Positions 1 through 64,000 of a stretch of 64,000 nucleotides of DNA are shown here, piece after piece. The stretch covers positions 1 to 64,000 of the IMG/VR virus record IMGVR_UViG_3300033997_000136; one strand, given 5' to 3'. The notes beneath the pieces are model-generated. The model had not been told where the DNA came from and searched no databases. It saw only the letters and a program-made list of their open reading frames with translations. The first letter of the stretch is position 1. The number at the start of each line of letters is the position of its first letter. A program made the position numbers and the translations under genes.

Positions 1-1
1 C

Positions 2-32
2 GAGAAGGGGTAACCCCCTTCTCTTATTTTTT
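2..32 (+). terminator. Intrinsic terminator-like hairpin
   Basis: gagaagggg-taac-ccccttctc (9-bp stem) followed by ttatttttt. Confidence 0.75.
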
Positions 33-40
33 GACGGGAC

Positions 41-442
41 ATGAACATGGCGAAGTTATTAGCAACATTGGATACAGGTGGGTGGGTGCGAGACCCATTA
101 ACAATTGCAACGAAGTTAATGGATTATTATAAAGCAACAGAACACTCACAGTCCAATGAGTTTCAAGCAACAACGTATTCGTTGGCGTATTTAGTCCAAC
201 AGTACGGAAATAAACCTGAAGACTTTGCCAGTAATATGGAACGAGAGTTGCAAAGCATATTCGGTTCACATTTTGAAATGGCGACCGTAAGTGTTAGACC
301 CAATAAAGAAGGTGACGAAAATGGATATTTTGGTGTAGATATTGATGTAAAAATCCAACAGGGTGGAGAAAACTATTCCCTCGGTGCTTTACTCATTACA
401 TCGTCCAGTAACGTCATTAGTTATCAAATCAAAACTGCTTAG
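41..442 (+). CDS. Conserved chimallivirus-type hypothetical protein, possibly virion/baseplate associated
   Basis: 133-aa ORF at the start of the core block upstream of SbcD. Function is inference only. Confidence 0.6.
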   Translation: MNMAKLLATLDTGGWVRDPLTIATKLMDYYKATEHSQSNEFQATTYSLAYLVQQYGNKPEDFASNMERELQSIFGSHFEMATVSVRPNKEGDENGYFGVDIDVKIQQGGENYSLGALLITSSSNVISYQIKTA

Positions 443-460
443 TAAAAGGTATTAAAAGTC

Positions 461-1042
461 ATGCAAATTAATTTAGATTTACGGAACCATTTGATTACTC
501 GTTTAAATCAGTTACAAGCAAATGCGAATGATCTTGCTCATCAGCTTGAACATATGGTTACTGAAATTCGAGAAATCAGTAAAGTGATTATGACTATCCC
601 AGCGGTGATGTCTGAAACTCAGATGCAACAAATCATAGACAACATTCAACAGAATGGTGATATTGTTTTCTCAACTGACTTTAACCGAGCCACAGCTTTG
701 GGTTTTATTACTCACCATATTGAAGATGGTTCGCCGGTTTATACATTTGAATCAGTTCACGCTGAAATCACCGTAGAGACTGCTCCAATCTATCAACGTC
801 TGACCGAGATCTATTCTGCTGACGTTAAAGCAATTATGGACGCAACAGGCAGCACAACGGTCTGGTTCTATGTAAAACCAAAACCAGTCCCTGTTGTGGA
901 TGATACCCACGTAGTACAACAAACAACTGAACAGGTTGCTGTTGAAGCAGTGAAGACCGAAACAACCAATGTGGTTGTTGAATCTCAAAACGTAACGGAC
1001 CCAGTCCAAATTAACACAGCCGATGGCGGCACATCAGAATAA
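461..1042 (+). CDS. Hypothetical protein, N-terminal coiled coil and V/T/Q/E-rich tail
   Basis: 193-aa ORF with aagg SD-like sequence upstream; heptad-like N-terminus. Confidence 0.65.
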   Translation: MQINLDLRNHLITRLNQLQANANDLAHQLEHMVTEIREISKVIMTIPAVMSETQMQQIIDNIQQNGDIVFSTDFNRATALGFITHHIEDGSPVYTFESVHAEITVETAPIYQRLTEIYSADVKAIMDATGSTTVWFYVKPKPVPVVDDTHVVQQTTEQVAVEAVKTETTNVVVESQNVTDPVQINTADGGTSE

Positions 1043-1049
1043 ATAATAC

Positions 1050-1086
1050 GGACTCAGAGCATCCTCTGAGTCCTTAACCTTGTATG
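1050..1086 (+). promoter_or_regulatory. Hairpin followed by putative late (nvRNAP) TATG promoter core
   Basis: ggactcagag-catc-ctctgagtcc (1050-1073), TATG at 1083-1086, next ATG at 1100. TATG is the known phiKZ late-promoter core. Confidence 0.45.
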
Positions 1087-1099
1087 CGAGATTTTAACT

Positions 1100-1624
1100 A
1101 TGGCACATGTAAATCCACAACTTTTAGCAGAAGCCCGCGACACCCAGTTGTTAGATGACATCATTAACATTGGTGAGCGCAATCCACAAGTTCAGTTAGT
1201 CGACTTTAAGAAGTATGTGTTGCCTATGTTGGCAAATCCTGAAACTACCGACTTAAACTGGTATTTGGAAATGGTCGGTTCATGGTATCGTGGTTTAGAT
1301 ATCTATGACGGTGAAACACATGTATTCACAGTACCTCCTTTATTAACCCGCATTGAAACATTAGACAGTGCCGTGGATAAAGGTGAGACCGCCAACATCC
1401 TGGACCGTGCTAACCAGCAAACTCGTACACAACCTCGTGTTGGTATCGAAGCAATGCGAACTGTGCTTATGGAAAAAGTAAAGTTCTCCAGTGACGATGT
1501 TAAGTACAAAGAGATGTGGCGTGAGGTATTAACTACATGTGGCGTTGCATTGCCTGATGCAGCAAGTGAATCTAAAAGCTCGCCCGTAGTTAATCGTGAC
1601 AACTATGACAGCGAAGACCTGTAA
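1100..1624 (+). CDS. Conserved hypothetical protein (core block, upstream of SbcD)
   Basis: 174-aa ORF overlapping the SbcD start; FTVPPL-type motif; synteny. Confidence 0.7.
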   Translation: MAHVNPQLLAEARDTQLLDDIINIGERNPQVQLVDFKKYVLPMLANPETTDLNWYLEMVGSWYRGLDIYDGETHVFTVPPLLTRIETLDSAVDKGETANILDRANQQTRTQPRVGIEAMRTVLMEKVKFSSDDVKYKEMWREVLTTCGVALPDAASESKSSPVVNRDNYDSEDL

Positions 1625-2735
1625 CATCAAAGGGGTTACGTTATCGGATATTCACTTAGGCCACCGAAGAACACCGACTGAGTTCATTGCACGCAACTTA
1701 GAGAAGATGGTATTTACTCGCAATTATGCGGATTTAGATGTCATCTTTATTTCAGGTGATTTGTTTGACAGAACTTTACCATTATCAAGCGATGATTCCT
1801 TTGAGTCTATTCAATGGTTGGGTCGTCTCATTAATTTTGGTAAAGCAAACAAAATAGTGGTGAGGTTGTTAGAAGGGACACCAAGTCACGAGTGGAAACA
1901 AACTCGTATATTAGCCGCCATCAATGAAATTGCAGGCGGTGATTGTGATGTGAAGTGGGTCAGTACACTATCCATTGAACATCATGCTAAACTTGGTGTG
2001 TCTATTTTGTACATCCCTGATGAATGGTCACCAGACCCGGATGATACGTGGAAACAAGTTCAAGCGTTGTTAGCTTCTGAACAAATGACAAGTGTTGATT
2101 TTACCATCATGCATGGTCAATTCCCGTATCAACTTCCAGCTCATGTAAAAGCACCTACTCACGTTCCAGAACGTTATCAATCGATTACGAACTACCTATG
2201 TTTCTGTGGACATGTCCACACACATAGCGTACTCGGAAACATTGTTGTTCCAGGGTCGTTTGATAGACTTGTACATGGCGAAGAAGGTCCAAAAGGATTT
2301 GTAGAATGGACTGTTCGTTCTAAAGACAACTGGGATGTTTCCTTTGTTGAGAACAAAGGTGCAAAACGCTACGTGAATATTGATGTGAAAGGACAATCGC
2401 ATGAAGAGATGTTACTGACTATCGATGCACGTATCGCAGAACTTCCTGACGAGAGTCATATCCGATTAGAGACGTTTAAATCAGACCCAATAGCGGCTGT
2501 TCTTCAAACAGTACGCGTAAATTACCCACAGTTTGTTTGGTCAACACCTAAACTTGTTGATTCAGGAACCGACGTTGCCGAACCTATTATGGATAGGCGA
2601 ATGAAGTTAGAAACTGTGCCTATAAACCCACGCACACTTCCTGATTTGGTGAAAAACGAATTAGTTGCTCGTTCAGTTGATTCGACTACTGCTGAGTTTT
2701 GTTTACACCTGATTAGAGAAGCTTTACCTAAGTGA
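1605..2735 (+). CDS. sbcD: SbcD/Mre11-like metallophosphoesterase nuclease (phiKZ gp65-like)
   Basis: Motifs LSDIHLG, ISGDLFD, LEGTPSHE, MHGQF, GHVH. ATG 1605 preferred over GTG 1596. Confidence 0.9.
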   Translation: MTAKTCNIKGVTLSDIHLGHRRTPTEFIARNLEKMVFTRNYADLDVIFISGDLFDRTLPLSSDDSFESIQWLGRLINFGKANKIVVRLLEGTPSHEWKQTRILAAINEIAGGDCDVKWVSTLSIEHHAKLGVSILYIPDEWSPDPDDTWKQVQALLASEQMTSVDFTIMHGQFPYQLPAHVKAPTHVPERYQSITNYLCFCGHVHTHSVLGNIVVPGSFDRLVHGEEGPKGFVEWTVRSKDNWDVSFVENKGAKRYVNIDVKGQSHEEMLLTIDARIAELPDESHIRLETFKSDPIAAVLQTVRVNYPQFVWSTPKLVDSGTDVAEPIMDRRMKLETVPINPRTLPDLVKNELVARSVDSTTAEFCLHLIREALPK

Positions 2736-2742
2736 TACACGT

Positions 2743-3600
2743 ATGAGTGATTATCAAACGCGTGAAATAACCACAGTCTCGGGTGTGGTTAGAACAGGAG
2801 GTACTTATGACTTATCGATTGGCACATCACTTGCCATAGAAGGGTTAATGGGTACTCATCCTGATAAACCTGCAAACGAAGCGGATGTACATACGGCGCA
2901 AGTCGTCGCTATTAATATCCGAACGTTAATTCGTAATGCATACGAAGCGTTGGGTGAGCAGAAAACCTACACGGGTTATCGGGATTTAGCTGATATTGTG
3001 TATGGTGAGATGGTGTATATTCAAGCCATCCTAAAAGAAGCCAACCCAAAGCTTACCATGAGCTTTTACTACAATAAACAAGAGACGCTTCTGAAGAAGT
3101 TTAAACCCTTATCGTTCAGGGTCGTTGCTACGCCAAAAGCAAAAGCAACGGAATCAACTTTAGATTCAGCGTTTAAGCACTTGCTTTATTTGTGTGATAA
3201 AAACATCTATGTTGCAGATATTGCTACCAATGAAATAAAAGAACAACCCGGAATAGTGATGCTATCACATTACATTCTGGATTTGTTGTTTATCATTGCA
3301 ATGCCATCTGCCTTTTTGTTGGAATCACATACTGGCGTAATGAAAAAGAAGACAGCGTGGGCAACAAAGCTTGGTGAAAAGGAAGCTGCAACGCTTCCGT
3401 TTTGCTTATTTACCATTCGTGTGTTTGGTGATAAGAGTAATGTACTTATGCCGCTTCCCGTTAAGTATCGTCGTGCTATCCTTGAGTTAGCGAAGAAGAA
3501 TCGGTGGTCAATGATTACCACTGTTGATAAAATGCGAATGAACATCAAAACTATTAATGATCAAGATATCCGTGATTTGTTATTATCTAACCTTGTGTAA
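2743..3600 (+). CDS. Conserved hypothetical protein (phiKZ gp66-like), possibly nuclease-fold
   Basis: 285 aa between SbcD and the ChmC-like gene. No catalytic motif I can confirm. Confidence 0.6.
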   Translation: MSDYQTREITTVSGVVRTGGTYDLSIGTSLAIEGLMGTHPDKPANEADVHTAQVVAINIRTLIRNAYEALGEQKTYTGYRDLADIVYGEMVYIQAILKEANPKLTMSFYYNKQETLLKKFKPLSFRVVATPKAKATESTLDSAFKHLLYLCDKNIYVADIATNEIKEQPGIVMLSHYILDLLFIIAMPSAFLLESHTGVMKKKTAWATKLGEKEAATLPFCLFTIRVFGDKSNVLMPLPVKYRRAILELAKKNRWSMITTVDKMRMNIKTINDQDIRDLLLSNLV

Positions 3601-3648
3601 AATAATACTATTACGCGCTATCTAATGTATCAAAACGGAGAATACGCC

Positions 3649-4425
3649 ATGAGCGAACAACAATCAGAAAGTCAGGGGTTTTTAGCGATACTGCGAAACC
3701 CGAAGTTTAAGTTACGTGCACCAAAAGTAGATGGGGGTCGCAGTAATCCCACGTTTGGTTTTGATGTCTACAAAGGTATTCCAAGTATCTCTGTATTTAC
3801 CAATCATCCTAACGATGAAGGTAAAAAACCTATTCGCATCGGTTTTTCATTAAACTGGTTTAAGATGTTAGTGAAGACCGTTCAAATGGTTGCCACGAAG
3901 TATGAACCAGGTACATCACGTGCTATCGCTTGTTACAGCGGCCAACCAGGTAACAAACAGAAAGTAGGTGACGTTGACATCGGTAAAGATTCCAACGGCA
4001 TTATGTACGTTGGCATTATTGTTGATGGTTATCACAAACAGCGCTGGCCAATCCAAGGCGACGGTTACCACACTATCCGCGATAGTCGTACAGGTGACAT
4101 CATTAAAGATTCTGAAGAGTCTTGTTTGCTGGCTGTGACCTATTTTGAGATGATTTATGAAATTGTCTTTGAACTGGTAGGTCGCACGTATGAAGAGCCA
4201 CCAAAGCAACAAGGTGGTGGTAAAGGCAACTACGGCGGTAATAAAGGTAATTACGGCGGCGGAAATAAAGGCGGGTACAACAACCGCGATAATCGCAGCG
4301 GTGGTTACAACAACAATGGAAATAACAACAATCGTCCACAAGGTGGCGGTGGTGGTTATGACCAATCAAACGACCGTGGTGGTCATTCGTTTGATGTTGA
4401 AATGGATGATGACATCCCGATGTAA
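3649..4425 (+). CDS. chmC: ChmC-like phage-nucleus-associated nucleic-acid-binding protein
   Basis: Folded N-domain plus G/N/Y/R-rich disordered tail ending MDDDIPM; directly upstream of the gp68-like gene; GGAG SD before ATG 3649. Confidence 0.7.
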   Translation: MSEQQSESQGFLAILRNPKFKLRAPKVDGGRSNPTFGFDVYKGIPSISVFTNHPNDEGKKPIRIGFSLNWFKMLVKTVQMVATKYEPGTSRAIACYSGQPGNKQKVGDVDIGKDSNGIMYVGIIVDGYHKQRWPIQGDGYHTIRDSRTGDIIKDSEESCLLAVTYFEMIYEIVFELVGRTYEEPPKQQGGGKGNYGGNKGNYGGGNKGGYNNRDNRSGGYNNNGNNNNRPQGGGGGYDQSNDRGGHSFDVEMDDDIPM

Positions 4426-4442
4426 GATGGTAAGTCCATATA

Positions 4443-4473
4443 AGGAGGAGAGAGAAATCTCTCCTCCTGTATG
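4443..4473 (+). terminator. GAAA-tetraloop hairpin (no U-tract) followed by TATG
   Basis: aggaggagaga-gaaa-tctctcctcct (11-bp stem), TATG at 4470-4473. Confidence 0.5.
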
Positions 4474-4490
4474 ATGTTGAACAAGATTAC

Positions 4491-4511
4491 AAACATACAT
4501 TATAAGAATGA
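4491..4511 (+). promoter_or_regulatory. Putative early (virion RNAP) promoter motif, copy 1
   Basis: aaacatacattataagaatga; same motif at 9501, 22122, 23325, 55953, 58900. Confidence 0.6.
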
Positions 4512-4544
4512 TATTCCCCACAGAATTATAAACAAGGACACCTC

Positions 4545-6116
4545 ATGCGATTCATCGATTTGACTTTACCGAATGATCCATTGACTAAAATAGCCATTGA
4601 GCATAATGGTCAGCAAATTCCATGGGATGTAACGTTTTACAATAAATCAAAGAACGTAAACTTTGACGGTATGTTCAGACATATCAACGACTATTTTAAA
4701 ACGCTATCTCCACAACAACAAGACACCATGTTTGAAACCTATCAGTCGATTAAAACAGCGATTAAAACGATGGTAGACGTGTTGGGTTTACAAACAGTGT
4801 TGATTCGTCTTGTTCGTAAGTTGTACGAACACATTGAGTTTAACAAACTACACGAATACGTTCGTGTATGCACAACACGCAGCATTCGTGTTCCATCGAC
4901 CATTAAGCACACGTACGCTGAATTGGAGATTTCTGAACGCAATCAAACGGAAAACAACTACCGCAGTAAAACGTATCTTTACGATGAATACGTAGAGCTA
5001 TTAACGCTGGCGTTAGCTTCTCGTTTGATGGCACCTGTGTGGGCTGAGTACATGACGACGTTGGATTCTACAATAAACAGTAACCACAAAGAGTTACATG
5101 CATTGAGTTTACTAAGTCGCACTGGATTACCGAATACAGCAGCGTATGTTCGTTTGCAGGAATATGTGGGAACCATCACGATTCAACAAAAGTCGCTTAC
5201 ATCAGCCATCATTGAAGGTTTAGGTACGTCACAAATGCCTGAATGGTTGTTAAGTAGTGTACTGGTTCGTAAGTTGACCATTGTTGAACTATCTAGTCAG
5301 CTCACTGAAAAGGCTGATGACAACAACGTAGTGAGTGTGGTTTGGAAGTATGTGAATAACATTATCAAATCCATTGACCGCAAACACACAGGGTACATTC
5401 GTGAAAAAGAAGTACCTCGTGATGATGGTGATGAACCAGATAGTAAATCGATTGTAGAGACGTACAAGATACGTGAAGCATTATCCGTAGGCGATATTAC
5501 AGCACCCTCTGTGTATGCTGAAGACCCATTCCGTATTGCTATTGACATTGACCCTACAATTCCTGATGAGTACATTCATTTGTCTTCAGGTATTTTAGAT
5601 GACAACACTGCACACATTCACTTTAGACCGTGGCAGTTTTACATGATGTCAATGATTATGGATAGTGTCTTATCGTGTCGTGCACCGATTGACATCAATC
5701 GTTTACCTATCTTAAGTTGTTTTGCAGCAGCTCAAGCGTTATTGTTTCATTGGGGGCATAAAGAATTGGCATTGCTCATTACAGCAAAGCAGGATGTTGA
5801 TTCTGAAGGGCGTTTATGTGGTGGGATAGAATCTCGCAATCGGATTCCAAATGAATACGTAGAAAAGTTTAAGCGATTGTACAAGTACAATCGTGTACAA
5901 GGGAGTTCTCGTTCAACGGATAGGCAAACTAACGTTGGATGTCGTTCTGTGGATGCATTTGCGTTAGAGCTGGTTCTTTGTGACTGGCGATTAACATGCG
6001 ATCCATGGTTCATCGAACAAGCTGACTTAGGTCATCACTTGCAACCTGACAATGTGATGATTGTTCCTGCAGACGTGCGGGTTCTGTTAGCTAAGTTTTT
6101 AGAACAAATAGCATAA
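4545..6116 (+). CDS. Non-virion RNA polymerase specificity (sigma-like) subunit, phiKZ gp68-like
   Basis: 523 aa; position between ChmC-like and PicA-like genes in the nvRNAP operon; early promoter motif upstream. Confidence 0.75.
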   Translation: MRFIDLTLPNDPLTKIAIEHNGQQIPWDVTFYNKSKNVNFDGMFRHINDYFKTLSPQQQDTMFETYQSIKTAIKTMVDVLGLQTVLIRLVRKLYEHIEFNKLHEYVRVCTTRSIRVPSTIKHTYAELEISERNQTENNYRSKTYLYDEYVELLTLALASRLMAPVWAEYMTTLDSTINSNHKELHALSLLSRTGLPNTAAYVRLQEYVGTITIQQKSLTSAIIEGLGTSQMPEWLLSSVLVRKLTIVELSSQLTEKADDNNVVSVVWKYVNNIIKSIDRKHTGYIREKEVPRDDGDEPDSKSIVETYKIREALSVGDITAPSVYAEDPFRIAIDIDPTIPDEYIHLSSGILDDNTAHIHFRPWQFYMMSMIMDSVLSCRAPIDINRLPILSCFAAAQALLFHWGHKELALLITAKQDVDSEGRLCGGIESRNRIPNEYVEKFKRLYKYNRVQGSSRSTDRQTNVGCRSVDAFALELVLCDWRLTCDPWFIEQADLGHHLQPDNVMIVPADVRVLLAKFLEQIA

Positions 6117-6138
6117 TAAACCTAAAAAGGTAAACCTC

Positions 6139-7791
6139 ATGAGTCATAGTAACTTTTTAAACCAAAACGATACCGCAACGTTTGTGTGTAATAAGTCAGA
6201 GTGGCAACTCTCTGGTACATACGACGATATTCACTTGCGTCCGTTTGTTCCGCATTTTGATGGTCATATTCAAAACGAACTGGATGAAGCAACCGAAGGT
6301 GGTGCTAACTTCAGCCGTGAAGCATTAGTGGGTGTTGCTCCAAAGATTATTCAAATCTCCAGCGATGTTCACTGTGCAGCTCCTATTGTAAACGGGTTTA
6401 ACGAAGAACGTTACCATTTCTGTATTGACATCAGCCCACGGTCTCGTGGTGGTATTCAGTCAGACATGCGTTACATCTTAACTGGGTATTCGGATTATGC
6501 AGGTGCAAATGACCACGGTACACGCGGTGTCACTATTGACCCAGATTTGCGTCTGTACCTAAATGCAGCATATGTTGTTCGTGATACAGTTGCAGCGTAT
6601 GGTCACGGTGTTCATTCAGTAATTACTGAGTCTCACCAGTTCCTTCACAATCCAAAAGCAGCCAATGACTTCATGGAAAGCATTTCGCTCTTTGCACAGC
6701 GTCCTGAAGATGTGTTCGGTTTGATTGACCAAAACACAAACCCGCTGATGGACCGTGTTAACCAAAACGCAGGGTATCGTGTTGACGACTACAGAAACTC
6801 TGTAAACGTAAGCATGAAACGAAATCGTCGTGATATGAACACCAGCGCAGGTTGGTTATCTAACACGTTAGGTTCGTTTGCAAGTGCTGTGAAATCAAAC
6901 ACAGACACTGAAGACTCAGCGACGTTTGTTGGTGAAGATGATAACGTCTATTCAAAAGCTCGCGATAAAAGTCGTGAACGCAGTTTAGGTTCATCCCCTT
7001 TACTCAGAACGTTAGTTGTTAACTACGACTTAACCAAAAACGGTTATATCACGTACAGTGATTTGTGTGCAGTGATAGCTGACCTAGACCGCGTGACGGT
7101 GATTAACACACCATCGTACGGTTTATACAGTCGTGGTTCTCAGGAACACTGGCATGGCTCGGATGATGGTGCTGTGGCATGTCAAATGATTTTGACGCAG
7201 TTACCTTCTATCCTTCAGCGACACTGTATCGGTGCGTTTAGCTTTCATGCGACAAACACACTAACAAGTGCGCAGATTGCAATGTTACCTCGTGGAACCT
7301 ATGTCGATAGTTACGATGTAAGTTCATCCCACGTGATTACTCCGTTGTCGTTTGATAGCTTTGCAAGCAACGTAGATTTGAGTCAGGATATTTACATTGC
7401 GATGGAATCCATTGCGCGTGAAATCTTGGCACCATTGTCTATGAACCATCAACTGGACTACGATGTAACTGTAAACTGTGATATGTTAGGTGACACCAGT
7501 GTATCAATTAGCATTGGTGATGACAGAGCCATCACAGACAGAACAGCACCTAGCTTCTGCGACCACTTGTATTCGCCTAACTTAACTGACCAGCAATACG
7601 GTACAGAGGACATGTTAAGCGATGTATGCGACATGTTAGGTCATGTTCGTAAACGTGTGACCAGTTGGGAAAGTGAACCGCAAGAAATTATAACGAGCAC
7701 TCGTGATATCCCAGCACGCCATATTGCAGCGCGACAAGACCGTGCTCCAGTTCAAACACCAACACGCCCAGCGCGTCGTTCTTCATGGTAA
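6139..7791 (+). CDS. picA: PicA/Imp1-like phage-nucleus protein import factor (phiKZ gp69-like)
   Basis: 550 aa immediately after the gp68-like gene. The assignment is mainly synteny. Confidence 0.62.
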   Translation: MSHSNFLNQNDTATFVCNKSEWQLSGTYDDIHLRPFVPHFDGHIQNELDEATEGGANFSREALVGVAPKIIQISSDVHCAAPIVNGFNEERYHFCIDISPRSRGGIQSDMRYILTGYSDYAGANDHGTRGVTIDPDLRLYLNAAYVVRDTVAAYGHGVHSVITESHQFLHNPKAANDFMESISLFAQRPEDVFGLIDQNTNPLMDRVNQNAGYRVDDYRNSVNVSMKRNRRDMNTSAGWLSNTLGSFASAVKSNTDTEDSATFVGEDDNVYSKARDKSRERSLGSSPLLRTLVVNYDLTKNGYITYSDLCAVIADLDRVTVINTPSYGLYSRGSQEHWHGSDDGAVACQMILTQLPSILQRHCIGAFSFHATNTLTSAQIAMLPRGTYVDSYDVSSSHVITPLSFDSFASNVDLSQDIYIAMESIAREILAPLSMNHQLDYDVTVNCDMLGDTSVSISIGDDRAITDRTAPSFCDHLYSPNLTDQQYGTEDMLSDVCDMLGHVRKRVTSWESEPQEIITSTRDIPARHIAARQDRAPVQTPTRPARRSSW

Positions 7792-7804
7792 CAAGGAAAA
7801 CCTG

Positions 7805-9076
7805 ATGTCAAAAAGTCAACCGTTACTGGATTTTTACGAATCCTTTGCTGCAGCCATGTTCATTCAGTTTGATGAAGAAGGTTTAGCAAACATTGTTATT
7901 CCTGATGCAAAACCGACACCGATGACCATTGGTGACAATCGGGTTGCATTACCCACGCCGCAAATCTTAAAAGATGGTTTAGGTGCTGCAACAAATCGCG
8001 TTGCATTCCACCCACTGTCTGAAAACATCATGCGTGGTGAATCTGATATATTCAAATTCATTAAGCGCATGGCTGTATTCCGCTTTAACTACACAGCGAC
8101 AATAGTTGCTGAAGAGTTAGCAAAGATTGCAGCAGACCCAGAACTTCAGGCTCCGTTAAATCCAGCACAACAAGCGTTTCTGTTGCACATGGATGAAACC
8201 AAACCTGTGGACTTGACTAAGCTTGATTCAATCAATCAAGCCGTTGTAGGCGGTCGTTCACTGATTAACATGTACATGCAACGTACGTACCCGTTAGACG
8301 GTATTGAGTATCGTCGTGTGTGTATGGTGAACTTCCCTATTCTGGATGAACTGGAACGTGATGATAAGATTATCTTTGATGTAGACACCGGTAGCAAACG
8401 TGCAAAAGGTCAGATTTCTGCATTGTTTAAATACATCATTGGTGATTTAGATTCAAACGCATACAGTGTCGGCGTAGATTCATCAACTGCACCGTATTTG
8501 ACTGCACTGCTTGAATCGTTCTACTTATTAGCGAAACAACTGAACAGTCTTATCAAGTTATTTGGTAAATCTGTACCCCAGTTAAAATCGCTGATTATTC
8601 CTGTAGACTGGTATAAGCAGATGAAGCATCTGGATGCGTATCGTGACCTTATCCGCCCATTGGCAGGTAATGAAGGTACGACCGTTGCTGGCGAAGAAGT
8701 AGAAGAGCAAGTTTCTGAAAAACCAAAACGTCAAGTGAAGTTACCTACAGTAAGTCCATCTAAACCTGCACAAACACAAGCAGATGACGATGACTTACCA
8801 TGGGATGACCCAAAACCACAATCTCGTCGTGTGGTTCGTGATGTTGAACCTGAGCCATCAATCGATGACAATGGTGAACGATTGGCGAAATGGAAATCTC
8901 CTTCTGCTGCACCACGTGTATCACCTTTAAGTCAAGGTGGTCGTCCGGGTTATCAACGACCAGGTGCAAATCGCCCAAGCTACTTACCAGACCCAGACCG
9001 GAATCCATTTCAGGCTAATCAGGTAAGACAACCGCAACGTGGTGGTTATAATCCAAACCGCCGCAATGGTTGGTAG
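7805..9076 (+). CDS. Conserved core protein (phiKZ gp70-like) with disordered R/P/G/N-rich C-terminus
   Basis: AAGGA SD then ATG 7805; FHPLSEN motif; follows the PicA-like gene. Confidence 0.7.
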   Translation: MSKSQPLLDFYESFAAAMFIQFDEEGLANIVIPDAKPTPMTIGDNRVALPTPQILKDGLGAATNRVAFHPLSENIMRGESDIFKFIKRMAVFRFNYTATIVAEELAKIAADPELQAPLNPAQQAFLLHMDETKPVDLTKLDSINQAVVGGRSLINMYMQRTYPLDGIEYRRVCMVNFPILDELERDDKIIFDVDTGSKRAKGQISALFKYIIGDLDSNAYSVGVDSSTAPYLTALLESFYLLAKQLNSLIKLFGKSVPQLKSLIIPVDWYKQMKHLDAYRDLIRPLAGNEGTTVAGEEVEEQVSEKPKRQVKLPTVSPSKPAQTQADDDDLPWDDPKPQSRRVVRDVEPEPSIDDNGERLAKWKSPSAAPRVSPLSQGGRPGYQRPGANRPSYLPDPDRNPFQANQVRQPQRGGYNPNRRNGW

Positions 9077-9083
9077 TAAAACG

Positions 9084-9124
9084 GAATAAGAGGAAGGGCA
9101 ATCGCCCTTCCCTTTATTTTTTGT
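9084..9124. terminator. Bidirectional terminator, copy A of a dispersed repeat
   Basis: gaataagaggaagggcaatcgcccttccctttattttttgt between converging genes; 40/41 identical to the copies at 16288 and 27607. Confidence 0.8.
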
Positions 9125-9477
9125 TAGGTATAGATGTTTGTGTTTGGATAGTTAACTCGATGCTGTCGAAACAACTCTTCCATGACAGTGTCATTTGGTA
9201 CAATGATTCGATTGACGTCACCATTAAAATCCAACGGAGAAGTCATTCCATTGGCTCGCAGAATAACGTAGTGGTAACGTTTAGCGATGTTTAAGTTAAA
9301 CAGAACACTATAGAAATCACCTTGTCTATTTTCAGCAAGTTGTGGTTCTAAGTCAATGTGAAGATAGTTCGATGGTTGTGTTAATAACCATAAATGCGAT
9401 TCAACCAAATGTCTCCAATGGTCCGTATAAAACATATCAGGACCTTGGTCTGGTAGTTGGTTCATCAACGCCACCAT
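9124..9477 (-). CDS. Small conserved protein, LysM/baseplate-wedge-like (inference)
   Basis: 117 aa; GDFYSVL...YHYVILRANGMTSP...IIVP pattern resembles LysM-type wedge proteins; lies antisense between gp70-like and RNAP beta. Confidence 0.6.
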   Translation of the reverse strand: MVALMNQLPDQGPDMFYTDHWRHLVESHLWLLTQPSNYLHIDLEPQLAENRQGDFYSVLFNLNIAKRYHYVILRANGMTSPLDFNGDVNRIIVPNDTVMEELFRQHRVNYPNTNIYT

Positions 9478-9500
9478 TGGATATTCCTCTATAAAAAAAC

Positions 9501-9521
9501 AAACCTATATCATAACTGTGA
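9501..9521 (+). promoter_or_regulatory. Putative early promoter motif, copy 2
   Basis: aaacctatatcataactgtga upstream of nvRNAP beta. Confidence 0.65.
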
Positions 9522-9585
9522 GTTATCTTTACGATAACCTAAAGAAAACATCCCCACATATCAGAAATAGAAAATAAGGTTTCAC

Positions 9586-11790
9586 ATGGATACTGAAGAT
9601 TATTATCAACAACTCATGGGTTTACCGGAACGCGATCCAATCAATGATTTTGAATTCATTGAATTGTACCCAACTCGCCCCAATGAGTTACATCCAGAGC
9701 TGATGAATATTGCATCGATTGCTACAAGTCCTGAGCAGTCTTCTATTGCACGTATTCAGATGTTTGGTGGTAGCCATATCAAACAACAATTAAACTGTTA
9801 CAACCTCACTGAGAGCCATATTTTTGCAGGTCCTGAGTATCGGTTAAGTGAGTATTGTTTTAATGTAACGATGCCGAACAAAGGTCGTGTGATTAACGCC
9901 CTACCACGGTATCGTGCAGGATTGGGTGGTTCTGGTGTAAAGGATAATCCTGAAACGATTCTGATTTACGAGTACGACCGAGAAGAGCTGTCTCCAGATG
10001 GTTTTCCAACAGGTCGTCTTATTAATGAATTGGATTATGTTTCGATTCCGTCGTATTTTGAAGCACACCAGCGTTTTGGGTTTATGTTTAACCACAAGTT
10101 CAAACACTACCCTGAACGGATTAATGAAGGTACTATTCTTGCACAAAGCCCAAGTATCAGTGAGACTGGATTTTGGAAATACGGTATAGAAACAAACGTA
10201 TTACCATTGTCATTATCAGGTATCATTGAGGACGGTGCTATTGCATCGAATGAGTGGTGTGAAGAAGCGACAGCGCCGTGTATTGAAACGTATGTGTTTT
10301 CCTTTGGTAGTAAACAGTTCCCACTGGGTACGTACTCAAAAGAAGGTGAGCCGTACAAAATCATGCCAGACATTGGCGAGTATGTCAATGAGGATGGTAT
10401 CCTTGTAGCACTTCGTGATTACCATGAAGAGCTTGCACCGGTACTTATGAGCACTCGTTCGGTTCATGTCATTGACCACAAGTATGACCGCTTAACGCGT
10501 GTTACTGCTGGTGCTAAAGTCATTGACATCAAAGTTCAACACGATACTCGCTTTGATGGTGGTGTGCGTGGTAAGTTTCCTAACACACCAGAGGGGATGA
10601 CTGACCAAGTTCGTTATTACTACGACCAAGGGTTAGAATACTACCGTCGTATCATGGAAACGTACGAACAAGAGCAGAAGAACGGTTACTATCGCGGCAA
10701 AGCCAATTTAACACCAAAGCTATCCCGCTTAATCTTTGAAGCACAAGGGATGTTAGGGTTAGATGGTGAACCTAACAATTATATCCGTACGTTCCGTAAC
10801 GCTGTGATTGATGAATGGCGTGTAGAAGTGACTATTCAGTACGACTATACACCAGGTATCAGTAGTAAGATTACAGGGAAACATGGGAACAAGTGCGTTA
10901 TCGTTGAGAAACGTCCACGTGCTGAAATGCCTATTGACCGTTGGGGTAATCGGGTTGACCTTATTGTAGATGGTTTAGCATTCTTTAAGCGGATGATTAT
11001 GTCTGCTCCACAAGAGCTGTTCCTTAATGCAGCAGGTCGTGATATGTTGTATCGCCTACGTCAGATGGTTGTCGATGGCAGACCGTATTCTGATTTAAGT
11101 AAATATGTGTATCACTATTACTTGATATTAAACCCAACATGGGCACCAAGTTTACTCGATGCAAATGGACTGGTTCGTCAATCGTTTATGGACGCACTTC
11201 TTGAACCAAATCGCGTGTATCCAAAACAACCCATGCCAACAAACAACGTGCAAGAACCGTTGAACATTTTGTACAACATGTGTATCTATTACCGACCGTT
11301 CAGAGCACCGGTAACGTACAAAGGAATGTCAGGTAAGTTTGTTGAAACAAAAGACCCAATGTTCGTAGGTTCAGCCTATATCCTAGTCCTTGAGAAATCA
11401 GGCGACACATGGACGGGTGTAAGTAGTGCAAAACTGAATAACTTTGGCGTACCTGCCAAGATTACCAGTAGCGACCGTTACACTTCACCAGCGCGTAACA
11501 TGCCTATTCGTTTTGGTGAGTCTGAAGGTCGATTGTTTGTAGCGACTGTAGGTCCTCGTAAGACGGCAGATTTGTTTGACCGCACGAACAGTGGTCTTGT
11601 TCGTAAGAACATACAAGAACAAATTTATCGCTCACCAACACCCACTGCGATTGAATCGTTTGTCAACCGCGATGAGTTGTCACGTGGCAATGGACGTATC
11701 CACGCGTTGGTAAAACATTTAGGTCAGTGTGATGGATGGGTGTTATCCCGTGCTGTGTTTAACATCGATGAGGAAGAAAACGATGAATAG
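9586..11790 (+). CDS. rpoB: Non-virion RNA polymerase beta subunit, C-terminal part (phiKZ gp71-73-like), uninterrupted
   Basis: KITGKHGNKCVI (GDK..GRHGNKGV equivalent), LVLEKSG, RFGESE. Confidence 0.92.
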   Translation: MDTEDYYQQLMGLPERDPINDFEFIELYPTRPNELHPELMNIASIATSPEQSSIARIQMFGGSHIKQQLNCYNLTESHIFAGPEYRLSEYCFNVTMPNKGRVINALPRYRAGLGGSGVKDNPETILIYEYDREELSPDGFPTGRLINELDYVSIPSYFEAHQRFGFMFNHKFKHYPERINEGTILAQSPSISETGFWKYGIETNVLPLSLSGIIEDGAIASNEWCEEATAPCIETYVFSFGSKQFPLGTYSKEGEPYKIMPDIGEYVNEDGILVALRDYHEELAPVLMSTRSVHVIDHKYDRLTRVTAGAKVIDIKVQHDTRFDGGVRGKFPNTPEGMTDQVRYYYDQGLEYYRRIMETYEQEQKNGYYRGKANLTPKLSRLIFEAQGMLGLDGEPNNYIRTFRNAVIDEWRVEVTIQYDYTPGISSKITGKHGNKCVIVEKRPRAEMPIDRWGNRVDLIVDGLAFFKRMIMSAPQELFLNAAGRDMLYRLRQMVVDGRPYSDLSKYVYHYYLILNPTWAPSLLDANGLVRQSFMDALLEPNRVYPKQPMPTNNVQEPLNILYNMCIYYRPFRAPVTYKGMSGKFVETKDPMFVGSAYILVLEKSGDTWTGVSSAKLNNFGVPAKITSSDRYTSPARNMPIRFGESEGRLFVATVGPRKTADLFDRTNSGLVRKNIQEQIYRSPTPTAIESFVNRDELSRGNGRIHALVKHLGQCDGWVLSRAVFNIDEEENDE

Positions 11791-13741
11791 ATACCAAGCC
11801 AGAGACATATGTCAATGGTCATTAGATCAATTGCGCGACCTTGAACCTGGAAAGATACTTCTTGAGTTTGATGATGGTGTGATTGAGACCACAGGACGTC
11901 GTACGATGTTTACGTGGTATATTTGGGAACTTCATCGCCAGTACCCTAAAACCCCTATGAAAAAGAACCATCACTACGGGATGGCTTTAACAAACGGGGA
12001 TACACACAGCAATGTGATGAACGCCGTGTATTGGGATTTGTACGATGCGTACGAAGCAAAGGGTCCATTAGAAGAAGTTTTACGATTGGCGTTTTGTATT
12101 ACAAACACTATCTACAACGACTTCAATGAATTCTGTGACCGTTATCCAGTATCTATTGATTCATTCGACATCATTGGTTTGATGGCTTATCCACCGATGA
12201 TGAAGATTATCGTAGGTATCCAAAGAACACAGCGCAGTATCGATGCAGCGTACGATGCATTTGCTCGGATGGTTCGTGAAGATAAGAACCTTCGCAGTAA
12301 TAAAATCGTTGCAGCAACGCGTGCTGGTTTGCTTTCTATGAAGCAGGTTCAGCAATGTTTCGTGTGTCGTGGTTATGCAACAGAAATCCATGGTGAGTTA
12401 TATCCAACCCCAATTATTCATGGGTTAGCACGCGGTATCCGCAGCTTATCTGAATCCATGAAAGAAGCACGTACTGCAACAAAATCGTTGTTGTACAATA
12501 AGTATTACTTAAGCGACTGTGAATACTTCAGTCGTAAGCTTCAATTAGGTGCGGGTGTTGTTGCTCATTTGTACCATGGTGACTGTGGTAGTACCTACAC
12601 ATGGGATTGGCCACTGGATGCTCGTGAGTTCGGTACAATGCAAGGGATGCATTATCTGGACGATGCTGGTGTAGTTAAAACCATTACGCGTGAATCAAAA
12701 GACTTGATTGGGAAAACGCTGCGTTTACGTGTTCCGTTTGGTTGTACACACAAAGACAGACAAACTGTCTGTTCTGTCTGTATGGGGTCTATTGCAGACA
12801 GTATACCAGCAGGTACATCACCAGGCCACATTGCTGCAATCAGTTTGGGTGAGAAGATTACTCAGATTACCTTGTCAACAAAACACGTGGATGGTAACGC
12901 AAACGTAGATGAAATCCAACTGGATGAATTCCAACAAGCGTATTTAGCACCGGGTGCTGAAACAAACACATTGCGACTAGCTTCAACGCTCAATGGTAAG
13001 TCAGTGAAGATTATCATTAACGCAGAAGAAGCCCGAGGTATTCCTTCTATCCAGCAACATCGTGATTTTGAAGGGATAAACATTCAAGACTTAAGCGAAT
13101 TGTCATCCGTTACATTTGTAGTTGAAGACATGGCTGATTCTGAATCTCCTGCGGATATCGCACAAGTGTCATGTTCCATGGGTTCGTGTTTAGCATCAAT
13201 GACAACTGACTTATTGTACTACATTAAGGAAAATAGTAGTCATGTACTGTCAGTATCGTCAAATGGGGATTATATAGTTGATTTGTGTGATTGGGACCAA
13301 GGGTTAACTATGTTTGCCCTGCCGCTTAAACACACAAGTATGATTGATTACATGAAGAGTGTGAGCAGTCATATCCTCTCTGGTGATAATAGCGCGAAGA
13401 GTACAACGGTCACGTTGTCGTCTCGTAAGTTTAAAGGTGAACCAGTTCAAGCTGTTAAATCACTTCTGTTGTTGATTAACAGTAAGATTCAAATCAATGC
13501 ATCTCACATATTCTTATTGGCGTATGCCATGAGTGCTGTTGATGCACGTAACCGCAACTACACACTACCTAGAGGTGGCGAAGCGTTTACGTTCGTTAAG
13601 TATGAAGATGCAATGACCTTCCGTTCTATTGGAACTAAACTTGTGTACCAAGACCAAGCGAAAGTATTAAGTCGCCCAGAGTCGTACACAGTGACCGACA
13701 GCAGACCGGCTGGTTTACTGGATGAAATGATACTAGGATAA
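11783..13741 (+). CDS. rpoC: Non-virion RNA polymerase beta-prime subunit, C-terminal part (phiKZ gp74-like)
   Basis: DCGS, C..K..VCSVC zinc site, GHIAAISLGEKITQITLSTKH (AAQSIGEPGTQ trigger-loop equivalent). ATG 11783 with GAGGA SD. Confidence 0.9.
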   Translation: MNRYQARDICQWSLDQLRDLEPGKILLEFDDGVIETTGRRTMFTWYIWELHRQYPKTPMKKNHHYGMALTNGDTHSNVMNAVYWDLYDAYEAKGPLEEVLRLAFCITNTIYNDFNEFCDRYPVSIDSFDIIGLMAYPPMMKIIVGIQRTQRSIDAAYDAFARMVREDKNLRSNKIVAATRAGLLSMKQVQQCFVCRGYATEIHGELYPTPIIHGLARGIRSLSESMKEARTATKSLLYNKYYLSDCEYFSRKLQLGAGVVAHLYHGDCGSTYTWDWPLDAREFGTMQGMHYLDDAGVVKTITRESKDLIGKTLRLRVPFGCTHKDRQTVCSVCMGSIADSIPAGTSPGHIAAISLGEKITQITLSTKHVDGNANVDEIQLDEFQQAYLAPGAETNTLRLASTLNGKSVKIIINAEEARGIPSIQQHRDFEGINIQDLSELSSVTFVVEDMADSESPADIAQVSCSMGSCLASMTTDLLYYIKENSSHVLSVSSNGDYIVDLCDWDQGLTMFALPLKHTSMIDYMKSVSSHILSGDNSAKSTTVTLSSRKFKGEPVQAVKSLLLLINSKIQINASHIFLLAYAMSAVDARNRNYTLPRGGEAFTFVKYEDAMTFRSIGTKLVYQDQAKVLSRPESYTVTDSRPAGLLDEMILG

Positions 13742-13745
13742 CGTA

Positions 13746-15284
13746 ATGAAACAACAAATCATCATCCGTGTGTTTTCACATGGACTCTCTATCAAAACCT
13801 CTGACTACCGTGTTCGCACGGTGTTAGAAAGCTTCCGTGAGACTGTAGCACAGTGGGACTTTAGAAAAGTCGCACCTTCATACAAAATGAAGCGGGTGAT
13901 GGTTCGTTCTTATTCAGGTCGAACAAATAACCGAATGGATTATCGGTTCCATCGTAATCAATTAAACGAATTGTTAAAACACTTTGACCATAATGGAATA
14001 CCCCGTTCATCTGTCGAAATCGTAAAGATAAAGATGTATGAACCTATCAAGGTGGAAATGAACTTAGAGTTATTTGACCCCTACGACTATCAAGTTCCAT
14101 TAATTGATTTTTGTAGCACCACAGAACAATGTACGCAAGCAATTCACTTGCAAGCAGGTCGCGGTAAAACCCAAGCGGCACTTCACATCGCAAAGCGCGG
14201 TGCAGAACGTACCATGATTCTTTTACGTGGTGGGTATGTAAGTCGTTGGGCACCTGAGATTATCAAAGCATTAAATACAAAACCTAAATCAGGTGAGTTA
14301 TTGATTATTCAAGGAGGGAAAGATTTAAGACGGGTGATTGAAGCGGCAAAGGCTGGACTGATTAGTGAAAACTTAAAGTTTGTTATCATTACAAACAAAA
14401 CAGTCTTTCAGTTGATTGAAGCGTATGAGAATAGTTACGATAAAAACGAGTATGGAATAGAACCTCAGCAACTGTATCGTTTACTGGGGATAGGTCGTGT
14501 TATTGTAGATGAGGTGCATGAAGATTTCCATTTGGTTATGCGCGCTACTATTTACAGTCACGTACCACACCACACCGTGTTATCGGCAACACTGGATACA
14601 GAAGACAGACTGAGAAAACTTCTGTATTCAATTATGTTTCCACCAGAAACGTTTGCTCCAATGGTAGCGTATAAAGCCTATATTGAAGTACGCGCCGTAC
14701 ACTATCGTTTAAAGCAACCCAAACTGTTCCACACGACTCGAAAAGGTCAAAACAAGTATTCACACAGTGCATTTGAAGAATCGCTCCTACGCAATCGTGA
14801 GGCGTTTGACGGCTATATGAAAATTATCTTTGAACGATTAGGTGTCAACTATCTGGAACCTTATCAAGGGGGTCAGAAGGCACTGGTGTTTTGTTCATTG
14901 ACTAACTTTGTAGAAGCAGTCACTACGAGACTTCGTGAAGTATACACTGACTTAGTGATTAACTCTTTTTATTCAGGAATCCCTGATAGTGTTTTAGAAA
15001 AGAGTGATATCATTGTGACTACCATTGAATCGTGTGGTACTGCACGTGATATTCCTGATTTATCGTACACACTACTTACACGTGCTGTTCGTAAATTAGA
15101 AGCCAATGAACAAATCAAAGGTCGCTTACGTGAACTGAAACGTTACCCTGGTCGACATCCTCGTTTTGATTACTTAGTGTGTGACGATATTCCAAAACAC
15201 GTTGAGTATCATAATGAGAAGAAAAATCAGTTCAAAGGGAAAGCGTTGTTTCATATTGACGAGTTTATTAGACAACCCATTTAG
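13746..15284 (+). CDS. Superfamily 2 (DExH) helicase, phiKZ gp75-like
   Basis: Walker A QAGRGKT, DEVH, SAT, helicase-C motifs TTIESCGTARDIP and QIKGRLR. Confidence 0.9.
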   Translation: MKQQIIIRVFSHGLSIKTSDYRVRTVLESFRETVAQWDFRKVAPSYKMKRVMVRSYSGRTNNRMDYRFHRNQLNELLKHFDHNGIPRSSVEIVKIKMYEPIKVEMNLELFDPYDYQVPLIDFCSTTEQCTQAIHLQAGRGKTQAALHIAKRGAERTMILLRGGYVSRWAPEIIKALNTKPKSGELLIIQGGKDLRRVIEAAKAGLISENLKFVIITNKTVFQLIEAYENSYDKNEYGIEPQQLYRLLGIGRVIVDEVHEDFHLVMRATIYSHVPHHTVLSATLDTEDRLRKLLYSIMFPPETFAPMVAYKAYIEVRAVHYRLKQPKLFHTTRKGQNKYSHSAFEESLLRNREAFDGYMKIIFERLGVNYLEPYQGGQKALVFCSLTNFVEAVTTRLREVYTDLVINSFYSGIPDSVLEKSDIIVTTIESCGTARDIPDLSYTLLTRAVRKLEANEQIKGRLRELKRYPGRHPRFDYLVCDDIPKHVEYHNEKKNQFKGKALFHIDEFIRQPI

Positions 15285-15307
15285 TAGTATAAAAAGGAAA
15301 ACGAAAT

Positions 15308-15856
15308 ATGAGTATTGGTTTAGTTGCTGCTTGTGTACTTATTGCGCTTGCCTACATTGGTATGTGCATCGAACTTACATTTGAAATTATGGAAGCCAAT
15401 AAAGAAAAAGACCCACCTACATCAATGTGGGAATACCGTCTAGGTTGTGTGTTTGTCTTCATTATGGTTTTGTTGTTTGGGTTATTTATGCGCGCTATCT
15501 TTGGCTATGCAATAATCTATACACTCATACGACCACGAGAAAATCAAACACTATCAAATGAACGCAACGTTCGTCGCTTCTTTCCAGATTCTGCAGGCAA
15601 CTACAGAGGAAAGTATACATTGCAAGACGGTGACTTAATTGATGGCGATGCGTTGTTTAAACAAATGCCAGTTCACAGTTTAGTGATGGTTGAAGTACCT
15701 AAAGGTGTAATGGCATATTTACAGTGGCATGGCGATGTTAGACTAATTGAGTCAAACACCTACTACTTAGCACGCTCACCGATTGAAATTGTTTTAACTG
15801 AAGTACCTGATGTATCGTCAGTGACTGAAGAAACCTTGTTCACATTTGCTAACTAA
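15308..15856 (+). CDS. Hypothetical membrane protein
   Basis: 182 aa; two to three hydrophobic N-terminal segments; AAGGA SD. Confidence 0.7.
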   Translation: MSIGLVAACVLIALAYIGMCIELTFEIMEANKEKDPPTSMWEYRLGCVFVFIMVLLFGLFMRAIFGYAIIYTLIRPRENQTLSNERNVRRFFPDSAGNYRGKYTLQDGDLIDGDALFKQMPVHSLVMVEVPKGVMAYLQWHGDVRLIESNTYYLARSPIEIVLTEVPDVSSVTEETLFTFAN

Positions 15857-15883
15857 GAGAGAAGGGCAATTGCCCTTCTCTCT
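15856..15883. other. Perfect 28-bp palindrome without U-tract
   Basis: agagagaagggcaattgcccttctctct; shares the gaagggcaattgcccttc core with the repeated terminator. Confidence 0.6.
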
Positions 15884-15905
15884 ATTCCCCTTTAAGGATA
15901 TAATC

Positions 15906-16301
15906 ATGGTAACAATAGCAACAGATAAGAAAGTAGTGGTGCGACACATTTGTGGACACAGTGTTACTGCTGGGTTAAACGAAAGTGTTCTTCTTGAAGG
16001 GTATTTGATTCGAGAAAGTGAAGACCCATCTTCCGATTTAATAGGTGCCGTAACACCAGTTGGGGTATTGTCTGTAACAAAGACAACCTACCCCACACAC
16101 TCACGTTACTACGTAGGAGTTGATTTAGTTCCACATTCTAAAGAAATGGAACAGTTAGTTGAACCTAGTACATACGCTAAGATTCAATCAATTATTCCTA
16201 CGTTAAAACAAATACCGTGTCCAGTACGACTTGGACACAAAGTATCTGAGTATGCAGAACAAATAGGTCTTCAATTTGAGAAAGAAGAAAAAGACGAATA
16301 A
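15906..16301 (+). CDS. Hypothetical protein
   Basis: AAGGA SD then ATG 15906 (the track start at 15846 runs through the hairpin). Confidence 0.65.
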   Translation: MVTIATDKKVVVRHICGHSVTAGLNESVLLEGYLIRESEDPSSDLIGAVTPVGVLSVTKTTYPTHSRYYVGVDLVPHSKEMEQLVEPSTYAKIQSIIPTLKQIPCPVRLGHKVSEYAEQIGLQFEKEEKDE

Positions 16302-16336
16302 GAGGAAGGGCAATTGCCCTTCCCTTTATTTTTTGT
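16288..16336. repeat. 49-bp direct repeat / bidirectional terminator, copy B
   Basis: aaaaagacgaataagaggaagggcaattgcccttccctttattttttgt, identical to 27607-27655. Confidence 0.85.
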
Positions 16337-16338
16337 CT

Positions 16339-17232
16339 TTAAAGACGATACAGAGCCAGCAAGTTACGTGATGCAGTTTCGCTCAGACCTAAACGATTGA
16401 CTAAACCACGCACATCAAATACAGCCTGTGTTTCAAGAACACCAATGTCTGCCGTGCTGGTTAGTAATGCAATCAGATGCTGATACTTGCGAGCCTTTTC
16501 AGGCGTGTTGTGCATGAAATTACGTTCACGCCAGCCACGATAAACGGCTGTTTCAGAGAACACAGTCTTACGACCTAACTTAAACTCTTCAACCAATGCG
16601 ACCCATGCATTAGAGAAACGTTCCAGGTTTTGTTCACGTAACAATGCATCAATAGCTACACACAGTTGAGTAGCACATGAAACCGCGTCACTTGCATTGT
16701 AGCTTTTGTTCAAAGCCATTTTCTGACGGAATGATACACCAACAGCTTTCACCTGTGCAACTAATGCATCAACGGGTTGTTCTGTAGAAGCACCTGTGTC
16801 AGTTGCGTTTTGGTTTTCAACACCTTCGGTCGTTTTCACTTCCAAAGATTCACCACCTGCCATCTGTTGAGCAGCTTGCGTGATAGCTGCTACAGTACCT
16901 TCAGGGTCTTTGTCATTAGCATCCAATTGGATATCCAGCGTTTTTGCTGCTTCACCAGATTGCTCTTGCGTAGCCTGTTGTTCAGACTGTTCACCAGAAG
17001 ATTCTGGCTCTTTACCATGGTCTGCTGAGTCAACGAGAGTTTGGTCTTCAGCTAAGGTTTCACCGACTAAATCGTTAGATGTAGCACCAGTTTCACCAGT
17101 TGAATCTTGCTGAGTTTGTTGCTCAGTAGATTGTTGCGATTCTTGTTGTTCGGTTTGCTGTTGTTCAGTAACCGTTTCAGTTTGTTGCTGCTCAGTTTGT
17201 GCAGCCGCTTGGTTTTGTTTCTTACTAGCCAT
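16339..17232 (-). CDS. Probable virion protein (phiKZ gp79-like) with Q/E/T-rich N-terminal half
   Basis: 297 aa downstream of the vRNAP beta-prime gene on the same strand; low-complexity TEQQ repeats. Confidence 0.6.
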   Translation of the reverse strand: MASKKQNQAAAQTEQQQTETVTEQQQTEQQESQQSTEQQTQQDSTGETGATSNDLVGETLAEDQTLVDSADHGKEPESSGEQSEQQATQEQSGEAAKTLDIQLDANDKDPEGTVAAITQAAQQMAGGESLEVKTTEGVENQNATDTGASTEQPVDALVAQVKAVGVSFRQKMALNKSYNASDAVSCATQLCVAIDALLREQNLERFSNAWVALVEEFKLGRKTVFSETAVYRGWRERNFMHNTPEKARKYQHLIALLTSTADIGVLETQAVFDVRGLVNRLGLSETASRNLLALYRL

Positions 17233-17249
17233 GGTTTTCTCCTTTGGCG

Positions 17250-18557
17250 TTAGCGCATATTGACACGGAAGTTATATGGAACTGTCTTCAGGGTTGTACC
17301 ATGCATAGATGCCATGAATATACCCATGAATATACTTGCAGGTCGAGAACCTGCTGAGGCTAATCCAGTTGGATTATTCTCATATTTCTCACCAATACAT
17401 GTTTTACAATAATTGGCGTTTGGTGCTTTGCAAAACGCGGTTGTTCGATACACAATCGATTTACCCATATAGCGAGTAATATTGTCGTTCGTTAAACGAA
17501 CAATATGCTTACCCCCTTCGATAATATTTAAACCAATCAGTTCGTTTTTATTCAAGTCACTGACAATATCATCCATACCTAACGTACTACCGCAATCATC
17601 CATTACTAGCTTAGAGTTTTGAAGTAATTGCAAGATACGTTTCACCGCTTCACCACCGAGCGCTGTTTCAGCACCTCGGTCATAACTACCCTCACGTGAA
17701 GCGTTAATAATGGTGGGGTATTGGTTTACATCAATCCCTTCAATAAGTGGTTTTGCAATCAACGTTTTACGCGTACCATCTGTAAATGCGCTTTCACCAC
17801 CAAATGTACCGAAGAGTTTCTTACGAGAGACATTCCGTAATTTCCCTTTGATAAAGAATCCTTCAGATACATCACCTTTAAGGTGCTCTCCGTCAAACTC
17901 CACGATTTCCTTATCCATCTGAGCCAGTATCGCTGGGTCATGAAGTTGTCCTTCATACTTCTTCATTAACCCTGCTACAAACTCTTTCATCTTTGGATGA
18001 GGCGTCATCGTTTTACGTGAAGCTGATGGCACACATGTCTGTGTCAGTAATGTAGCTAAATAAGACGCTTTTTGAAACTTTAAATATTCCGTTGTGGTGA
18101 TTTCACCATCAGGTGGATTAACTCCAGGTGGATACACTTTGTATAACTTAAGAATAGCGCTCTCAAGCATACCACCAGTGATTCCTTTTTCCGGGTTCAT
18201 AAACTCAATTTTGTCGTGGAATGGGAACACCAGCAAGATAGCGTTCATCAGCGCTTGACCGTACGATGTTTTTACGGTGTCTGTTTTGATATTAGGTAAA
18301 TCCCCTTTCTTTAATGTCGTCAAGTCTTTATTCATTTTAAAGACAGGTTGACATGCATCTTCAGTGGTTTCAAAATCAGAGATATCAATACGAACACCGT
18401 TTTCATCAAATACGTACGCATGAATGCCGTCGTAGTTAACGTAGTAAGGTTCAAGAATTTCTTCCCCACGTGTGTATTGAAAGGCACGTTGTATCCAACG
18501 ATACTTTTTATACAACTGAAGTTGCAATGCTTTTAGAAATAGCGCATGACGTTTCAT
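17250..18557 (-). CDS. rpoC: Virion RNA polymerase beta-prime subunit fragment (phiKZ gp80-like)
   Basis: SREGSYDRGAETALGGE bridge-helix region, DDCGS, FCKAPNANYCKTC zinc site. Confidence 0.88.
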   Translation of the reverse strand: MKRHALFLKALQLQLYKKYRWIQRAFQYTRGEEILEPYYVNYDGIHAYVFDENGVRIDISDFETTEDACQPVFKMNKDLTTLKKGDLPNIKTDTVKTSYGQALMNAILLVFPFHDKIEFMNPEKGITGGMLESAILKLYKVYPPGVNPPDGEITTTEYLKFQKASYLATLLTQTCVPSASRKTMTPHPKMKEFVAGLMKKYEGQLHDPAILAQMDKEIVEFDGEHLKGDVSEGFFIKGKLRNVSRKKLFGTFGGESAFTDGTRKTLIAKPLIEGIDVNQYPTIINASREGSYDRGAETALGGEAVKRILQLLQNSKLVMDDCGSTLGMDDIVSDLNKNELIGLNIIEGGKHIVRLTNDNITRYMGKSIVYRTTAFCKAPNANYCKTCIGEKYENNPTGLASAGSRPASIFMGIFMASMHGTTLKTVPYNFRVNMR

Positions 18558-19411
18558 ACAACACCCTTAGATGCTTTCATAAATTCAAACGAAGAAAGTT
18601 TCTGAATCAAACCAGACAGTACAGACGCATCATGAACAAACGGTTCAATCGTTCTTGAAACAACGTCTATAATGGATTCAGGAGGAATACCCATACCCAA
18701 GTGTGCAGCAATCACATCACCTACAACATCATCCGTAACTTGTGTAATACCATCATCAAAAAACTCACGCAGATAAACACCCACGTCATATCCAAGTTTA
18801 CCACCCTCTTCTCGAATAAAACGAATAAACCGAGAAGGCGTGTATTTTGTAAACCCATCTGTCTTTGTAAGTGCGATAAACGCTTTAATGTGTTTGTTGT
18901 CAAACACTTCTACTGGACGGTATTTGCGTTTGTCTAATTCAACGTTACAGTAGTCACGAATCATGGTCATACAGACTTCAGAAACTGAGGCAATAGAACC
19001 TAAGAGTGCATCAGACTGAACATCAGTTACAAATGTTGTAATTTCAAGTAAACGCTCTTCAGGAGTAAGTTCTGTTTCATCAACATACTCCACTACAGAT
19101 GCTAAATCTTCAAACGCAGTAATCGATAAGAAGACACGAAGATAGGTGATGGCTTGAAATAACGTTGCATCATCCGCTAAACACACACCATGTTCAGATA
19201 GCTTATCTAACGTAATCGATAAATAAACTTCTTCAACAGCATCTACAATACCAGACGTTTCACAACCACCAACCATTAAACTAAAAATGTAATCTAATTG
19301 GTCCAAGTGGTCTTCTATTTTAGCTTCTGCAAATAATTTATCTGCATCTAAAATAGTGTAGCCACGTGAATTAGGGGATGCGTTTTCTACTAGCTCGATA
19401 ATAGTGAGCAT
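18554..19411 (-). CDS. Conserved hypothetical protein upstream of vRNAP beta-prime (phiKZ gp81-like)
   Basis: 285 aa; ATGA overlap with the downstream gene. Confidence 0.65.
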   Translation of the reverse strand: MLTIIELVENASPNSRGYTILDADKLFAEAKIEDHLDQLDYIFSLMVGGCETSGIVDAVEEVYLSITLDKLSEHGVCLADDATLFQAITYLRVFLSITAFEDLASVVEYVDETELTPEERLLEITTFVTDVQSDALLGSIASVSEVCMTMIRDYCNVELDKRKYRPVEVFDNKHIKAFIALTKTDGFTKYTPSRFIRFIREEGGKLGYDVGVYLREFFDDGITQVTDDVVGDVIAAHLGMGIPPESIIDVVSRTIEPFVHDASVLSGLIQKLSSFEFMKASKGVV

Positions 19412-19550
19412 ATATTCTTTTCCTTATATATGTAAGGGAGTCTATAAGATTGAAAAGTGGTTTGTAAAAAAACACAGAGACTCACCCTAATATAGTCAGC
19501 TATCACACAACAAACCATTACATACATTGATTGAATAAGGATTTTTTACC

Positions 19551-20015
19551 ATGACTAAAGAACGCCAACGTCAACGCAAAGGTAAGTACCAAGCACGACA
19601 GAAGATGAAAGAAACTCAAAACATTCTGCACGACTTGTTTACACTGGATGCCAAAGTAACCAATGCGTTAAATACGCCATCTCGTTTAAACCCACTCATG
19701 TCTGATGAGACGTTAATGGCACATGCAGACAAAGCACGCGTCGTTGAATTAGCAGGTTTCATCGATGCCGATGTGCGTCGCCTAGCAGTTCGGGTTGAAG
19801 TAGTTCGTACCAAATTTAATCCAAAGTCTGTGTTTAACACAGATGCTGAAAAACATCGTGCAAACCAAATCGGTTTAGAGTTTTCTACTATTTTAGAAGA
19901 CTTTGTTGAAACTGTGGATGCTAACATTTCTACGCTGATGGATTTGTTAAATGAAGCAGCGCGTAAACGCGATGAAGCCGCTAAAGCATCACCTGAAGTG
20001 GAGACCGTAGAATGA
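19551..20015 (+). CDS. Hypothetical helical protein with basic N-terminus
   Basis: 154 aa; AAGGA SD; ATGA overlap with the next gene. Confidence 0.7.
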   Translation: MTKERQRQRKGKYQARQKMKETQNILHDLFTLDAKVTNALNTPSRLNPLMSDETLMAHADKARVVELAGFIDADVRRLAVRVEVVRTKFNPKSVFNTDAEKHRANQIGLEFSTILEDFVETVDANISTLMDLLNEAARKRDEAAKASPEVETVE

Positions 20016-21634
20016 CCGTAAACGAAACCAACGGGATTGGTGAGTACAATCCTAATGAACCTTTTTTGGCAGACACAGACACAACTGTGCAAGCTGTAGA
20101 AGTTCCAAAAGACGAACCGTCACCAGCTCCCGCAGATGACCAGTCTGTTAACACCGAAGTTTCATCAGACTCTGACGATGAAACTACATCAGACGACGAC
20201 AGTGAATCCTCAGTCACTGAAAGACCATCTGTTCTTCGTGCGTATGAAATACCAGCAGGTCGTCATCCATTTGTCTTATCTATTCCATCGGATGGTAAAC
20301 ACGACGAACCATTGGTTGTACTGACCATCAGTAAAACTGACTTTAAAGAAATCCGTGATTTAACGGAAAAGAAAATTGTCAGCGGCGATAAAATCAATCA
20401 ATGGGTTGAAGCCACCACCATTGCATTAGGTCAGTATCATTCGGACGATGTTACTCACCACTTCGAACGTGAAGGTAGTGATTGGACAAACCAAGTAAAA
20501 CACGGTGATGTCACCATTGGTCCAAAACGTTCAAAGTTTAACGTCAGTAAACGCGCAAACTCAGTAGTCAGCGGTGAAGATGCATTGTTATTAGCGCGTC
20601 AATCTGCAAACCTGGGTACAACGTTAGACTTCCCATTATTCCACACTGGGATTCGTTTGGGTATTCGTGCACCACTGGATGCTGAGTTGTTACAGGTTGA
20701 ACAGGCTATCAGTTTAGATAAAATAAACTTAGGCCGTCGTACAGCCGGTGCTTCGTTTGCGAACACCAGTATCTACATGTTTAAACATGCGGTGGATTTA
20801 GCATTACGTAAAGTGTTTCACACCAACTATGAGTCTGTAGTTGCTGAAGACTTGCGTAAAGTTATTCGTGTGACTGACGTACCTCGTCTGTTAGCATCCA
20901 TGATGATTACTGTGTACCCACACGGGTATTACATGGTTCGCCCGTGTGTGTCTAACCCTGAAAAGTGTACACACATTGATGAAGGTACGGTGAACTTAAA
21001 CCACATGCTTCAAACGGATGATGCATCGTTAACAGCTATCCAAAAAGCAATGTTGTTATCTGATGCAGCAATGACAGCAGACCGTCTTGAGACGTATCAG
21101 AACGCACACGTAGCGAAACAAATCGATCGCGTTGAGTTGATGGAAGGTATCTGGTTGCATCTGGAAGTCCCCACCATCCAGACGTTTATGGATTCAGGTC
21201 GCCGTTGGGTAGACGGTATTGTTGAAATGATTAAAGAAACGTTCAAACAAGAACCTTCTGAAAAAGAGCGCGATGCGTTCATCCTTCAACAAGCCATGGT
21301 TACACGGATGCGTCGTTACGCACACTGGATTAAGAAAATCGAGTATGTAGATGAAATCTTTGTTACCGATGTACTTGACATTGAACGTACGCTAAATGAG
21401 TGGTCTGGTGAAGATGATTTGTACAAAACGTATAAAGAGAAAATCGAAACGTTCATTAGCAACGCGACGATTGATGCGTTTGGTATTCCGTACCACACCT
21501 GTACAAAGTGTAAATCTGAACCTCACCCAGCGTTCAAGTTAAAGAACTTAGAACACTTGATTGCAGTGGATGCGTTAGAGTGTTTTTTTACCCTACTGTC
21601 CCGCCGTTCATCCAAGACACTAACCAGAATCTAG
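20012..21634 (+). CDS. Conserved tail-assembly-chaperone / baseplate-hub-assembly-like protein (frameshift G-type product)
   Basis: 540 aa; acidic N-terminus; IRAP..E motif; two Cys clusters (PCVSNPEKC, CTKC); ends shortly after a TTTTTTT slippery run. Confidence 0.6.
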   Translation: MTVNETNGIGEYNPNEPFLADTDTTVQAVEVPKDEPSPAPADDQSVNTEVSSDSDDETTSDDDSESSVTERPSVLRAYEIPAGRHPFVLSIPSDGKHDEPLVVLTISKTDFKEIRDLTEKKIVSGDKINQWVEATTIALGQYHSDDVTHHFEREGSDWTNQVKHGDVTIGPKRSKFNVSKRANSVVSGEDALLLARQSANLGTTLDFPLFHTGIRLGIRAPLDAELLQVEQAISLDKINLGRRTAGASFANTSIYMFKHAVDLALRKVFHTNYESVVAEDLRKVIRVTDVPRLLASMMITVYPHGYYMVRPCVSNPEKCTHIDEGTVNLNHMLQTDDASLTAIQKAMLLSDAAMTADRLETYQNAHVAKQIDRVELMEGIWLHLEVPTIQTFMDSGRRWVDGIVEMIKETFKQEPSEKERDAFILQQAMVTRMRRYAHWIKKIEYVDEIFVTDVLDIERTLNEWSGEDDLYKTYKEKIETFISNATIDAFGIPYHTCTKCKSEPHPAFKLKNLEHLIAVDALECFFTLLSRRSSKTLTRI

Positions 21635-22074
21635 AGGCTCCTGACAGTCATGTGCTGTCTCCTCAGTTTGGTCAGAAGGAATTCTTTAACACACCTCAGG
21701 TTTCAAATACGTTACGACACTATCACACGCACGATTCTGTGCTTGCTGGACAAGTGCTCGGGATGGCGTATGACATGGACTACGGAATACATGACCACAC
21801 CAAAGACCCACATCCATGGTCTGGTATCATCCTTCACCCAAAAGAGGATATTCGAAAGATAGATCCATTTCGTTTATCCCTTGATAAGTTTTTAAAGAAC
21901 AACGTCAAGGAACTCACAGGGTATACACATCGTGAATTCACGATGTTAGAACGAAGCCATCAACAATTAATTATTGATGCGTTAGTTCACTACAAGGATT
22001 ATGTTGCACGTCTTCAAGAAGAAGCCAAACGTAAAGCTGAGGCTGAGAAAGAGAAGAAAGGTAAGGACAGGTAA
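21580..22074 (+). CDS. Overlapping -1 frame ORF; probable frameshift extension (GT-like) or GTG-initiated protein
   Basis: 164 codons with no ATG before codon 63; ELTGYTHREFTML pattern resembles chaperone extensions. Confidence 0.65.
   Translation: MFFYPTVPPFIQDTNQNLEAPDSHVLSPQFGQKEFFNTPQVSNTLRHYHTHDSVLAGQVLGMAYDMDYGIHDHTKDPHPWSGIILHPKEDIRKIDPFRLSLDKFLKNNVKELTGYTHREFTMLERSHQQLIIDALVHYKDYVARLQEEAKRKAEAEKEKKGKDR
21583..21589 (+). other. Candidate programmed -1 ribosomal frameshift heptamer U-UUU-UUU
   Basis: GAG TGT TTT TTT ACC in the frame of 20012..21634; the -1 frame GTG TTT TTT TAC CCT opens ORF 21580..22074. Confidence 0.6.
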
Positions 22075-22081
22075 TATTGAT

Positions 22082-22114
22082 GTCGTAGGGTCATCCCTAC
22101 GACTCTTTTATATG
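22082..22114 (+). terminator. Intrinsic terminator followed by TATG
   Basis: gtcgtaggg-tcat-ccctacgac then tctttta; TATG at 22111-22114. Confidence 0.7.
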
Positions 22115-22121
22115 TTTTTTC

Positions 22122-22142
22122 AAATATATATCATTGTTGTGT
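22122..22142 (+). promoter_or_regulatory. Putative early promoter motif, copy 3
   Basis: aaatatatatcattgttgtgt. Confidence 0.55.
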
Positions 22143-22180
22143 AGACCCGTAGTAACAATGATACTTTCATAAGGACCATC

Positions 22181-23263
22181 ATGGAACACTTTAATCAGTT
22201 ATATCGCAATAAAGAAACAGGTAAATTAATCGCTGTACTTCGCAGCCAACCAGTTATGAATCAAGACGCTAGTGCGTTATTGGTTTACGCAGATAACTAC
22301 CCAGCAGTGATTAGTCGCGAACAGTTCGCTGCCGATTATGAGTTCTTTGAAACTCTGATTCCAATCACTATTCAAAACGCCGTGGGTATTCCGGTAAATC
22401 CACCACCAGGCAAATCGGTTGAAGAGCACCGTGAAGTCATCAATGGTTTGTACGATAGCATTTTACAAAGTGCTATTAACATCACAGCTATTTCATGTAT
22501 CCCATTTGAAATAGATACAAATGCCACCAACAACAAACTGGGACACACTCAGTTAAACGATACTAACTTTATCGGTTACTGGGTGACTGCGCATGTATCC
22601 AGCGCCAGCTTAAGTAAAGAAACTAACATGTGGCATATCCCTGTTGAGCTGGGTGGCTTCCTGTGTGAGTCGAAGTATCGTGAATTAAACAATATCGCTG
22701 ATTCTGTGACTACAGATGAGCTGTTTAACCACATCCTTCCACCTAACTTGAAAATTATGGTGCCAGATACCAATGGTGAAGCATGGCAACCTCCTGTGGC
22801 AATTACATGGGATATTCCTGTGTTTATCCCACAGATGTTTGATGAAGCGTTGCACAATGAAGCAGCGTCTGCAACAGACATGAATCAAGCGGTACTGGCT
22901 GCGTTATCAGGTGGTGAAGAGCAAGACATTGGCGAATTGGATGGTCATCAAGACCCACAGTTAGACCAACGTCACTTAGACCGTTCGGGTGATGCTGAAC
23001 ACAGTTTAGACCCAGCTCTGGTTGACGCAGTTCACGGTTTATCCGATGAGACAAAAGCTGCCTTAAAGGAAGGGTTACCTGAAGTGCTGGGAACTCTGGA
23101 AGGTGTCATAGCCAAACACACCACGGATGATTTTGATTTGGATAATTTTAATCCAGATGAATCTCAGTTGCAGTCTATCGCTGAACAACAGGCTGTTGCA
23201 GTTGATTCTGAAGAAGCCATTGAAGCATCTAACGATTGTGAAGATGGTGCGTGTAAAATCTAA
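22181..23263 (+). CDS. Hypothetical protein with acidic linker and NrdA-like C-terminal Cys pair
   Basis: 360 aa; N-terminus LYRNKETG resembles DUF1653-type starts; ends NDCEDGACKI. Confidence 0.75.
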   Translation: MEHFNQLYRNKETGKLIAVLRSQPVMNQDASALLVYADNYPAVISREQFAADYEFFETLIPITIQNAVGIPVNPPPGKSVEEHREVINGLYDSILQSAINITAISCIPFEIDTNATNNKLGHTQLNDTNFIGYWVTAHVSSASLSKETNMWHIPVELGGFLCESKYRELNNIADSVTTDELFNHILPPNLKIMVPDTNGEAWQPPVAITWDIPVFIPQMFDEALHNEAASATDMNQAVLAALSGGEEQDIGELDGHQDPQLDQRHLDRSGDAEHSLDPALVDAVHGLSDETKAALKEGLPEVLGTLEGVIAKHTTDDFDLDNFNPDESQLQSIAEQQAVAVDSEEAIEASNDCEDGACKI

Positions 23264-23269
23264 GTAGTC

Positions 23270-23313
23270 AGATAGAGAAGGAGCACACGCTCCTTCTCTA
23301 TCTTCTTTGTTTT
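23270..23313 (+). terminator. Intrinsic terminator
   Basis: agatagagaaggagc-acac-gctccttctctatct (15-bp perfect stem) then tctttgtttt. Confidence 0.8.
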
Positions 23314-23324
23314 AAAACTTTTTT

Positions 23325-23345
23325 AAACCTATATCACTAACGTGA
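23325..23345 (+). promoter_or_regulatory. Putative early promoter motif, copy 4
   Basis: aaacctatatcactaacgtga. Confidence 0.6.
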
Positions 23346-23410
23346 GTCTATATAGGCATTGAGATAAATCTCTATGTCTTTCATTCATAAAAAGTAAAGA
23401 GGAATATCCC

Positions 23411-24700
23411 ATGTCAACAGAAATTGTAAGACAGTTCTTAGTCGAACGTATGTCATTACGTTGGGCAATTATGGCGTGCTTTAAAAAGCATGTTAAAGAT
23501 AGTCAAGAACCACTACGTCCAGAACAGGCATTGATTCTTGCCGATATCGTGGACCAGCGAGAATTCACACGTGAACAGTTCGTTCACTTAGTCAAAACGC
23601 TGAATATGGATTGGTGGACTGAGTACGGTGTTCGTGTTCAATTAGTTGCAGAGAACTTACTACGTCAATGCACGTGGCGTTCATTGCAACCAAGTAAAGT
23701 TCACTACTTCTTAAGTAACTATGGGTTTCCAGATATGTTCATGTGCATCAGCGCACACTGGATGGAAACAGCGTCCATAGAACAGAAAGTGCACTTAGCT
23801 CGCGATTTGTTTTTATGCTTAAAGACAGCGCGTAAGTTTAAAGGGTATGTGGATGCACGTACCGTGTTTCGTTTAGAAGAAGACAATCAGCGCATGTTGC
23901 AGTATTGTCAGTGGATTGACGTTGAACGTCTAAAAACCGTTGACCGCCTGCACACTGTATTAAAAGAAAACCCGGAGACAACAATGGAAACTATGGAACA
24001 AACTAAAACAACAGAAAACACCACTGAACCAGCAGCTCAGGTTGACCAATCAACACAACCTACTGATTTTGGTGGTTTGTTTAACTGTGTAGCTGAGCAG
24101 GTCGATGAAATGATTGGTTCGTCATTAGGACAAACCTATTTGAATATCATGGGTATGGGTCGTCATAAATTTGATACACCAACCCCTGAAGGTGAAATCA
24201 CTGTAGAACAAACGGTTGAACAGCAGATTCAATCTCTGTTAATCAACTGGCCATCACTACGTCTTTATTCAGCTACATTGTGGCCATCGCTGTCTGTCTT
24301 TACAGGCGAGTCAGAAAATCCACTGGTTCAATTCCTACTGGAAGTTTCTGATGTGTTGGTAAAGAAAGAACAGTTGGTTGCAGATGACGTGTTTGTTGTG
24401 GTAGCACAACTGCAAGCATTGTTTATACAGTACGTCTACCCTGACTACACACGTGTGGTTGATGGACAGGTCGTTGTCTCATCAGATTTTATTGAAGCGT
24501 TAAAAGCGATTCAACCAAATGAAATGGAAGACCTGACTACAGTGACTACCTTTGTCGTGAATTTATGTCAACACTATACGGTGTCGCTGGATTCACTTTC
24601 AGATGCAGTCATGAGCACTGGCATCGCTATCCTTCAAAGCAAACAACCCGCTACTGAAAACCCGCTTCAATCTGGCTTAGATACGCTGGCGAATCAGTAA
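23411..24700 (+). CDS. Hypothetical protein, apparently two modules with an internal in-frame start
   Basis: 429 aa; GAGGA SD; internal GGAG-N6-ATG at 23974-23986. Confidence 0.7.
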   Translation: MSTEIVRQFLVERMSLRWAIMACFKKHVKDSQEPLRPEQALILADIVDQREFTREQFVHLVKTLNMDWWTEYGVRVQLVAENLLRQCTWRSLQPSKVHYFLSNYGFPDMFMCISAHWMETASIEQKVHLARDLFLCLKTARKFKGYVDARTVFRLEEDNQRMLQYCQWIDVERLKTVDRLHTVLKENPETTMETMEQTKTTENTTEPAAQVDQSTQPTDFGGLFNCVAEQVDEMIGSSLGQTYLNIMGMGRHKFDTPTPEGEITVEQTVEQQIQSLLINWPSLRLYSATLWPSLSVFTGESENPLVQFLLEVSDVLVKKEQLVADDVFVVVAQLQALFIQYVYPDYTRVVDGQVVVSSDFIEALKAIQPNEMEDLTTVTTFVVNLCQHYTVSLDSLSDAVMSTGIAILQSKQPATENPLQSGLDTLANQ

Positions 24701-24706
24701 GTGTAA

Positions 24707-24749
24707 AAAGTAACCTACATGCACTATTGTGTAGGTTACTTTATTTTTT
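24707..24749 (+). terminator. Intrinsic terminator
   Basis: aaagtaacctaca / tgtaggttacttt (13-bp stem) then atttttt. Confidence 0.7.
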
Positions 24750-24772
24750 AATAAAAAAGTTAGGGGACAATA

Positions 24773-25444
24773 ATGTCAGATGAAAATAACGATGTAGGAA
24801 TTAGTCTAGAGCTTCTGGGTGAAGAAAACGCACTTAGTCCACTTAAAATGCGCGAATACAACTATCCGGGTATTCTGCCAGATTCAGAAATACGTCGTAT
24901 GTGTTTTCCATTCAACGACAATGAGAAACCATTGTTAACACCATTTGCTGAACGTACATCAGTGAATGATAAAGGTGCGCGTATCCCAAGCTACGGTATT
25001 TCATCAATGGGGTATGACATTCGTTTAGCACCTGAGTGGAAGTTGTTTGATAGACCTGAAGAAGGGACGATTGACATTCTCAATCCACAACCAGGTCGTT
25101 ATGTGACAGAATCCTCTGGGGAATGGATAATCATCCCACCAGGTACAACGGTGTTGTCGCGTAGTGTTGAATACTTTAACCTTCCTAACGATGTGTTTGG
25201 TATTTGTACAGGTAAATCCACATTGGCTCGTTTAGGGTTAGATGTGTTGGTTTCTCCTTTGGAACCGGGTTGGTCAGGTCATCTCGTGGTAGAGATTGCT
25301 AACAACACCCCGAATCCAATTCGTATGTATGCAGACATCGGTGTGAGTCAGCTTGTCTTCTTCCGTTCACGGTATGCTCCTGATAAAGCGTACACAGGCG
25401 GAAAGTACGATAAGCAAGAAGGGATTACTGAATCCCTTTTATAA
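24773..25444 (+). CDS. dcd: dCTP deaminase
   Basis: SSMGYDIRL, GKSTLARLGL, LEPGWSGHLVVEIAN, SQLVFF, GKYDKQEGIT. Confidence 0.93.
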   Translation: MSDENNDVGISLELLGEENALSPLKMREYNYPGILPDSEIRRMCFPFNDNEKPLLTPFAERTSVNDKGARIPSYGISSMGYDIRLAPEWKLFDRPEEGTIDILNPQPGRYVTESSGEWIIIPPGTTVLSRSVEYFNLPNDVFGICTGKSTLARLGLDVLVSPLEPGWSGHLVVEIANNTPNPIRMYADIGVSQLVFFRSRYAPDKAYTGGKYDKQEGITESLL

Positions 25445-25457
25445 AGTGAGGATAGGT

Positions 25458-26129
25458 ATGGATTCACAATTACTCATATGGACATTGATTTCAATGGGAA
25501 GTCTTCTTGCTGTTATTTTATTAATTGCATTTGAGACATCTAACCATTCGAAGTTTATTTATCACGTTCGTTTAATGACGATACAAGTCATCTGGTTCGT
25601 TTGTATTAAGCATCCGTACCTTTGGGGCTTTGCATCGAGAAACACGCTTAGAATCGCTCTGAAGCTATTTGAGAGCCGTCCACTACATGAAGGTTCAGTT
25701 ATTGAATCACTTCATCGTGTTTTACCTGGACCTTTTGCATTTGGTCGTTATAGTGCTGAGCTATTTCAGATGCAAACCAGTACATGTCCTCAAGTTAGTG
25801 AGATGATGGGTTTTTTAGATGTGACTAAACTACCTAACTTTGTTCTTGTTAGTGTAAAGACGGTGGATGGACATTCGGGATTTGTTGTAAAGACAACCCG
25901 AAGTCTTCAAAGTAGTTGGGTGGACCGCGATGGGTTTGATGTGCATCTTGTGTACGCACGTAGAGAGTACAGCAATATAAAACCATTGCCTTCGTTTAAT
26001 ATCATCTCAGAGATGGACACAAAGCGTTTAAACATACCCGGAGCTACACGTTCTCGGTATAGTTACATCGAACCTATGCTTAAAGATATTTTACTATCCT
26101 TTAAGTCGAGTGATTTGTTTAAATCATAA
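25458..26129 (+). CDS. Hypothetical protein with N-terminal membrane anchor
   Basis: GAGGA SD then ATG 25458; hydrophobic LLIWTLISMGSLLAVILLIAF. Confidence 0.7.
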   Translation: MDSQLLIWTLISMGSLLAVILLIAFETSNHSKFIYHVRLMTIQVIWFVCIKHPYLWGFASRNTLRIALKLFESRPLHEGSVIESLHRVLPGPFAFGRYSAELFQMQTSTCPQVSEMMGFLDVTKLPNFVLVSVKTVDGHSGFVVKTTRSLQSSWVDRDGFDVHLVYARREYSNIKPLPSFNIISEMDTKRLNIPGATRSRYSYIEPMLKDILLSFKSSDLFKS

Positions 26130-26135
26130 AACCAC

Positions 26136-26176
26136 AGAAGAGGGAAGTTCCCTCTTCTTTTCTATCTCTTTTTTAT
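26136..26176 (+). terminator. Intrinsic terminator
   Basis: agaagaggga-agt-tccctcttct then a T-rich tract. Confidence 0.65.
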
Positions 26177-26197
26177 TTACAAGGAACAAAAAATAAA

Positions 26198-27607
26198 ATG
26201 TCAAAGTCAAAATCATTTCAACGTGTTACTATCTCCGCATATTTAGCCCGTGCTTTATTTGGTGAACAAATCCTGTCATGGATGTTTCCAAAACCGTTTA
26301 CATATTCAGAACACACTGCAAATCGTTATTTAACACACAACGACGACGCTGCATTGACAGATGTCTTCTTTGATTGGATGAATCGCTTCTTTAAAGAACA
26401 AACGATTACTGCTCCTAAAGAGAAGTTGTATCCATATACGCTGTTCCCAGCAGACGTTATTGTGACAGGACTACACAAAGATTTACCGATGCACATTGCA
26501 GTTGATGTTGCGTATTACAACACCAATCCGTTAGATACGCTAAAAGAGACGGTAGATTTTATATCGTTACATAAAGGTGAAACTCTGCAAAGTGTATTGG
26601 ATTTATCCTTTTTCCATGAACCGGGTATTGCTGCTGCTAAATCACGTGAAACTACATCAAACGGTGGTCGCGATGAACGTCAATTTAGACAACGTGTTTT
26701 TAGCAGTTTAGTTTCTGGACTTAATGAAGCTAAACGTATGCCTACAATTAAAGTTGGAACAAACCTTCAGGACTCGCTAAATGCAAAAGTGGATAAGACT
26801 ATCTACCTTGCAGCCGTCTCACCTGAATGGTTTGAATTGAACATGCGTAATTTGTACCTTGCAGCGTGTCGAGAAGTGACGTTCGGTGGTTTGAAACCAC
26901 GCAAAAGCTCTGATGTTATTAATTGGTTACAGAAGTACATTTCAGCGACTGATGTTCTTCACTCAATAGTTGACCATGTAACAACTCAGACGTTTAAAAT
27001 TGTTTGGATAGATACTAAACGTAGCGATATGGAAGTTATCTACGTAGGTACAATATTGGAATCACAACTTCAACCCAAGCAAGAAGAACCAATCGGAACT
27101 TCAACGCTTAATCGCTGCTGTGAAACCGCTGTAGGTCTTGATAAAATGTTAACTGAGTTTAAGAGCGAATTTTCAGATATTACACTTGAACAAAAGTTAA
27201 CAGAAATGTCAGATGCGGTTAAACAATGGTTATCAGCTAGTCGTCGTTTTCAGGTAAAACAATTTGCACACATTAAAGGGTGTGAGTTTAAATTGTCTAT
27301 GGATGATTTTAAACGAACGTTTGGTGCTGACTTTCCACAGATAGTCTCGTTGCGTACACCTAGTAGTTTGTTTAGCTTTTTGCAAGAACTAGATGGGCAC
27401 TCAATGACACTATTGCGTGGTGGTATTTTACTTGAAGGTAAATTAGTGGGTTCTGGATTTCCTCGTGAAACCACAGTTATATTTACCAATGAGTCTAAAC
27501 TAACATTCAAACCCAAAGGTTTTAGTAATGAACTTACGGTAGATGTTACGGATAAACGAAAGCGCCTGTTAAGCGATTACTTTAACCTATTTAACAGTAG
27601 TAAATAA
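26198..27607 (+). CDS. Hypothetical protein (accessory)
   Basis: 469 aa; AAGGA SD; no motif recognised. Confidence 0.7.
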   Translation: MSKSKSFQRVTISAYLARALFGEQILSWMFPKPFTYSEHTANRYLTHNDDAALTDVFFDWMNRFFKEQTITAPKEKLYPYTLFPADVIVTGLHKDLPMHIAVDVAYYNTNPLDTLKETVDFISLHKGETLQSVLDLSFFHEPGIAAAKSRETTSNGGRDERQFRQRVFSSLVSGLNEAKRMPTIKVGTNLQDSLNAKVDKTIYLAAVSPEWFELNMRNLYLAACREVTFGGLKPRKSSDVINWLQKYISATDVLHSIVDHVTTQTFKIVWIDTKRSDMEVIYVGTILESQLQPKQEEPIGTSTLNRCCETAVGLDKMLTEFKSEFSDITLEQKLTEMSDAVKQWLSASRRFQVKQFAHIKGCEFKLSMDDFKRTFGADFPQIVSLRTPSSLFSFLQELDGHSMTLLRGGILLEGKLVGSGFPRETTVIFTNESKLTFKPKGFSNELTVDVTDKRKRLLSDYFNLFNSSK

Positions 27608-27655
27608 AAAAGACGAATAAGAGGAAGGGCAATTGCCCTTCCCTTTATTTTTTGT
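27607..27655. repeat. 49-bp direct repeat / bidirectional terminator, copy C
   Basis: Identical to 16288-16336; lies between converging genes. Confidence 0.85.
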
Positions 27656-27657
27656 TT

Positions 27658-29376
27658 TTAATGAAGCGTGTGTTGACGTTCAAACTCTTTACACAACATA
27701 TCAAACGTAGGCGCACCTAACACTGAACAACAAATCTGTACTGCATTCATTGTCCCTGCTGTTAAGTTAACACCTGCTGCACGTCTGGTTTCTTCAGATA
27801 CACCTTGTATCTTTGAAATCTCCCCACGTGTAGTTGACTTGGATGCATTCATCGTGTCTTCTCCGGTAGGATAAGCACCGGTTACATCCAAATCATAGTT
27901 TGCTACCGAAATCCCCGTTCTGTAATTAGGAAGCTCTTCAATACAACGCAAACCATTGATGACTTTGTTGTGCGTAGCTAATGTTACAATCCATCCATCG
28001 ATGTGTGAAACCATTTTATCAAATTTAGATTCAATAGTCTTTGGTGTCGATGCAATGACATACCCATGTTGCAAACAGAAGAAGTGTAACTTGTCACATG
28101 TTCTTCTAGGTTGCTTAGAGAAGTTTGCATAATCACTAAATCCGCACTGAGAATAGATGGTACTCGCTAAGTCCATAATCTTAGGTTGTTCATCCAGTAT
28201 CTCAGCACGCACACAGTCGGCGATGTTATATACACCATACTCTACTTTAAACTTAGCCTGCATGACCATGTGACGACGTAAACCTTCTACATCTTCACCC
28301 ACATCGACATGAAGCTTTTCAGTCTTCGTGTATTTTTTAAGTAATGCATCTAACGACATAGAGGGTTCTTTACCATCCCCTAAACGCACACGTCTGAAAC
28401 AACACGCTTGGTCTAACGTATACCACGTGGCTGGTGCAATCAACGTATGCCATTGGTCATACCAATCCAAAGACGTCTCATCCCCTGCAGCAGTTTTCTT
28501 AATTCGCTGACCTTCTTGGTAGTATGCGTATTTAAACTCTTGAGGAACATCTGGGTCTGACATAATCTCATGTTCATTACCCCCATACTTACGTATCGTT
28601 TTCATAATCTCAACGATATCGAAGTCGATGTTAAAGATAGCGATAACATCAGGCATCCATTGATGTGCTTCTTTATAAATGAGTTCAATTGCATGGAGTG
28701 GACTATTTGCCACATCACACACAATCTTAATCCCGCGAGAGTCTAACTGGTCACCCATAAGTTCACGTGCTTTTTGCTGAAGTCGTTCAGGGTAATCTTT
28801 CATCCCATCTAAGAACTGTTTAGTCACCACATGGTACACACGCTCTTTCATGGTAATAGATATCATGATAGGGTCTTTTGTACCCTTATTTACATCCGTT
28901 TCGATATCCAATAAACATACACTGTTTCTTGATACACAGTTTGGCCACGTCTTCATGTACCACTGCTTAATAATTGCAGTTGGTGTGATATCCGTTCCGT
29001 ATAAATACGGATTCATGGCTATCTCTTTCATGTTTAACGTAGGACTATGTATGTTCAGTGCTTTCTTTGCAGCATATGGAAGTTCAGCCTGTGTGCAAGT
29101 AAAACGCATTAGACGTTCTACTTTTTCCCAATCTTTCTTTTCCTGATGTTTTCTAAAGCCTTCTTTAGTCACCCAGAAAGGACGTTTAAAATTAATCACC
29201 CATCGTTTATGCGGTATCTTGCGACCATCTTTTAAATGCACAACTTCTTTAATGAAAATAAGGTCGTCACGAATACCATCTGCACGTTTATAATTACTGG
29301 TTACGTAAACTGCATGTTTACATTCATACCCTAAAATATCTTCTTCCGATATTCCAGATGGAGGTGTTAATTTCAT
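27658..29376 (-). CDS. polB: Split family-B DNA polymerase, exonuclease/N-terminal subunit (phiKZ gp82-like)
   Basis: ExoI LLDIETD, ExoII FNIDFD, ExoIII YNIADC, pol motif A YDLDVTGAYP. The YGDTD-type motif C is absent, consistent with a split enzyme. Confidence 0.88.
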   Translation of the reverse strand: MKLTPPSGISEEDILGYECKHAVYVTSNYKRADGIRDDLIFIKEVVHLKDGRKIPHKRWVINFKRPFWVTKEGFRKHQEKKDWEKVERLMRFTCTQAELPYAAKKALNIHSPTLNMKEIAMNPYLYGTDITPTAIIKQWYMKTWPNCVSRNSVCLLDIETDVNKGTKDPIMISITMKERVYHVVTKQFLDGMKDYPERLQQKARELMGDQLDSRGIKIVCDVANSPLHAIELIYKEAHQWMPDVIAIFNIDFDIVEIMKTIRKYGGNEHEIMSDPDVPQEFKYAYYQEGQRIKKTAAGDETSLDWYDQWHTLIAPATWYTLDQACCFRRVRLGDGKEPSMSLDALLKKYTKTEKLHVDVGEDVEGLRRHMVMQAKFKVEYGVYNIADCVRAEILDEQPKIMDLASTIYSQCGFSDYANFSKQPRRTCDKLHFFCLQHGYVIASTPKTIESKFDKMVSHIDGWIVTLATHNKVINGLRCIEELPNYRTGISVANYDLDVTGAYPTGEDTMNASKSTTRGEISKIQGVSEETRRAAGVNLTAGTMNAVQICCSVLGAPTFDMLCKEFERQHTLH

Positions 29377-29420
29377 TGCCTAACTCCAAGATATCAAACT
29401 CTATCGTAAGATAAGTATCC

Positions 29421-29424
29421 TATG
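29421..29424 (+). promoter_or_regulatory. Putative late promoter core TATG
   Basis: cctatgtaaa about 25 nt upstream of the first structural gene of the operon. Confidence 0.4.
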
Positions 29425-29449
29425 TAAATAAACCCTCAAATATCGCAGG

Positions 29450-30757
29450 ATGTCGATTATGACCAGCCTTTTTCAGCAAGCGTTTTCATCAGATTTAACG
29501 CTTCAAAACCTTCGTTATCAACCTAACCGTGATTTCTTCATTGCACTTACTGCTTGTTTTAAAACAATGAAAGAGATGGTGAGTAAAAAGTCATCTGTCA
29601 ATGAAGATGCGTTAAGCGTCGGTAGTAATATCGAAAAGGTTGTGTTTGATTATACAGGGATGCAGATTGATTTTAAATCTTCAGAAATGTATGGTTATAA
29701 CGCCTATGTTATCCCTGCTGACTTAGACAAAAATAATGTGTTATTAGCAGGACGTAACCCAGAATGGTGGGCGACTTCTAAAGAAGCAAAGAAGCATCTG
29801 AAAAAAGCAGATGAACAACCAGTCATTGGTGTTGTCAACACATCTACAGGAAAAGTATCAGGTGTGTACAGTCAAGTAACCGCTGAAGTATTTATTGCTA
29901 AACAAATTTTAGCGGATGAACGATTCACTCCTGAACTTTGTGCTGCTATCTTTGCGCATGAGTTAGGACACAACTTCACGTACTTCCTTTACATGGGTCG
30001 AGTGTTAACTGCATCTCACGTCATGGCTCAATTAAGTTCTGCGTTTAAAGAAATAGATTCAGAACAAGAACGTGCTGAGTTTATTCTTGCAGCAGCTAAA
30101 AAGTTAGATGTTGAAGTAGATGTGTCGGGGCTTGCTAAGTACGATGATGTGTCTATTACACAAACAGTGCTTATTACTCAATACCAGCGACAAGTGTGTA
30201 GTGCAACAAATACAGAGTTCCATGATGAACGGACATGGGAAGCGTTAGCTGACCAGTATGTATCTCGTTTAGGTGCTCCTGTTGAGCTTGCAAAAGGCTT
30301 AGACCTTATTATGCGTATGTACGGTGACCCATCCTACCGCACAACGTTTAAACACATTATGTTAGAAACTGTAGCTGTGACGGCAGTCACGTTGCTAACT
30401 GCTGGAATTTTACCGCTATTACTTATCATAGTGGGAGTTACAGGTGGTCGTTCAACTGAACTGTACGACAGCACACCAAAACGATTTGAACGTATTCGTT
30501 TAGATATTGTTCAACAGTTAAAGCAAAAGAAACTACCAGCCGAATTACGCGAACGTCTGCTCAATGAATTAAAAGACATGGATAAACTTATGTCTGCTGT
30601 CACTGAAAGACAACATGCGTTTGATGCGATGTTTGAGTTCTTCTCAAGCAATACCCGCAGAGGTAGAGCGCGTGCTGGAGTCATTCAAGACCTTGAGAAG
30701 CTTGCAAACAATGAACTGTTTGCGTTTCATCACAGGTTCAATCAATTAAATAAATAA
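29450..30757 (+). CDS. Virion protein with zinc metallopeptidase motif (phiKZ gp83-like)
   Basis: FAHELGH (HExxH), downstream EALADQY, hydrophobic hairpin at about aa 305-331, N-terminal TLQ|N. Confidence 0.75.
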   Translation: MSIMTSLFQQAFSSDLTLQNLRYQPNRDFFIALTACFKTMKEMVSKKSSVNEDALSVGSNIEKVVFDYTGMQIDFKSSEMYGYNAYVIPADLDKNNVLLAGRNPEWWATSKEAKKHLKKADEQPVIGVVNTSTGKVSGVYSQVTAEVFIAKQILADERFTPELCAAIFAHELGHNFTYFLYMGRVLTASHVMAQLSSAFKEIDSEQERAEFILAAAKKLDVEVDVSGLAKYDDVSITQTVLITQYQRQVCSATNTEFHDERTWEALADQYVSRLGAPVELAKGLDLIMRMYGDPSYRTTFKHIMLETVAVTAVTLLTAGILPLLLIIVGVTGGRSTELYDSTPKRFERIRLDIVQQLKQKKLPAELRERLLNELKDMDKLMSAVTERQHAFDAMFEFFSSNTRRGRARAGVIQDLEKLANNELFAFHHRFNQLNK

Positions 30758-30768
30758 AAGGGTTTGTT

Positions 30769-31227
30769 ATGAAACAACGTGAAATTGTAGGTGCTATTAA
30801 CTCATTAGTGAGTGCAGCAAAACAAAACATGGGTCAAGACTTTGACGCTAAAAGTGCAGTAACTGGTTTCGTAGCACACTACGTCTCTATTCAGTTGGCG
30901 TTACCCACTGAAGCTGTAGGTAATCCGAAAGATTACTATATCCAAAACGTATTTATGCGTGCTGTGGATATGCTTGGTAAAATCAACGAGTGCTATGCAA
31001 TCAACATCAATGCTGCTCGCGACTGCGTGTACAACATGTGGTTATTACGTTACAGCATCGTCCATCAACCGTTTTCAAATGAAGGTCTTGCTGCAATGAC
31101 CTCTGCATTACAGGAATCGCCATTGACTGTTGCAGACGCATATACTGCGGTAGCCAAGTCATGTGGTAATCAGTACGTGTCTTATTTGAAGTTTGCGTTA
31201 GACCAAGCTGCTGAACTGCATCAGTAA
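30769..31227 (+). CDS. Small virion protein (phiKZ gp84-like)
   Basis: 152 aa directly after the gp83-like gene. Confidence 0.6.
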   Translation: MKQREIVGAINSLVSAAKQNMGQDFDAKSAVTGFVAHYVSIQLALPTEAVGNPKDYYIQNVFMRAVDMLGKINECYAININAARDCVYNMWLLRYSIVHQPFSNEGLAAMTSALQESPLTVADAYTAVAKSCGNQYVSYLKFALDQAAELHQ

Positions 31228-31239
31228 TTTTATCTATAC

Positions 31240-31272
31240 AGAGAAGTGGGGTTCCACTTCTCTTATTTTTTG
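31240..31272 (+). terminator. Intrinsic terminator
   Basis: agagaagtgg-ggtt-ccacttctct then tattttttg. Confidence 0.75.
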
Positions 31273-31294
31273 TTTTTGAAAATAGGTAACCACT

Positions 31295-33883
31295 ATGATT
31301 TATCTTCGTCAAGCTTTTACTCAACAAAACCATTTACCCGATGAAGCGGAGTATCTGGATGAAATGTTTCCATCTGACGATTTACTGCATCATGCGGATG
31401 AAATTAAAGACTTGGTTGCTGAGACTATCACCCCTGATGAATTCACAACAAAGGTTCCCGGTGTTTATCGTGTCAGTGTTGAAGACGGTGACATCACACT
31501 TCAAGCAGATTGGGGTCGTATCTTAGCGATTGGTGTATTGATTGCTGGTGCGATTGCAATTGCAATTGGTATCATGCGTTCTCGCGAAGAAAGAAGCCGT
31601 GCAGAAGCATTAGAAAATGCAATTAATAAAACTGCTGATGAATTGAATAACATGTTCAAGGACTTAGGTACACAATACCACATGCAGGAGAGTGAACTTA
31701 AGGCGGCAATGGAAACCACAAACGATGCTTTAAATGCTGCGTTTAAACGTGCTACAGCAACACAAGGTGATGCGTACATTACGTATGTCAGAACATTAGA
31801 AAAAGGGAACTCGTTTAATGGTGTGATTAGTGATGTTAACACCAAAATTAGACAAGGTCTTGAAACCGTAAAGAAAACGCTTGACAAACAAGCACAAGCA
31901 AGTAGTGTATCTCAATTAGATGCATTAAAATCAGCCGAGAAGACGTTAGAAGATTATCGTCAAAAGCTGTTTGCGCATCAAGCGTGGCCTGAAGGCAATA
32001 CTCAAACTACAGATGATTTTAAATCGTTCTTAAAGAAAGCAATGACTGACCCATTGGTTCGTCGTTATTTGTTAGGAATGGATTTAAACTCATTAGTAAA
32101 ACCGCTGAGTTTATTTGACCAGGGTGATTCTAAGCAAATCAAAAAGTTACTTGACGATTGCGATATTACCTTAAAACGAATGAAGGATAAGAAAGTCGCA
32201 GATGGTGTGATGGACGACTTCAGAGAAACTAAAGACGCAATGACTCGTGTAACAGCACTGTGTTCTGAGCTTCAAAAGTTCCGTGATTTACACGTTAATG
32301 CGCTTATTGCGCTTGTAACTCAAATGGGTCGTGAAAAGAAAGACGCTTTACGTACCCAAGCGCAAATCATTCAATACGGTACACAGTTAGCCAAAGCGCA
32401 GACTCCAGAACAGCGTCAGGAAATGTTAGACGCTTTAAAGGGTCGTGAGTTATCTGAACTGTCTGATGATGAATTTGCAGAGATGGTGAAAAAGTATGCT
32501 GCGTTTCGTATCCGTAAAGACGGTACGATGCAGTCTGAACATCCAGAAGCCTCATTGCAAAGTACACGCACTGGGTTCTTTTATGACCCAGATACAAGTG
32601 TTGGTTCGATGTTAAATGACGCTCAAGCGTTTGATGAACTAGGTTCTGAAGAGCAGTTAAATATTGCTGATGCGCAAAGTAAATCAGAAATTGCGTGTAA
32701 CCATTTAACTCATTTAGAAGCGATTGTTCAAAGTGCGTTTGAAAAAGGTACAGTGTGTCGTCAAACGGTTGAATTGTTAACTGAAACTCACGGTGCATTC
32801 TTACCACCTTCTTACCCAGCAAAATCGTTTACGCTTCAGGAAACTGAACAAAACATTGATGTATTTAAAGAAGCAACCCTTCTGAAAAAGAACTCAGTGT
32901 TGACGGCTCTCATGGGTACAACGGCGTCGATGTTAGGTGCTATTCAATCGTACATGACAAAGAATCAATACGAGCCTTTGTTAAATGCCATTGAAGATTT
33001 AAACAATCAATGTACCGATGCCTTGGGTAGTGTTGTGGATTATGAAGTTGTTGCGGCGACACTGTTTACTCAATTCAATGGAATGTTTGAGAAATCAGCA
33101 GTGGCTAAATCCGTGTTCTCAACGTACCACCCTATGGCAAGTACCGCATACACAGGTAAACTGTTATCTGCTCGTGAAAAAGTGGTGGATGCACTCAAAG
33201 ACTTAATTGAAGTTGGTGAAGATTTGATTAAGTTAGCAGAAGGAATTGATTCAGGTAAATACCTGAAGAATGTTCCACTGTTAGATATTCCTAACAGTAC
33301 GCGTGAAGTGGGTAACTTATCACTGGTTCGTGAAAAGGATGCGGGATTTGTTGAAGAGCTAATCGACGTTCGTGACGACTTTGGTGATATCGACACCAGT
33401 TCATTAGAATCTGATGTGACTGCGTTAGATGTACATCTTCCGTTTAACAACACAGAATTGTCTATAGTTCGTGAACAGCTAATGACTGATGTTCTGCCGT
33501 ACGAAGAGTGGGCTGAATATGTGATGGCAAGTTTAACGTTAGATGTGATGATGCCTCGTCGTTTAGTCGACAGCGGTACGTTACAACAATCTGACTACTT
33601 AAATGAAGTAATCACAAAGTTAAACGATTTAGCGTTCAAAGGGAAAAAACCTCACTACGCACTTGCAAACGACATCCATGATTTTAGCTTAAAAGCAAAA
33701 GAGTTATCTATCTTCTGTGTTAAGTTAGAGAACCATGTGAAAGTTGCTTTAACGGTGTACACGAAGCTTATTAATACAAAAGCTTCTGTAGTAGATGTGC
33801 TTTACAAAGAAAAGGACAATTCAATTAAAGCACTTGACGTAAGAACCTTAGCAACACTTGTAAAAGCTGTGATTAACAAATAG
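31295..33883 (+). CDS. Large internal head/ejection protein, apparent two-unit polyprotein
   Basis: 862 aa; propeptide-like N-terminus (TQQ|N, TLQ|A) then a TM segment; second propeptide-like unit from M412 (TMQ|S, SLQ|S, PAKSFT motif). Confidence 0.7.
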   Translation: MIYLRQAFTQQNHLPDEAEYLDEMFPSDDLLHHADEIKDLVAETITPDEFTTKVPGVYRVSVEDGDITLQADWGRILAIGVLIAGAIAIAIGIMRSREERSRAEALENAINKTADELNNMFKDLGTQYHMQESELKAAMETTNDALNAAFKRATATQGDAYITYVRTLEKGNSFNGVISDVNTKIRQGLETVKKTLDKQAQASSVSQLDALKSAEKTLEDYRQKLFAHQAWPEGNTQTTDDFKSFLKKAMTDPLVRRYLLGMDLNSLVKPLSLFDQGDSKQIKKLLDDCDITLKRMKDKKVADGVMDDFRETKDAMTRVTALCSELQKFRDLHVNALIALVTQMGREKKDALRTQAQIIQYGTQLAKAQTPEQRQEMLDALKGRELSELSDDEFAEMVKKYAAFRIRKDGTMQSEHPEASLQSTRTGFFYDPDTSVGSMLNDAQAFDELGSEEQLNIADAQSKSEIACNHLTHLEAIVQSAFEKGTVCRQTVELLTETHGAFLPPSYPAKSFTLQETEQNIDVFKEATLLKKNSVLTALMGTTASMLGAIQSYMTKNQYEPLLNAIEDLNNQCTDALGSVVDYEVVAATLFTQFNGMFEKSAVAKSVFSTYHPMASTAYTGKLLSAREKVVDALKDLIEVGEDLIKLAEGIDSGKYLKNVPLLDIPNSTREVGNLSLVREKDAGFVEELIDVRDDFGDIDTSSLESDVTALDVHLPFNNTELSIVREQLMTDVLPYEEWAEYVMASLTLDVMMPRRLVDSGTLQQSDYLNEVITKLNDLAFKGKKPHYALANDIHDFSLKAKELSIFCVKLENHVKVALTVYTKLINTKASVVDVLYKEKDNSIKALDVRTLATLVKAVINK

Positions 33884-33888
33884 AAATA

Positions 33889-33919
33889 AAGAGAAGGGTG
33901 GCAATGCCACCCTTCTCTT
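33889..33919. terminator. Bidirectional terminator hairpin
   Basis: aagagaagggtggc-aat-gccacccttctctt between converging genes. Confidence 0.75.
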
Positions 33920-33921
33920 CT

Positions 33922-36867
33922 CTATACGTTGATTTGTTCTTGATGTGGTAAGAACTCAACAATCACACCATCGATAATACTAATCGTACCATCACCTAAT
34001 AAGGTTAGTGATTTTGCTAAGTTAATCTTACTATCAACATCGACAACAGTGACAATCTCAAAGTTGTTATCTGCACCACCTAAACCTGTAACCAAAACAT
34101 CGATAATCTCTGTTGTGGTTCCATTTCTTATTTCAGACACAATGTCGTTGATACGAATTGTTGTCTGTTGTAAGACCTTGGCGATTGCAGTACGAGCTAA
34201 TCGAGCTAATGGTTCACGCAAATCAAGATTCTTTAAATTCTCTTCTGTTAAGTAAAACGCAACAGAGAAGTTTTGTCGAGAATCAATCGTTGTAATGACA
34301 CCTTCTTTTACTCGAACACGCACATCACCGGCTGTGGTTTTTGGTGTATACCAAAGCTTCGTGTTTTCTAACAAATCTCGATTGTAACGAGGTATCTCAG
34401 ATGTGACCCACGCAACAAGTGTGTTGATAGAATCATCACGGTACAAGTTTGCAGCAGCATCCGTTGTAATCGTAAACAATCCTTCAAACAACACGACGTC
34501 CACTTGAACCATCATGCTACGAGAATGTTCATAAACAATATCACCGTTATCATCGTACTTGATATCACCAATCTCGTGTTCAAAGATAACGTGACCATTC
34601 TCATCCAACATCACATCGCCTTGATTGTGTTTTATTTGTCGACTGAGCTTTTGCGTAGCCGCATCGTAATACACAATATCAAAACCACGTTCATCGGTGA
34701 CATAAACCGTCCTATCCCATACCTTCGGAATATTCTCAGTATAACGTCGAGGTTCGCCACTACCCACAACAACACGACTACGATTCCACAGGTAATCCAG
34801 ATAACGACCAAATTGTATTGTCAGACGTTCCTGCACAACACCATACGCAGTTTCAGGGAGTAAGAAATACTTAGAGATTGTATCAATCTCTGAACGCGTC
34901 ATTCCTGTCACATTGTAATCACTGACACTGAATATCAGTTCAAACGAGGTGATAAGTTCAGCTAAGAAATTTCTATCCGCAGTATCTGCCATAAAGAAGT
35001 TCTTTACAGCAAGTTGATGTGTGGTGTTGATATCAAAATCAGTAACGACTCTAAATTCATACACACGTTCACCTTCCGCTGTTTTAGCAAGAAGCGTACC
35101 ATTTACGCCAGCGTACGATACATCGTTGCGCGGTTTAAATAATAACTGTGCATGGACTTGAGTATCCGCCATTGCTTTGACTATATCGCCAGAGATGGTA
35201 GCAACCACTAAGCGATAACCGTATGCCGTTTTCTCAATAGCCAGCGCACCAGATGCTAGTTGAAGTTGTAATGTTTCATTTTGTTGAATGAACTCACGAC
35301 GAACAACAGATGGTTTGTCCATGTAGTACGCACGACTGGTAAATTCGTTATCTGTTAAATCAAGAACCATGTGAAATGGATTGTAGTAATAATCTTTCGT
35401 TGAGTATTCATTGATAAGACTATCACCTTGCAACTGAGAAAGTCGGTCTATTTCAAACTGACTGACTAAACGAAGCACACCATCTTCTATGGTAAACAAA
35501 CTTCCTGATTTCATAACTAGCTTCTCACCCACGTCAATCACCGTAGGAGCACTTGCAATCGTCTCATACGTCGCTTGAAGCGTTTTAGCAACCACACCCA
35601 TAGGTGAGTTCACAATCGTCGAAGCAGGAGCAGGGAGCGCCTTTGTAGCTAAGAATATACGGTTTGTTAAATTATCTACATGACGAATCAGTTGATAATC
35701 ACGTTCCGCTAAATCCAATTCCAACTGTTTAAAGGATTTCTTCTCAGAGTTACCCACAGCACCGTATATCACTTGCTCGCGAAGCTCTTCAAAGGTTAAA
35801 CCGTTTGTACCACCTGTTAATATCGAATCAGAGAAATACGTCTTTGTTGGAATAGCTCGCCATGCATTGACGTAATTGTTGCCAAGTGCACTTAAATCAT
35901 TCCATGTGACATCAAACATACCAGGGCTGTAACGTTGTAAGTTAACGGTCACATCACCTAGCGTCGTATAAATGTCAACACGAATGTTACTCTTCACCAA
36001 CCCTTTCGTTAGATACACCTGAGGGATACGAACGTTAAGTTGACCTTCAAGTACACGAAGCACTGCAGTCACTCGGTTTTCATCATACACTTGGTCTGAA
36101 TGCGTCGTGTACATCTCAACCCACTCATCTGTATTGGTCCGATGGTAGACTCGTGCGTAGAAGAATTTATCAACCAACGTATAGGTTTTATTAAACCCTG
36201 TTGAAAGATTCATTTGGTCTGAAAAAGACGCATTGTTAAATTGCAGCAGTGGAATTTGAATGGCAATAATTTCTTGACCAACAAACGCAGTCATTGCTTC
36301 GGGTGCAATAAACGTGTAACTGTCTACAATGTTACTTTCGAGCGTTTGAATAGGCGATGGCTTCTCATTGTCATACATGACTTGAATAGCACCATGTGGC
36401 ATTACACGGATATCAATCGGGTATTGCAACGACAACACAATGTTGTCTACTCGAAAGAATGTATCTCGTGGTATGGTCACTTTACGAATACCACCATCAG
36501 CAATCGCCGCTTGTCGCACTTCTTGTGCTGGAACCATAATGGTAATAACCGTTTGACCTGGTGTGTCAAAACGGTCTTTGTAGTTTACATCACTCATGTG
36601 ACCATACAAGTCAGTCATGGTTTGAGATAAACTTGGATAGATGCGACGAGCAACGACTTCACCTCGCACAAGCGCAGCACAACTTGTCGCTGTAATCGCT
36701 TCAATACAAAATGGGAAAGGAGCTGCTGCTGATAAAACATCATATTCCGCATCAGACGGAGTTTGTGTGTTGTAGTGGTCAATAGCTCCATAAATCACAC
36801 GCTTTACAGCAGCAGGATTTGCACGCAAGTCAATACTTGCTTTAATAAGGTCAGCAACAGTTGTCAT
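33922..36867 (-). CDS. Large virion structural protein, baseplate-wedge-like (phiKZ gp87-like)
   Basis: About 980 aa; GGTNGLTFEELREQVI resembles wedge GG..E motifs; TAATG coupling with the upstream gene. Confidence 0.7.
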   Translation of the reverse strand: MTTVADLIKASIDLRANPAAVKRVIYGAIDHYNTQTPSDAEYDVLSAAAPFPFCIEAITATSCAALVRGEVVARRIYPSLSQTMTDLYGHMSDVNYKDRFDTPGQTVITIMVPAQEVRQAAIADGGIRKVTIPRDTFFRVDNIVLSLQYPIDIRVMPHGAIQVMYDNEKPSPIQTLESNIVDSYTFIAPEAMTAFVGQEIIAIQIPLLQFNNASFSDQMNLSTGFNKTYTLVDKFFYARVYHRTNTDEWVEMYTTHSDQVYDENRVTAVLRVLEGQLNVRIPQVYLTKGLVKSNIRVDIYTTLGDVTVNLQRYSPGMFDVTWNDLSALGNNYVNAWRAIPTKTYFSDSILTGGTNGLTFEELREQVIYGAVGNSEKKSFKQLELDLAERDYQLIRHVDNLTNRIFLATKALPAPASTIVNSPMGVVAKTLQATYETIASAPTVIDVGEKLVMKSGSLFTIEDGVLRLVSQFEIDRLSQLQGDSLINEYSTKDYYYNPFHMVLDLTDNEFTSRAYYMDKPSVVRREFIQQNETLQLQLASGALAIEKTAYGYRLVVATISGDIVKAMADTQVHAQLLFKPRNDVSYAGVNGTLLAKTAEGERVYEFRVVTDFDINTTHQLAVKNFFMADTADRNFLAELITSFELIFSVSDYNVTGMTRSEIDTISKYFLLPETAYGVVQERLTIQFGRYLDYLWNRSRVVVGSGEPRRYTENIPKVWDRTVYVTDERGFDIVYYDAATQKLSRQIKHNQGDVMLDENGHVIFEHEIGDIKYDDNGDIVYEHSRSMMVQVDVVLFEGLFTITTDAAANLYRDDSINTLVAWVTSEIPRYNRDLLENTKLWYTPKTTAGDVRVRVKEGVITTIDSRQNFSVAFYLTEENLKNLDLREPLARLARTAIAKVLQQTTIRINDIVSEIRNGTTTEIIDVLVTGLGGADNNFEIVTVVDVDSKINLAKSLTLLGDGTISIIDGVIVEFLPHQEQINV

Positions 36868-37844
36868 TATATCCACCACGTTATTTCACGAGTCACTAAG
36901 TCAATATGCGGATAACCACGCATACTCCCAGTTGTTGCTAATTCAAACGGAGTCATTTTACGATACGTTGCTTGACGAGAACCATCTCGCATTGCACCGT
37001 TAAACATACACACCGTTAAATTAAATTCTTCAAGCAATACAGGAACGTCATACTCCGCCCATAAACAATGGAATGGGATGGAGATTTGGTCCATGTTACG
37101 AATACCACCATCTTCACGGTTGTAATCCATAAACGCACCGGTGCTATCTGCCATTGGCACAGCACCAATCATGCAACCTATTTTAGATACATACCGTTTA
37201 TCTTCAGACAACACAATTCGCCAAATACGACCCCAGTAATCCATCTCACGAAGCATAGAGTGTTCTGGGTAAGGTGTCATGTCTCCTGTATACACTGCAC
37301 CTTGGTACGTCACCCAAGGAAGCATTAACTTACTTACTGGGTCACCACGTGTATTGGCAAAGTTCATGGTTAGCTGATACGTGCCATTTAGTTCAGCAAC
37401 GTCATCTGCCATAGACCACACTTCTTTACGAATCCCTTCTGGTGAAGTGTAATAGTTCATTGTCGCTTCAGGCCATCCGGTGCAGGAGATACATGTGTTG
37501 GTGATAATAGGAATAAAGGCTTGTTTGATGTCAAACAAATCACTCCCTATTTGTGCACCAATAATAGGGTCTAGCATACATCTTATAGCCCTGTATATCG
37601 ACTGTCGGTCGTCAGATAAAAGTGGCGTTAATTTTTGAACACCAGTGACATTGTCATGCGATAAATTCATACGAGGACGCGTTACCAACAACATCCCTTG
37701 CTCATCAGAGTTTTTTGGGAATAAAGTACCTACTCCTTGGTGGTCTAATCCCCAGAAAATATCTGTCAGTGCGGAATTGGGTCGACCAATGCCACTGGCG
37801 GAGACGATATCGTCTAGAATTGTTCTGTTGTCTACGTTACTCAT
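36867..37844 (-). CDS. Virion structural protein (phiKZ gp88-like, tube/baseplate-like)
   Basis: 325 aa; TRPRMNLS and GWP motifs; paired with gp87-like and divergent from gp89-like. Confidence 0.7.
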   Translation of the reverse strand: MSNVDNRTILDDIVSASGIGRPNSALTDIFWGLDHQGVGTLFPKNSDEQGMLLVTRPRMNLSHDNVTGVQKLTPLLSDDRQSIYRAIRCMLDPIIGAQIGSDLFDIKQAFIPIITNTCISCTGWPEATMNYYTSPEGIRKEVWSMADDVAELNGTYQLTMNFANTRGDPVSKLMLPWVTYQGAVYTGDMTPYPEHSMLREMDYWGRIWRIVLSEDKRYVSKIGCMIGAVPMADSTGAFMDYNREDGGIRNMDQISIPFHCLWAEYDVPVLLEEFNLTVCMFNGAMRDGSRQATYRKMTPFELATTGSMRGYPHIDLVTREITWWI

Positions 37845-37873
37845 TTATTTTTTAACCTCATATGGAGTCTGTG

Positions 37874-39007
37874 ATGAGCACCAATAAAAGTACCTACGAG
37901 ATAGTGACTGACTTGGCTTATTTCTTAAGTCAACACTCAGGAAACTCGTTAATCGAATATACAGCCCCGGCGCGCGCTATGCCCATCACACAAGTGGATA
38001 CTCGCGCAGGCCAACTTCCTTACATTGAATCTGTTCTTCATTCGATGGTTAGCATTTATGCAGGATATTACTTACAAGCATGGCAGTTGTCATTGAATGT
38101 AGGTAATGTGGATGTAATTCGTACACTGGATAAACTGAATCCAAACCGTGACCCACTGTCTGGTGTAAAAGGTGGTCGTTTAGGTGGCTTTACGTTACAA
38201 CACGACATGTCAGCGTTACCGTTTGGCGTCGAGTCTGTTTATCCACCTAAAGCAGATAACTACACTCAGAAAAATCAATCACTGGCCGCAACACTGGGTG
38301 AAGCCGGTGCACAAGAACCACAGTCTGCTCAAATTGACCGTGACTTCTTAAAACAGCATAACGAAAACGCAAATCTATCGGTAGGTAAGATTTTATCTTT
38401 AACGGTAGAAAGTGAAAACGGTGCTAAAGCGGCTATTCCTGTGTTGGTTCAGTTGCAAGTTAGCAACGTTCAACCTGCTCTGATGGTTCATACATTAACG
38501 CTGAGCTATAAAGAAGATAAGACGCTGACAAGTCGTTTCCGCGAATGGCGTGCAGGTATGATTTCAGGCATCAACGATTTATTGTTCTGTGATGACTTGA
38601 TTCTTGAATACCGTAAAAATCTTCATGCAGATAAAGATGGTCATTTCCGTCAACGTCAACGTGCTTCGTCAAAGAACACAGCTGCTGCTATTTTAAGTGG
38701 CACACCATCTGTGGGCACTGCATCGTCTATTTATGTGATGGTTCAACAAACTGCATCTGAGTTAGAATTAAAACTCAAAGGCCGTTTGTCTGATTTCAGA
38801 ACACGTGAAAAGTTATTCGATGAAACCAAAGGTATGTTGTTGGTTGTTATCGATGACGAGTGGCAACGTGTTACGGTATACCATCGTTCTATTGAACGTC
38901 CGACTGAAGTCAGCGTCAAAGAAATTCAACGCAAGAACAAACAAAACGGTCCTGACATTCTGGAAGTATTGAATCAATACAACCAGCGTCAAAGTCCTGT
39001 GATTTAA
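37874..39007 (+). CDS. Abundant inner head protein (phiKZ gp89-like)
   Basis: GGAG SD then ATG 37874; LNPNR motif followed by TLQ|H; ENANLSVGK motif. Confidence 0.75.
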   Translation: MSTNKSTYEIVTDLAYFLSQHSGNSLIEYTAPARAMPITQVDTRAGQLPYIESVLHSMVSIYAGYYLQAWQLSLNVGNVDVIRTLDKLNPNRDPLSGVKGGRLGGFTLQHDMSALPFGVESVYPPKADNYTQKNQSLAATLGEAGAQEPQSAQIDRDFLKQHNENANLSVGKILSLTVESENGAKAAIPVLVQLQVSNVQPALMVHTLTLSYKEDKTLTSRFREWRAGMISGINDLLFCDDLILEYRKNLHADKDGHFRQRQRASSKNTAAAILSGTPSVGTASSIYVMVQQTASELELKLKGRLSDFRTREKLFDETKGMLLVVIDDEWQRVTVYHRSIERPTEVSVKEIQRKNKQNGPDILEVLNQYNQRQSPVI

Positions 39008-39018
39008 CGGAGTATCTC

Positions 39019-39906
39019 ATGATTCAAGCATTTATCAGCACCATCCTCCCTGTCATCGATAAACGGAAGTTTTTAAGTGACATTGAAGATGCTCGCAAAA
39101 TTGTAGAAGACACCGTTGCTGTTCTTGCGATGGCTTCGTCTACCTATGCAAACTACCGCTTTGCAAGTAAACCAGTGGCTCAGTTTGAACGTGTATTCCA
39201 AGCACAGGTGAAAACCAAACTGCGTGGTAACCACATTCAGTTGGTGCATCAACTGTTAACAAAAACAAAAGCATGTTTAGCAGTTGTTGAACGTTTAGCT
39301 AAAGAGAGCAATAGTGATATTGTTCGTGCTGAATTGTCCTTCGCTAAATTGCAATTAGTTCAGTATGTATCGGCTACGACATTTGCCTGTCGTTATATCC
39401 GTAAGCATGTGCTTTGGGTAACACATGCTGAAACAAACCTAATTCGTCAATCGACGTTAGTCGGTAAAGAGTTGACGAAAGGTGAAGCGGAGTGGCTACG
39501 TACCAACGAAGGTAAATTCATTCAGGTGATGAACGCGTTTGATCACTCTCCATCTGAATTGGAATCTATCTTAAAAGCTATTCCAGATGTGACAGCAAAC
39601 GAAGACAATGCGGATGCGGTTGCAGCATCAACGGGTCGTAGTTTGTTAGACCCACTGAATCTGGTGCGCGTAGGGTTTACATTTAACCCAATCTATCACT
39701 TGCGTTTAGCCTGGGAAGATTACAAGTTCACTCAGTACGAAGAAATGAAGGAAGACCGTCGTCTTCTGGAGTATCGTTTAGAGGACTTGCGTAACGCCAA
39801 AAACGGTGAAGAGAATCCTACGCTGGATAAAGCTATTGAGCATTATCAAGAACTGGTGTCCGACCTCACCTTTAAGATTAACAAAATGGAGAGGGATGCA
39901 GCATGA
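39019..39906 (+). CDS. Inner head protein (phiKZ gp90-like)
   Basis: 295 aa; NPIYHLRLAW motif; C-terminal coiled coil; synteny. Confidence 0.72.
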   Translation: MIQAFISTILPVIDKRKFLSDIEDARKIVEDTVAVLAMASSTYANYRFASKPVAQFERVFQAQVKTKLRGNHIQLVHQLLTKTKACLAVVERLAKESNSDIVRAELSFAKLQLVQYVSATTFACRYIRKHVLWVTHAETNLIRQSTLVGKELTKGEAEWLRTNEGKFIQVMNAFDHSPSELESILKAIPDVTANEDNADAVAASTGRSLLDPLNLVRVGFTFNPIYHLRLAWEDYKFTQYEEMKEDRRLLEYRLEDLRNAKNGEENPTLDKAIEHYQELVSDLTFKINKMERDAA

Positions 39907-40454
39907 GCCAAGTGATGTATCCTACTGGTTACGTCGCGACCCCTGAAGTTAATCTTCGTCCATTTCGTAAGATGGACATTCCATTAAACCAAGATGGTGA
40001 TGAAGGCGTTAAGAAGTTATTTAACGCTTGGCAATCTAAAGAGTCGCTTCACAGTGACCGTTTAGAATTTGCTCGTCAAGCTGTTTTGTGTTTTAATCGT
40101 TTAGTGGGTCACTTCCCGTTTTTCTATGGTGTACAGGTCAATACCTATGGGACCAATGATTACCGTGCGAAGTTCTTAAACGACGTGTTAGAGTTTGTAG
40201 AAACAGGTGCGTGTAAAATGCAACCTATTAACTACATTCTATTGATAGGTGAACCGGTTCGAGATGGGCGCATTGTAACACCAAATGCATCTATTCGGTT
40301 ACCCGGTGCATTGACAACGGTCAAATACCGTCAGAATAAGTTTATTGCAAAATGGCTTAGTCATGATATGGGTTTAGACCACTTTATCCAAACACTGTAT
40401 GTCTGGTTTGGTAATACGGTTAGTAAATCAGATGTAGGTCCAAAGAATCTTTGA
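39903..40454 (+). CDS. Minor capsid/virion protein (phiKZ gp91-like)
   Basis: 183 aa; ATGA overlap; KWLSH...LDHFIQTLYVWFG; synteny. Confidence 0.6.
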   Translation: MSQVMYPTGYVATPEVNLRPFRKMDIPLNQDGDEGVKKLFNAWQSKESLHSDRLEFARQAVLCFNRLVGHFPFFYGVQVNTYGTNDYRAKFLNDVLEFVETGACKMQPINYILLIGEPVRDGRIVTPNASIRLPGALTTVKYRQNKFIAKWLSHDMGLDHFIQTLYVWFGNTVSKSDVGPKNL

Positions 40455-40455
40455 A

Positions 40456-40499
40456 ATCTCATGATGAGATGACATTGATAGTATGTTGAACATTCGAAT
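40456..40499 (+). promoter_or_regulatory. Hairpin, TATG late promoter core and 5-prime hairpin
   Basis: atctca-tga-tgagat (40456-40470), TATG 40482-40485, then palindrome aacattcgaatgtt. Confidence 0.5.
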
Positions 40500-40540
40500 G
40501 TTGTTTCAACTTTAAATTGCAATTTACTGGAGTAAAATTT

Positions 40541-41833
40541 ATGACATTATTCGCACAAGCGTTTAGCCAGCAATCTGCTGAACCGGAACTGGTTGAAGGT
40601 CAAGAAGATTTAGCAACTGTTGCCCAGCTGGAAGAAGACAATGGCGAGCTGGTTGAAGCCGCTGCCGAAGTCGAAAAAGAAGCCAACATGCAATCTGACC
40701 TGGAAGAGCGCGTTGAAGTTGCTGAAGAAATCCAAACTACACTGCAGGGCATGGTTTCTGCTGGTGAAGGTATGGACCGTCGTACTGCTTTGGCCTACCA
40801 ACAAGCCTTTAAAGGTCTGATTGGTACTGTGTTACCTAACCCGGTCGGTACTGTTGAAAACTTTGGCGGTGACGCCCAGCGTTTAGAAGCTACTAAGCGC
40901 ACTCTGCAAGGTATCGCTGATACCCTGAAGAAAATCTGGGAAGCCATCAAAGCTGCCGTAGTTCGTGGTATCGCTGCCATTAAAGATTTCTTCGCCAAAC
41001 TGTTCGGTGGCACTGACTCGCTGAAAAAGCGTGCAGAAGCTCTGCGTAAGAAAATCGCTGATGCTAAATCTGAAGGTAAAGAAGCTCCTTCTGAGAAAAT
41101 CAAAGTGTCTGGCGGTGTACGTCTGCACGTTAGCGGTTCTATGGAACCAAGCGCAGTTAAAACTGGTTTAGCATTGGCTGCCAACGAAATCTCTGAAACA
41201 GCCAACAAGTTGTTAGAAGGTGCTGGTGATTATTACCAAACCCTGGCCAAAGATTTGAAGTCAACCAACGAATCAGTGGTTGAAAAGTTCATCAGCAAAG
41301 GCACTAAGAACAACATTGATAAATCAGTTGCTTCTCTGGGTTCAGCTGTATCATTGGCTCTTCGCATGAAAGGCAAACCATTGCCAGGCGGTAAGGCTAT
41401 CATTGTTGAAGTAGGTTCAAACAGCGAAGAAGAGAAATCTTTAGCTGGCAAAATCTACATCGGCGATGCACCGAAGGCTGAGTGGAAAGAATCTACCGAA
41501 GTAGCTGCACCATCTCTGGCTGATTTAGAAGCGATGTTAACCAGCATCGAATCGATGATCGCTAAAATGGAAGGCGAGAAGAAAGATGCTGAGAAATTAG
41601 CTTCTGACCGTGACGCCGCCATCAAAGCTGGTGACGAACTGATCAAAGCTGGTGAAGCTGGTAAGTTATCTCAGTCATGGGACCAGGCTAAACTGTCTGC
41701 TGCTCTGCGTCTGACTAACATGTCTTTCAACCGCACTCTGTCTTCTCTGAACAGCTACCTGTTCGGTGTGAGCCGTGCTGGTCTGCAGTACGTTGATAGC
41801 TGTGTATCTTCTTACAAGAAGAAAGCAGCTTAA
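40541..41833 (+). CDS. Highly expressed internal head protein of the phiKZ gp93-97 paralog family
   Basis: Acidic propeptide, then NFGG...EAT..TLQ|GIADTLKKIWEAIK family motif; strong codon bias; GGAG SD then ATG 40541. Confidence 0.8.
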   Translation: MTLFAQAFSQQSAEPELVEGQEDLATVAQLEEDNGELVEAAAEVEKEANMQSDLEERVEVAEEIQTTLQGMVSAGEGMDRRTALAYQQAFKGLIGTVLPNPVGTVENFGGDAQRLEATKRTLQGIADTLKKIWEAIKAAVVRGIAAIKDFFAKLFGGTDSLKKRAEALRKKIADAKSEGKEAPSEKIKVSGGVRLHVSGSMEPSAVKTGLALAANEISETANKLLEGAGDYYQTLAKDLKSTNESVVEKFISKGTKNNIDKSVASLGSAVSLALRMKGKPLPGGKAIIVEVGSNSEEEKSLAGKIYIGDAPKAEWKESTEVAAPSLADLEAMLTSIESMIAKMEGEKKDAEKLASDRDAAIKAGDELIKAGEAGKLSQSWDQAKLSAALRLTNMSFNRTLSSLNSYLFGVSRAGLQYVDSCVSSYKKKAA

Positions 41834-41873
41834 GTAACGACTTACTGATTCGGTAATACGAAGAAGTGTAAGA

Positions 41874-41902
41874 GCACTCAGGGGCAACCCTGAGTGTTTT
41901 TA
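41874..41902 (+). terminator. Intrinsic terminator with GCAA tetraloop
   Basis: gcactcaggg-gcaa-ccctgagtgt then tttt. Confidence 0.8.
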
Positions 41903-41935
41903 TTCGTCATTTTAGTTGACTTGGAGTTTAGTGCG

Positions 41936-43177
41936 ATGACATTTTCTACTGACGAATTAACACATGCTGAACTAATAGCTCCTCAAGTGCAGGGTGCTGT
42001 TCATGAGGCAGACATGTTATCAGAAACATTTGAGCAAAGCTGCACTGTGTTGTCTGAATTAAATACCCCTGATGAATTGTCTCTGCAATCACGTCGTCTT
42101 TGTCACACTACTCTGCAAGGTATGGTTCATCATCACGGTTTAGATATAACACTGCAGTTTGAGAACACAGACGGTAGTTTAAAAGAAACAGCTACTCGTA
42201 TCAGCATTAGTGCAGCAAAAGCAATCGTCGCTGCAGGTGAGATGGCGTGGGGTAATCTTGCAGACATGTATGTTCGTAGTCTAGCAGATACAACAACAAT
42301 TCGTGGTTACTTGAGTAAATTAAATAATCGCATGGATTATACTCAAGGAAAAGAACAAGGCGATGAGGTGTTAACCTTTAAAGGGTTATGGTACACGTTA
42401 AGCGTAGATGGTAAGAATCCACGTGATGCTCGTGATATTCTACTTAACATCAATCGCATGACAGAAACATGTGATGCAGTTCTTAACAAATGGACTAAGG
42501 AAATTGAAACGGCTGGTAATTTATTTTTAAAGGTAGTAAAGAAATACGACCCTGCTGAAATGAATAGCGAGTTAGTTTTACGTGACTTAGTACAAGCTGC
42601 TGAGAAGTTAGACTTTGGTTATCTGCAACGTATTTTAAAAGTAAACAAAATCACAGACCCTCGTTATGAAGGTCATGTGTACAAGAGTGAACCTTTAAGT
42701 GGTGATTACTCATTGTTTATTTATCGTCCTGATTTATTTGTGTCTACTAAAGCAGATACTGTAAAACGCGCTGTATCGCTTCGTCGTCGCACATTTAAAA
42801 TACAGCGAACTCATCCCACCTATCGTGTAAAACTCGATGAGGTGAAGATACAGGCGCTTTCGGTGGATGATGTCGCAGAGATACGTGAATCGATTAAAAA
42901 GCTAATGGATGTGTTAGAAAGTTATGACCGCAGTGGACGTGGTAAGGCGATAGTGAAGATTGGTGAACAGATTCAAGGTCATCTTAAGAACGAGATGAAT
43001 TTCCTTGAACGAAATGTAGAGTTTCTTTCTGGGAACTACACAGCCAGTGTGTATCGTTTTTCAAATGCATACATGCGCTGGGCATCCGACCCAATGAGTG
43101 GATTGATTTCACAAGCCATGGCATTAAGTCGTGCCGCAATTAAAGTGTGTAACGCAAGTTTATCAGCTTATCAATAA
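41936..43177 (+). CDS. Internal head protein paralog (gp93-97-like)
   Basis: GGAG SD then ATG 41936; SLQ|S, TLQ|G, TLQ|F in the first 75 aa; LSGDYSL and RAAIKVC family-like motifs. Confidence 0.7.
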   Translation: MTFSTDELTHAELIAPQVQGAVHEADMLSETFEQSCTVLSELNTPDELSLQSRRLCHTTLQGMVHHHGLDITLQFENTDGSLKETATRISISAAKAIVAAGEMAWGNLADMYVRSLADTTTIRGYLSKLNNRMDYTQGKEQGDEVLTFKGLWYTLSVDGKNPRDARDILLNINRMTETCDAVLNKWTKEIETAGNLFLKVVKKYDPAEMNSELVLRDLVQAAEKLDFGYLQRILKVNKITDPRYEGHVYKSEPLSGDYSLFIYRPDLFVSTKADTVKRAVSLRRRTFKIQRTHPTYRVKLDEVKIQALSVDDVAEIRESIKKLMDVLESYDRSGRGKAIVKIGEQIQGHLKNEMNFLERNVEFLSGNYTASVYRFSNAYMRWASDPMSGLISQAMALSRAAIKVCNASLSAYQ

Positions 43178-43181
43178 AACT

Positions 43182-43234
43182 AAGGAGGGCGTTTGCCCTC
43201 CTTTTTATTTCCGATAGGTGGGCGGGATGGTATG
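43182..43234 (+). terminator. Intrinsic terminator followed by putative late TATG
   Basis: aaggagggc-gttt-gccctcctt then ttta; TATG at 43231-43234. Confidence 0.75.
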
Positions 43235-43261
43235 TAATCGACTTAAACTGAGGGATTGTTC

Positions 43262-44782
43262 ATGGCGAATTTAGTCATTGATTTGGCAGATATTGATGAG
43301 TTAGTGACACGTCGCATCGCTATGGATGTCGTGCGTGGATTCATCAACAAATTTAATCTACCTCATAACACCACTATTTTGTTACCCAATAGCGAACAAG
43401 AAGATGTGTTGTTAAATGTAGAGAACACAGATAAAAACGTTCAAGGGTATTTCTCTCGAATGAAGTTTAAACTGTCTATTGAAGATGTGCATAAAGAAGA
43501 CAAGATTGGGTCAAGTTACGTTCAACGTCATGACTACAAACCTTTGTTTGTTGATAACGAGTTAGGTATCGTTGCGTCTCCGTTGTATGAATACAGAACC
43601 ATGACGATTAACTTTGAAGTGATTACGTCTGACAAAGTAGTGTCTGAAAAGCTTCGTACTCAAATTCAAGAGAAGTTTAAAAATGGTGCTCGTGGGTTTA
43701 TGCATGAAGCAGCGTACAGCTATCCACTACCACTAACATTGTTAGGTATTTTAACACGTATTTACCGTACCACTCGTTTTGATCAAAGTGCTGCTGCAAT
43801 GTCTGCGTGGTTGTATACACACTTAGATGAACAGGTGGCACAAGTCAGTACATCAGCCACAGCAACACCACAGCTGTTTAAGAATGAGGCACAACAGTTA
43901 ATTCAAGGGAAGTGGGATTTCGTTGGTGCTCCTCAAAAGGGTCAGAGTCAGCGAGATGGTACACAACAAACCATCAGCTTCTCGTATGAATTAAACTACG
44001 AGCGACCTTACCAAATTGCGTTAGACTATCCTGAGATAGTTCACAATAAATGGATACCCGCAGAGCTGCGTCCAAAAGAACGTAAGTACAGTTGGTTAGA
44101 AAAGTTATCTATCCCAAGTCGCTTCATTCATTGGATTCACAGCTTCTCGTTTTTAAGTGGTGTTGATTTAAGAGACCAAGGCGTTGCGGTCCCTTACTTT
44201 GTTCAGTGGTTTCCACGGTATTACTTTCCGTACACAGAATCACTATTTCGCATCAACATGATTGTCAATGAAAACAATCTTCGTGAAGTAGGTAATTTAG
44301 GTGACTTAGGTGAAGTTAACTTTAAACCAATCGTTCTTGATTATATTCGGTCGTGTGGGCAAGATATTTTTACCCATCGAAGTTCATTTATTCATGTAAC
44401 GTTATTTGAAGATAACTCATTAAAAGGTCCTGAATCATTAGTCATTGATTCTGACTTGAATGTAAGTACAACGTTCGATATGGATATTAACAAACGGTAT
44501 AATCTCCACATCACTGCGTATTTCTTCTTAAGACACATTCAACCTGCAGCACAAACTGCGATTCGTCGTAACCCAGATTTAGGTCATTTAATTTTAGGTG
44601 GTTTAGATGAACGGTTAAAGACAAACGGTATTCTACCGCTACCTGTGTTTTCAGGTGAGATTGACAAATACGCATTTGACCAGTGCTGTCAGTGGATTGA
44701 ACGTAACGGTACAATCTCCATTGACACCCGTCACACATTGAGTCGTTTTATTGTGGGTGACTATGTATTGATTTCACCGTAA
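43262..44782 (+). CDS. Virion structural protein (phiKZ gp98-like)
   Basis: About 506 aa; YPLP and YPEIVHNKWIP motifs; synteny after the head-protein cluster. Confidence 0.7.
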   Translation: MANLVIDLADIDELVTRRIAMDVVRGFINKFNLPHNTTILLPNSEQEDVLLNVENTDKNVQGYFSRMKFKLSIEDVHKEDKIGSSYVQRHDYKPLFVDNELGIVASPLYEYRTMTINFEVITSDKVVSEKLRTQIQEKFKNGARGFMHEAAYSYPLPLTLLGILTRIYRTTRFDQSAAAMSAWLYTHLDEQVAQVSTSATATPQLFKNEAQQLIQGKWDFVGAPQKGQSQRDGTQQTISFSYELNYERPYQIALDYPEIVHNKWIPAELRPKERKYSWLEKLSIPSRFIHWIHSFSFLSGVDLRDQGVAVPYFVQWFPRYYFPYTESLFRINMIVNENNLREVGNLGDLGEVNFKPIVLDYIRSCGQDIFTHRSSFIHVTLFEDNSLKGPESLVIDSDLNVSTTFDMDINKRYNLHITAYFFLRHIQPAAQTAIRRNPDLGHLILGGLDERLKTNGILPLPVFSGEIDKYAFDQCCQWIERNGTISIDTRHTLSRFIVGDYVLISP

Positions 44783-44810
44783 GATTTTCTTATTTTTAAC
44801 GAGGTAATTT

Positions 44811-46199
44811 ATGGCTTTTGCAACAGATGACGAACAACCTGTGCAACCAGCACCCGTTCCTGCTGTTCAAGATGTACCGACGTATCAGTCAAGTATTATC
44901 CAAACTGCAGATACACCATTAAGTAGCATTTTGCAATACGCAGAAGGCTCACCTACTACGGTGGATTATTATTCACAGATATTAGGTCCTGACCAAGCAC
45001 CTCGTGTGTTTAGTCCTGAATCAAGTAGCGCTGCACAGCACTATCATGAAATAAAAGGATTGCGGGTTTTATTTAACGATGGATTTGACCCACAAAACGT
45101 ACCTGACCAAAACAGCTTTGAAATTGAAGGAACGATTACATTTACACCGGGTACTGTGATACCAAATACGGGTGATGTGGTTGCAGGTGATTTTGGTGAT
45201 GGTCGTGAGTATCTTGCCAGTGTGGGTTTAGTGCGACCACTTAGTGTCACACTCCAAACTGGTTACACGGCTCCTATTCGTATCATTCACTTACAAGAAC
45301 CATTGGTAAAGAAAGAACTTCTTTCACGTGTTAAACGGCGTAGTGTATTTCGTCAAGAACTTTTGACGATGAATCGCAATCCAGTGATAAGCGAAGTCAT
45401 TAATGATTTTATTAGTGAATCCCAACTTATCATGACACGTTTAAAAGCACAGTGGTGTCGTCAGTTTATTTCACGCGATACGCAGTTTATTCTTGTTCCA
45501 GAGCAATCTCAATTAACACATGACCGGTTCATCACCATGGCTGTGTTGCGTGTATTTGGCGTATGGGATAATAGTGAACTACGACACATGTACAATCCGT
45601 CTATGGATAGTCATGGTGTGTTCTCATCGCGTTCACTGTGGAACGTGATTATTGATGGCGATGATTTAGGGAATCAAATTTTTAAACGTGCAGGGTTAGG
45701 TACAACACAATTACTCCGCACACATCCTACAATGCGTTCGCTGTTCTACAGTTCAATCCAGCGTATTGTCGTACCAAAAGACGACCCGTACGATGTTGAC
45801 GATGAATTATCATCACGGAAGTTTCAAGGGTTGGTTGCATTTACAGATAAAACCAATAACCCAATTACATCTGCATTGTTAGGTGAAACGCCAGAAACAT
45901 CAGCAGACGGTGATACTCCTGTATTTGTAGATACAGCACTTCAAACACTCGTTCCAATTAAACCTGTAGTGGTGGACGATTACTACGTTTTATCGTCTGC
46001 ATTTTACGAAGGACGTTTAACTGAGATGTCTCAGTTGGAATACTTTGTGACCATGATGATACGTGGAAAAGACATTCACTACGAAGACGTCTTACCGCTG
46101 TTACGTGCAGCAGGTACATGGGACCCATTAGAACGATTCTACTATCATCCACTTCTAGTGATGTTGGTTGTGTATCTTCAACGGAGAGTGTACTCATGA
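44811..46199 (+). CDS. Virion structural protein (phiKZ gp99-like, possibly neck/head completion)
   Basis: 462 aa; EGSPTTVDYYSQ, IPNTGD, LERFYYHPLL. Confidence 0.7.
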   Translation: MAFATDDEQPVQPAPVPAVQDVPTYQSSIIQTADTPLSSILQYAEGSPTTVDYYSQILGPDQAPRVFSPESSSAAQHYHEIKGLRVLFNDGFDPQNVPDQNSFEIEGTITFTPGTVIPNTGDVVAGDFGDGREYLASVGLVRPLSVTLQTGYTAPIRIIHLQEPLVKKELLSRVKRRSVFRQELLTMNRNPVISEVINDFISESQLIMTRLKAQWCRQFISRDTQFILVPEQSQLTHDRFITMAVLRVFGVWDNSELRHMYNPSMDSHGVFSSRSLWNVIIDGDDLGNQIFKRAGLGTTQLLRTHPTMRSLFYSSIQRIVVPKDDPYDVDDELSSRKFQGLVAFTDKTNNPITSALLGETPETSADGDTPVFVDTALQTLVPIKPVVVDDYYVLSSAFYEGRLTEMSQLEYFVTMMIRGKDIHYEDVLPLLRAAGTWDPLERFYYHPLLVMLVVYLQRRVYS

Positions 46200-46786
46200 A
46201 CGTTCCAACGCACCGCAAAGATATGTCACTTGCACAGCGCCTCTGTTTCATCTATTACATCGTAAAGATACCAGAAGCCTTTGTAGATGACCCTATTACA
46301 CAATTGGTAGGTCGTCGAAAAACAGGGAACTCAAAACGTGATGCTGAACTGTCTAAACACATGCGCCCTCGTCAACTGACTATAGCTGAGATGACAAAGC
46401 TCTACTCGGAAGGTTGTCGTCCAATGGATTTTCATCGTCCTAACGATGTAGTTCAAGCGTATGAAGATGTGGTAGATTACTTAGCTGATTTACGCACCCA
46501 GTTTGAAAGCCCTTTTCATAAACCATCGGTTCCTACGGAATACATTGAAAATTTAGATTTGTTTGCAGCCTTTCTTTTTGAAGGCGTTCGTCGCATCGAT
46601 CCAAAATATCAATACCGTGGGAACGCTGCACCTGTGCTTGGTAAGTTTATGGCACGTCGAGCCAATAAACATAAACGGTATATGGATGCATTACAGAAGT
46701 CTATTCGTGATGCAGAAGGGAATCGTGTAGTTCCACAACACCAACCTATCACAGGGTCTATTCTGGAAGCATTAGAAAACAAATAG
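46196..46786 (+). CDS. Conserved hypothetical protein (phiKZ gp100-like)
   Basis: ATGA overlap, start 46196; RQLTIAEM motif. Confidence 0.65.
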   Translation: MNVPTHRKDMSLAQRLCFIYYIVKIPEAFVDDPITQLVGRRKTGNSKRDAELSKHMRPRQLTIAEMTKLYSEGCRPMDFHRPNDVVQAYEDVVDYLADLRTQFESPFHKPSVPTEYIENLDLFAAFLFEGVRRIDPKYQYRGNAAPVLGKFMARRANKHKRYMDALQKSIRDAEGNRVVPQHQPITGSILEALENK

Positions 46787-46813
46787 TGCTACTTTATTAG
46801 AAAGGTATACTTT

Positions 46814-48196
46814 ATGCGTATCGTTGATACTCCTATTTATTCAGAGTTTTTACAAATATCAAAACAGGGTGAAAAACCTGTTCATTTTGAGAATACGTTT
46901 GAACTCTTAATTGATGGCGAACTTATTAAACCGTTTAAATTACTTTCTGTAGAGATATCTCGCAGATACTGCCCACTTCCATCATCACCGCGTGCTCGCT
47001 ACACGGATAAAATCCAAGTAACTGCACAATTTGGTGAAGGAACCATGCAGCATAAAGTATACCCTAACAAAGAGCGCTTAATCGCAGTATTAACCAAGAA
47101 ATCAGTTGGGGAGGGTGGTACTACCAATAACGCCTCAGAAACGACTACAGAGCGTTACAGAGCGTTTTTATTGGATGGTAAATCTTCTATCTTAGAAAGT
47201 AATGTAACCTTCTCAGATGACGAAGAGACGATGGATAGAGGCGGGTATAAAGTAGTTTATTTTGAACTACTGAATTTATCTGTAGAGCAGTTACGATTGA
47301 TGTCTGCACCTGGACCTTCATTTCGTGACATGAAACTTCAAGACATCTTGTTAGGTGTCTTAACTCTTTCAGCAGGACAGATTGAGTTGCCAGATGAAGA
47401 TAGATTGGAAGGTGTGACTGTAGAGAAAACAAACCATGTTGATGTACGCGACTATGTGTTTGTAGAACAGGGATTACCTTTGATGGATTTTCCAGGTCAT
47501 CTGCAACAATCCATTGGTGTATATTCATCTGGTCTTGGTCACTATATCCAAGGGAAGCGCTGGTATGTGTATCCTGAATACAATTTAAAGCGATATGAAA
47601 TCGCTAAGAAGCGTATGACTGTTTTAAACGTACCTCGTACAGAACTTCCCATGGTTGAGCGCACGTATTTAGACCAAGGTGGAAACTTACTTATTCTGGC
47701 TACAGGGCAAGTAGACCACATTGATGATACGGATTTGCAACAAGTCAACTTTGGTAATAGCGTTCGCTTATTAAAAGGGGATGCTGCATTTAATGGGTTC
47801 TGGGAAATTAAAGACGACAAGGTTGTTGTCGATAAGAGTAAAAACATACATGAAGTCGCTATAGGACAGAGAGAGACTGGAATTAACACAACGTTTATGA
47901 GTGGTGCTAAAACCACCAGTAATATCTTAAACGAAGAATCTAAAGTCGCTCGTCGAATGGGTAGCTTCATTCGCTTCACATGGGAAAACGCAGATGCTGA
48001 TTTAATCACACCTGCGATGCCCGTACGTTACATTTTCATGGTAGGACAAGAACTCGTTACTCTGTATGGAACGTGTGTCTCTGTTGAATGTAAAAAGATT
48101 AATATCAATCAAGGGTCTCAAGCCAATCGATTTATTCAAATGGCAAGTGTGACCTTATTTGTTGAAAAATACACCCTTAAACCAAACAAGGGTTAA
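46814..48196 (+). CDS. Tail/baseplate-hub-like virion protein (phiKZ gp101-like)
   Basis: 460 aa; LQQSIGVYSSGLGHY, WYVYPEY, FTWENADADLITPAMP. Confidence 0.72.
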   Translation: MRIVDTPIYSEFLQISKQGEKPVHFENTFELLIDGELIKPFKLLSVEISRRYCPLPSSPRARYTDKIQVTAQFGEGTMQHKVYPNKERLIAVLTKKSVGEGGTTNNASETTTERYRAFLLDGKSSILESNVTFSDDEETMDRGGYKVVYFELLNLSVEQLRLMSAPGPSFRDMKLQDILLGVLTLSAGQIELPDEDRLEGVTVEKTNHVDVRDYVFVEQGLPLMDFPGHLQQSIGVYSSGLGHYIQGKRWYVYPEYNLKRYEIAKKRMTVLNVPRTELPMVERTYLDQGGNLLILATGQVDHIDDTDLQQVNFGNSVRLLKGDAAFNGFWEIKDDKVVVDKSKNIHEVAIGQRETGINTTFMSGAKTTSNILNEESKVARRMGSFIRFTWENADADLITPAMPVRYIFMVGQELVTLYGTCVSVECKKININQGSQANRFIQMASVTLFVEKYTLKPNKG

Positions 48197-48208
48197 CCGG
48201 AGTTTCTT

Positions 48209-48985
48209 ATGTCAAAAACATCACACGGTAAAATCATTGCATTTGAAGGCCCTGATTTTGTTGGTAAAACAACACTGATATCTGTGGTAAGTGAACATTT
48301 AACAAGTTTAGGTTTTATTGTTCGCGTATTCAGACAACCCGGTGGTACACCGTTTGCTGAAAAATTGAGAACTCTGATGTTAGAAAAGTCAGACACACCA
48401 GCGAACGCTATCGAAATGGCAGCGTGCATGGGTGCATCTCGAATCATTGCAGGACCAACCATTCATGAGTTCGTAAGTGAAAGTGAATTTCATATCGCAT
48501 TAGTTGACCGTTGGTCACTATCAAATCGCATTTATCAATTGTCGCAACAAATAGCTCGGGTTAAACTTAACCCTACGTTTGAAGAATGCAGCATTTTGCA
48601 ACACTTGGCTAAAATCATTACTGATTTAAACCACTGTACGCAACTTCACAGTGATGCGTTAGTGACTATCGTCTTAGATGAAGACGATGCGATTTTAGAT
48701 GAACGTAAAGCGCAAAGCACTCGCACTGATGTTCGGATGAAAGCCTTGGGAGATGTGTTTACAAAAACAATGCGTGAAATGTATCGTGCTTCGTTTAAAG
48801 AACCAGATTCCCACACATTTGACGACGTATTCTTAGGTTCTCCACATCACTTGTTTTTAGGTAATGCGATTCATGTCCACAGCGGTACACGCGGACTGAT
48901 GGAAGTACAATACACTGAGCAGTGGAATGAAAATACTCAGTGGGTGATTCAATTACTTAATCAGGTCAAGTTACTCAACAAATGA
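48209..48985 (+). CDS. tmk: Thymidylate (dTMP) kinase-like protein
   Basis: P-loop FEGPDFVGKTT, RQPGGT (REPGGT equivalent), LVDRW. Confidence 0.85.
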   Translation: MSKTSHGKIIAFEGPDFVGKTTLISVVSEHLTSLGFIVRVFRQPGGTPFAEKLRTLMLEKSDTPANAIEMAACMGASRIIAGPTIHEFVSESEFHIALVDRWSLSNRIYQLSQQIARVKLNPTFEECSILQHLAKIITDLNHCTQLHSDALVTIVLDEDDAILDERKAQSTRTDVRMKALGDVFTKTMREMYRASFKEPDSHTFDDVFLGSPHHLFLGNAIHVHSGTRGLMEVQYTEQWNENTQWVIQLLNQVKLLNK

Positions 48986-48995
48986 GGTCTTACGA

Positions 48996-50369
48996 ATGTT
49001 TTCAAGTATTGAAGCATTTCTACGTAATCAACCGCATAAAGGGCTTCACACAGAAGCCCTTGTTACGATTACTTACAATCAACCTAAAGTAAACAGGTTG
49101 TATGAATCTATCGCGCAACTTCACAGTGAGATTGATTGGTTGTGTACAAAACCATCGTACAGCAACGGATTAAGTTTACAGAAATTTGGATGCACTGTAA
49201 ACGAGTTCGAATGTGCAAGGCAGTATGAATTTGGTTCAAGCTTTGAGAGACGTCCTTTAGTACAGTTTCAAAAACCTGAACTAACTTCAATGGATATCTA
49301 TCCACAGATTCCATATCACGAAACACATCATGTGCTTCAGTATTCAAAAGAGACACTTCACGATATGTATTTGGCGTATCGTTCCCAAGTGTACACAACA
49401 CGACACCCTCACGATTGGAAAGAAGCGTTGTGGGTGCGATTACTTGATGCAAATTTCCATGCGTACAATAATGCTGAATACGCGTTAGCTGATATCTTAG
49501 TTAAAGGGTCAGTACGAGGAATGGTGTGTGAATGGTTTGACTATGATGTCTATCGTGAGTACATGGATTCACCCAATACAGTTTCAAACCTGAAACTCGT
49601 AGAGAAATTCCTATCTGGTGAAAACCCATCTCTTTCATGGGTAGGGTCGTTGTTTCCTACTGCTATTTATAGTGGACATTCCATTGTAGGTCCAAACCGT
49701 CTGGATTTCTTAACCGATAAAGAGATTGAACTGTATCGATTATTAAATCGCACTGGGTATCGTCAACTTACACTGCAAAACACATTGATGTTAACTACGT
49801 TTCCCTATGAAGCGATGCTAAACGTTATTTGTATTGGTGAACGGGATGATAAGTTCTTTGCATCTCATTTAAAATGCGTAGATGAATCTATTGCAGATAA
49901 CAGCAGTGATATTCTTGTTCGTTATGACAAATCACTGGGTGTTATTGATGGGGATTGGTATCTAGACGTAACTCGCTTACAAAGCGCTGTGCTAGTCCAT
50001 GGTGTTTATAAAACGACACTAGGTAAGAAACCATTCAATTGCTTTGACTACACATTTACTCTAAAAGGTGACGTTCTTTATTTGGAAGTTCAGTTACCTA
50101 ATGGATTTGATGATATCTCATTATTTCATCACGTCTATCGAGCAAATGTGTTACTTCATCGAATCACACAATACTTAGGGTTAGTGTTTGGTGAATCTAC
50201 GGTAGTCGCACGTGGTGTCACTGTAGATTACTCAGTCGAATGGAATCTTTTACATGAGTCTGCTGAGCTTTTGTTAAAGCCTTTAGAATCCTCTGTAACA
50301 AGTTTCTATGAAACAAGTACAGTGTGTTACCCTCCTTCTGATAACTTAACAAATGTAGAATGTGAATAG
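48996..50369 (+). CDS. Hypothetical protein (accessory)
   Basis: 457 aa; GAGG SD; no motif recognised. Confidence 0.7.
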   Translation: MFSSIEAFLRNQPHKGLHTEALVTITYNQPKVNRLYESIAQLHSEIDWLCTKPSYSNGLSLQKFGCTVNEFECARQYEFGSSFERRPLVQFQKPELTSMDIYPQIPYHETHHVLQYSKETLHDMYLAYRSQVYTTRHPHDWKEALWVRLLDANFHAYNNAEYALADILVKGSVRGMVCEWFDYDVYREYMDSPNTVSNLKLVEKFLSGENPSLSWVGSLFPTAIYSGHSIVGPNRLDFLTDKEIELYRLLNRTGYRQLTLQNTLMLTTFPYEAMLNVICIGERDDKFFASHLKCVDESIADNSSDILVRYDKSLGVIDGDWYLDVTRLQSAVLVHGVYKTTLGKKPFNCFDYTFTLKGDVLYLEVQLPNGFDDISLFHHVYRANVLLHRITQYLGLVFGESTVVARGVTVDYSVEWNLLHESAELLLKPLESSVTSFYETSTVCYPPSDNLTNVECE

Positions 50370-50434
50370 GGAGCTTCGTGCTCCCTCCTCATATGACGGA
50401 AACGTCATTCACTTTTATTTTTTGTTTATTTTTT
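50369..50434 (+). terminator. Tandem hairpins plus double U-tract
   Basis: gggagc-ttcgt-gctccc, ctcctc linker, atgacg-gaaa-cgtcat, then ttttattttttgtttattttttg. Confidence 0.6.
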
Positions 50435-50450
50435 GCATAAGGAGATTCTT

Positions 50451-50792
50451 ATGCTTTTTTGGCGGGATAACACTTTGTTCGTAATACGCACATTTGATGG
50501 GATATGCACGTGGTTGTTCCTTGTGTTTACACTTGGATTAACAATCACCTATGTGAACATTATTAGTGCAGAGATAGCTCACGTTGTAACTGCAATGTGT
50601 GCCATTGTTTATTTCTCTGTTCGAATGATTATTCACACCTATCGATTGATATTTGTCCTTTATGGCACAAGTTACCCACGTGAACGTTTATACGTCATGT
50701 TGTCGTTACTTGTGTATCCATTTTTATTGTATTCAACAATCATTAAGCGAGTAACGAATACTCGAAGGATGAAACATGAGCACTCTCCCTAA
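50451..50792 (+). CDS. Small multi-pass membrane protein
   Basis: TAAGGAG SD then ATG 50451; three hydrophobic segments; basic C-terminus. Confidence 0.7.
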   Translation: MLFWRDNTLFVIRTFDGICTWLFLVFTLGLTITYVNIISAEIAHVVTAMCAIVYFSVRMIIHTYRLIFVLYGTSYPRERLYVMLSLLVYPFLLYSTIIKRVTNTRRMKHEHSP

Positions 50793-50985
50793 TTCAACGA
50801 CTCCAGCAAAAACAACTGCACCACCGACCACAACGTCTGCGGAGACTCAGTTCCCCAAAGCAATCAGTGATGCACAGTTTAAAACGGCGTTACCTGTTGT
50901 CGATGTAGGTAAGTTACGCAAACTCACACAGAGTGCGTTTAATTCATCACCTTACGTTAATTCAGTGATGGGAAACACCAAGTGA
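50776..50985 (+). CDS. Small hypothetical protein (T/P-rich N-terminus)
   Basis: 69 aa; AAGGA SD; overlaps the previous stop. Confidence 0.55.
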   Translation: MSTLPNSTTPAKTTAPPTTTSAETQFPKAISDAQFKTALPVVDVGKLRKLTQSAFNSSPYVNSVMGNTK

Positions 50986-51125
50986 AACAAAGTGAAAAGA
51001 AACGACGCGAATTACAATCCACACTGGCTAAGCTTCAAGCGATTAAGCCACGTACTGACTCTGTCGTTGAAAGTATACGTATGGTTCAGATGGAAATCCA
51101 ATTGTTAAGACAACGACGCATATAA
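50982..51125 (+). CDS. 47-aa basic coiled-coil peptide (not in the ORF track)
   Basis: GTGA coupling with the previous stop; MKQSEKKRRELQSTLAKLQAIKPRTDSVVESIRMVQMEIQLLRQRRI; ends 1 nt before a terminator. Confidence 0.55.
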   Translation: MKQSEKKRRELQSTLAKLQAIKPRTDSVVESIRMVQMEIQLLRQRRI

Positions 51126-51126
51126 C

Positions 51127-51183
51127 CATGACTGTAGTGGCAAATGCCACTACAGTCATGTATGCTCATTATGAGCATTTTAT
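51127..51183. terminator. Bidirectional terminator region with two hairpins
   Basis: catgactgtagtggc-aaat-gccactacagtcatg (15 bp), then atgctca-tta-tgagcat and ttttt. Confidence 0.75.
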
Positions 51184-52709
51184 TAATCCCAACTAATCGC
51201 TCCAGCAGAGGCGTTTTCTAATCGATAGATACCACGGTCTTCACCATTGATGTCATCAGGAATATACCCGACTTCAGCAAATGGTAAGAAGAAATGACGA
51301 TGTTCAACAGCGGTGTCTTTTGGTGTACGGTGTTTACCACGATGCACTGCAAGATACGCTTTATTGTTGTGCCTTACAATATCTAAGAAAATCTCTAAGT
51401 CAGCTTCGTTAGCAATCCGTCGTGAAGCATCCCAGTAGTTCTTAGACGCAATCTCCGCTACAAAGTTAGCAACCCCACTACGTTTTACTGTCATCGCTTC
51501 TTGTGATAACTGGTGTGGTGTTACAAACAGAATATCACGAGCCAACATAAAGAGACGTACAGTTTGGAATAACATACGAACTTCTTCACCAGCTACACCA
51601 CCTTGCATTCCTTTCTTATTAATAAGTGCTAAGTAGTCAAAGTAGATGGCTTGTACATCATACCCTTCAGATTCTTTCTCAATGATGAAGTTAAACAAAT
51701 CCATCGCTGTGAAGTTATTCGAATCCAGTAAGAACATCTCCACATGAAAACCAGTAGCCTGTAAACGACTACTAATGTAATCCGCAGCTTCTTGTGGGTC
51801 AATGTCACGTAGATTAACCGCAACACCTGTTTCATTCTCTTTCAGAGCAATGTACATCCGAACTAAATCTTCTTCTGCACGGTTTTCTGATGAGAAATAA
51901 AAGATAGCAGGTTTCTTTTCTGGGTCTTCTACTTCTGGTGTATTGTAGATACATGCATGACGGAATAAGTCATGAACAAAACCTGATTTGTAGTTGTGCG
52001 TTAACGCACCCACAAGTACAGTCATCCCGCGACGGAAGTTGCCAGCATCACCCAACATCTTGTTGACTTTCTGCCACCCTGATTTAAAACCACCCTTACC
52101 TGTATTCTCTTCTTTTGCTTTAGCGATGATATCTGCAAGTGAAGAGGGGTCAGACATGCTGGCTTGGTTTAGAATAAAACTTTTAGCCTGTGGAGACATC
52201 TTGTTTGAATAACTTTCAATTTCCACTAAAACTTCTTCACGAAGTGCTTGCCAATTCTGTTCAGCACCTTGGTAGAACAATTTGCGATAGGCTTTATTGA
52301 TAGCGTCTTTAAATCCCATCAAATCTAAGTACGCGTGCAGCTCTTCACGAAGCTTCTTTGCTATCCGCTGTAAGTGAGCAGGTTCTAATTCTAAATACTT
52401 CTGGATAGGTTCTAATGCTTCGTACAACGTCAAATCCTGACCAACGTCTACACGAAGTTGTTGCATCACTAACTCAACCTCAAACCCTTCTCGGCTTTTA
52501 TTGGTGGCTAGTTCATAAATGGTTTGACGGATATTCATAATGGCGAAACGACCGACATCCGTTTCACTCACTTGCTCAGGTAGTTTTAATTTTTCTAAAC
52601 AGCGAAGAATAAGGTCTGTGGATTTGAATTCACCACCTGTTAATTTGTTCTCACAGATAAGAAGAGTAGCTGCTTTGACAAGAATCGATTTGGTATCCAT
52701 GAATAACAT
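51183..52709 (-). CDS. dnaB: DnaB-like replicative helicase (phiKZ gp118-like)
   Basis: Variant Walker A VGALTHNYKSGF, FSSEN, YFDYLAL, TPHQLS, EADL, HRGKHR. Confidence 0.9.
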   Translation of the reverse strand: MLFMDTKSILVKAATLLICENKLTGGEFKSTDLILRCLEKLKLPEQVSETDVGRFAIMNIRQTIYELATNKSREGFEVELVMQQLRVDVGQDLTLYEALEPIQKYLELEPAHLQRIAKKLREELHAYLDLMGFKDAINKAYRKLFYQGAEQNWQALREEVLVEIESYSNKMSPQAKSFILNQASMSDPSSLADIIAKAKEENTGKGGFKSGWQKVNKMLGDAGNFRRGMTVLVGALTHNYKSGFVHDLFRHACIYNTPEVEDPEKKPAIFYFSSENRAEEDLVRMYIALKENETGVAVNLRDIDPQEAADYISSRLQATGFHVEMFLLDSNNFTAMDLFNFIIEKESEGYDVQAIYFDYLALINKKGMQGGVAGEEVRMLFQTVRLFMLARDILFVTPHQLSQEAMTVKRSGVANFVAEIASKNYWDASRRIANEADLEIFLDIVRHNNKAYLAVHRGKHRTPKDTAVEHRHFFLPFAEVGYIPDDINGEDRGIYRLENASAGAISWD

Positions 52710-52733
52710 CCATTGCGTTCAGATAGTAATTAG

Positions 52734-52745
52734 TATGAGTCTATG
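52734..52745 (+). promoter_or_regulatory. Putative late promoter (position equivalent to phiKZ P119L)
   Basis: Two TATG cores (52734 and 52742) in the divergent DnaB / gp119-like gap. Confidence 0.5.
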
Positions 52746-52800
52746 ACATTTACGTCTATAAAATCATCTGGGTGTGTATTTTTTTAAATGGAGCAACTTT

Positions 52801-53598
52801 ATGCGTCTTCTTTATATACCGTCCTGGCTTGCTGATACGCTTCGAAATGCAGAACAACCCTTAAGTGTGTTGTTAAACCCAGCTGAGATAACAAAGTACG
52901 TTTCTCGCTCTGATTTGATTCAAGTGTATTCTGCCACCAGTTTTTTTGACCACTACATCTATCACAAAGGATTTAGTGATGCAGTTCGTCATGAGTATTC
53001 CTATTCACCTGGGAATGTGAATCACGCAGCAGAACAAAACTACTTATCAGATTCAAGTGCAAATAGTTGCACACTGGTTCATCCTTCTGGTGTTCGTAGT
53101 GAAATCAATCGTGTTTACGCACATGCAATTAACAGAGCATTTAACGTACCTCTTTATTTTGGTGGTATGTTGGTTGATACACCGTACTACAATGATTTTA
53201 TAGTAGCAGATAAACGCCTTCACCATGAATATGAAGATGTGTTTAATTACGAACCCCATTTTCGTGGTGGTGCTCGTTTTGTTGCTAATCTGTTCAAATT
53301 ACTTACCGCTGACGTAGTTGGTTTTAATTTAGATACAGATACCTTTTATTATGACATTGTCCAACTTTCAGCAGACACGTTTGGTATTGTACCTAAACGT
53401 AAACTGCGAGAAGCAGACGGTGGCGTGGTGAAGCATGTGTCACTTTTCGACATGGAAAAAGTAAGCTTTGCTTTACTTGTCGATGAATTGACACGTTTAT
53501 CATATGTTCATAAACCCTCACTCTCAGCTTTACATGAAGTTGAGATGTTAAGTTTATGGATTGAACAGTTACCACTCGTTAGCCAACTATCAGCTTAA
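52801..53598 (+). CDS. Minor capsid/virion protein (phiKZ gp119-like)
   Basis: GGAG SD then ATG 52801; directly upstream of MCP. Confidence 0.65.
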   Translation: MRLLYIPSWLADTLRNAEQPLSVLLNPAEITKYVSRSDLIQVYSATSFFDHYIYHKGFSDAVRHEYSYSPGNVNHAAEQNYLSDSSANSCTLVHPSGVRSEINRVYAHAINRAFNVPLYFGGMLVDTPYYNDFIVADKRLHHEYEDVFNYEPHFRGGARFVANLFKLLTADVVGFNLDTDTFYYDIVQLSADTFGIVPKRKLREADGGVVKHVSLFDMEKVSFALLVDELTRLSYVHKPSLSALHEVEMLSLWIEQLPLVSQLSA

Positions 53599-53675
53599 GT
53601 GGGTAACTACTGTAACCAATGGTATAGTGGGTTATCCACTACGATATTTTTACTTTTCTGCGCAAGGAAAATAAC

Positions 53676-55859
53676 ATGAGTACAAAACAACGTTTCTCCA
53701 AAGCTTTATCAGCAATGCTGGGTCGAGTGGAAGAATCCCTGAAACAAAATGCACCGCAATTCCAGGACAAGTTTTACAGTGCAATGACACTGCAAAGCGA
53801 CGCCGCCAACTTCGACGATGAAGAGCTGAAAAACACTCAGACTTCTATTGCTGAAGAGCTGGTGACTATGGCCAACGAAGTCGATGCCGAGTTAATCGAA
53901 AAAGACGAACTTGAGCCACTGACTGTTCAATCTGCCGCTATCAAAGCTGGTCTGATGATTTCTGCATTATACGGCAACACCAACGCTGCTGGTAAATATG
54001 CTAAAGCCGCATTAACCAACAGAAAGACTGGTGATGACGTTATCACGTTACAAAGCATCCAGTTTGGTCCTGGTGGTGAAGTTGAAGTAGCACGTCATGG
54101 TGACTACACGCAACAATCATTCGACAACAACGAACTGGGTAAATACATTCCACGTTCAGTATTGTTTAACGTGTTAGCCAGCCGCCAAGACCGTTTCGGT
54201 GAAGCATGGTTCCCAACTCACGTTATGGCTCCATCAGAATCAGGTTTAGCGATCACTGTTGAGCGTCAGGAAGTCATCAGCTTCGCTACTCGCGATGCCA
54301 ATGGTAAGCCAATCTCTATCCCGCGTAAATCGCTGGTGAAAGCATTTAAAGACCACAAAATTTTAAGCCGCCCTTCTACTGAGCTGGTGCCGTTTGTTTC
54401 TGCTGAAAACGACGTGTACATGATTGACGAAGCGCTGGTCGGTAACCGCAACTTCCCAGTTGGCGATGCGAACATCGTAACTCGTCCGCTGAAAATCGGC
54501 ACTGAAGTAAACATGTTGGGTGTGTCTAACTCTCCAACTCTGTTACAAGGTGGTGTGTTAAACACGACTGACGAAATGGCCGTGGGTGGTGGCGTAAAAG
54601 CACTGTACGTATCTTTCACAGATGGTACTGCTACTGAAGTATTCAGCTTCAACACTGAAATGGCTTCACGTAACCAATTCAACCCAGCGCCGCAAGGCAA
54701 AGACCGTGACATTCAGTTAATGATGCCTGCGGTAACGTTGATTCTGGATAAGAACAGCAAACTGCACAGCGACGTTGACTCTACTTTGTTAGCCCGTATC
54801 AAAACGGATGACCTGGTTGTTAAGTTAACTGTAGCAGTCACTGGTTACGGTTCTCTGCAAACTTCAAACGTTGTGGTCAACGCTGCCAAAATCAACGTGG
54901 TTGAAGTGGTCAACGCTGCCAAAGAAAGCCTGCCTCTGGGTGATGGTGTAGGTAAAGAAATCGCTGATTTAATCAACGGTTTAGCACCACAAGCAATCGC
55001 ATGGGACCCAATGTTCCGTCGTTCAAACACCAACTGGCGTACTCTGGGTGACTTAGTTGATGTATCATCTTACAGCATGATCATCGACGTACAACCAGGC
55101 TACCCACTGGCAGTTATCAGTTCTACTGAAGAAGAACAACACGGTATGAAGTTAGCTGGTATCATTAACGCTAACCGTGCTCGTACTTCAAACTCAGCAG
55201 TAACTACACTGATTAACTACGTAGACCACTTAGGTGCACAAACCGAAGCTCTGCGTCGTGGTGTGGATGTTGATATCGCAGGTCAAGGTAAGTGGTTAAT
55301 CACTCCGTACCATGCTGAAGTGAACTGTGACGTTGTAGACCGCGTTCGTAACCGTCGTAGCGGTGAGTTAGTGCAAGATATTTGCTGGGTACTGGTAGAT
55401 GCTATCCGTGACGCAGCGTATCAGATGTACACTGAATCACAATACGGTACTGTGTTGGAAATGGTGACTGGTTCTCCAGACATGAAACCAACTATCGTTA
55501 TCGGTTGTGACCCAATCACTGAACGTTACTTAAACATCGCTGGCGATACTCGTCTGCTGGGTGATAAGTTTGATGTTCAGGTTGTGTCTACTTACGACGA
55601 CCGTATGTATGACAACGCTGTCGACGAACGTACTCTGTACATGTCATTCACTCGTAAACAGCCAGGTCACTTAGACTGCGCTGGTTTTGGTACTTTCGCT
55701 ATCATTCCTGAAATGATGCAGAAGATCACCATGGACCGTGATGGCACCACTTATACGCAAGACCGCGTGATTCCTCGTCAAATGCACGTACCGGTATTAC
55801 CGTGTGCAACCAAAATGACGATTAAGAACCTGTCTGCTGCTGTAAACGGTCAGATTTAA
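53676..55859 (+). CDS. Major capsid protein precursor (phiKZ gp120-like)
   Basis: 727 aa; SVLFNVLASRQDRFGEAWFPT, RPLKIG, WDPMFRRSNTNWR; very strong codon bias; propeptide of about 147 aa. Confidence 0.92.
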   Translation: MSTKQRFSKALSAMLGRVEESLKQNAPQFQDKFYSAMTLQSDAANFDDEELKNTQTSIAEELVTMANEVDAELIEKDELEPLTVQSAAIKAGLMISALYGNTNAAGKYAKAALTNRKTGDDVITLQSIQFGPGGEVEVARHGDYTQQSFDNNELGKYIPRSVLFNVLASRQDRFGEAWFPTHVMAPSESGLAITVERQEVISFATRDANGKPISIPRKSLVKAFKDHKILSRPSTELVPFVSAENDVYMIDEALVGNRNFPVGDANIVTRPLKIGTEVNMLGVSNSPTLLQGGVLNTTDEMAVGGGVKALYVSFTDGTATEVFSFNTEMASRNQFNPAPQGKDRDIQLMMPAVTLILDKNSKLHSDVDSTLLARIKTDDLVVKLTVAVTGYGSLQTSNVVVNAAKINVVEVVNAAKESLPLGDGVGKEIADLINGLAPQAIAWDPMFRRSNTNWRTLGDLVDVSSYSMIIDVQPGYPLAVISSTEEEQHGMKLAGIINANRARTSNSAVTTLINYVDHLGAQTEALRRGVDVDIAGQGKWLITPYHAEVNCDVVDRVRNRRSGELVQDICWVLVDAIRDAAYQMYTESQYGTVLEMVTGSPDMKPTIVIGCDPITERYLNIAGDTRLLGDKFDVQVVSTYDDRMYDNAVDERTLYMSFTRKQPGHLDCAGFGTFAIIPEMMQKITMDRDGTTYTQDRVIPRQMHVPVLPCATKMTIKNLSAAVNGQI

Positions 55860-55897
55860 TTATCTAACCGCAACACATGAATCCATGTGTGTATAAG

Positions 55898-55940
55898 GAG
55901 GAGGGCTAACGCCCTCCTCTTTATGCGTCTTTTTTTTTTT
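55898..55940 (+). terminator. Terminator after MCP
   Basis: gaggagggc-taac-gccctcctc then a T11 run; smaller hairpin cacatg-aatc-catgtg just upstream. Confidence 0.75.
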
Positions 55941-55952
55941 CGAAAGTTTTTG

Positions 55953-55973
55953 AAACATACATTATAAAGGTGA
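55953..55973 (+). promoter_or_regulatory. Putative early promoter motif, copy 5
   Basis: aaacatacattataaaggtga upstream of the operon containing nvRNAP beta N-half. Confidence 0.65.
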
Positions 55974-56023
55974 CATTAACAATAATAAACCCTTCGTTTA
56001 TTTTAGTATTCAGGATTCAGGCG

Positions 56024-57136
56024 ATGGAAGATGATGCGCTATTAACCGAATTTAATCTAACGTACAGATTAGCCACAACAATTACAGGTTATTCAACGGT
56101 AGATGCAAAACAAACACAAGTCAGTAAAACCGTCAATTATCACAACCACAGCACGGAGATAGTAAACGTTGTAGAACGTTCAGGGCTTCATTTTAGATTA
56201 TTACCAAGCGACGTCTGTACAGGTCGCTTCATTGTGACTATCACCTACATGGTCACGGCACGTGCACATATTGACCCAACGCACGATATTTCTGAAGAAT
56301 TACTTTCCAAAAAGAAAAACATCTCTGCTGAGGAGGAAGCTTTATTATCACCTGTTGAACATGCACGTAAATCACACAACCATGGTCGTGGTGGTCGTTC
56401 ACATACGTTTACTGTAGAGTACACGTATTCATTGACAGACTTATTACGAAATACAGTCAAAGGGTTGTACCTTGATGAGACTGACCTTGTTGTAACGGTA
56501 GGTGACTTTACAGAAGACTCACCACGTCATCCATTCTCAACAGAAGGACGTCGACGTGAATTAATCTGTACAATGTCTTACCAACACACACAACGTTCTA
56601 TGTACCATGTTGTGCGACTTGTATGTAATTCAGGTGAATTCACTGGGCAGTACATGAACATCGCAGGAGACATTTGCTTTGTTCCTTCGATTAAATCACC
56701 GACTGAACAAAATGGTGTGTACATCTACACAGGTCAAGAAGTTCATTCTGTTGTACGTCCAAAAATAGAATACTACACGTATGAGGAAGCGCGTAAGAAA
56801 TTTGGAATGTATGAAACACGTGAGCTTTGTGAGAACGTTCAGAAAATGCTTACTGCTGAACATGAGCTTCGCATGTCGGAACTTAAAGTTCAGTTAGAAG
56901 AAACTAAAATGAACGCGGAACAGCAAAAGCAGAAATACGAAGCTGAGTCGCTAAAGCGTAAACAGGAACATGAGGAGTATAAAGAACAACTTGAGAAAGA
57001 AGCTGCTCGTCGTAAAGATGAATACGAGCGTCGGTCTGTTGTTCGTAAAGATGATTCTGAAACTTGGAAAATGACCACGGTTGTTGTAGGTAGTGCGTTA
57101 GCAATTGGTGGGCTTATTTTCAAAGCAATGAAATAA
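56024..57136 (+). CDS. Conserved core protein with C-terminal coiled coil and hydrophobic tip (phiKZ gp122-like)
   Basis: CAGGA SD then ATG 56024; E/K/R-rich coil then VVVGSALAIGGLIF. Confidence 0.68.
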   Translation: MEDDALLTEFNLTYRLATTITGYSTVDAKQTQVSKTVNYHNHSTEIVNVVERSGLHFRLLPSDVCTGRFIVTITYMVTARAHIDPTHDISEELLSKKKNISAEEEALLSPVEHARKSHNHGRGGRSHTFTVEYTYSLTDLLRNTVKGLYLDETDLVVTVGDFTEDSPRHPFSTEGRRRELICTMSYQHTQRSMYHVVRLVCNSGEFTGQYMNIAGDICFVPSIKSPTEQNGVYIYTGQEVHSVVRPKIEYYTYEEARKKFGMYETRELCENVQKMLTAEHELRMSELKVQLEETKMNAEQQKQKYEAESLKRKQEHEEYKEQLEKEAARRKDEYERRSVVRKDDSETWKMTTVVVGSALAIGGLIFKAMK

Positions 57137-57191
57137 ACATTTACATGGGATGATAATATTCTGCAACCAGTATAATGAAAGAGAGCAACAC

Positions 57192-58841
57192 ATGGATCAA
57201 ATAGGACTACAGACTTATCTTGAAGGGGTTCCCCATCTAAACCCCCGAATTGTGAAAGGTATTGCTACTGAACAAATGCGTCAAGCGGTTCACACCATTG
57301 ACAGTGCGATTAGTAGTATTGCCCCATCATTCCCTGATGGTCTTAAGTATGTCGGCTACAAAGTGTGCGACCCAAAGACAACGTTTTTGGAATTAACAAA
57401 GCAACGTGACGGTAATCGTCGTCGTGTGGAGTTGTCACGCAGCGATTTCTTTTTGGTGCGTTATGATTTTACGTATGACGATGGACACGGTCCTGTAAAA
57501 CTACGTCCGTGTTATTTCTGTTTACCGTTTACTGATGACCAATCGCCTATCATGTTTATTCGTGGTAAACGTTACTCCATCAGTCCAGTGTTAGCTGACC
57601 CAGCGTTTAGCATTGGTACGGATTATGTATTTGTGCCTCTGAATAAAAAGCGGGCTAACTTTGAACGAACGTATCAACATTTCTATTTAAATGGTACGAT
57701 GCATACCACGTACGTTGTATGGGCATGGCTTCACGCAAATGCCAAGCGTCGTACTGGAACAAAGAATGTGATATACAGCACCATAGCACATTACTTGTTT
57801 GCACGATACGGACTCACTGAAACCTTTAAACAATTTGCTGCGTGTGATGTCGTTGTCGGTTATGAGGAGATTAACCACACCAACTATCCAGCGGAAGAAT
57901 GGTTCATTTGCCAAAGTGCTGGCATTCCACCAAAATCAGCGAAGACGGTTGATTACAAGCCTTTCAAAAAGGGTACGTATGAATCCAGTAAACTTCGCAT
58001 TGCTATTCCTGTATCACAATACAGTCAGATGGCAATTAGTCTTGTTGGCGGTTTCTTTTACATTGTGGATAGATTCCCACAAAAAGTAGAAGCAGCATTC
58101 GTAGACAATACAGATTTGTGGATGTTGTTGCTTGGCGTAGTGATTAATGGACCAGGTGCGAGTATCGGTCTTCTTATCAATGAAGTGAAAAACCACTTAC
58201 AGTCGTTAGACGAATACGTGGACCCTATTGATAAAAAGAACTTTGAAATGGCAGGGTTAATGAACTGCGAAGATGTGTATCAACTATTTGCACACATTGT
58301 TGAGTTACTCTCACACCAACAGATGAATCGTGACCGTCGGTTGAGTAATTTGATAGGAAAGCATTTGGTGACACAACGTTATGCATTGTTTGATGTCATT
58401 AAACAAATTAACTATTTAAACTTTGCATTACGTAATGCGCAGCACAAAAAGCAGCGTTTAGACGAGATGGAATTGAACAACATTTTGCAGAAGTGGTTCA
58501 AACCAACGACCGCGTTTAAAATGACAAACGGTCATGGTGAGATTACACCAATTTCTACAGCAAGTGATAACTTGTATGTAGGGGTTACATCCTCCATGGT
58601 CAGTCAAGAGAACGCAGACCCACACAGTGGTGAGAAGTCTCGTATCACGTTAAACAACCCAGCTCGCCATTTAGATTCATCTCTACCGGTTGTGGCGACG
58701 TATAACGCCATGCGTAAATCAGACCCAACAGGACTTGACGTGATTAGTCCTTATGTCGAAATCTCCGACGATGGTCGTATTCTTCCATGTACAAAGCACG
58801 AAGCTTTATTGGAACGAGTACAGCGTGAGATATGGACCTAA
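57192..58841 (+). CDS. rpoB: Non-virion RNA polymerase beta subunit, N-terminal part (phiKZ gp123-like)
   Basis: IRGKRYSISPVLADP (FIING-type region), HYLFARYG, HSSLPV; position after MCP and gp122-like. Confidence 0.8.
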   Translation: MDQIGLQTYLEGVPHLNPRIVKGIATEQMRQAVHTIDSAISSIAPSFPDGLKYVGYKVCDPKTTFLELTKQRDGNRRRVELSRSDFFLVRYDFTYDDGHGPVKLRPCYFCLPFTDDQSPIMFIRGKRYSISPVLADPAFSIGTDYVFVPLNKKRANFERTYQHFYLNGTMHTTYVVWAWLHANAKRRTGTKNVIYSTIAHYLFARYGLTETFKQFAACDVVVGYEEINHTNYPAEEWFICQSAGIPPKSAKTVDYKPFKKGTYESSKLRIAIPVSQYSQMAISLVGGFFYIVDRFPQKVEAAFVDNTDLWMLLLGVVINGPGASIGLLINEVKNHLQSLDEYVDPIDKKNFEMAGLMNCEDVYQLFAHIVELLSHQQMNRDRRLSNLIGKHLVTQRYALFDVIKQINYLNFALRNAQHKKQRLDEMELNNILQKWFKPTTAFKMTNGHGEITPISTASDNLYVGVTSSMVSQENADPHSGEKSRITLNNPARHLDSSLPVVATYNAMRKSDPTGLDVISPYVEISDDGRILPCTKHEALLERVQREIWT

Positions 58842-58899
58842 CTGCACGATAAGCTAAACGTGTGTATAAGTACATCACAGTTATATTGAATAAATAAAG

Positions 58900-58920
58900 A
58901 GATATACATTATAACTGTGA
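58900..58920 (+). promoter_or_regulatory. Putative early promoter motif, copy 6, inside a 12-bp inverted repeat
   Basis: agatatacattataactgtga; atcacagttata (58874-58885) is the reverse complement of 58910-58921. Confidence 0.6.
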
Positions 58921-58949
58921 TACAATCCCCCACAGGAGTCGTTCTAACT

Positions 58950-60902
58950 ATGTCACAAAATTTACCAGCATTACCGGATTATCCGATAGACGAGCAATAC
59001 GTCTCTCAGCTCCCTCGGATTAATTACCAGAACTACGGTGTAGACCGTAAATTAGGTGAAGCTGTCACTGCATTGGTTGTTGATGAAATTCAACGTCGTA
59101 CTGAGCAGGAAGACAATCTTGCCTTCATGTGTTTTAACTATTACAGCTACAGCGGCTTTGAGAACAATGAGTTTGATGAACTGTTAGAAGCTGTGTTTGA
59201 TTATTTACTGGCGTATTCAGATGTAAACAACGTCGACCCGTATGAATTACTTCCTGATTTGGTGGTTGATGCGGTGACTGCAAAGTGTGCGCAATTAGCA
59301 CAAACATGTGGTTTCGACCGTTACTTCCCAGCATACCGTCAAATGGTCAGTGAAGGGATGCGTCTTGCTAATGAAATCATTAACTTCATGCGTTCAGTTT
59401 CCGCACCAGCTCCAGCACACCAGCGTGGTCCACAACAACGTACAGCACAACGTTCAGCCTATAACGGTCCTGTTCAACAAGGTCGTCAAGCGCAACAACA
59501 GCGTCCAGTAGTGCGTAGTGGTGTAGGTAATCAGATTCGTAGCGATGTTCAACAACATACGTCGATTAACCGTGCGTATACTGCACCTACAACACACGTT
59601 ACTCGTCCAGGTATCGGTGCAGTAGGTCAAGGTAATGTTACACGACCAGAGCGCGAAGTTGCTCAGCGTCCTGCAACTAATAGTCGCACATTTGTACCAA
59701 CAGGTACTGGTGCGCTTAAGACTAGCAGCTATGCTCGACCAGGTAACGCAGTACAAGCTCAATCTGCACAAAGACCAGCAGCCATTCGTTCAATGGCATC
59801 TGCTGATGCGTTTAGTAATGCGGTGCGTAAGCATTTGAATTACGACACACCAGAAGTGTACAATGTACCACTTGCTGTGTTACCAGACCACACCATTTTG
59901 TATCGTGAACAAGATGGTACAAGTCAATTAGAATACTACGGTGTCCCCACTAACCAATTAGAAGGAGTTCCAGGCGTGGACTATTTAAAACTCGAAACCG
60001 ACCCACGTGCTTTAGCGCGCGCAACGCAATCTCAAACCAAAACCAAACTGGCTGATTTACCAGCAGAAGCTCCAGCAGTACCTACTGCTGATACCAAAGA
60101 AACGTTTGTGAAAACGCTGGCACCGATTGTGTTACCTGAAACTATCCAGGCCAACACATTGTCGCAAGCTATTGCTGACGCTCAGTCTATTCTGTTCTCT
60201 ACGTTTGATATTGAACCAAACGAAAACAGAATCCTGGAATTTAAAGTGGACATGATTAACGAGCATCTGTATTGCAGTGTAGAAGATGCCGACCACATCC
60301 GTTCACTTAGCCGTAAGCAGGAATTCCACACACTTCGTGATTTGTTAAAGACTGTTCGCAGTGAAGTGGATGAAAGCGTGTACTGGGCGATTGAAGACCG
60401 TATCACGATGATGTTTAACAACACCATCGAAAGCAGCTTAGGTTTGAAAGTTAAGATTGATTCGTTCAGTCAAGACTTCGACGAGCTGATTCCTTATCTG
60501 GGTAAAAAGTATCCAAACATCAGCGAAACTGCGGTGCAGAAGTTCTTAGCTACTGCACTCTTTGCGATGACTCGTTCATTAACTGACAAAACACCAAAAG
60601 ACCCAACGAAGTACGATGGTATCTTGCGGTTATCAGTTCCTATGTACGTTGCTTTATTACCCGTTCCTGCTGGCAATTTAAACATTGCATTGATTGAACG
60701 CTTCTCGTTGTTAAGTTCAGAAACACATCCTGAGCTGCACAACATCCTGACTAACCTGATTGAACGTACTACAGATGCAAAAGGTGCAACCGTTGTATCT
60801 CGTATTGTTCGTACCATCGACGGTATCTATCTGGAAGTCAGTCAGAACGCGTTTGCCAATGACCAGGTGATGATTCGCCAGTATAAACCAAGACCGTTTT
60901 AA
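58950..60902 (+). CDS. Conserved hypothetical protein with long central disordered R/Q/A/P region
   Basis: CAGGAG SD then ATG 58950; helical N-domain, low-complexity aa 150-300, folded C-domain. Confidence 0.72.
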   Translation: MSQNLPALPDYPIDEQYVSQLPRINYQNYGVDRKLGEAVTALVVDEIQRRTEQEDNLAFMCFNYYSYSGFENNEFDELLEAVFDYLLAYSDVNNVDPYELLPDLVVDAVTAKCAQLAQTCGFDRYFPAYRQMVSEGMRLANEIINFMRSVSAPAPAHQRGPQQRTAQRSAYNGPVQQGRQAQQQRPVVRSGVGNQIRSDVQQHTSINRAYTAPTTHVTRPGIGAVGQGNVTRPEREVAQRPATNSRTFVPTGTGALKTSSYARPGNAVQAQSAQRPAAIRSMASADAFSNAVRKHLNYDTPEVYNVPLAVLPDHTILYREQDGTSQLEYYGVPTNQLEGVPGVDYLKLETDPRALARATQSQTKTKLADLPAEAPAVPTADTKETFVKTLAPIVLPETIQANTLSQAIADAQSILFSTFDIEPNENRILEFKVDMINEHLYCSVEDADHIRSLSRKQEFHTLRDLLKTVRSEVDESVYWAIEDRITMMFNNTIESSLGLKVKIDSFSQDFDELIPYLGKKYPNISETAVQKFLATALFAMTRSLTDKTPKDPTKYDGILRLSVPMYVALLPVPAGNLNIALIERFSLLSSETHPELHNILTNLIERTTDAKGATVVSRIVRTIDGIYLEVSQNAFANDQVMIRQYKPRPF

Positions 60903-60919
60903 ACGACAGTGGGGTCGTT

Positions 60920-60961
60920 AGTGGGATAGGGGTACATTTGTACCCCTTCCACTTTTTTATG
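60920..60961 (+). terminator. Intrinsic terminator
   Basis: agtgggataggggtac-attt-gtaccccttccact then ttttt; TATG at 60958. Confidence 0.65.
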
Positions 60962-60977
60962 CCCACTAAGGACATTT

Positions 60978-61205
60978 GTGAACACTCTATTGTTTTTAGT
61001 TGAAGCATGGTTATCGTTTGCAATCACAAAGCAAGCCGTACCTAAGCTAAATCGAACTGCTTACTTTCGCGACTATTTAAGACTGTACGATGTTTCAACA
61101 CTTGATGAAGAAACAAAAGTATTTGTACATGAGTGTTTATCGCATTCATCTGACGATGCATTTTATCAGCATCTCTTAACACGGACAAAACAAGTGACAC
61201 GTTGA
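60978..61205 (+). CDS. Small hypothetical protein
   Basis: 75 aa; TAAGGA SD with GTG start. Confidence 0.55.
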   Translation: MNTLLFLVEAWLSFAITKQAVPKLNRTAYFRDYLRLYDVSTLDEETKVFVHECLSHSSDDAFYQHLLTRTKQVTR

Positions 61206-61226
61206 GCGATGTGCTCAACGTGTCAC

Positions 61227-61330
61227 TATGTATCGATTTTACTCTGACATCACTTGATGTCTAAAAAAATGGCAGGAAGTACCACTTCGGTGGACGTAAA
61301 AGTAAGGGGTGTTATCACCCCTTCTTTTTT
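61227..61330 (+). ncRNA. Candidate structured late small RNA
   Basis: TATG core at 61227; hairpins 61246-61261 and 61279-61295 (C-UUCG-G loop); terminator 61304-61330. Confidence 0.35.
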
Positions 61331-61349
61331 TGTTTATTTTTTGTACACA

Positions 61350-63437
61350 CTATTCATTTGGGAATGAAGCAAGTACCTTAGGACGCATTGATGGAATAGG
61401 CACAAAGTAGCGAGCACTCGATTCTGTAAAGAACCGCACTCCAATGGTCATCTTCACATCGTGACGCGACACCCCTTGACGAAGTGTTTTGTCTTCCCAT
61501 CGGTTTAAGTTCACGACATCAAACTTAGCAGATACACCCAATCCTTTTACACTGATAGGTGCAATAGTTGGTATCTCTACTCGATGGAATGCTTCCCCTT
61601 TTGTATCAATATTACCCGGCTTAATAAACGGGATATCAAGTACACGGTACGCAGACGAGTTGATGGTTTGAATGTATTGCACAGAGTAGCTACTTAAATC
61701 ACGCATGATGTTAAGCATCGCGCGTTGTAACGCTTCAAGTGACGTTACTTTCTGTGCACTGGACTGAGTTAATTCACTTAAGATACTTGCGTAAAATAAA
61801 TCCGCGTTGTAATCATTAAAGTCTAAGAAATCAAATCCACGCTCTTGCATCCACTCTTCTAAGTTCTGTCCAGCATTAATATCACAGAACACCCCCATGT
61901 GAAAACGACGACTTGCATTCTTAAGAACACCACGACGCATGTAGTGACCTTGTTTTGCATAGTACAATCGTTTATTATTTTGATACGTGTAAATAGTGCG
62001 AACCTGTTCATAAAACGCAGCAATGGATAAATACAATCCTGTTTGAGGTGTATTGTCACGAAGCATATTGAGTTCCGCATCCGTCACATACCCAGGTATA
62101 CAGACTGCTTTTAATTGAGCTAACGTGGGTATTTGTGGATTCAACACAAAGTTGACTTTAAAACGAGGAATACGTTCTATGTTCAACCCGTTACGTCGCG
62201 CCACAATAAACCAAGCCGTTACCCATGCTTCTCGTGCAGACAAGTTAATCCGTTGACCAGTGATAGGGTGTGTGACGTTAACAAACGCGTTTAAGCGATT
62301 TGTAGCTGCGTAATACTGCCAGTGTTCTAACAACAAATCCTCAAACGAATGAGGTACACTATCTGTTGCATCAAGAAGCGCTGATTCATACACCTTTGTA
62401 TCTAACCGGTTAATCTGCGAATACGCAAATGCTGTTTCAGCTTCAACGATAGCTGTATCCACAACCCGTGGATTGTGGCGTGCCATGGAGTTCTCTAAAC
62501 GCATCACGTAATCTACTGACTTCTCTGGATTACTACCATCACCAGGGTGGTCGTTGACCGGTTCTCTAAACACCTCTATCATTGGGATAAGTTCATCCGG
62601 CATGTTGTCTAAACGATGCTTAATGACATACCGAGCCAATGGTAAGTTTCTGTCATTGATAATGTTTTGCAAGAGCAATTCAAAGGTGCTTTGTTTACCG
62701 ATGTGTTGCATGATGTATCGTAAATTACGATACAAGAACAGTTGTTGTTTTAAAGTTAAAAACGACATGTATTTATCAAGTCGACCATTGGAGGCTAAGT
62801 ATTCACGAATGTGAAACGAGTGCACCATTGGTGTACCACAGTTCTCCACACGTAAGTTTAGAATCTCAGCTAAAATGGCACCATACAAGATACCTTGCGC
62901 AACTGCAGGGTAATAGTCGTCTGTGATTTCATATCCTGTTACATTCCAACGCGTTGATACGTTGTAAATGTGTTGTTGCAACCGAGGAATTAAATTCTCT
63001 TCTTGTGGTTCAACTAATGTTCTATCGTAATAAAGAATAGTACCATCAGGTGCATCAATGGCATATTGTCTATCAATAGGGTTTAATATCCCTTGAATCA
63101 AATCTTCTTGCAATGGAAATTTTTTGACTAAATCTCTGTAATAAAAACTACCATACGCGTAGGCGCGTGCTGTCGCTTTATGTATCTGTAAATTCTCTTT
63201 AGTGAACTGAATAGTTTCTAAAGTATCTAATGAGACTACTTCCATCATGCTGTCAGTGATATGGTAGTCACCTGCTAAATTCGCATAATACTTATATTGA
63301 CGAACGTCTTCTTCAGAATAGCCGTGTGAGATTAACATGTACTGATTAACACGTTCAGCAGTGATTGTTGATTTTACTATCATGGTAAATGCAAGTTGTA
63401 GACATTTAGCACGGTATACGTTAAAAAAGCTTGACAT
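61350..63437 (-). CDS. Virion structural protein (phiKZ gp128-like)
   Basis: 695 aa; YKYYANLAGDYH, SLDTLETIQFTKE, HSFHIREYLAS; divergent from the portal. Confidence 0.78.
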   Translation of the reverse strand: MSSFFNVYRAKCLQLAFTMIVKSTITAERVNQYMLISHGYSEEDVRQYKYYANLAGDYHITDSMMEVVSLDTLETIQFTKENLQIHKATARAYAYGSFYYRDLVKKFPLQEDLIQGILNPIDRQYAIDAPDGTILYYDRTLVEPQEENLIPRLQQHIYNVSTRWNVTGYEITDDYYPAVAQGILYGAILAEILNLRVENCGTPMVHSFHIREYLASNGRLDKYMSFLTLKQQLFLYRNLRYIMQHIGKQSTFELLLQNIINDRNLPLARYVIKHRLDNMPDELIPMIEVFREPVNDHPGDGSNPEKSVDYVMRLENSMARHNPRVVDTAIVEAETAFAYSQINRLDTKVYESALLDATDSVPHSFEDLLLEHWQYYAATNRLNAFVNVTHPITGQRINLSAREAWVTAWFIVARRNGLNIERIPRFKVNFVLNPQIPTLAQLKAVCIPGYVTDAELNMLRDNTPQTGLYLSIAAFYEQVRTIYTYQNNKRLYYAKQGHYMRRGVLKNASRRFHMGVFCDINAGQNLEEWMQERGFDFLDFNDYNADLFYASILSELTQSSAQKVTSLEALQRAMLNIMRDLSSYSVQYIQTINSSAYRVLDIPFIKPGNIDTKGEAFHRVEIPTIAPISVKGLGVSAKFDVVNLNRWEDKTLRQGVSRHDVKMTIGVRFFTESSARYFVPIPSMRPKVLASFPNE

Positions 63438-63559
63438 GAGGGAACTCCGTTCAAGTCGTCATTCAATGGCTATATTATCCCCGATTAATGTTTATAGTAA
63501 TCACCAATAATCTGAGCCTATCTTATTTTTTAACCACATCGATGTGAGTAGGGATTTTT

Positions 63560-64000
63560 ATGACTAAAAGAGCCGATATTCGGACAGCTGATCACCGTCG
63601 ACGTGTTCAAGCATCGATTATTCGTAAGCTAGTGGCAGACCCACAGCTAAACCCGTCGTATGACAGCGAAGGGAACCGTAGACTTGGCCAACCACCGACA
63701 ACGTTAGCTAACACTATTTCAACGACAACAGCGCAGATATTGGATGATGTAGAATCGTTACGTCAGCTATTGCCTGACGTTGAAGTTGTAGACCAAATTT
63801 TGATTAGCAGTATCTTATCACCCAAAGATTTGTCTACACCTCATTTGACGTACTCTGCTGAGATTGAATCAGAATCCACAGAGTTATTGGGGTTAATGTT
63901 AAATTACGTGGAAGACTTTTTCACTAAAACATATCAGATTAACAAGAAGCTTCCTACGATGCTTCGTGATATGTTGTTTAAAACAGGTAGTCACATTAGT
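63560..64000 (+). CDS. Portal protein, 5-prime part, truncated by the window end (phiKZ gp129-like)
   Basis: Hand translation from ATG 63560 is open to 64000 and contains LLPDVEVVDQILISSILSPKD. Confidence 0.8.
   Translation, partial: MTKRADIRTADHRRRVQASIIRKLVADPQLNPSYDSEGNRRLGQPPTTLANTISTTTAQILDDVESLRQLLPDVEVVDQILISSILSPKDLSTPHLTYSAEIESESTELLGLMLNYVEDFFTKTYQINKKLPTMLRDMLFKTGSHIS

Follow-up and report, generated by a model that had tools for sequence, protein, structure and literature searches.

Does the head maturation protease of this phage cut after glutamine, where prohead proteases of the T4 and phiKZ types studied so far cut after glutamate? The question is raised by the major capsid protein (MCP) gene in the window, the 64,000-nucleotide stretch analysed here, which is the first 64 kb of a roughly 212-kb genome of an uncultured, nucleus-forming, chimallivirus-like jumbo phage (IMG/VR record IMGVR_UViG_3300033997_000136). 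A sequence-only reading had noted four T-x-Q-S motifs in the first 150 residues of the MCP, and had inferred that P1 specificity switched from Glu to Gln in this lineage. The relevant features are the following (the arrow stands before the P1' residue).

53676..55859 (+): major capsid protein gene, 727 aa, phiKZ gp120 type
53676..54116 (+): predicted N-terminal propeptide, residues 1-147, predicted to be removed at Q147↓S148
53787..53798 (+): site 1, T38-L-Q40↓S41
53922..53933 (+): site 2, T83-V-Q85↓S86
54045..54056 (+): site 3, T124-L-Q126↓S127
54108..54119 (+): site 4, the predicted maturation cut, T145-Q-Q147↓S148

The observation is correct. The encoded protein matches the phiKZ-type major head protein family (phrog_3231, E 1e-125; PF25620 PhiKZ_MCP on its relatives), and phmmer matched it to the solved Goslar and phiKZ MCPs (E 2e-57 and 4e-38). 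The motifs TLQS (residues 38-41), TVQS (83-86), TLQS (124-127) and TQQS (145-148) are the only T.QS motifs and contain the only four QS dipeptides of the protein, and the last one is followed by SFDNNELGKYIPRSVLFNVLASRQDRFGEAWFPT. Chance is excluded, since 0 of 20,000 whole-protein shuffles and 0 of 20,000 shuffles of the N-terminal 150 aa reach four, and the expected density of T.QS in this proteome is 0.2 per 1000 aa. An independent ENA assembly (k141_91455) carries the identical MCP DNA with 0 nt differences, so that the four CAA codons are not assembly errors, and codon reassignment was also rejected, as all ORFs read normally in the standard code. One correction to the sequence-only reading is that the N-terminal 150 aa also contain three S/A/G-x-E motifs (AEE61, ANE68 and GGE135), of which GGE135 is invariant in the clade.

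To explore whether these motifs correspond to known cleavage positions, we aligned the MCP with characterized and metagenomic relatives. Q147↓S148 aligns residue for residue with E163↓N164 of phiKZ gp120 (G-L-E163↓N164), the mapped maturation cut (PMC11297242), and has the same 20-residue spacing to the ASRQD motif as S-T-E↓A in Bacillus phage AgentSmith. The boundary lies just before the conserved N-arm (ASRQD...FPT), tblastn alignments to many phage MCPs begin at residues 144-147, and the deposited Goslar MCP chain 36za starts at the residue aligned with S148. Among the metagenomic MCPs of the clade (P0001 to P0005), sites 2 to 4 read T-x-Q-S or T-x-E-S in every member. The nearest relative with Glu sites, P0003 (52% identity), has T-L-E-S, T-M-E-S and T-Q-E-S at sites 2, 3 and 4, respectively. 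Site 2 is T-x-Q-S in P0001, P0002, P0004 and P0005, site 3 is T-[LM]-Q-S in the other relatives, and P0005 is mixed, with T-M-E-S at site 4. Site 1 is the least certain of the four, because Q40 is invariant in the clade but the T and S are not conserved in the more distant members.

The protease itself was not found inside the window, where tblastn with phiKZ gp171-180, a family HMM on all six frames with filters off and a Pfam scan of ten candidate ORFs of 190-380 aa all found nothing. Searches of IMG/VR with conserved peptide or DNA patterns did not find the gene, and a profile search of 1.84 billion representatives found 1154 family members, the best 150 of which could not be tied to contigs. 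Synteny with AgentSmith gave only a rough guide. The gene was reached by walking the source contig, and lies at about 177.8-178.5 kb of this 213-kb contig, about 124 kb downstream of the MCP gene and outside the window (positions 17177-17935, minus strand, of the walked locus L214). Its 252-aa product carries PF20034 (MEROPS S80, the family of phiKZ gp175, SPN3US gp245 and 201phi2-1 gp268), scores E 1.1e-62 against a 9-phage family profile over profile positions 3-216, and keeps RGEFGHP, FSGR and TFDYV. The catalytic residues H77, S151 and D176 fall in invariant columns of 20- and 65-sequence alignments and correspond to SPN3US H77, S153 and D178 (triad assignment from PMC5694885). The gene order, virion RNA polymerase beta, gp177-like, gp176-like and protease (products of 1449, 548, 242 and 252 aa on one strand), is that of phiKZ gp178-gp175, and was also compared with Aphrodite1.

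The two conserved self-cleavage sites in the C-terminal tail of this family are both Gln in the phage enzyme, reading SPQLQ↓S (Q195) and TMQ↓S (Q227). In 377 aligned family members the first position is Glu in 368 and the second in 326 sequences. Gln occurs at both sites only in this phage and in four close relatives (proteases P0274, P0275, P0277 and P0278), and one apparently misaligned sequence also shows Q at the second site. The first site is the experimentally mapped self-cleavage site of SPN3US gp245, AQE-203 (PMC5694885), although it has Gln, not Thr, at P3 in our phage. The protease P0276, encoded on the same 203,677-bp ENA contig (NODE_66) as the Glu-type MCP P0003, is 60% identical to the phage enzyme and has Glu at both sites. 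The states of enzyme and substrate therefore match within each genome. In the tree the six-member subclade has 100/100 support, all outgroups are Glu-type and a single origin of the Gln type fits, although support for the Gln-type enzymes forming one group is modest (72/46). The short contigs of P0005 and P0277 could not be linked to one genome, as they come from different samples.

We also compared other proteins of the phage with those of the Glu-type genome carrying P0003, and found similar Q-for-E swaps in the following genes.

37862..39007 (+): conserved 381-aa protein of unknown function (phrog_3239) in the tail/head structural gene block, with candidate cut T111-L-Q113↓H (nt 38192-38203); T181-V-E↓S keeps Glu
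40517..41833 (+): internal head (inner body) protein 1 of the phiKZ_IP family, with predicted cuts T75-L-Q77↓G (nt 40739-40750) and T129-L-Q131↓G (nt 40901-40912); T112-V-E114↓N keeps Glu
41894..43177 (+): internal head protein 2, with candidate cuts T73-L-Q75↓G (nt 42110-42121) and T86-L-Q88↓F (nt 42149-42160)
63560..64000 (+): start of a 910-aa candidate portal gene that runs off the window, with predicted propeptide cuts beyond it at T208-L-Q↓S and T271-L-Q↓A; T165-L-E↓S keeps Glu

Internal head protein 1 matches phrog_2497/8282 'internal head protein', and its ortholog in the Glu-type genome carries PF12699 and reads T-I-E↓Q, T-Q-E↓G and S-L-E↓S at these positions, within well-conserved flanks. 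The sites of the 37862 protein align with K-L-E↓S and S-V-E↓S, also with conserved flanks. In internal head protein 2 (phrog_8282), T86-L-Q aligns with S-L-E in the relative, but the alignment of its N-terminal region is weak. The candidate portal was assigned from its size and long N-terminal region and matches AGENTSMITH_63, annotated 'putative structural protein'; the full gene, read in the walked locus L210 (724-3456), aligns with T-L-E↓S, S-L-E↓S and T-L-E↓S in the Glu-type relative. Portal propeptide cuts in SPN3US are at about residue 161 and at AQE-254 (PMC5694885). Gln in a T-x-Q context aligns with Glu in 11 of 41 cases, against 27 of 363 for other Gln (Fisher p = 5e-4), and ten of the 11 are in the capsid protein, the candidate portal, the internal head proteins, the protease or the 37862 protein. 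The TLQ tripeptide occurs 17 times in the window proteome against 5.3 +/- 2.3 expected (0 of 300 shuffles reach 17), while TLE and [SAG]LQ are not enriched.

These results support the interpretation that the protease has very probably shifted its cutting preference from Glu to Gln (we estimate a probability of about 0.78), although the evidence comes from sequence alone, since the phage is known only from metagenomes, and cleavage at these sites and a changed substrate pocket are inferred. Every check suggested by the sequence-only reading that could be run in silico came out in favour of it. In this reading the MCP is made with a 147-residue propeptide that the phage's own S80 serine protease fragments at Q40, Q85 and Q126 and finally removes at Q147↓S148, and the candidate portal, at least two internal head proteins and the C-terminal tail of the protease are cut at the same kind of site. 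The preferred site would be T-(L/V/M/Q)-Gln followed by Ser, Gly or Ala, against (S/A/G/T)-x-Glu followed by any residue in the rest of the family. The change is derived, as outgroups and the sister lineage have Glu at these positions where an aligned residue exists, and each swap is a single GAA-to-CAA change. Enzyme and substrates must therefore have co-evolved, most probably through an enzyme that accepts both Gln and Glu, and the present enzyme may still accept both. 'Gln-preferring, perhaps Gln/Glu' is thus safer than the 'glutamine-specific' of the sequence-only reading.

No clear pocket substitution explains the switch. The catalytic residues and the conserved Arg residues (R92, R153) are unchanged, and the two columns that discriminate Gln-type enzymes are not uniform among them (Asp or Ala; Ile or Asp). 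The one candidate determinant is the loop holding a family-conserved Asn (phiKZ N53), which is Asp in this phage, Ser in the sister enzyme P0276, Asn in 364 of 372 other members, and Asp or Ala only in the Gln-type enzymes.

The alternative that survives best, although we consider it less likely than not, is that specificity broadened without switching, so that the protease of the whole subclade accepts both residues and individual sites drift between them by single GAA/CAA changes. This is consistent with the T-x-E sites retained in the candidate portal, internal head protein 1 and the 37862 protein, at positions that hold [S/T]-x-E in the relative, with the mixed propeptide of P0005, with T-L-E↓S at residues 9-12 of the virion RNA polymerase of a Gln-type contig, and with the fact that no decisive pocket substitution was found. 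One reverse case also exists, at residue 505 of the protein encoded at 58917-60902, which has T-I-E↓S here against T-L-Q↓S in the Glu-type genome. However, neutral drift would not give near-uniform states within a genome, and here 4 of 4 capsid sites, 2 of 2 protease sites, 2 of 3 portal sites and 2 of 3 sites in internal head protein 1 are Gln, whereas the sister genome has Glu at every one of these positions for which an aligned residue exists. Both self-cleavage positions are also Gln in all five Gln-type enzymes.

It is improbable that the protease remains strictly Glu-specific, with the T-x-Q-S motifs as uncut structural or scaffolding features and the MCP maturing at G-G-E135↓V or another x-x-E site. 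The invariant GGE135, 12 residues upstream of S148, fits the classical motif, and the catalytic and conserved basic residues are unchanged. Nevertheless, this view does not explain why the self-cleavage glutamates are Gln in exactly the lineage whose substrates carry Gln, why T-x-Q aligns with the mapped phiKZ cut and with T-x-E of the sister genome in the capsid, portal, internal head and 37862 proteins, or the threefold excess of TLQ. Least likely is an unrelated Gln-specific protease of phage or host, which cannot be excluded because only about 105 kb of the genome was read and phiKZ-like phages carry a diverged protease paralog (SPN3US gp117, PMC5694885; a second weak hit in AgentSmith), but the swaps sit in the S80 enzyme's own self-cleavage sites, no other protease family turned up among the window ORFs scanned or in the Pfam labels of the walked loci, and the known paralogs lack the catalytic His (PMC5694885).

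The rule of cleavage after Glu is used to predict mature virion proteins in giant phages, and motif-based prediction of propeptides fails for this clade unless T-x-Q is allowed. The Gln-type and Glu-type sister lineages offer a system for studying how a protease and a dozen substrates change specificity together without losing an essential assembly step, and such a pair of orthogonal capsid-targeting proteases could be useful for packaging engineered proteins into phage heads. A more speculative and rather unlikely possibility is that a whole maturation system was re-coded, with at least a dozen cleavage sites in six proteins converted to match the enzyme, and that this may have been driven by escape from host defences that sense prohead protease activity through Glu-containing 'tripwire' loops, which would be a new kind of immune escape. 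A 2026 preprint reports such sensing for CBASS and T4 gp21, in which a Glu-to-Gln loop mutant was blind to the protease (PMC12991175).

Compared with other systems, the T4 gp21 prohead protease (MEROPS S77) plays the same role, processes itself and trims propeptides at several sites after an acidic-type P1 within a three-residue motif (I/L-x-E), but its P1 is Glu and its P3 Leu or Ile. It appears to be only remotely related; the family profile did not detect it among PDB sequences and a Foldseek search of the PDB with an AlphaFold2 model of the phage enzyme (mean pLDDT 84.6) gave no match with E <= 0.001. The likeness to coronavirus 3CL proteases, noted in the sequence-only reading, and to picornavirus 3C proteases is convergent and concerns only the site, with Leu at P2, Gln at P1 and a small P1' residue. 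Those enzymes are unrelated cysteine proteases with a chymotrypsin-like fold that process polyproteins of RNA viruses, whereas the only head protease found here is an S80 serine protease, and no 3C-like family was labelled in the walked loci, about half of the genome being unread. phiKZ gp175, SPN3US gp245 and 201phi2-1 gp268 act on the same substrates (capsid, portal and internal head proteins), with long propeptides holding several sites, and differ from the system described here in having Glu instead of Gln at P1 of the conserved sites and Ser/Ala/Gly rather than Thr at P3. The P1' Ser preference matches the SPN3US logo (PMC10052503), and Thr at P3 is already known from 201phi2-1 (TFE-275, PMC5694885).

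Analysis of the 727-aa protein encoded at window 53676-55859 (+) showed that it matches the phiKZ-type major head protein family over nearly its whole length (phrog_3231, E 1e-125), and that its best solved relatives are the capsid proteins of E. coli phage Goslar and of phiKZ. The observation in the sequence-only reading of four T-x-Q-S motifs in the N-terminal region of this protein is confirmed: the motifs are TLQS at residues 38-41, TVQS at 83-86, TLQS at 124-127 and TQQS at 145-148 (sites 1 to 4), and they are the only T.QS motifs and the only four QS dipeptides in the protein. None of 20,000 shuffles of the whole protein, or of its first 150 residues, reached four. All four Gln codons are CAA, and an independent ENA assembly carries the identical gene.

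The source contig of the record IMGVR_UViG_3300033997_000136 is JGI contig Ga0310131_000050, of 213,150 bp. The 133-aa gene at window 41-442 appears again at about 212.1 kb of this contig (in the segment at contig positions 192365-212820), and the contig ends repeat its first roughly 1.1 kb (window 1-1085), indicating that the genome is about 212 kb and probably circular or circularly permuted. The region just upstream of the window start, at about 183-212 kb of the source contig, holds a chimallin nuclear-shell gene (PF25677), a PhuZ-type tubulin (PF00091), a divergent DNA polymerase piece, the tail sheath (PF20961) and a tail tube gene. The phage is therefore a nucleus-forming, phiKZ-like (chimallivirus-like) jumbo phage. 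It has no close cultured relative; no record in the GenBank phage collection is closer than about 32% capsid identity. The large protein database searched holds five relatives of the capsid protein (P0001 to P0005), at 94, 56, 52, 49 and 48% identity.

To explore whether the motifs sit at cleavage positions, we aligned the capsid protein with its relatives. In the phmmer alignment to phiKZ gp120 (PDB 8y6v), Q147 pairs with E163 and S148 with N164; phiKZ gp120 is cut between Glu163 and Asn164, and the cryo-EM model starts at residue 164 (PMC11297242). Bacillus phage AgentSmith has S-T-E|A exactly 20 residues before the conserved ASRQD motif, the same spacing as T-Q-Q|S here, and many tblastn alignments to phage capsid proteins start at residues 144-147. 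The deposited Goslar capsid chain 36za begins at the residue aligned with S148, although the residues before the first deposited residue in Goslar (PDB chains 11bt and 36za) read E-S-E-E-L-V-Q-L|S, and the true cut is probably at S-E-E|L, four residues upstream; we found no published cleavage data for it. Within the clade, sites 2, 3 and 4 are conserved as T-x-(Q or E)-S: P0001, P0002 and P0004 have Gln throughout, P0003 has T-L-E-S, T-M-E-S and T-Q-E-S, and P0005 has Gln, Gln and Glu. A failure of the sites to align with known cleavage positions, which would have counted against the interpretation of the sequence-only reading, was therefore not observed, although site 1 is the weakest of the four, since only its Gln is conserved. 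In addition, G-G-E (G133-G134-E135, window 54072-54080) is invariant in all six capsid proteins of the clade and fits the classical S/A/G-x-E motif, 12 residues before S148; it could be an additional cut or an ancestral one.

The protease gene is not in the window, and it was located by walking the source contig. It lies at 17177-17935 on the minus strand of a reversed locus of that contig (L214), which corresponds to contig positions of about 177,755-178,513. The product is 252 aa, is labelled PF20034 Peptidase_S80 and scores E 1e-62 against a family profile. It is encoded by the last gene of a block with products of 1449 aa (virion RNA polymerase), 548 aa, 242 aa and 252 aa, which is the phiKZ gp178-gp175 arrangement. 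The enzyme keeps the catalytic His (RGEFGHP), Ser (FSGR) and Asp (TFDYV), corresponding to H77, S153 and D178 of SPN3US (PMC5694885). The residue between the catalytic Ser and the invariant Arg is Gly (FSGR) in this subclade and its Glu-type outgroups, and Ile, Val or Leu in the reference phage proteases aligned here (AgentSmith, phiKZ, SPN3US-like SPLA3, EL, Desertfox), a difference that is unrelated to the Gln/Glu difference.

The family has two conserved Glu residues in the C-terminal tail, and the first of them (phiKZ SPALE210, SPN3US AQE-203) is the mapped self-cleavage site of SPN3US gp245 (PMC5694885). We aligned 377 family members, comprising database hits, representatives of a 1154-member family, 80 IMG/VR loci and reference phages. 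The first position is Glu in 368 of them and the second is Glu in 326. Gln occurs at both positions only in this phage (SPQLQ195|S, TMQ227|S) and in four relatives at 97, 64, 61 and 58% identity, and one apparently misaligned sequence (P0207) also shows Q at the second site. The protease P0276, encoded on the same 203,677-bp contig as the Glu-type capsid protein P0003, has Glu at both (SPQLES, SLESGG). Enzyme tail and capsid propeptide therefore agree within each genome and differ between genomes.

Other proteins with T-x-Q or T-x-E motifs are listed below, some of them with the aligned motif of the Glu-type relative:

Window 40517-41833, internal head protein 1: T-L-Q|G at residues 75-78 and 129-132, against T-I-E|Q and T-Q-E|G in its 58%-identical ortholog, in otherwise conserved sequence.
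Window 37862-39007, a protein with T-L-Q|H against K-L-E|S.
Internal head protein 2: T-L-Q|F against S-L-E|F, in a weaker alignment.
Window 63560 (start), a 910-aa candidate portal (our assignment): T-L-Q|S at 208 and T-L-Q|A at 271, against T-L-E|S and S-L-E|S.
Window 31295-33883 (+), an 862-aa protein without any PHROG family: T-L-Q|A (68), T-M-Q|S (411), T-L-Q|E (513) and T-L-Q|Q (762); a candidate further substrate, such as a head or ejection protein.
Window 26198-27607 (+), a 469-aa protein without any PHROG family: T-L-Q|S (129); also a candidate further substrate of this type.
Window 58917-60902 (+), a protein with the reverse case at residue 505: T-I-E|S in this phage, where the Glu-type relative has T-L-Q|S; it may or may not be a cleavage site.
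Window 16339-17232 (-), a 297-aa protein with no PHROG family, whose first roughly 45 residues are a Gln/Glu/Thr-rich low-complexity run (repeats of T-E-Q-Q-Q) followed by an acidic region; it accounts for 6 of the T-x-Q matches in the window, and these do not look like protease sites.

Over all orthologous pairs, Gln in a T-x-Q context aligns with Glu in 11 of 41 cases, against 27 of 363 for other Gln (p = 5e-4), and ten of the 11 lie in the capsid protein, the candidate portal, the internal head proteins, the protease or the 37862 protein. In non-structural proteins, T-x-Q is simply conserved as Gln. The tripeptide TLQ occurs 17 times in the window proteome against 5.3 expected, while TLE and [SAG]LQ are at expectation.

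A maximum-likelihood tree of the protease domain, from which the tail sites were excluded, gives the six-member subclade 100/100 support. All outgroups are Glu-type and one origin of the Gln type fits, though that branch has weak support (72/46), and the change is therefore derived, from Glu to Gln. Each site needs one G-to-C change, and since an essential enzyme and a dozen sites cannot all flip at once, an intermediate that accepted both residues is implied. Tolerance for Glu may persist, as suggested by portal T165-L-E|S, internal head protein 1 T112-V-E|N and 37862 T181-V-E|S in this genome, by T-L-E|S at the N-terminus of the virion RNA polymerase on a Gln-type contig, and by T-M-E|S at the maturation site of P0005; the reverse case at residue 505 is a further reminder that both residues occur in both genomes. 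We therefore describe the enzyme as Gln-preferring, although it may still cut after Glu.

The triad and the invariant arginines of the family are intact, and only two protease-domain columns separate the five Gln-type enzymes from all 372 others. The family Asn (phiKZ N53) is Asn in 364 of the others, Ser in 7 (including the sister P0276) and Gly in 1, whereas it is Asp in this phage and in P0274, and Ala in P0275, P0277 and P0278. The residue two positions later is Ile or Asp in the Gln-type enzymes. Every Gln-type enzyme has two acidic residues in this short loop, which is a candidate determinant and not a demonstrated one. The AlphaFold2 model of the enzyme is confident (pLDDT 84.6), but no matching solved structure was found.

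The literature that could be searched describes only Glu-directed cleavage for these enzymes, namely A-x-E with P4 Val and P1' Ser for SPN3US (PMC10052503, PMC5694885), Glu cuts for phiKZ (PMC11297242) and I/L-x-E for T4 (PMC12991175), and full-text searches combining prohead protease, glutamine, cleavage motif and jumbo phage returned nothing about a Gln site. By sequence, triad and gene context the enzyme is a member of family S80, and it departs from the family in the one feature that defines its specificity. The likeness to the coronavirus 3CL protease that the sequence-only reading had pointed out is limited to the L-Q|S look of the site. The interpretation of that reading, a switch of P1 specificity from Glu to Gln, is supported by several independent lines of comparative evidence and contradicted by none, but in the absence of demonstrated cleavage it remains a prediction, and 'Gln-specific' may turn out to be 'Gln and Glu'. 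A 2026 preprint shows that a CBASS sensor is triggered when T4 gp21 cuts a Glu-containing loop, and that changing the Glu of the loop to Gln blinds it (PMC12991175), which makes escape from such sensors a conceivable, though untested, driver of the change.

Additionally, our analysis uncovered a second, weak match to the protease family in Bacillus phage AgentSmith (AGENTSMITH_182, at 26923-27831 of the AgentSmith locus L208; E 4e-15), which is probably the counterpart of the diverged, His-less paralog described for SPN3US (gp117). No such paralog was seen in the parts of the present genome that were read. ARAGORN found no tRNA genes in window 1-64000, and the GC content is even across the window, at 40-43%.
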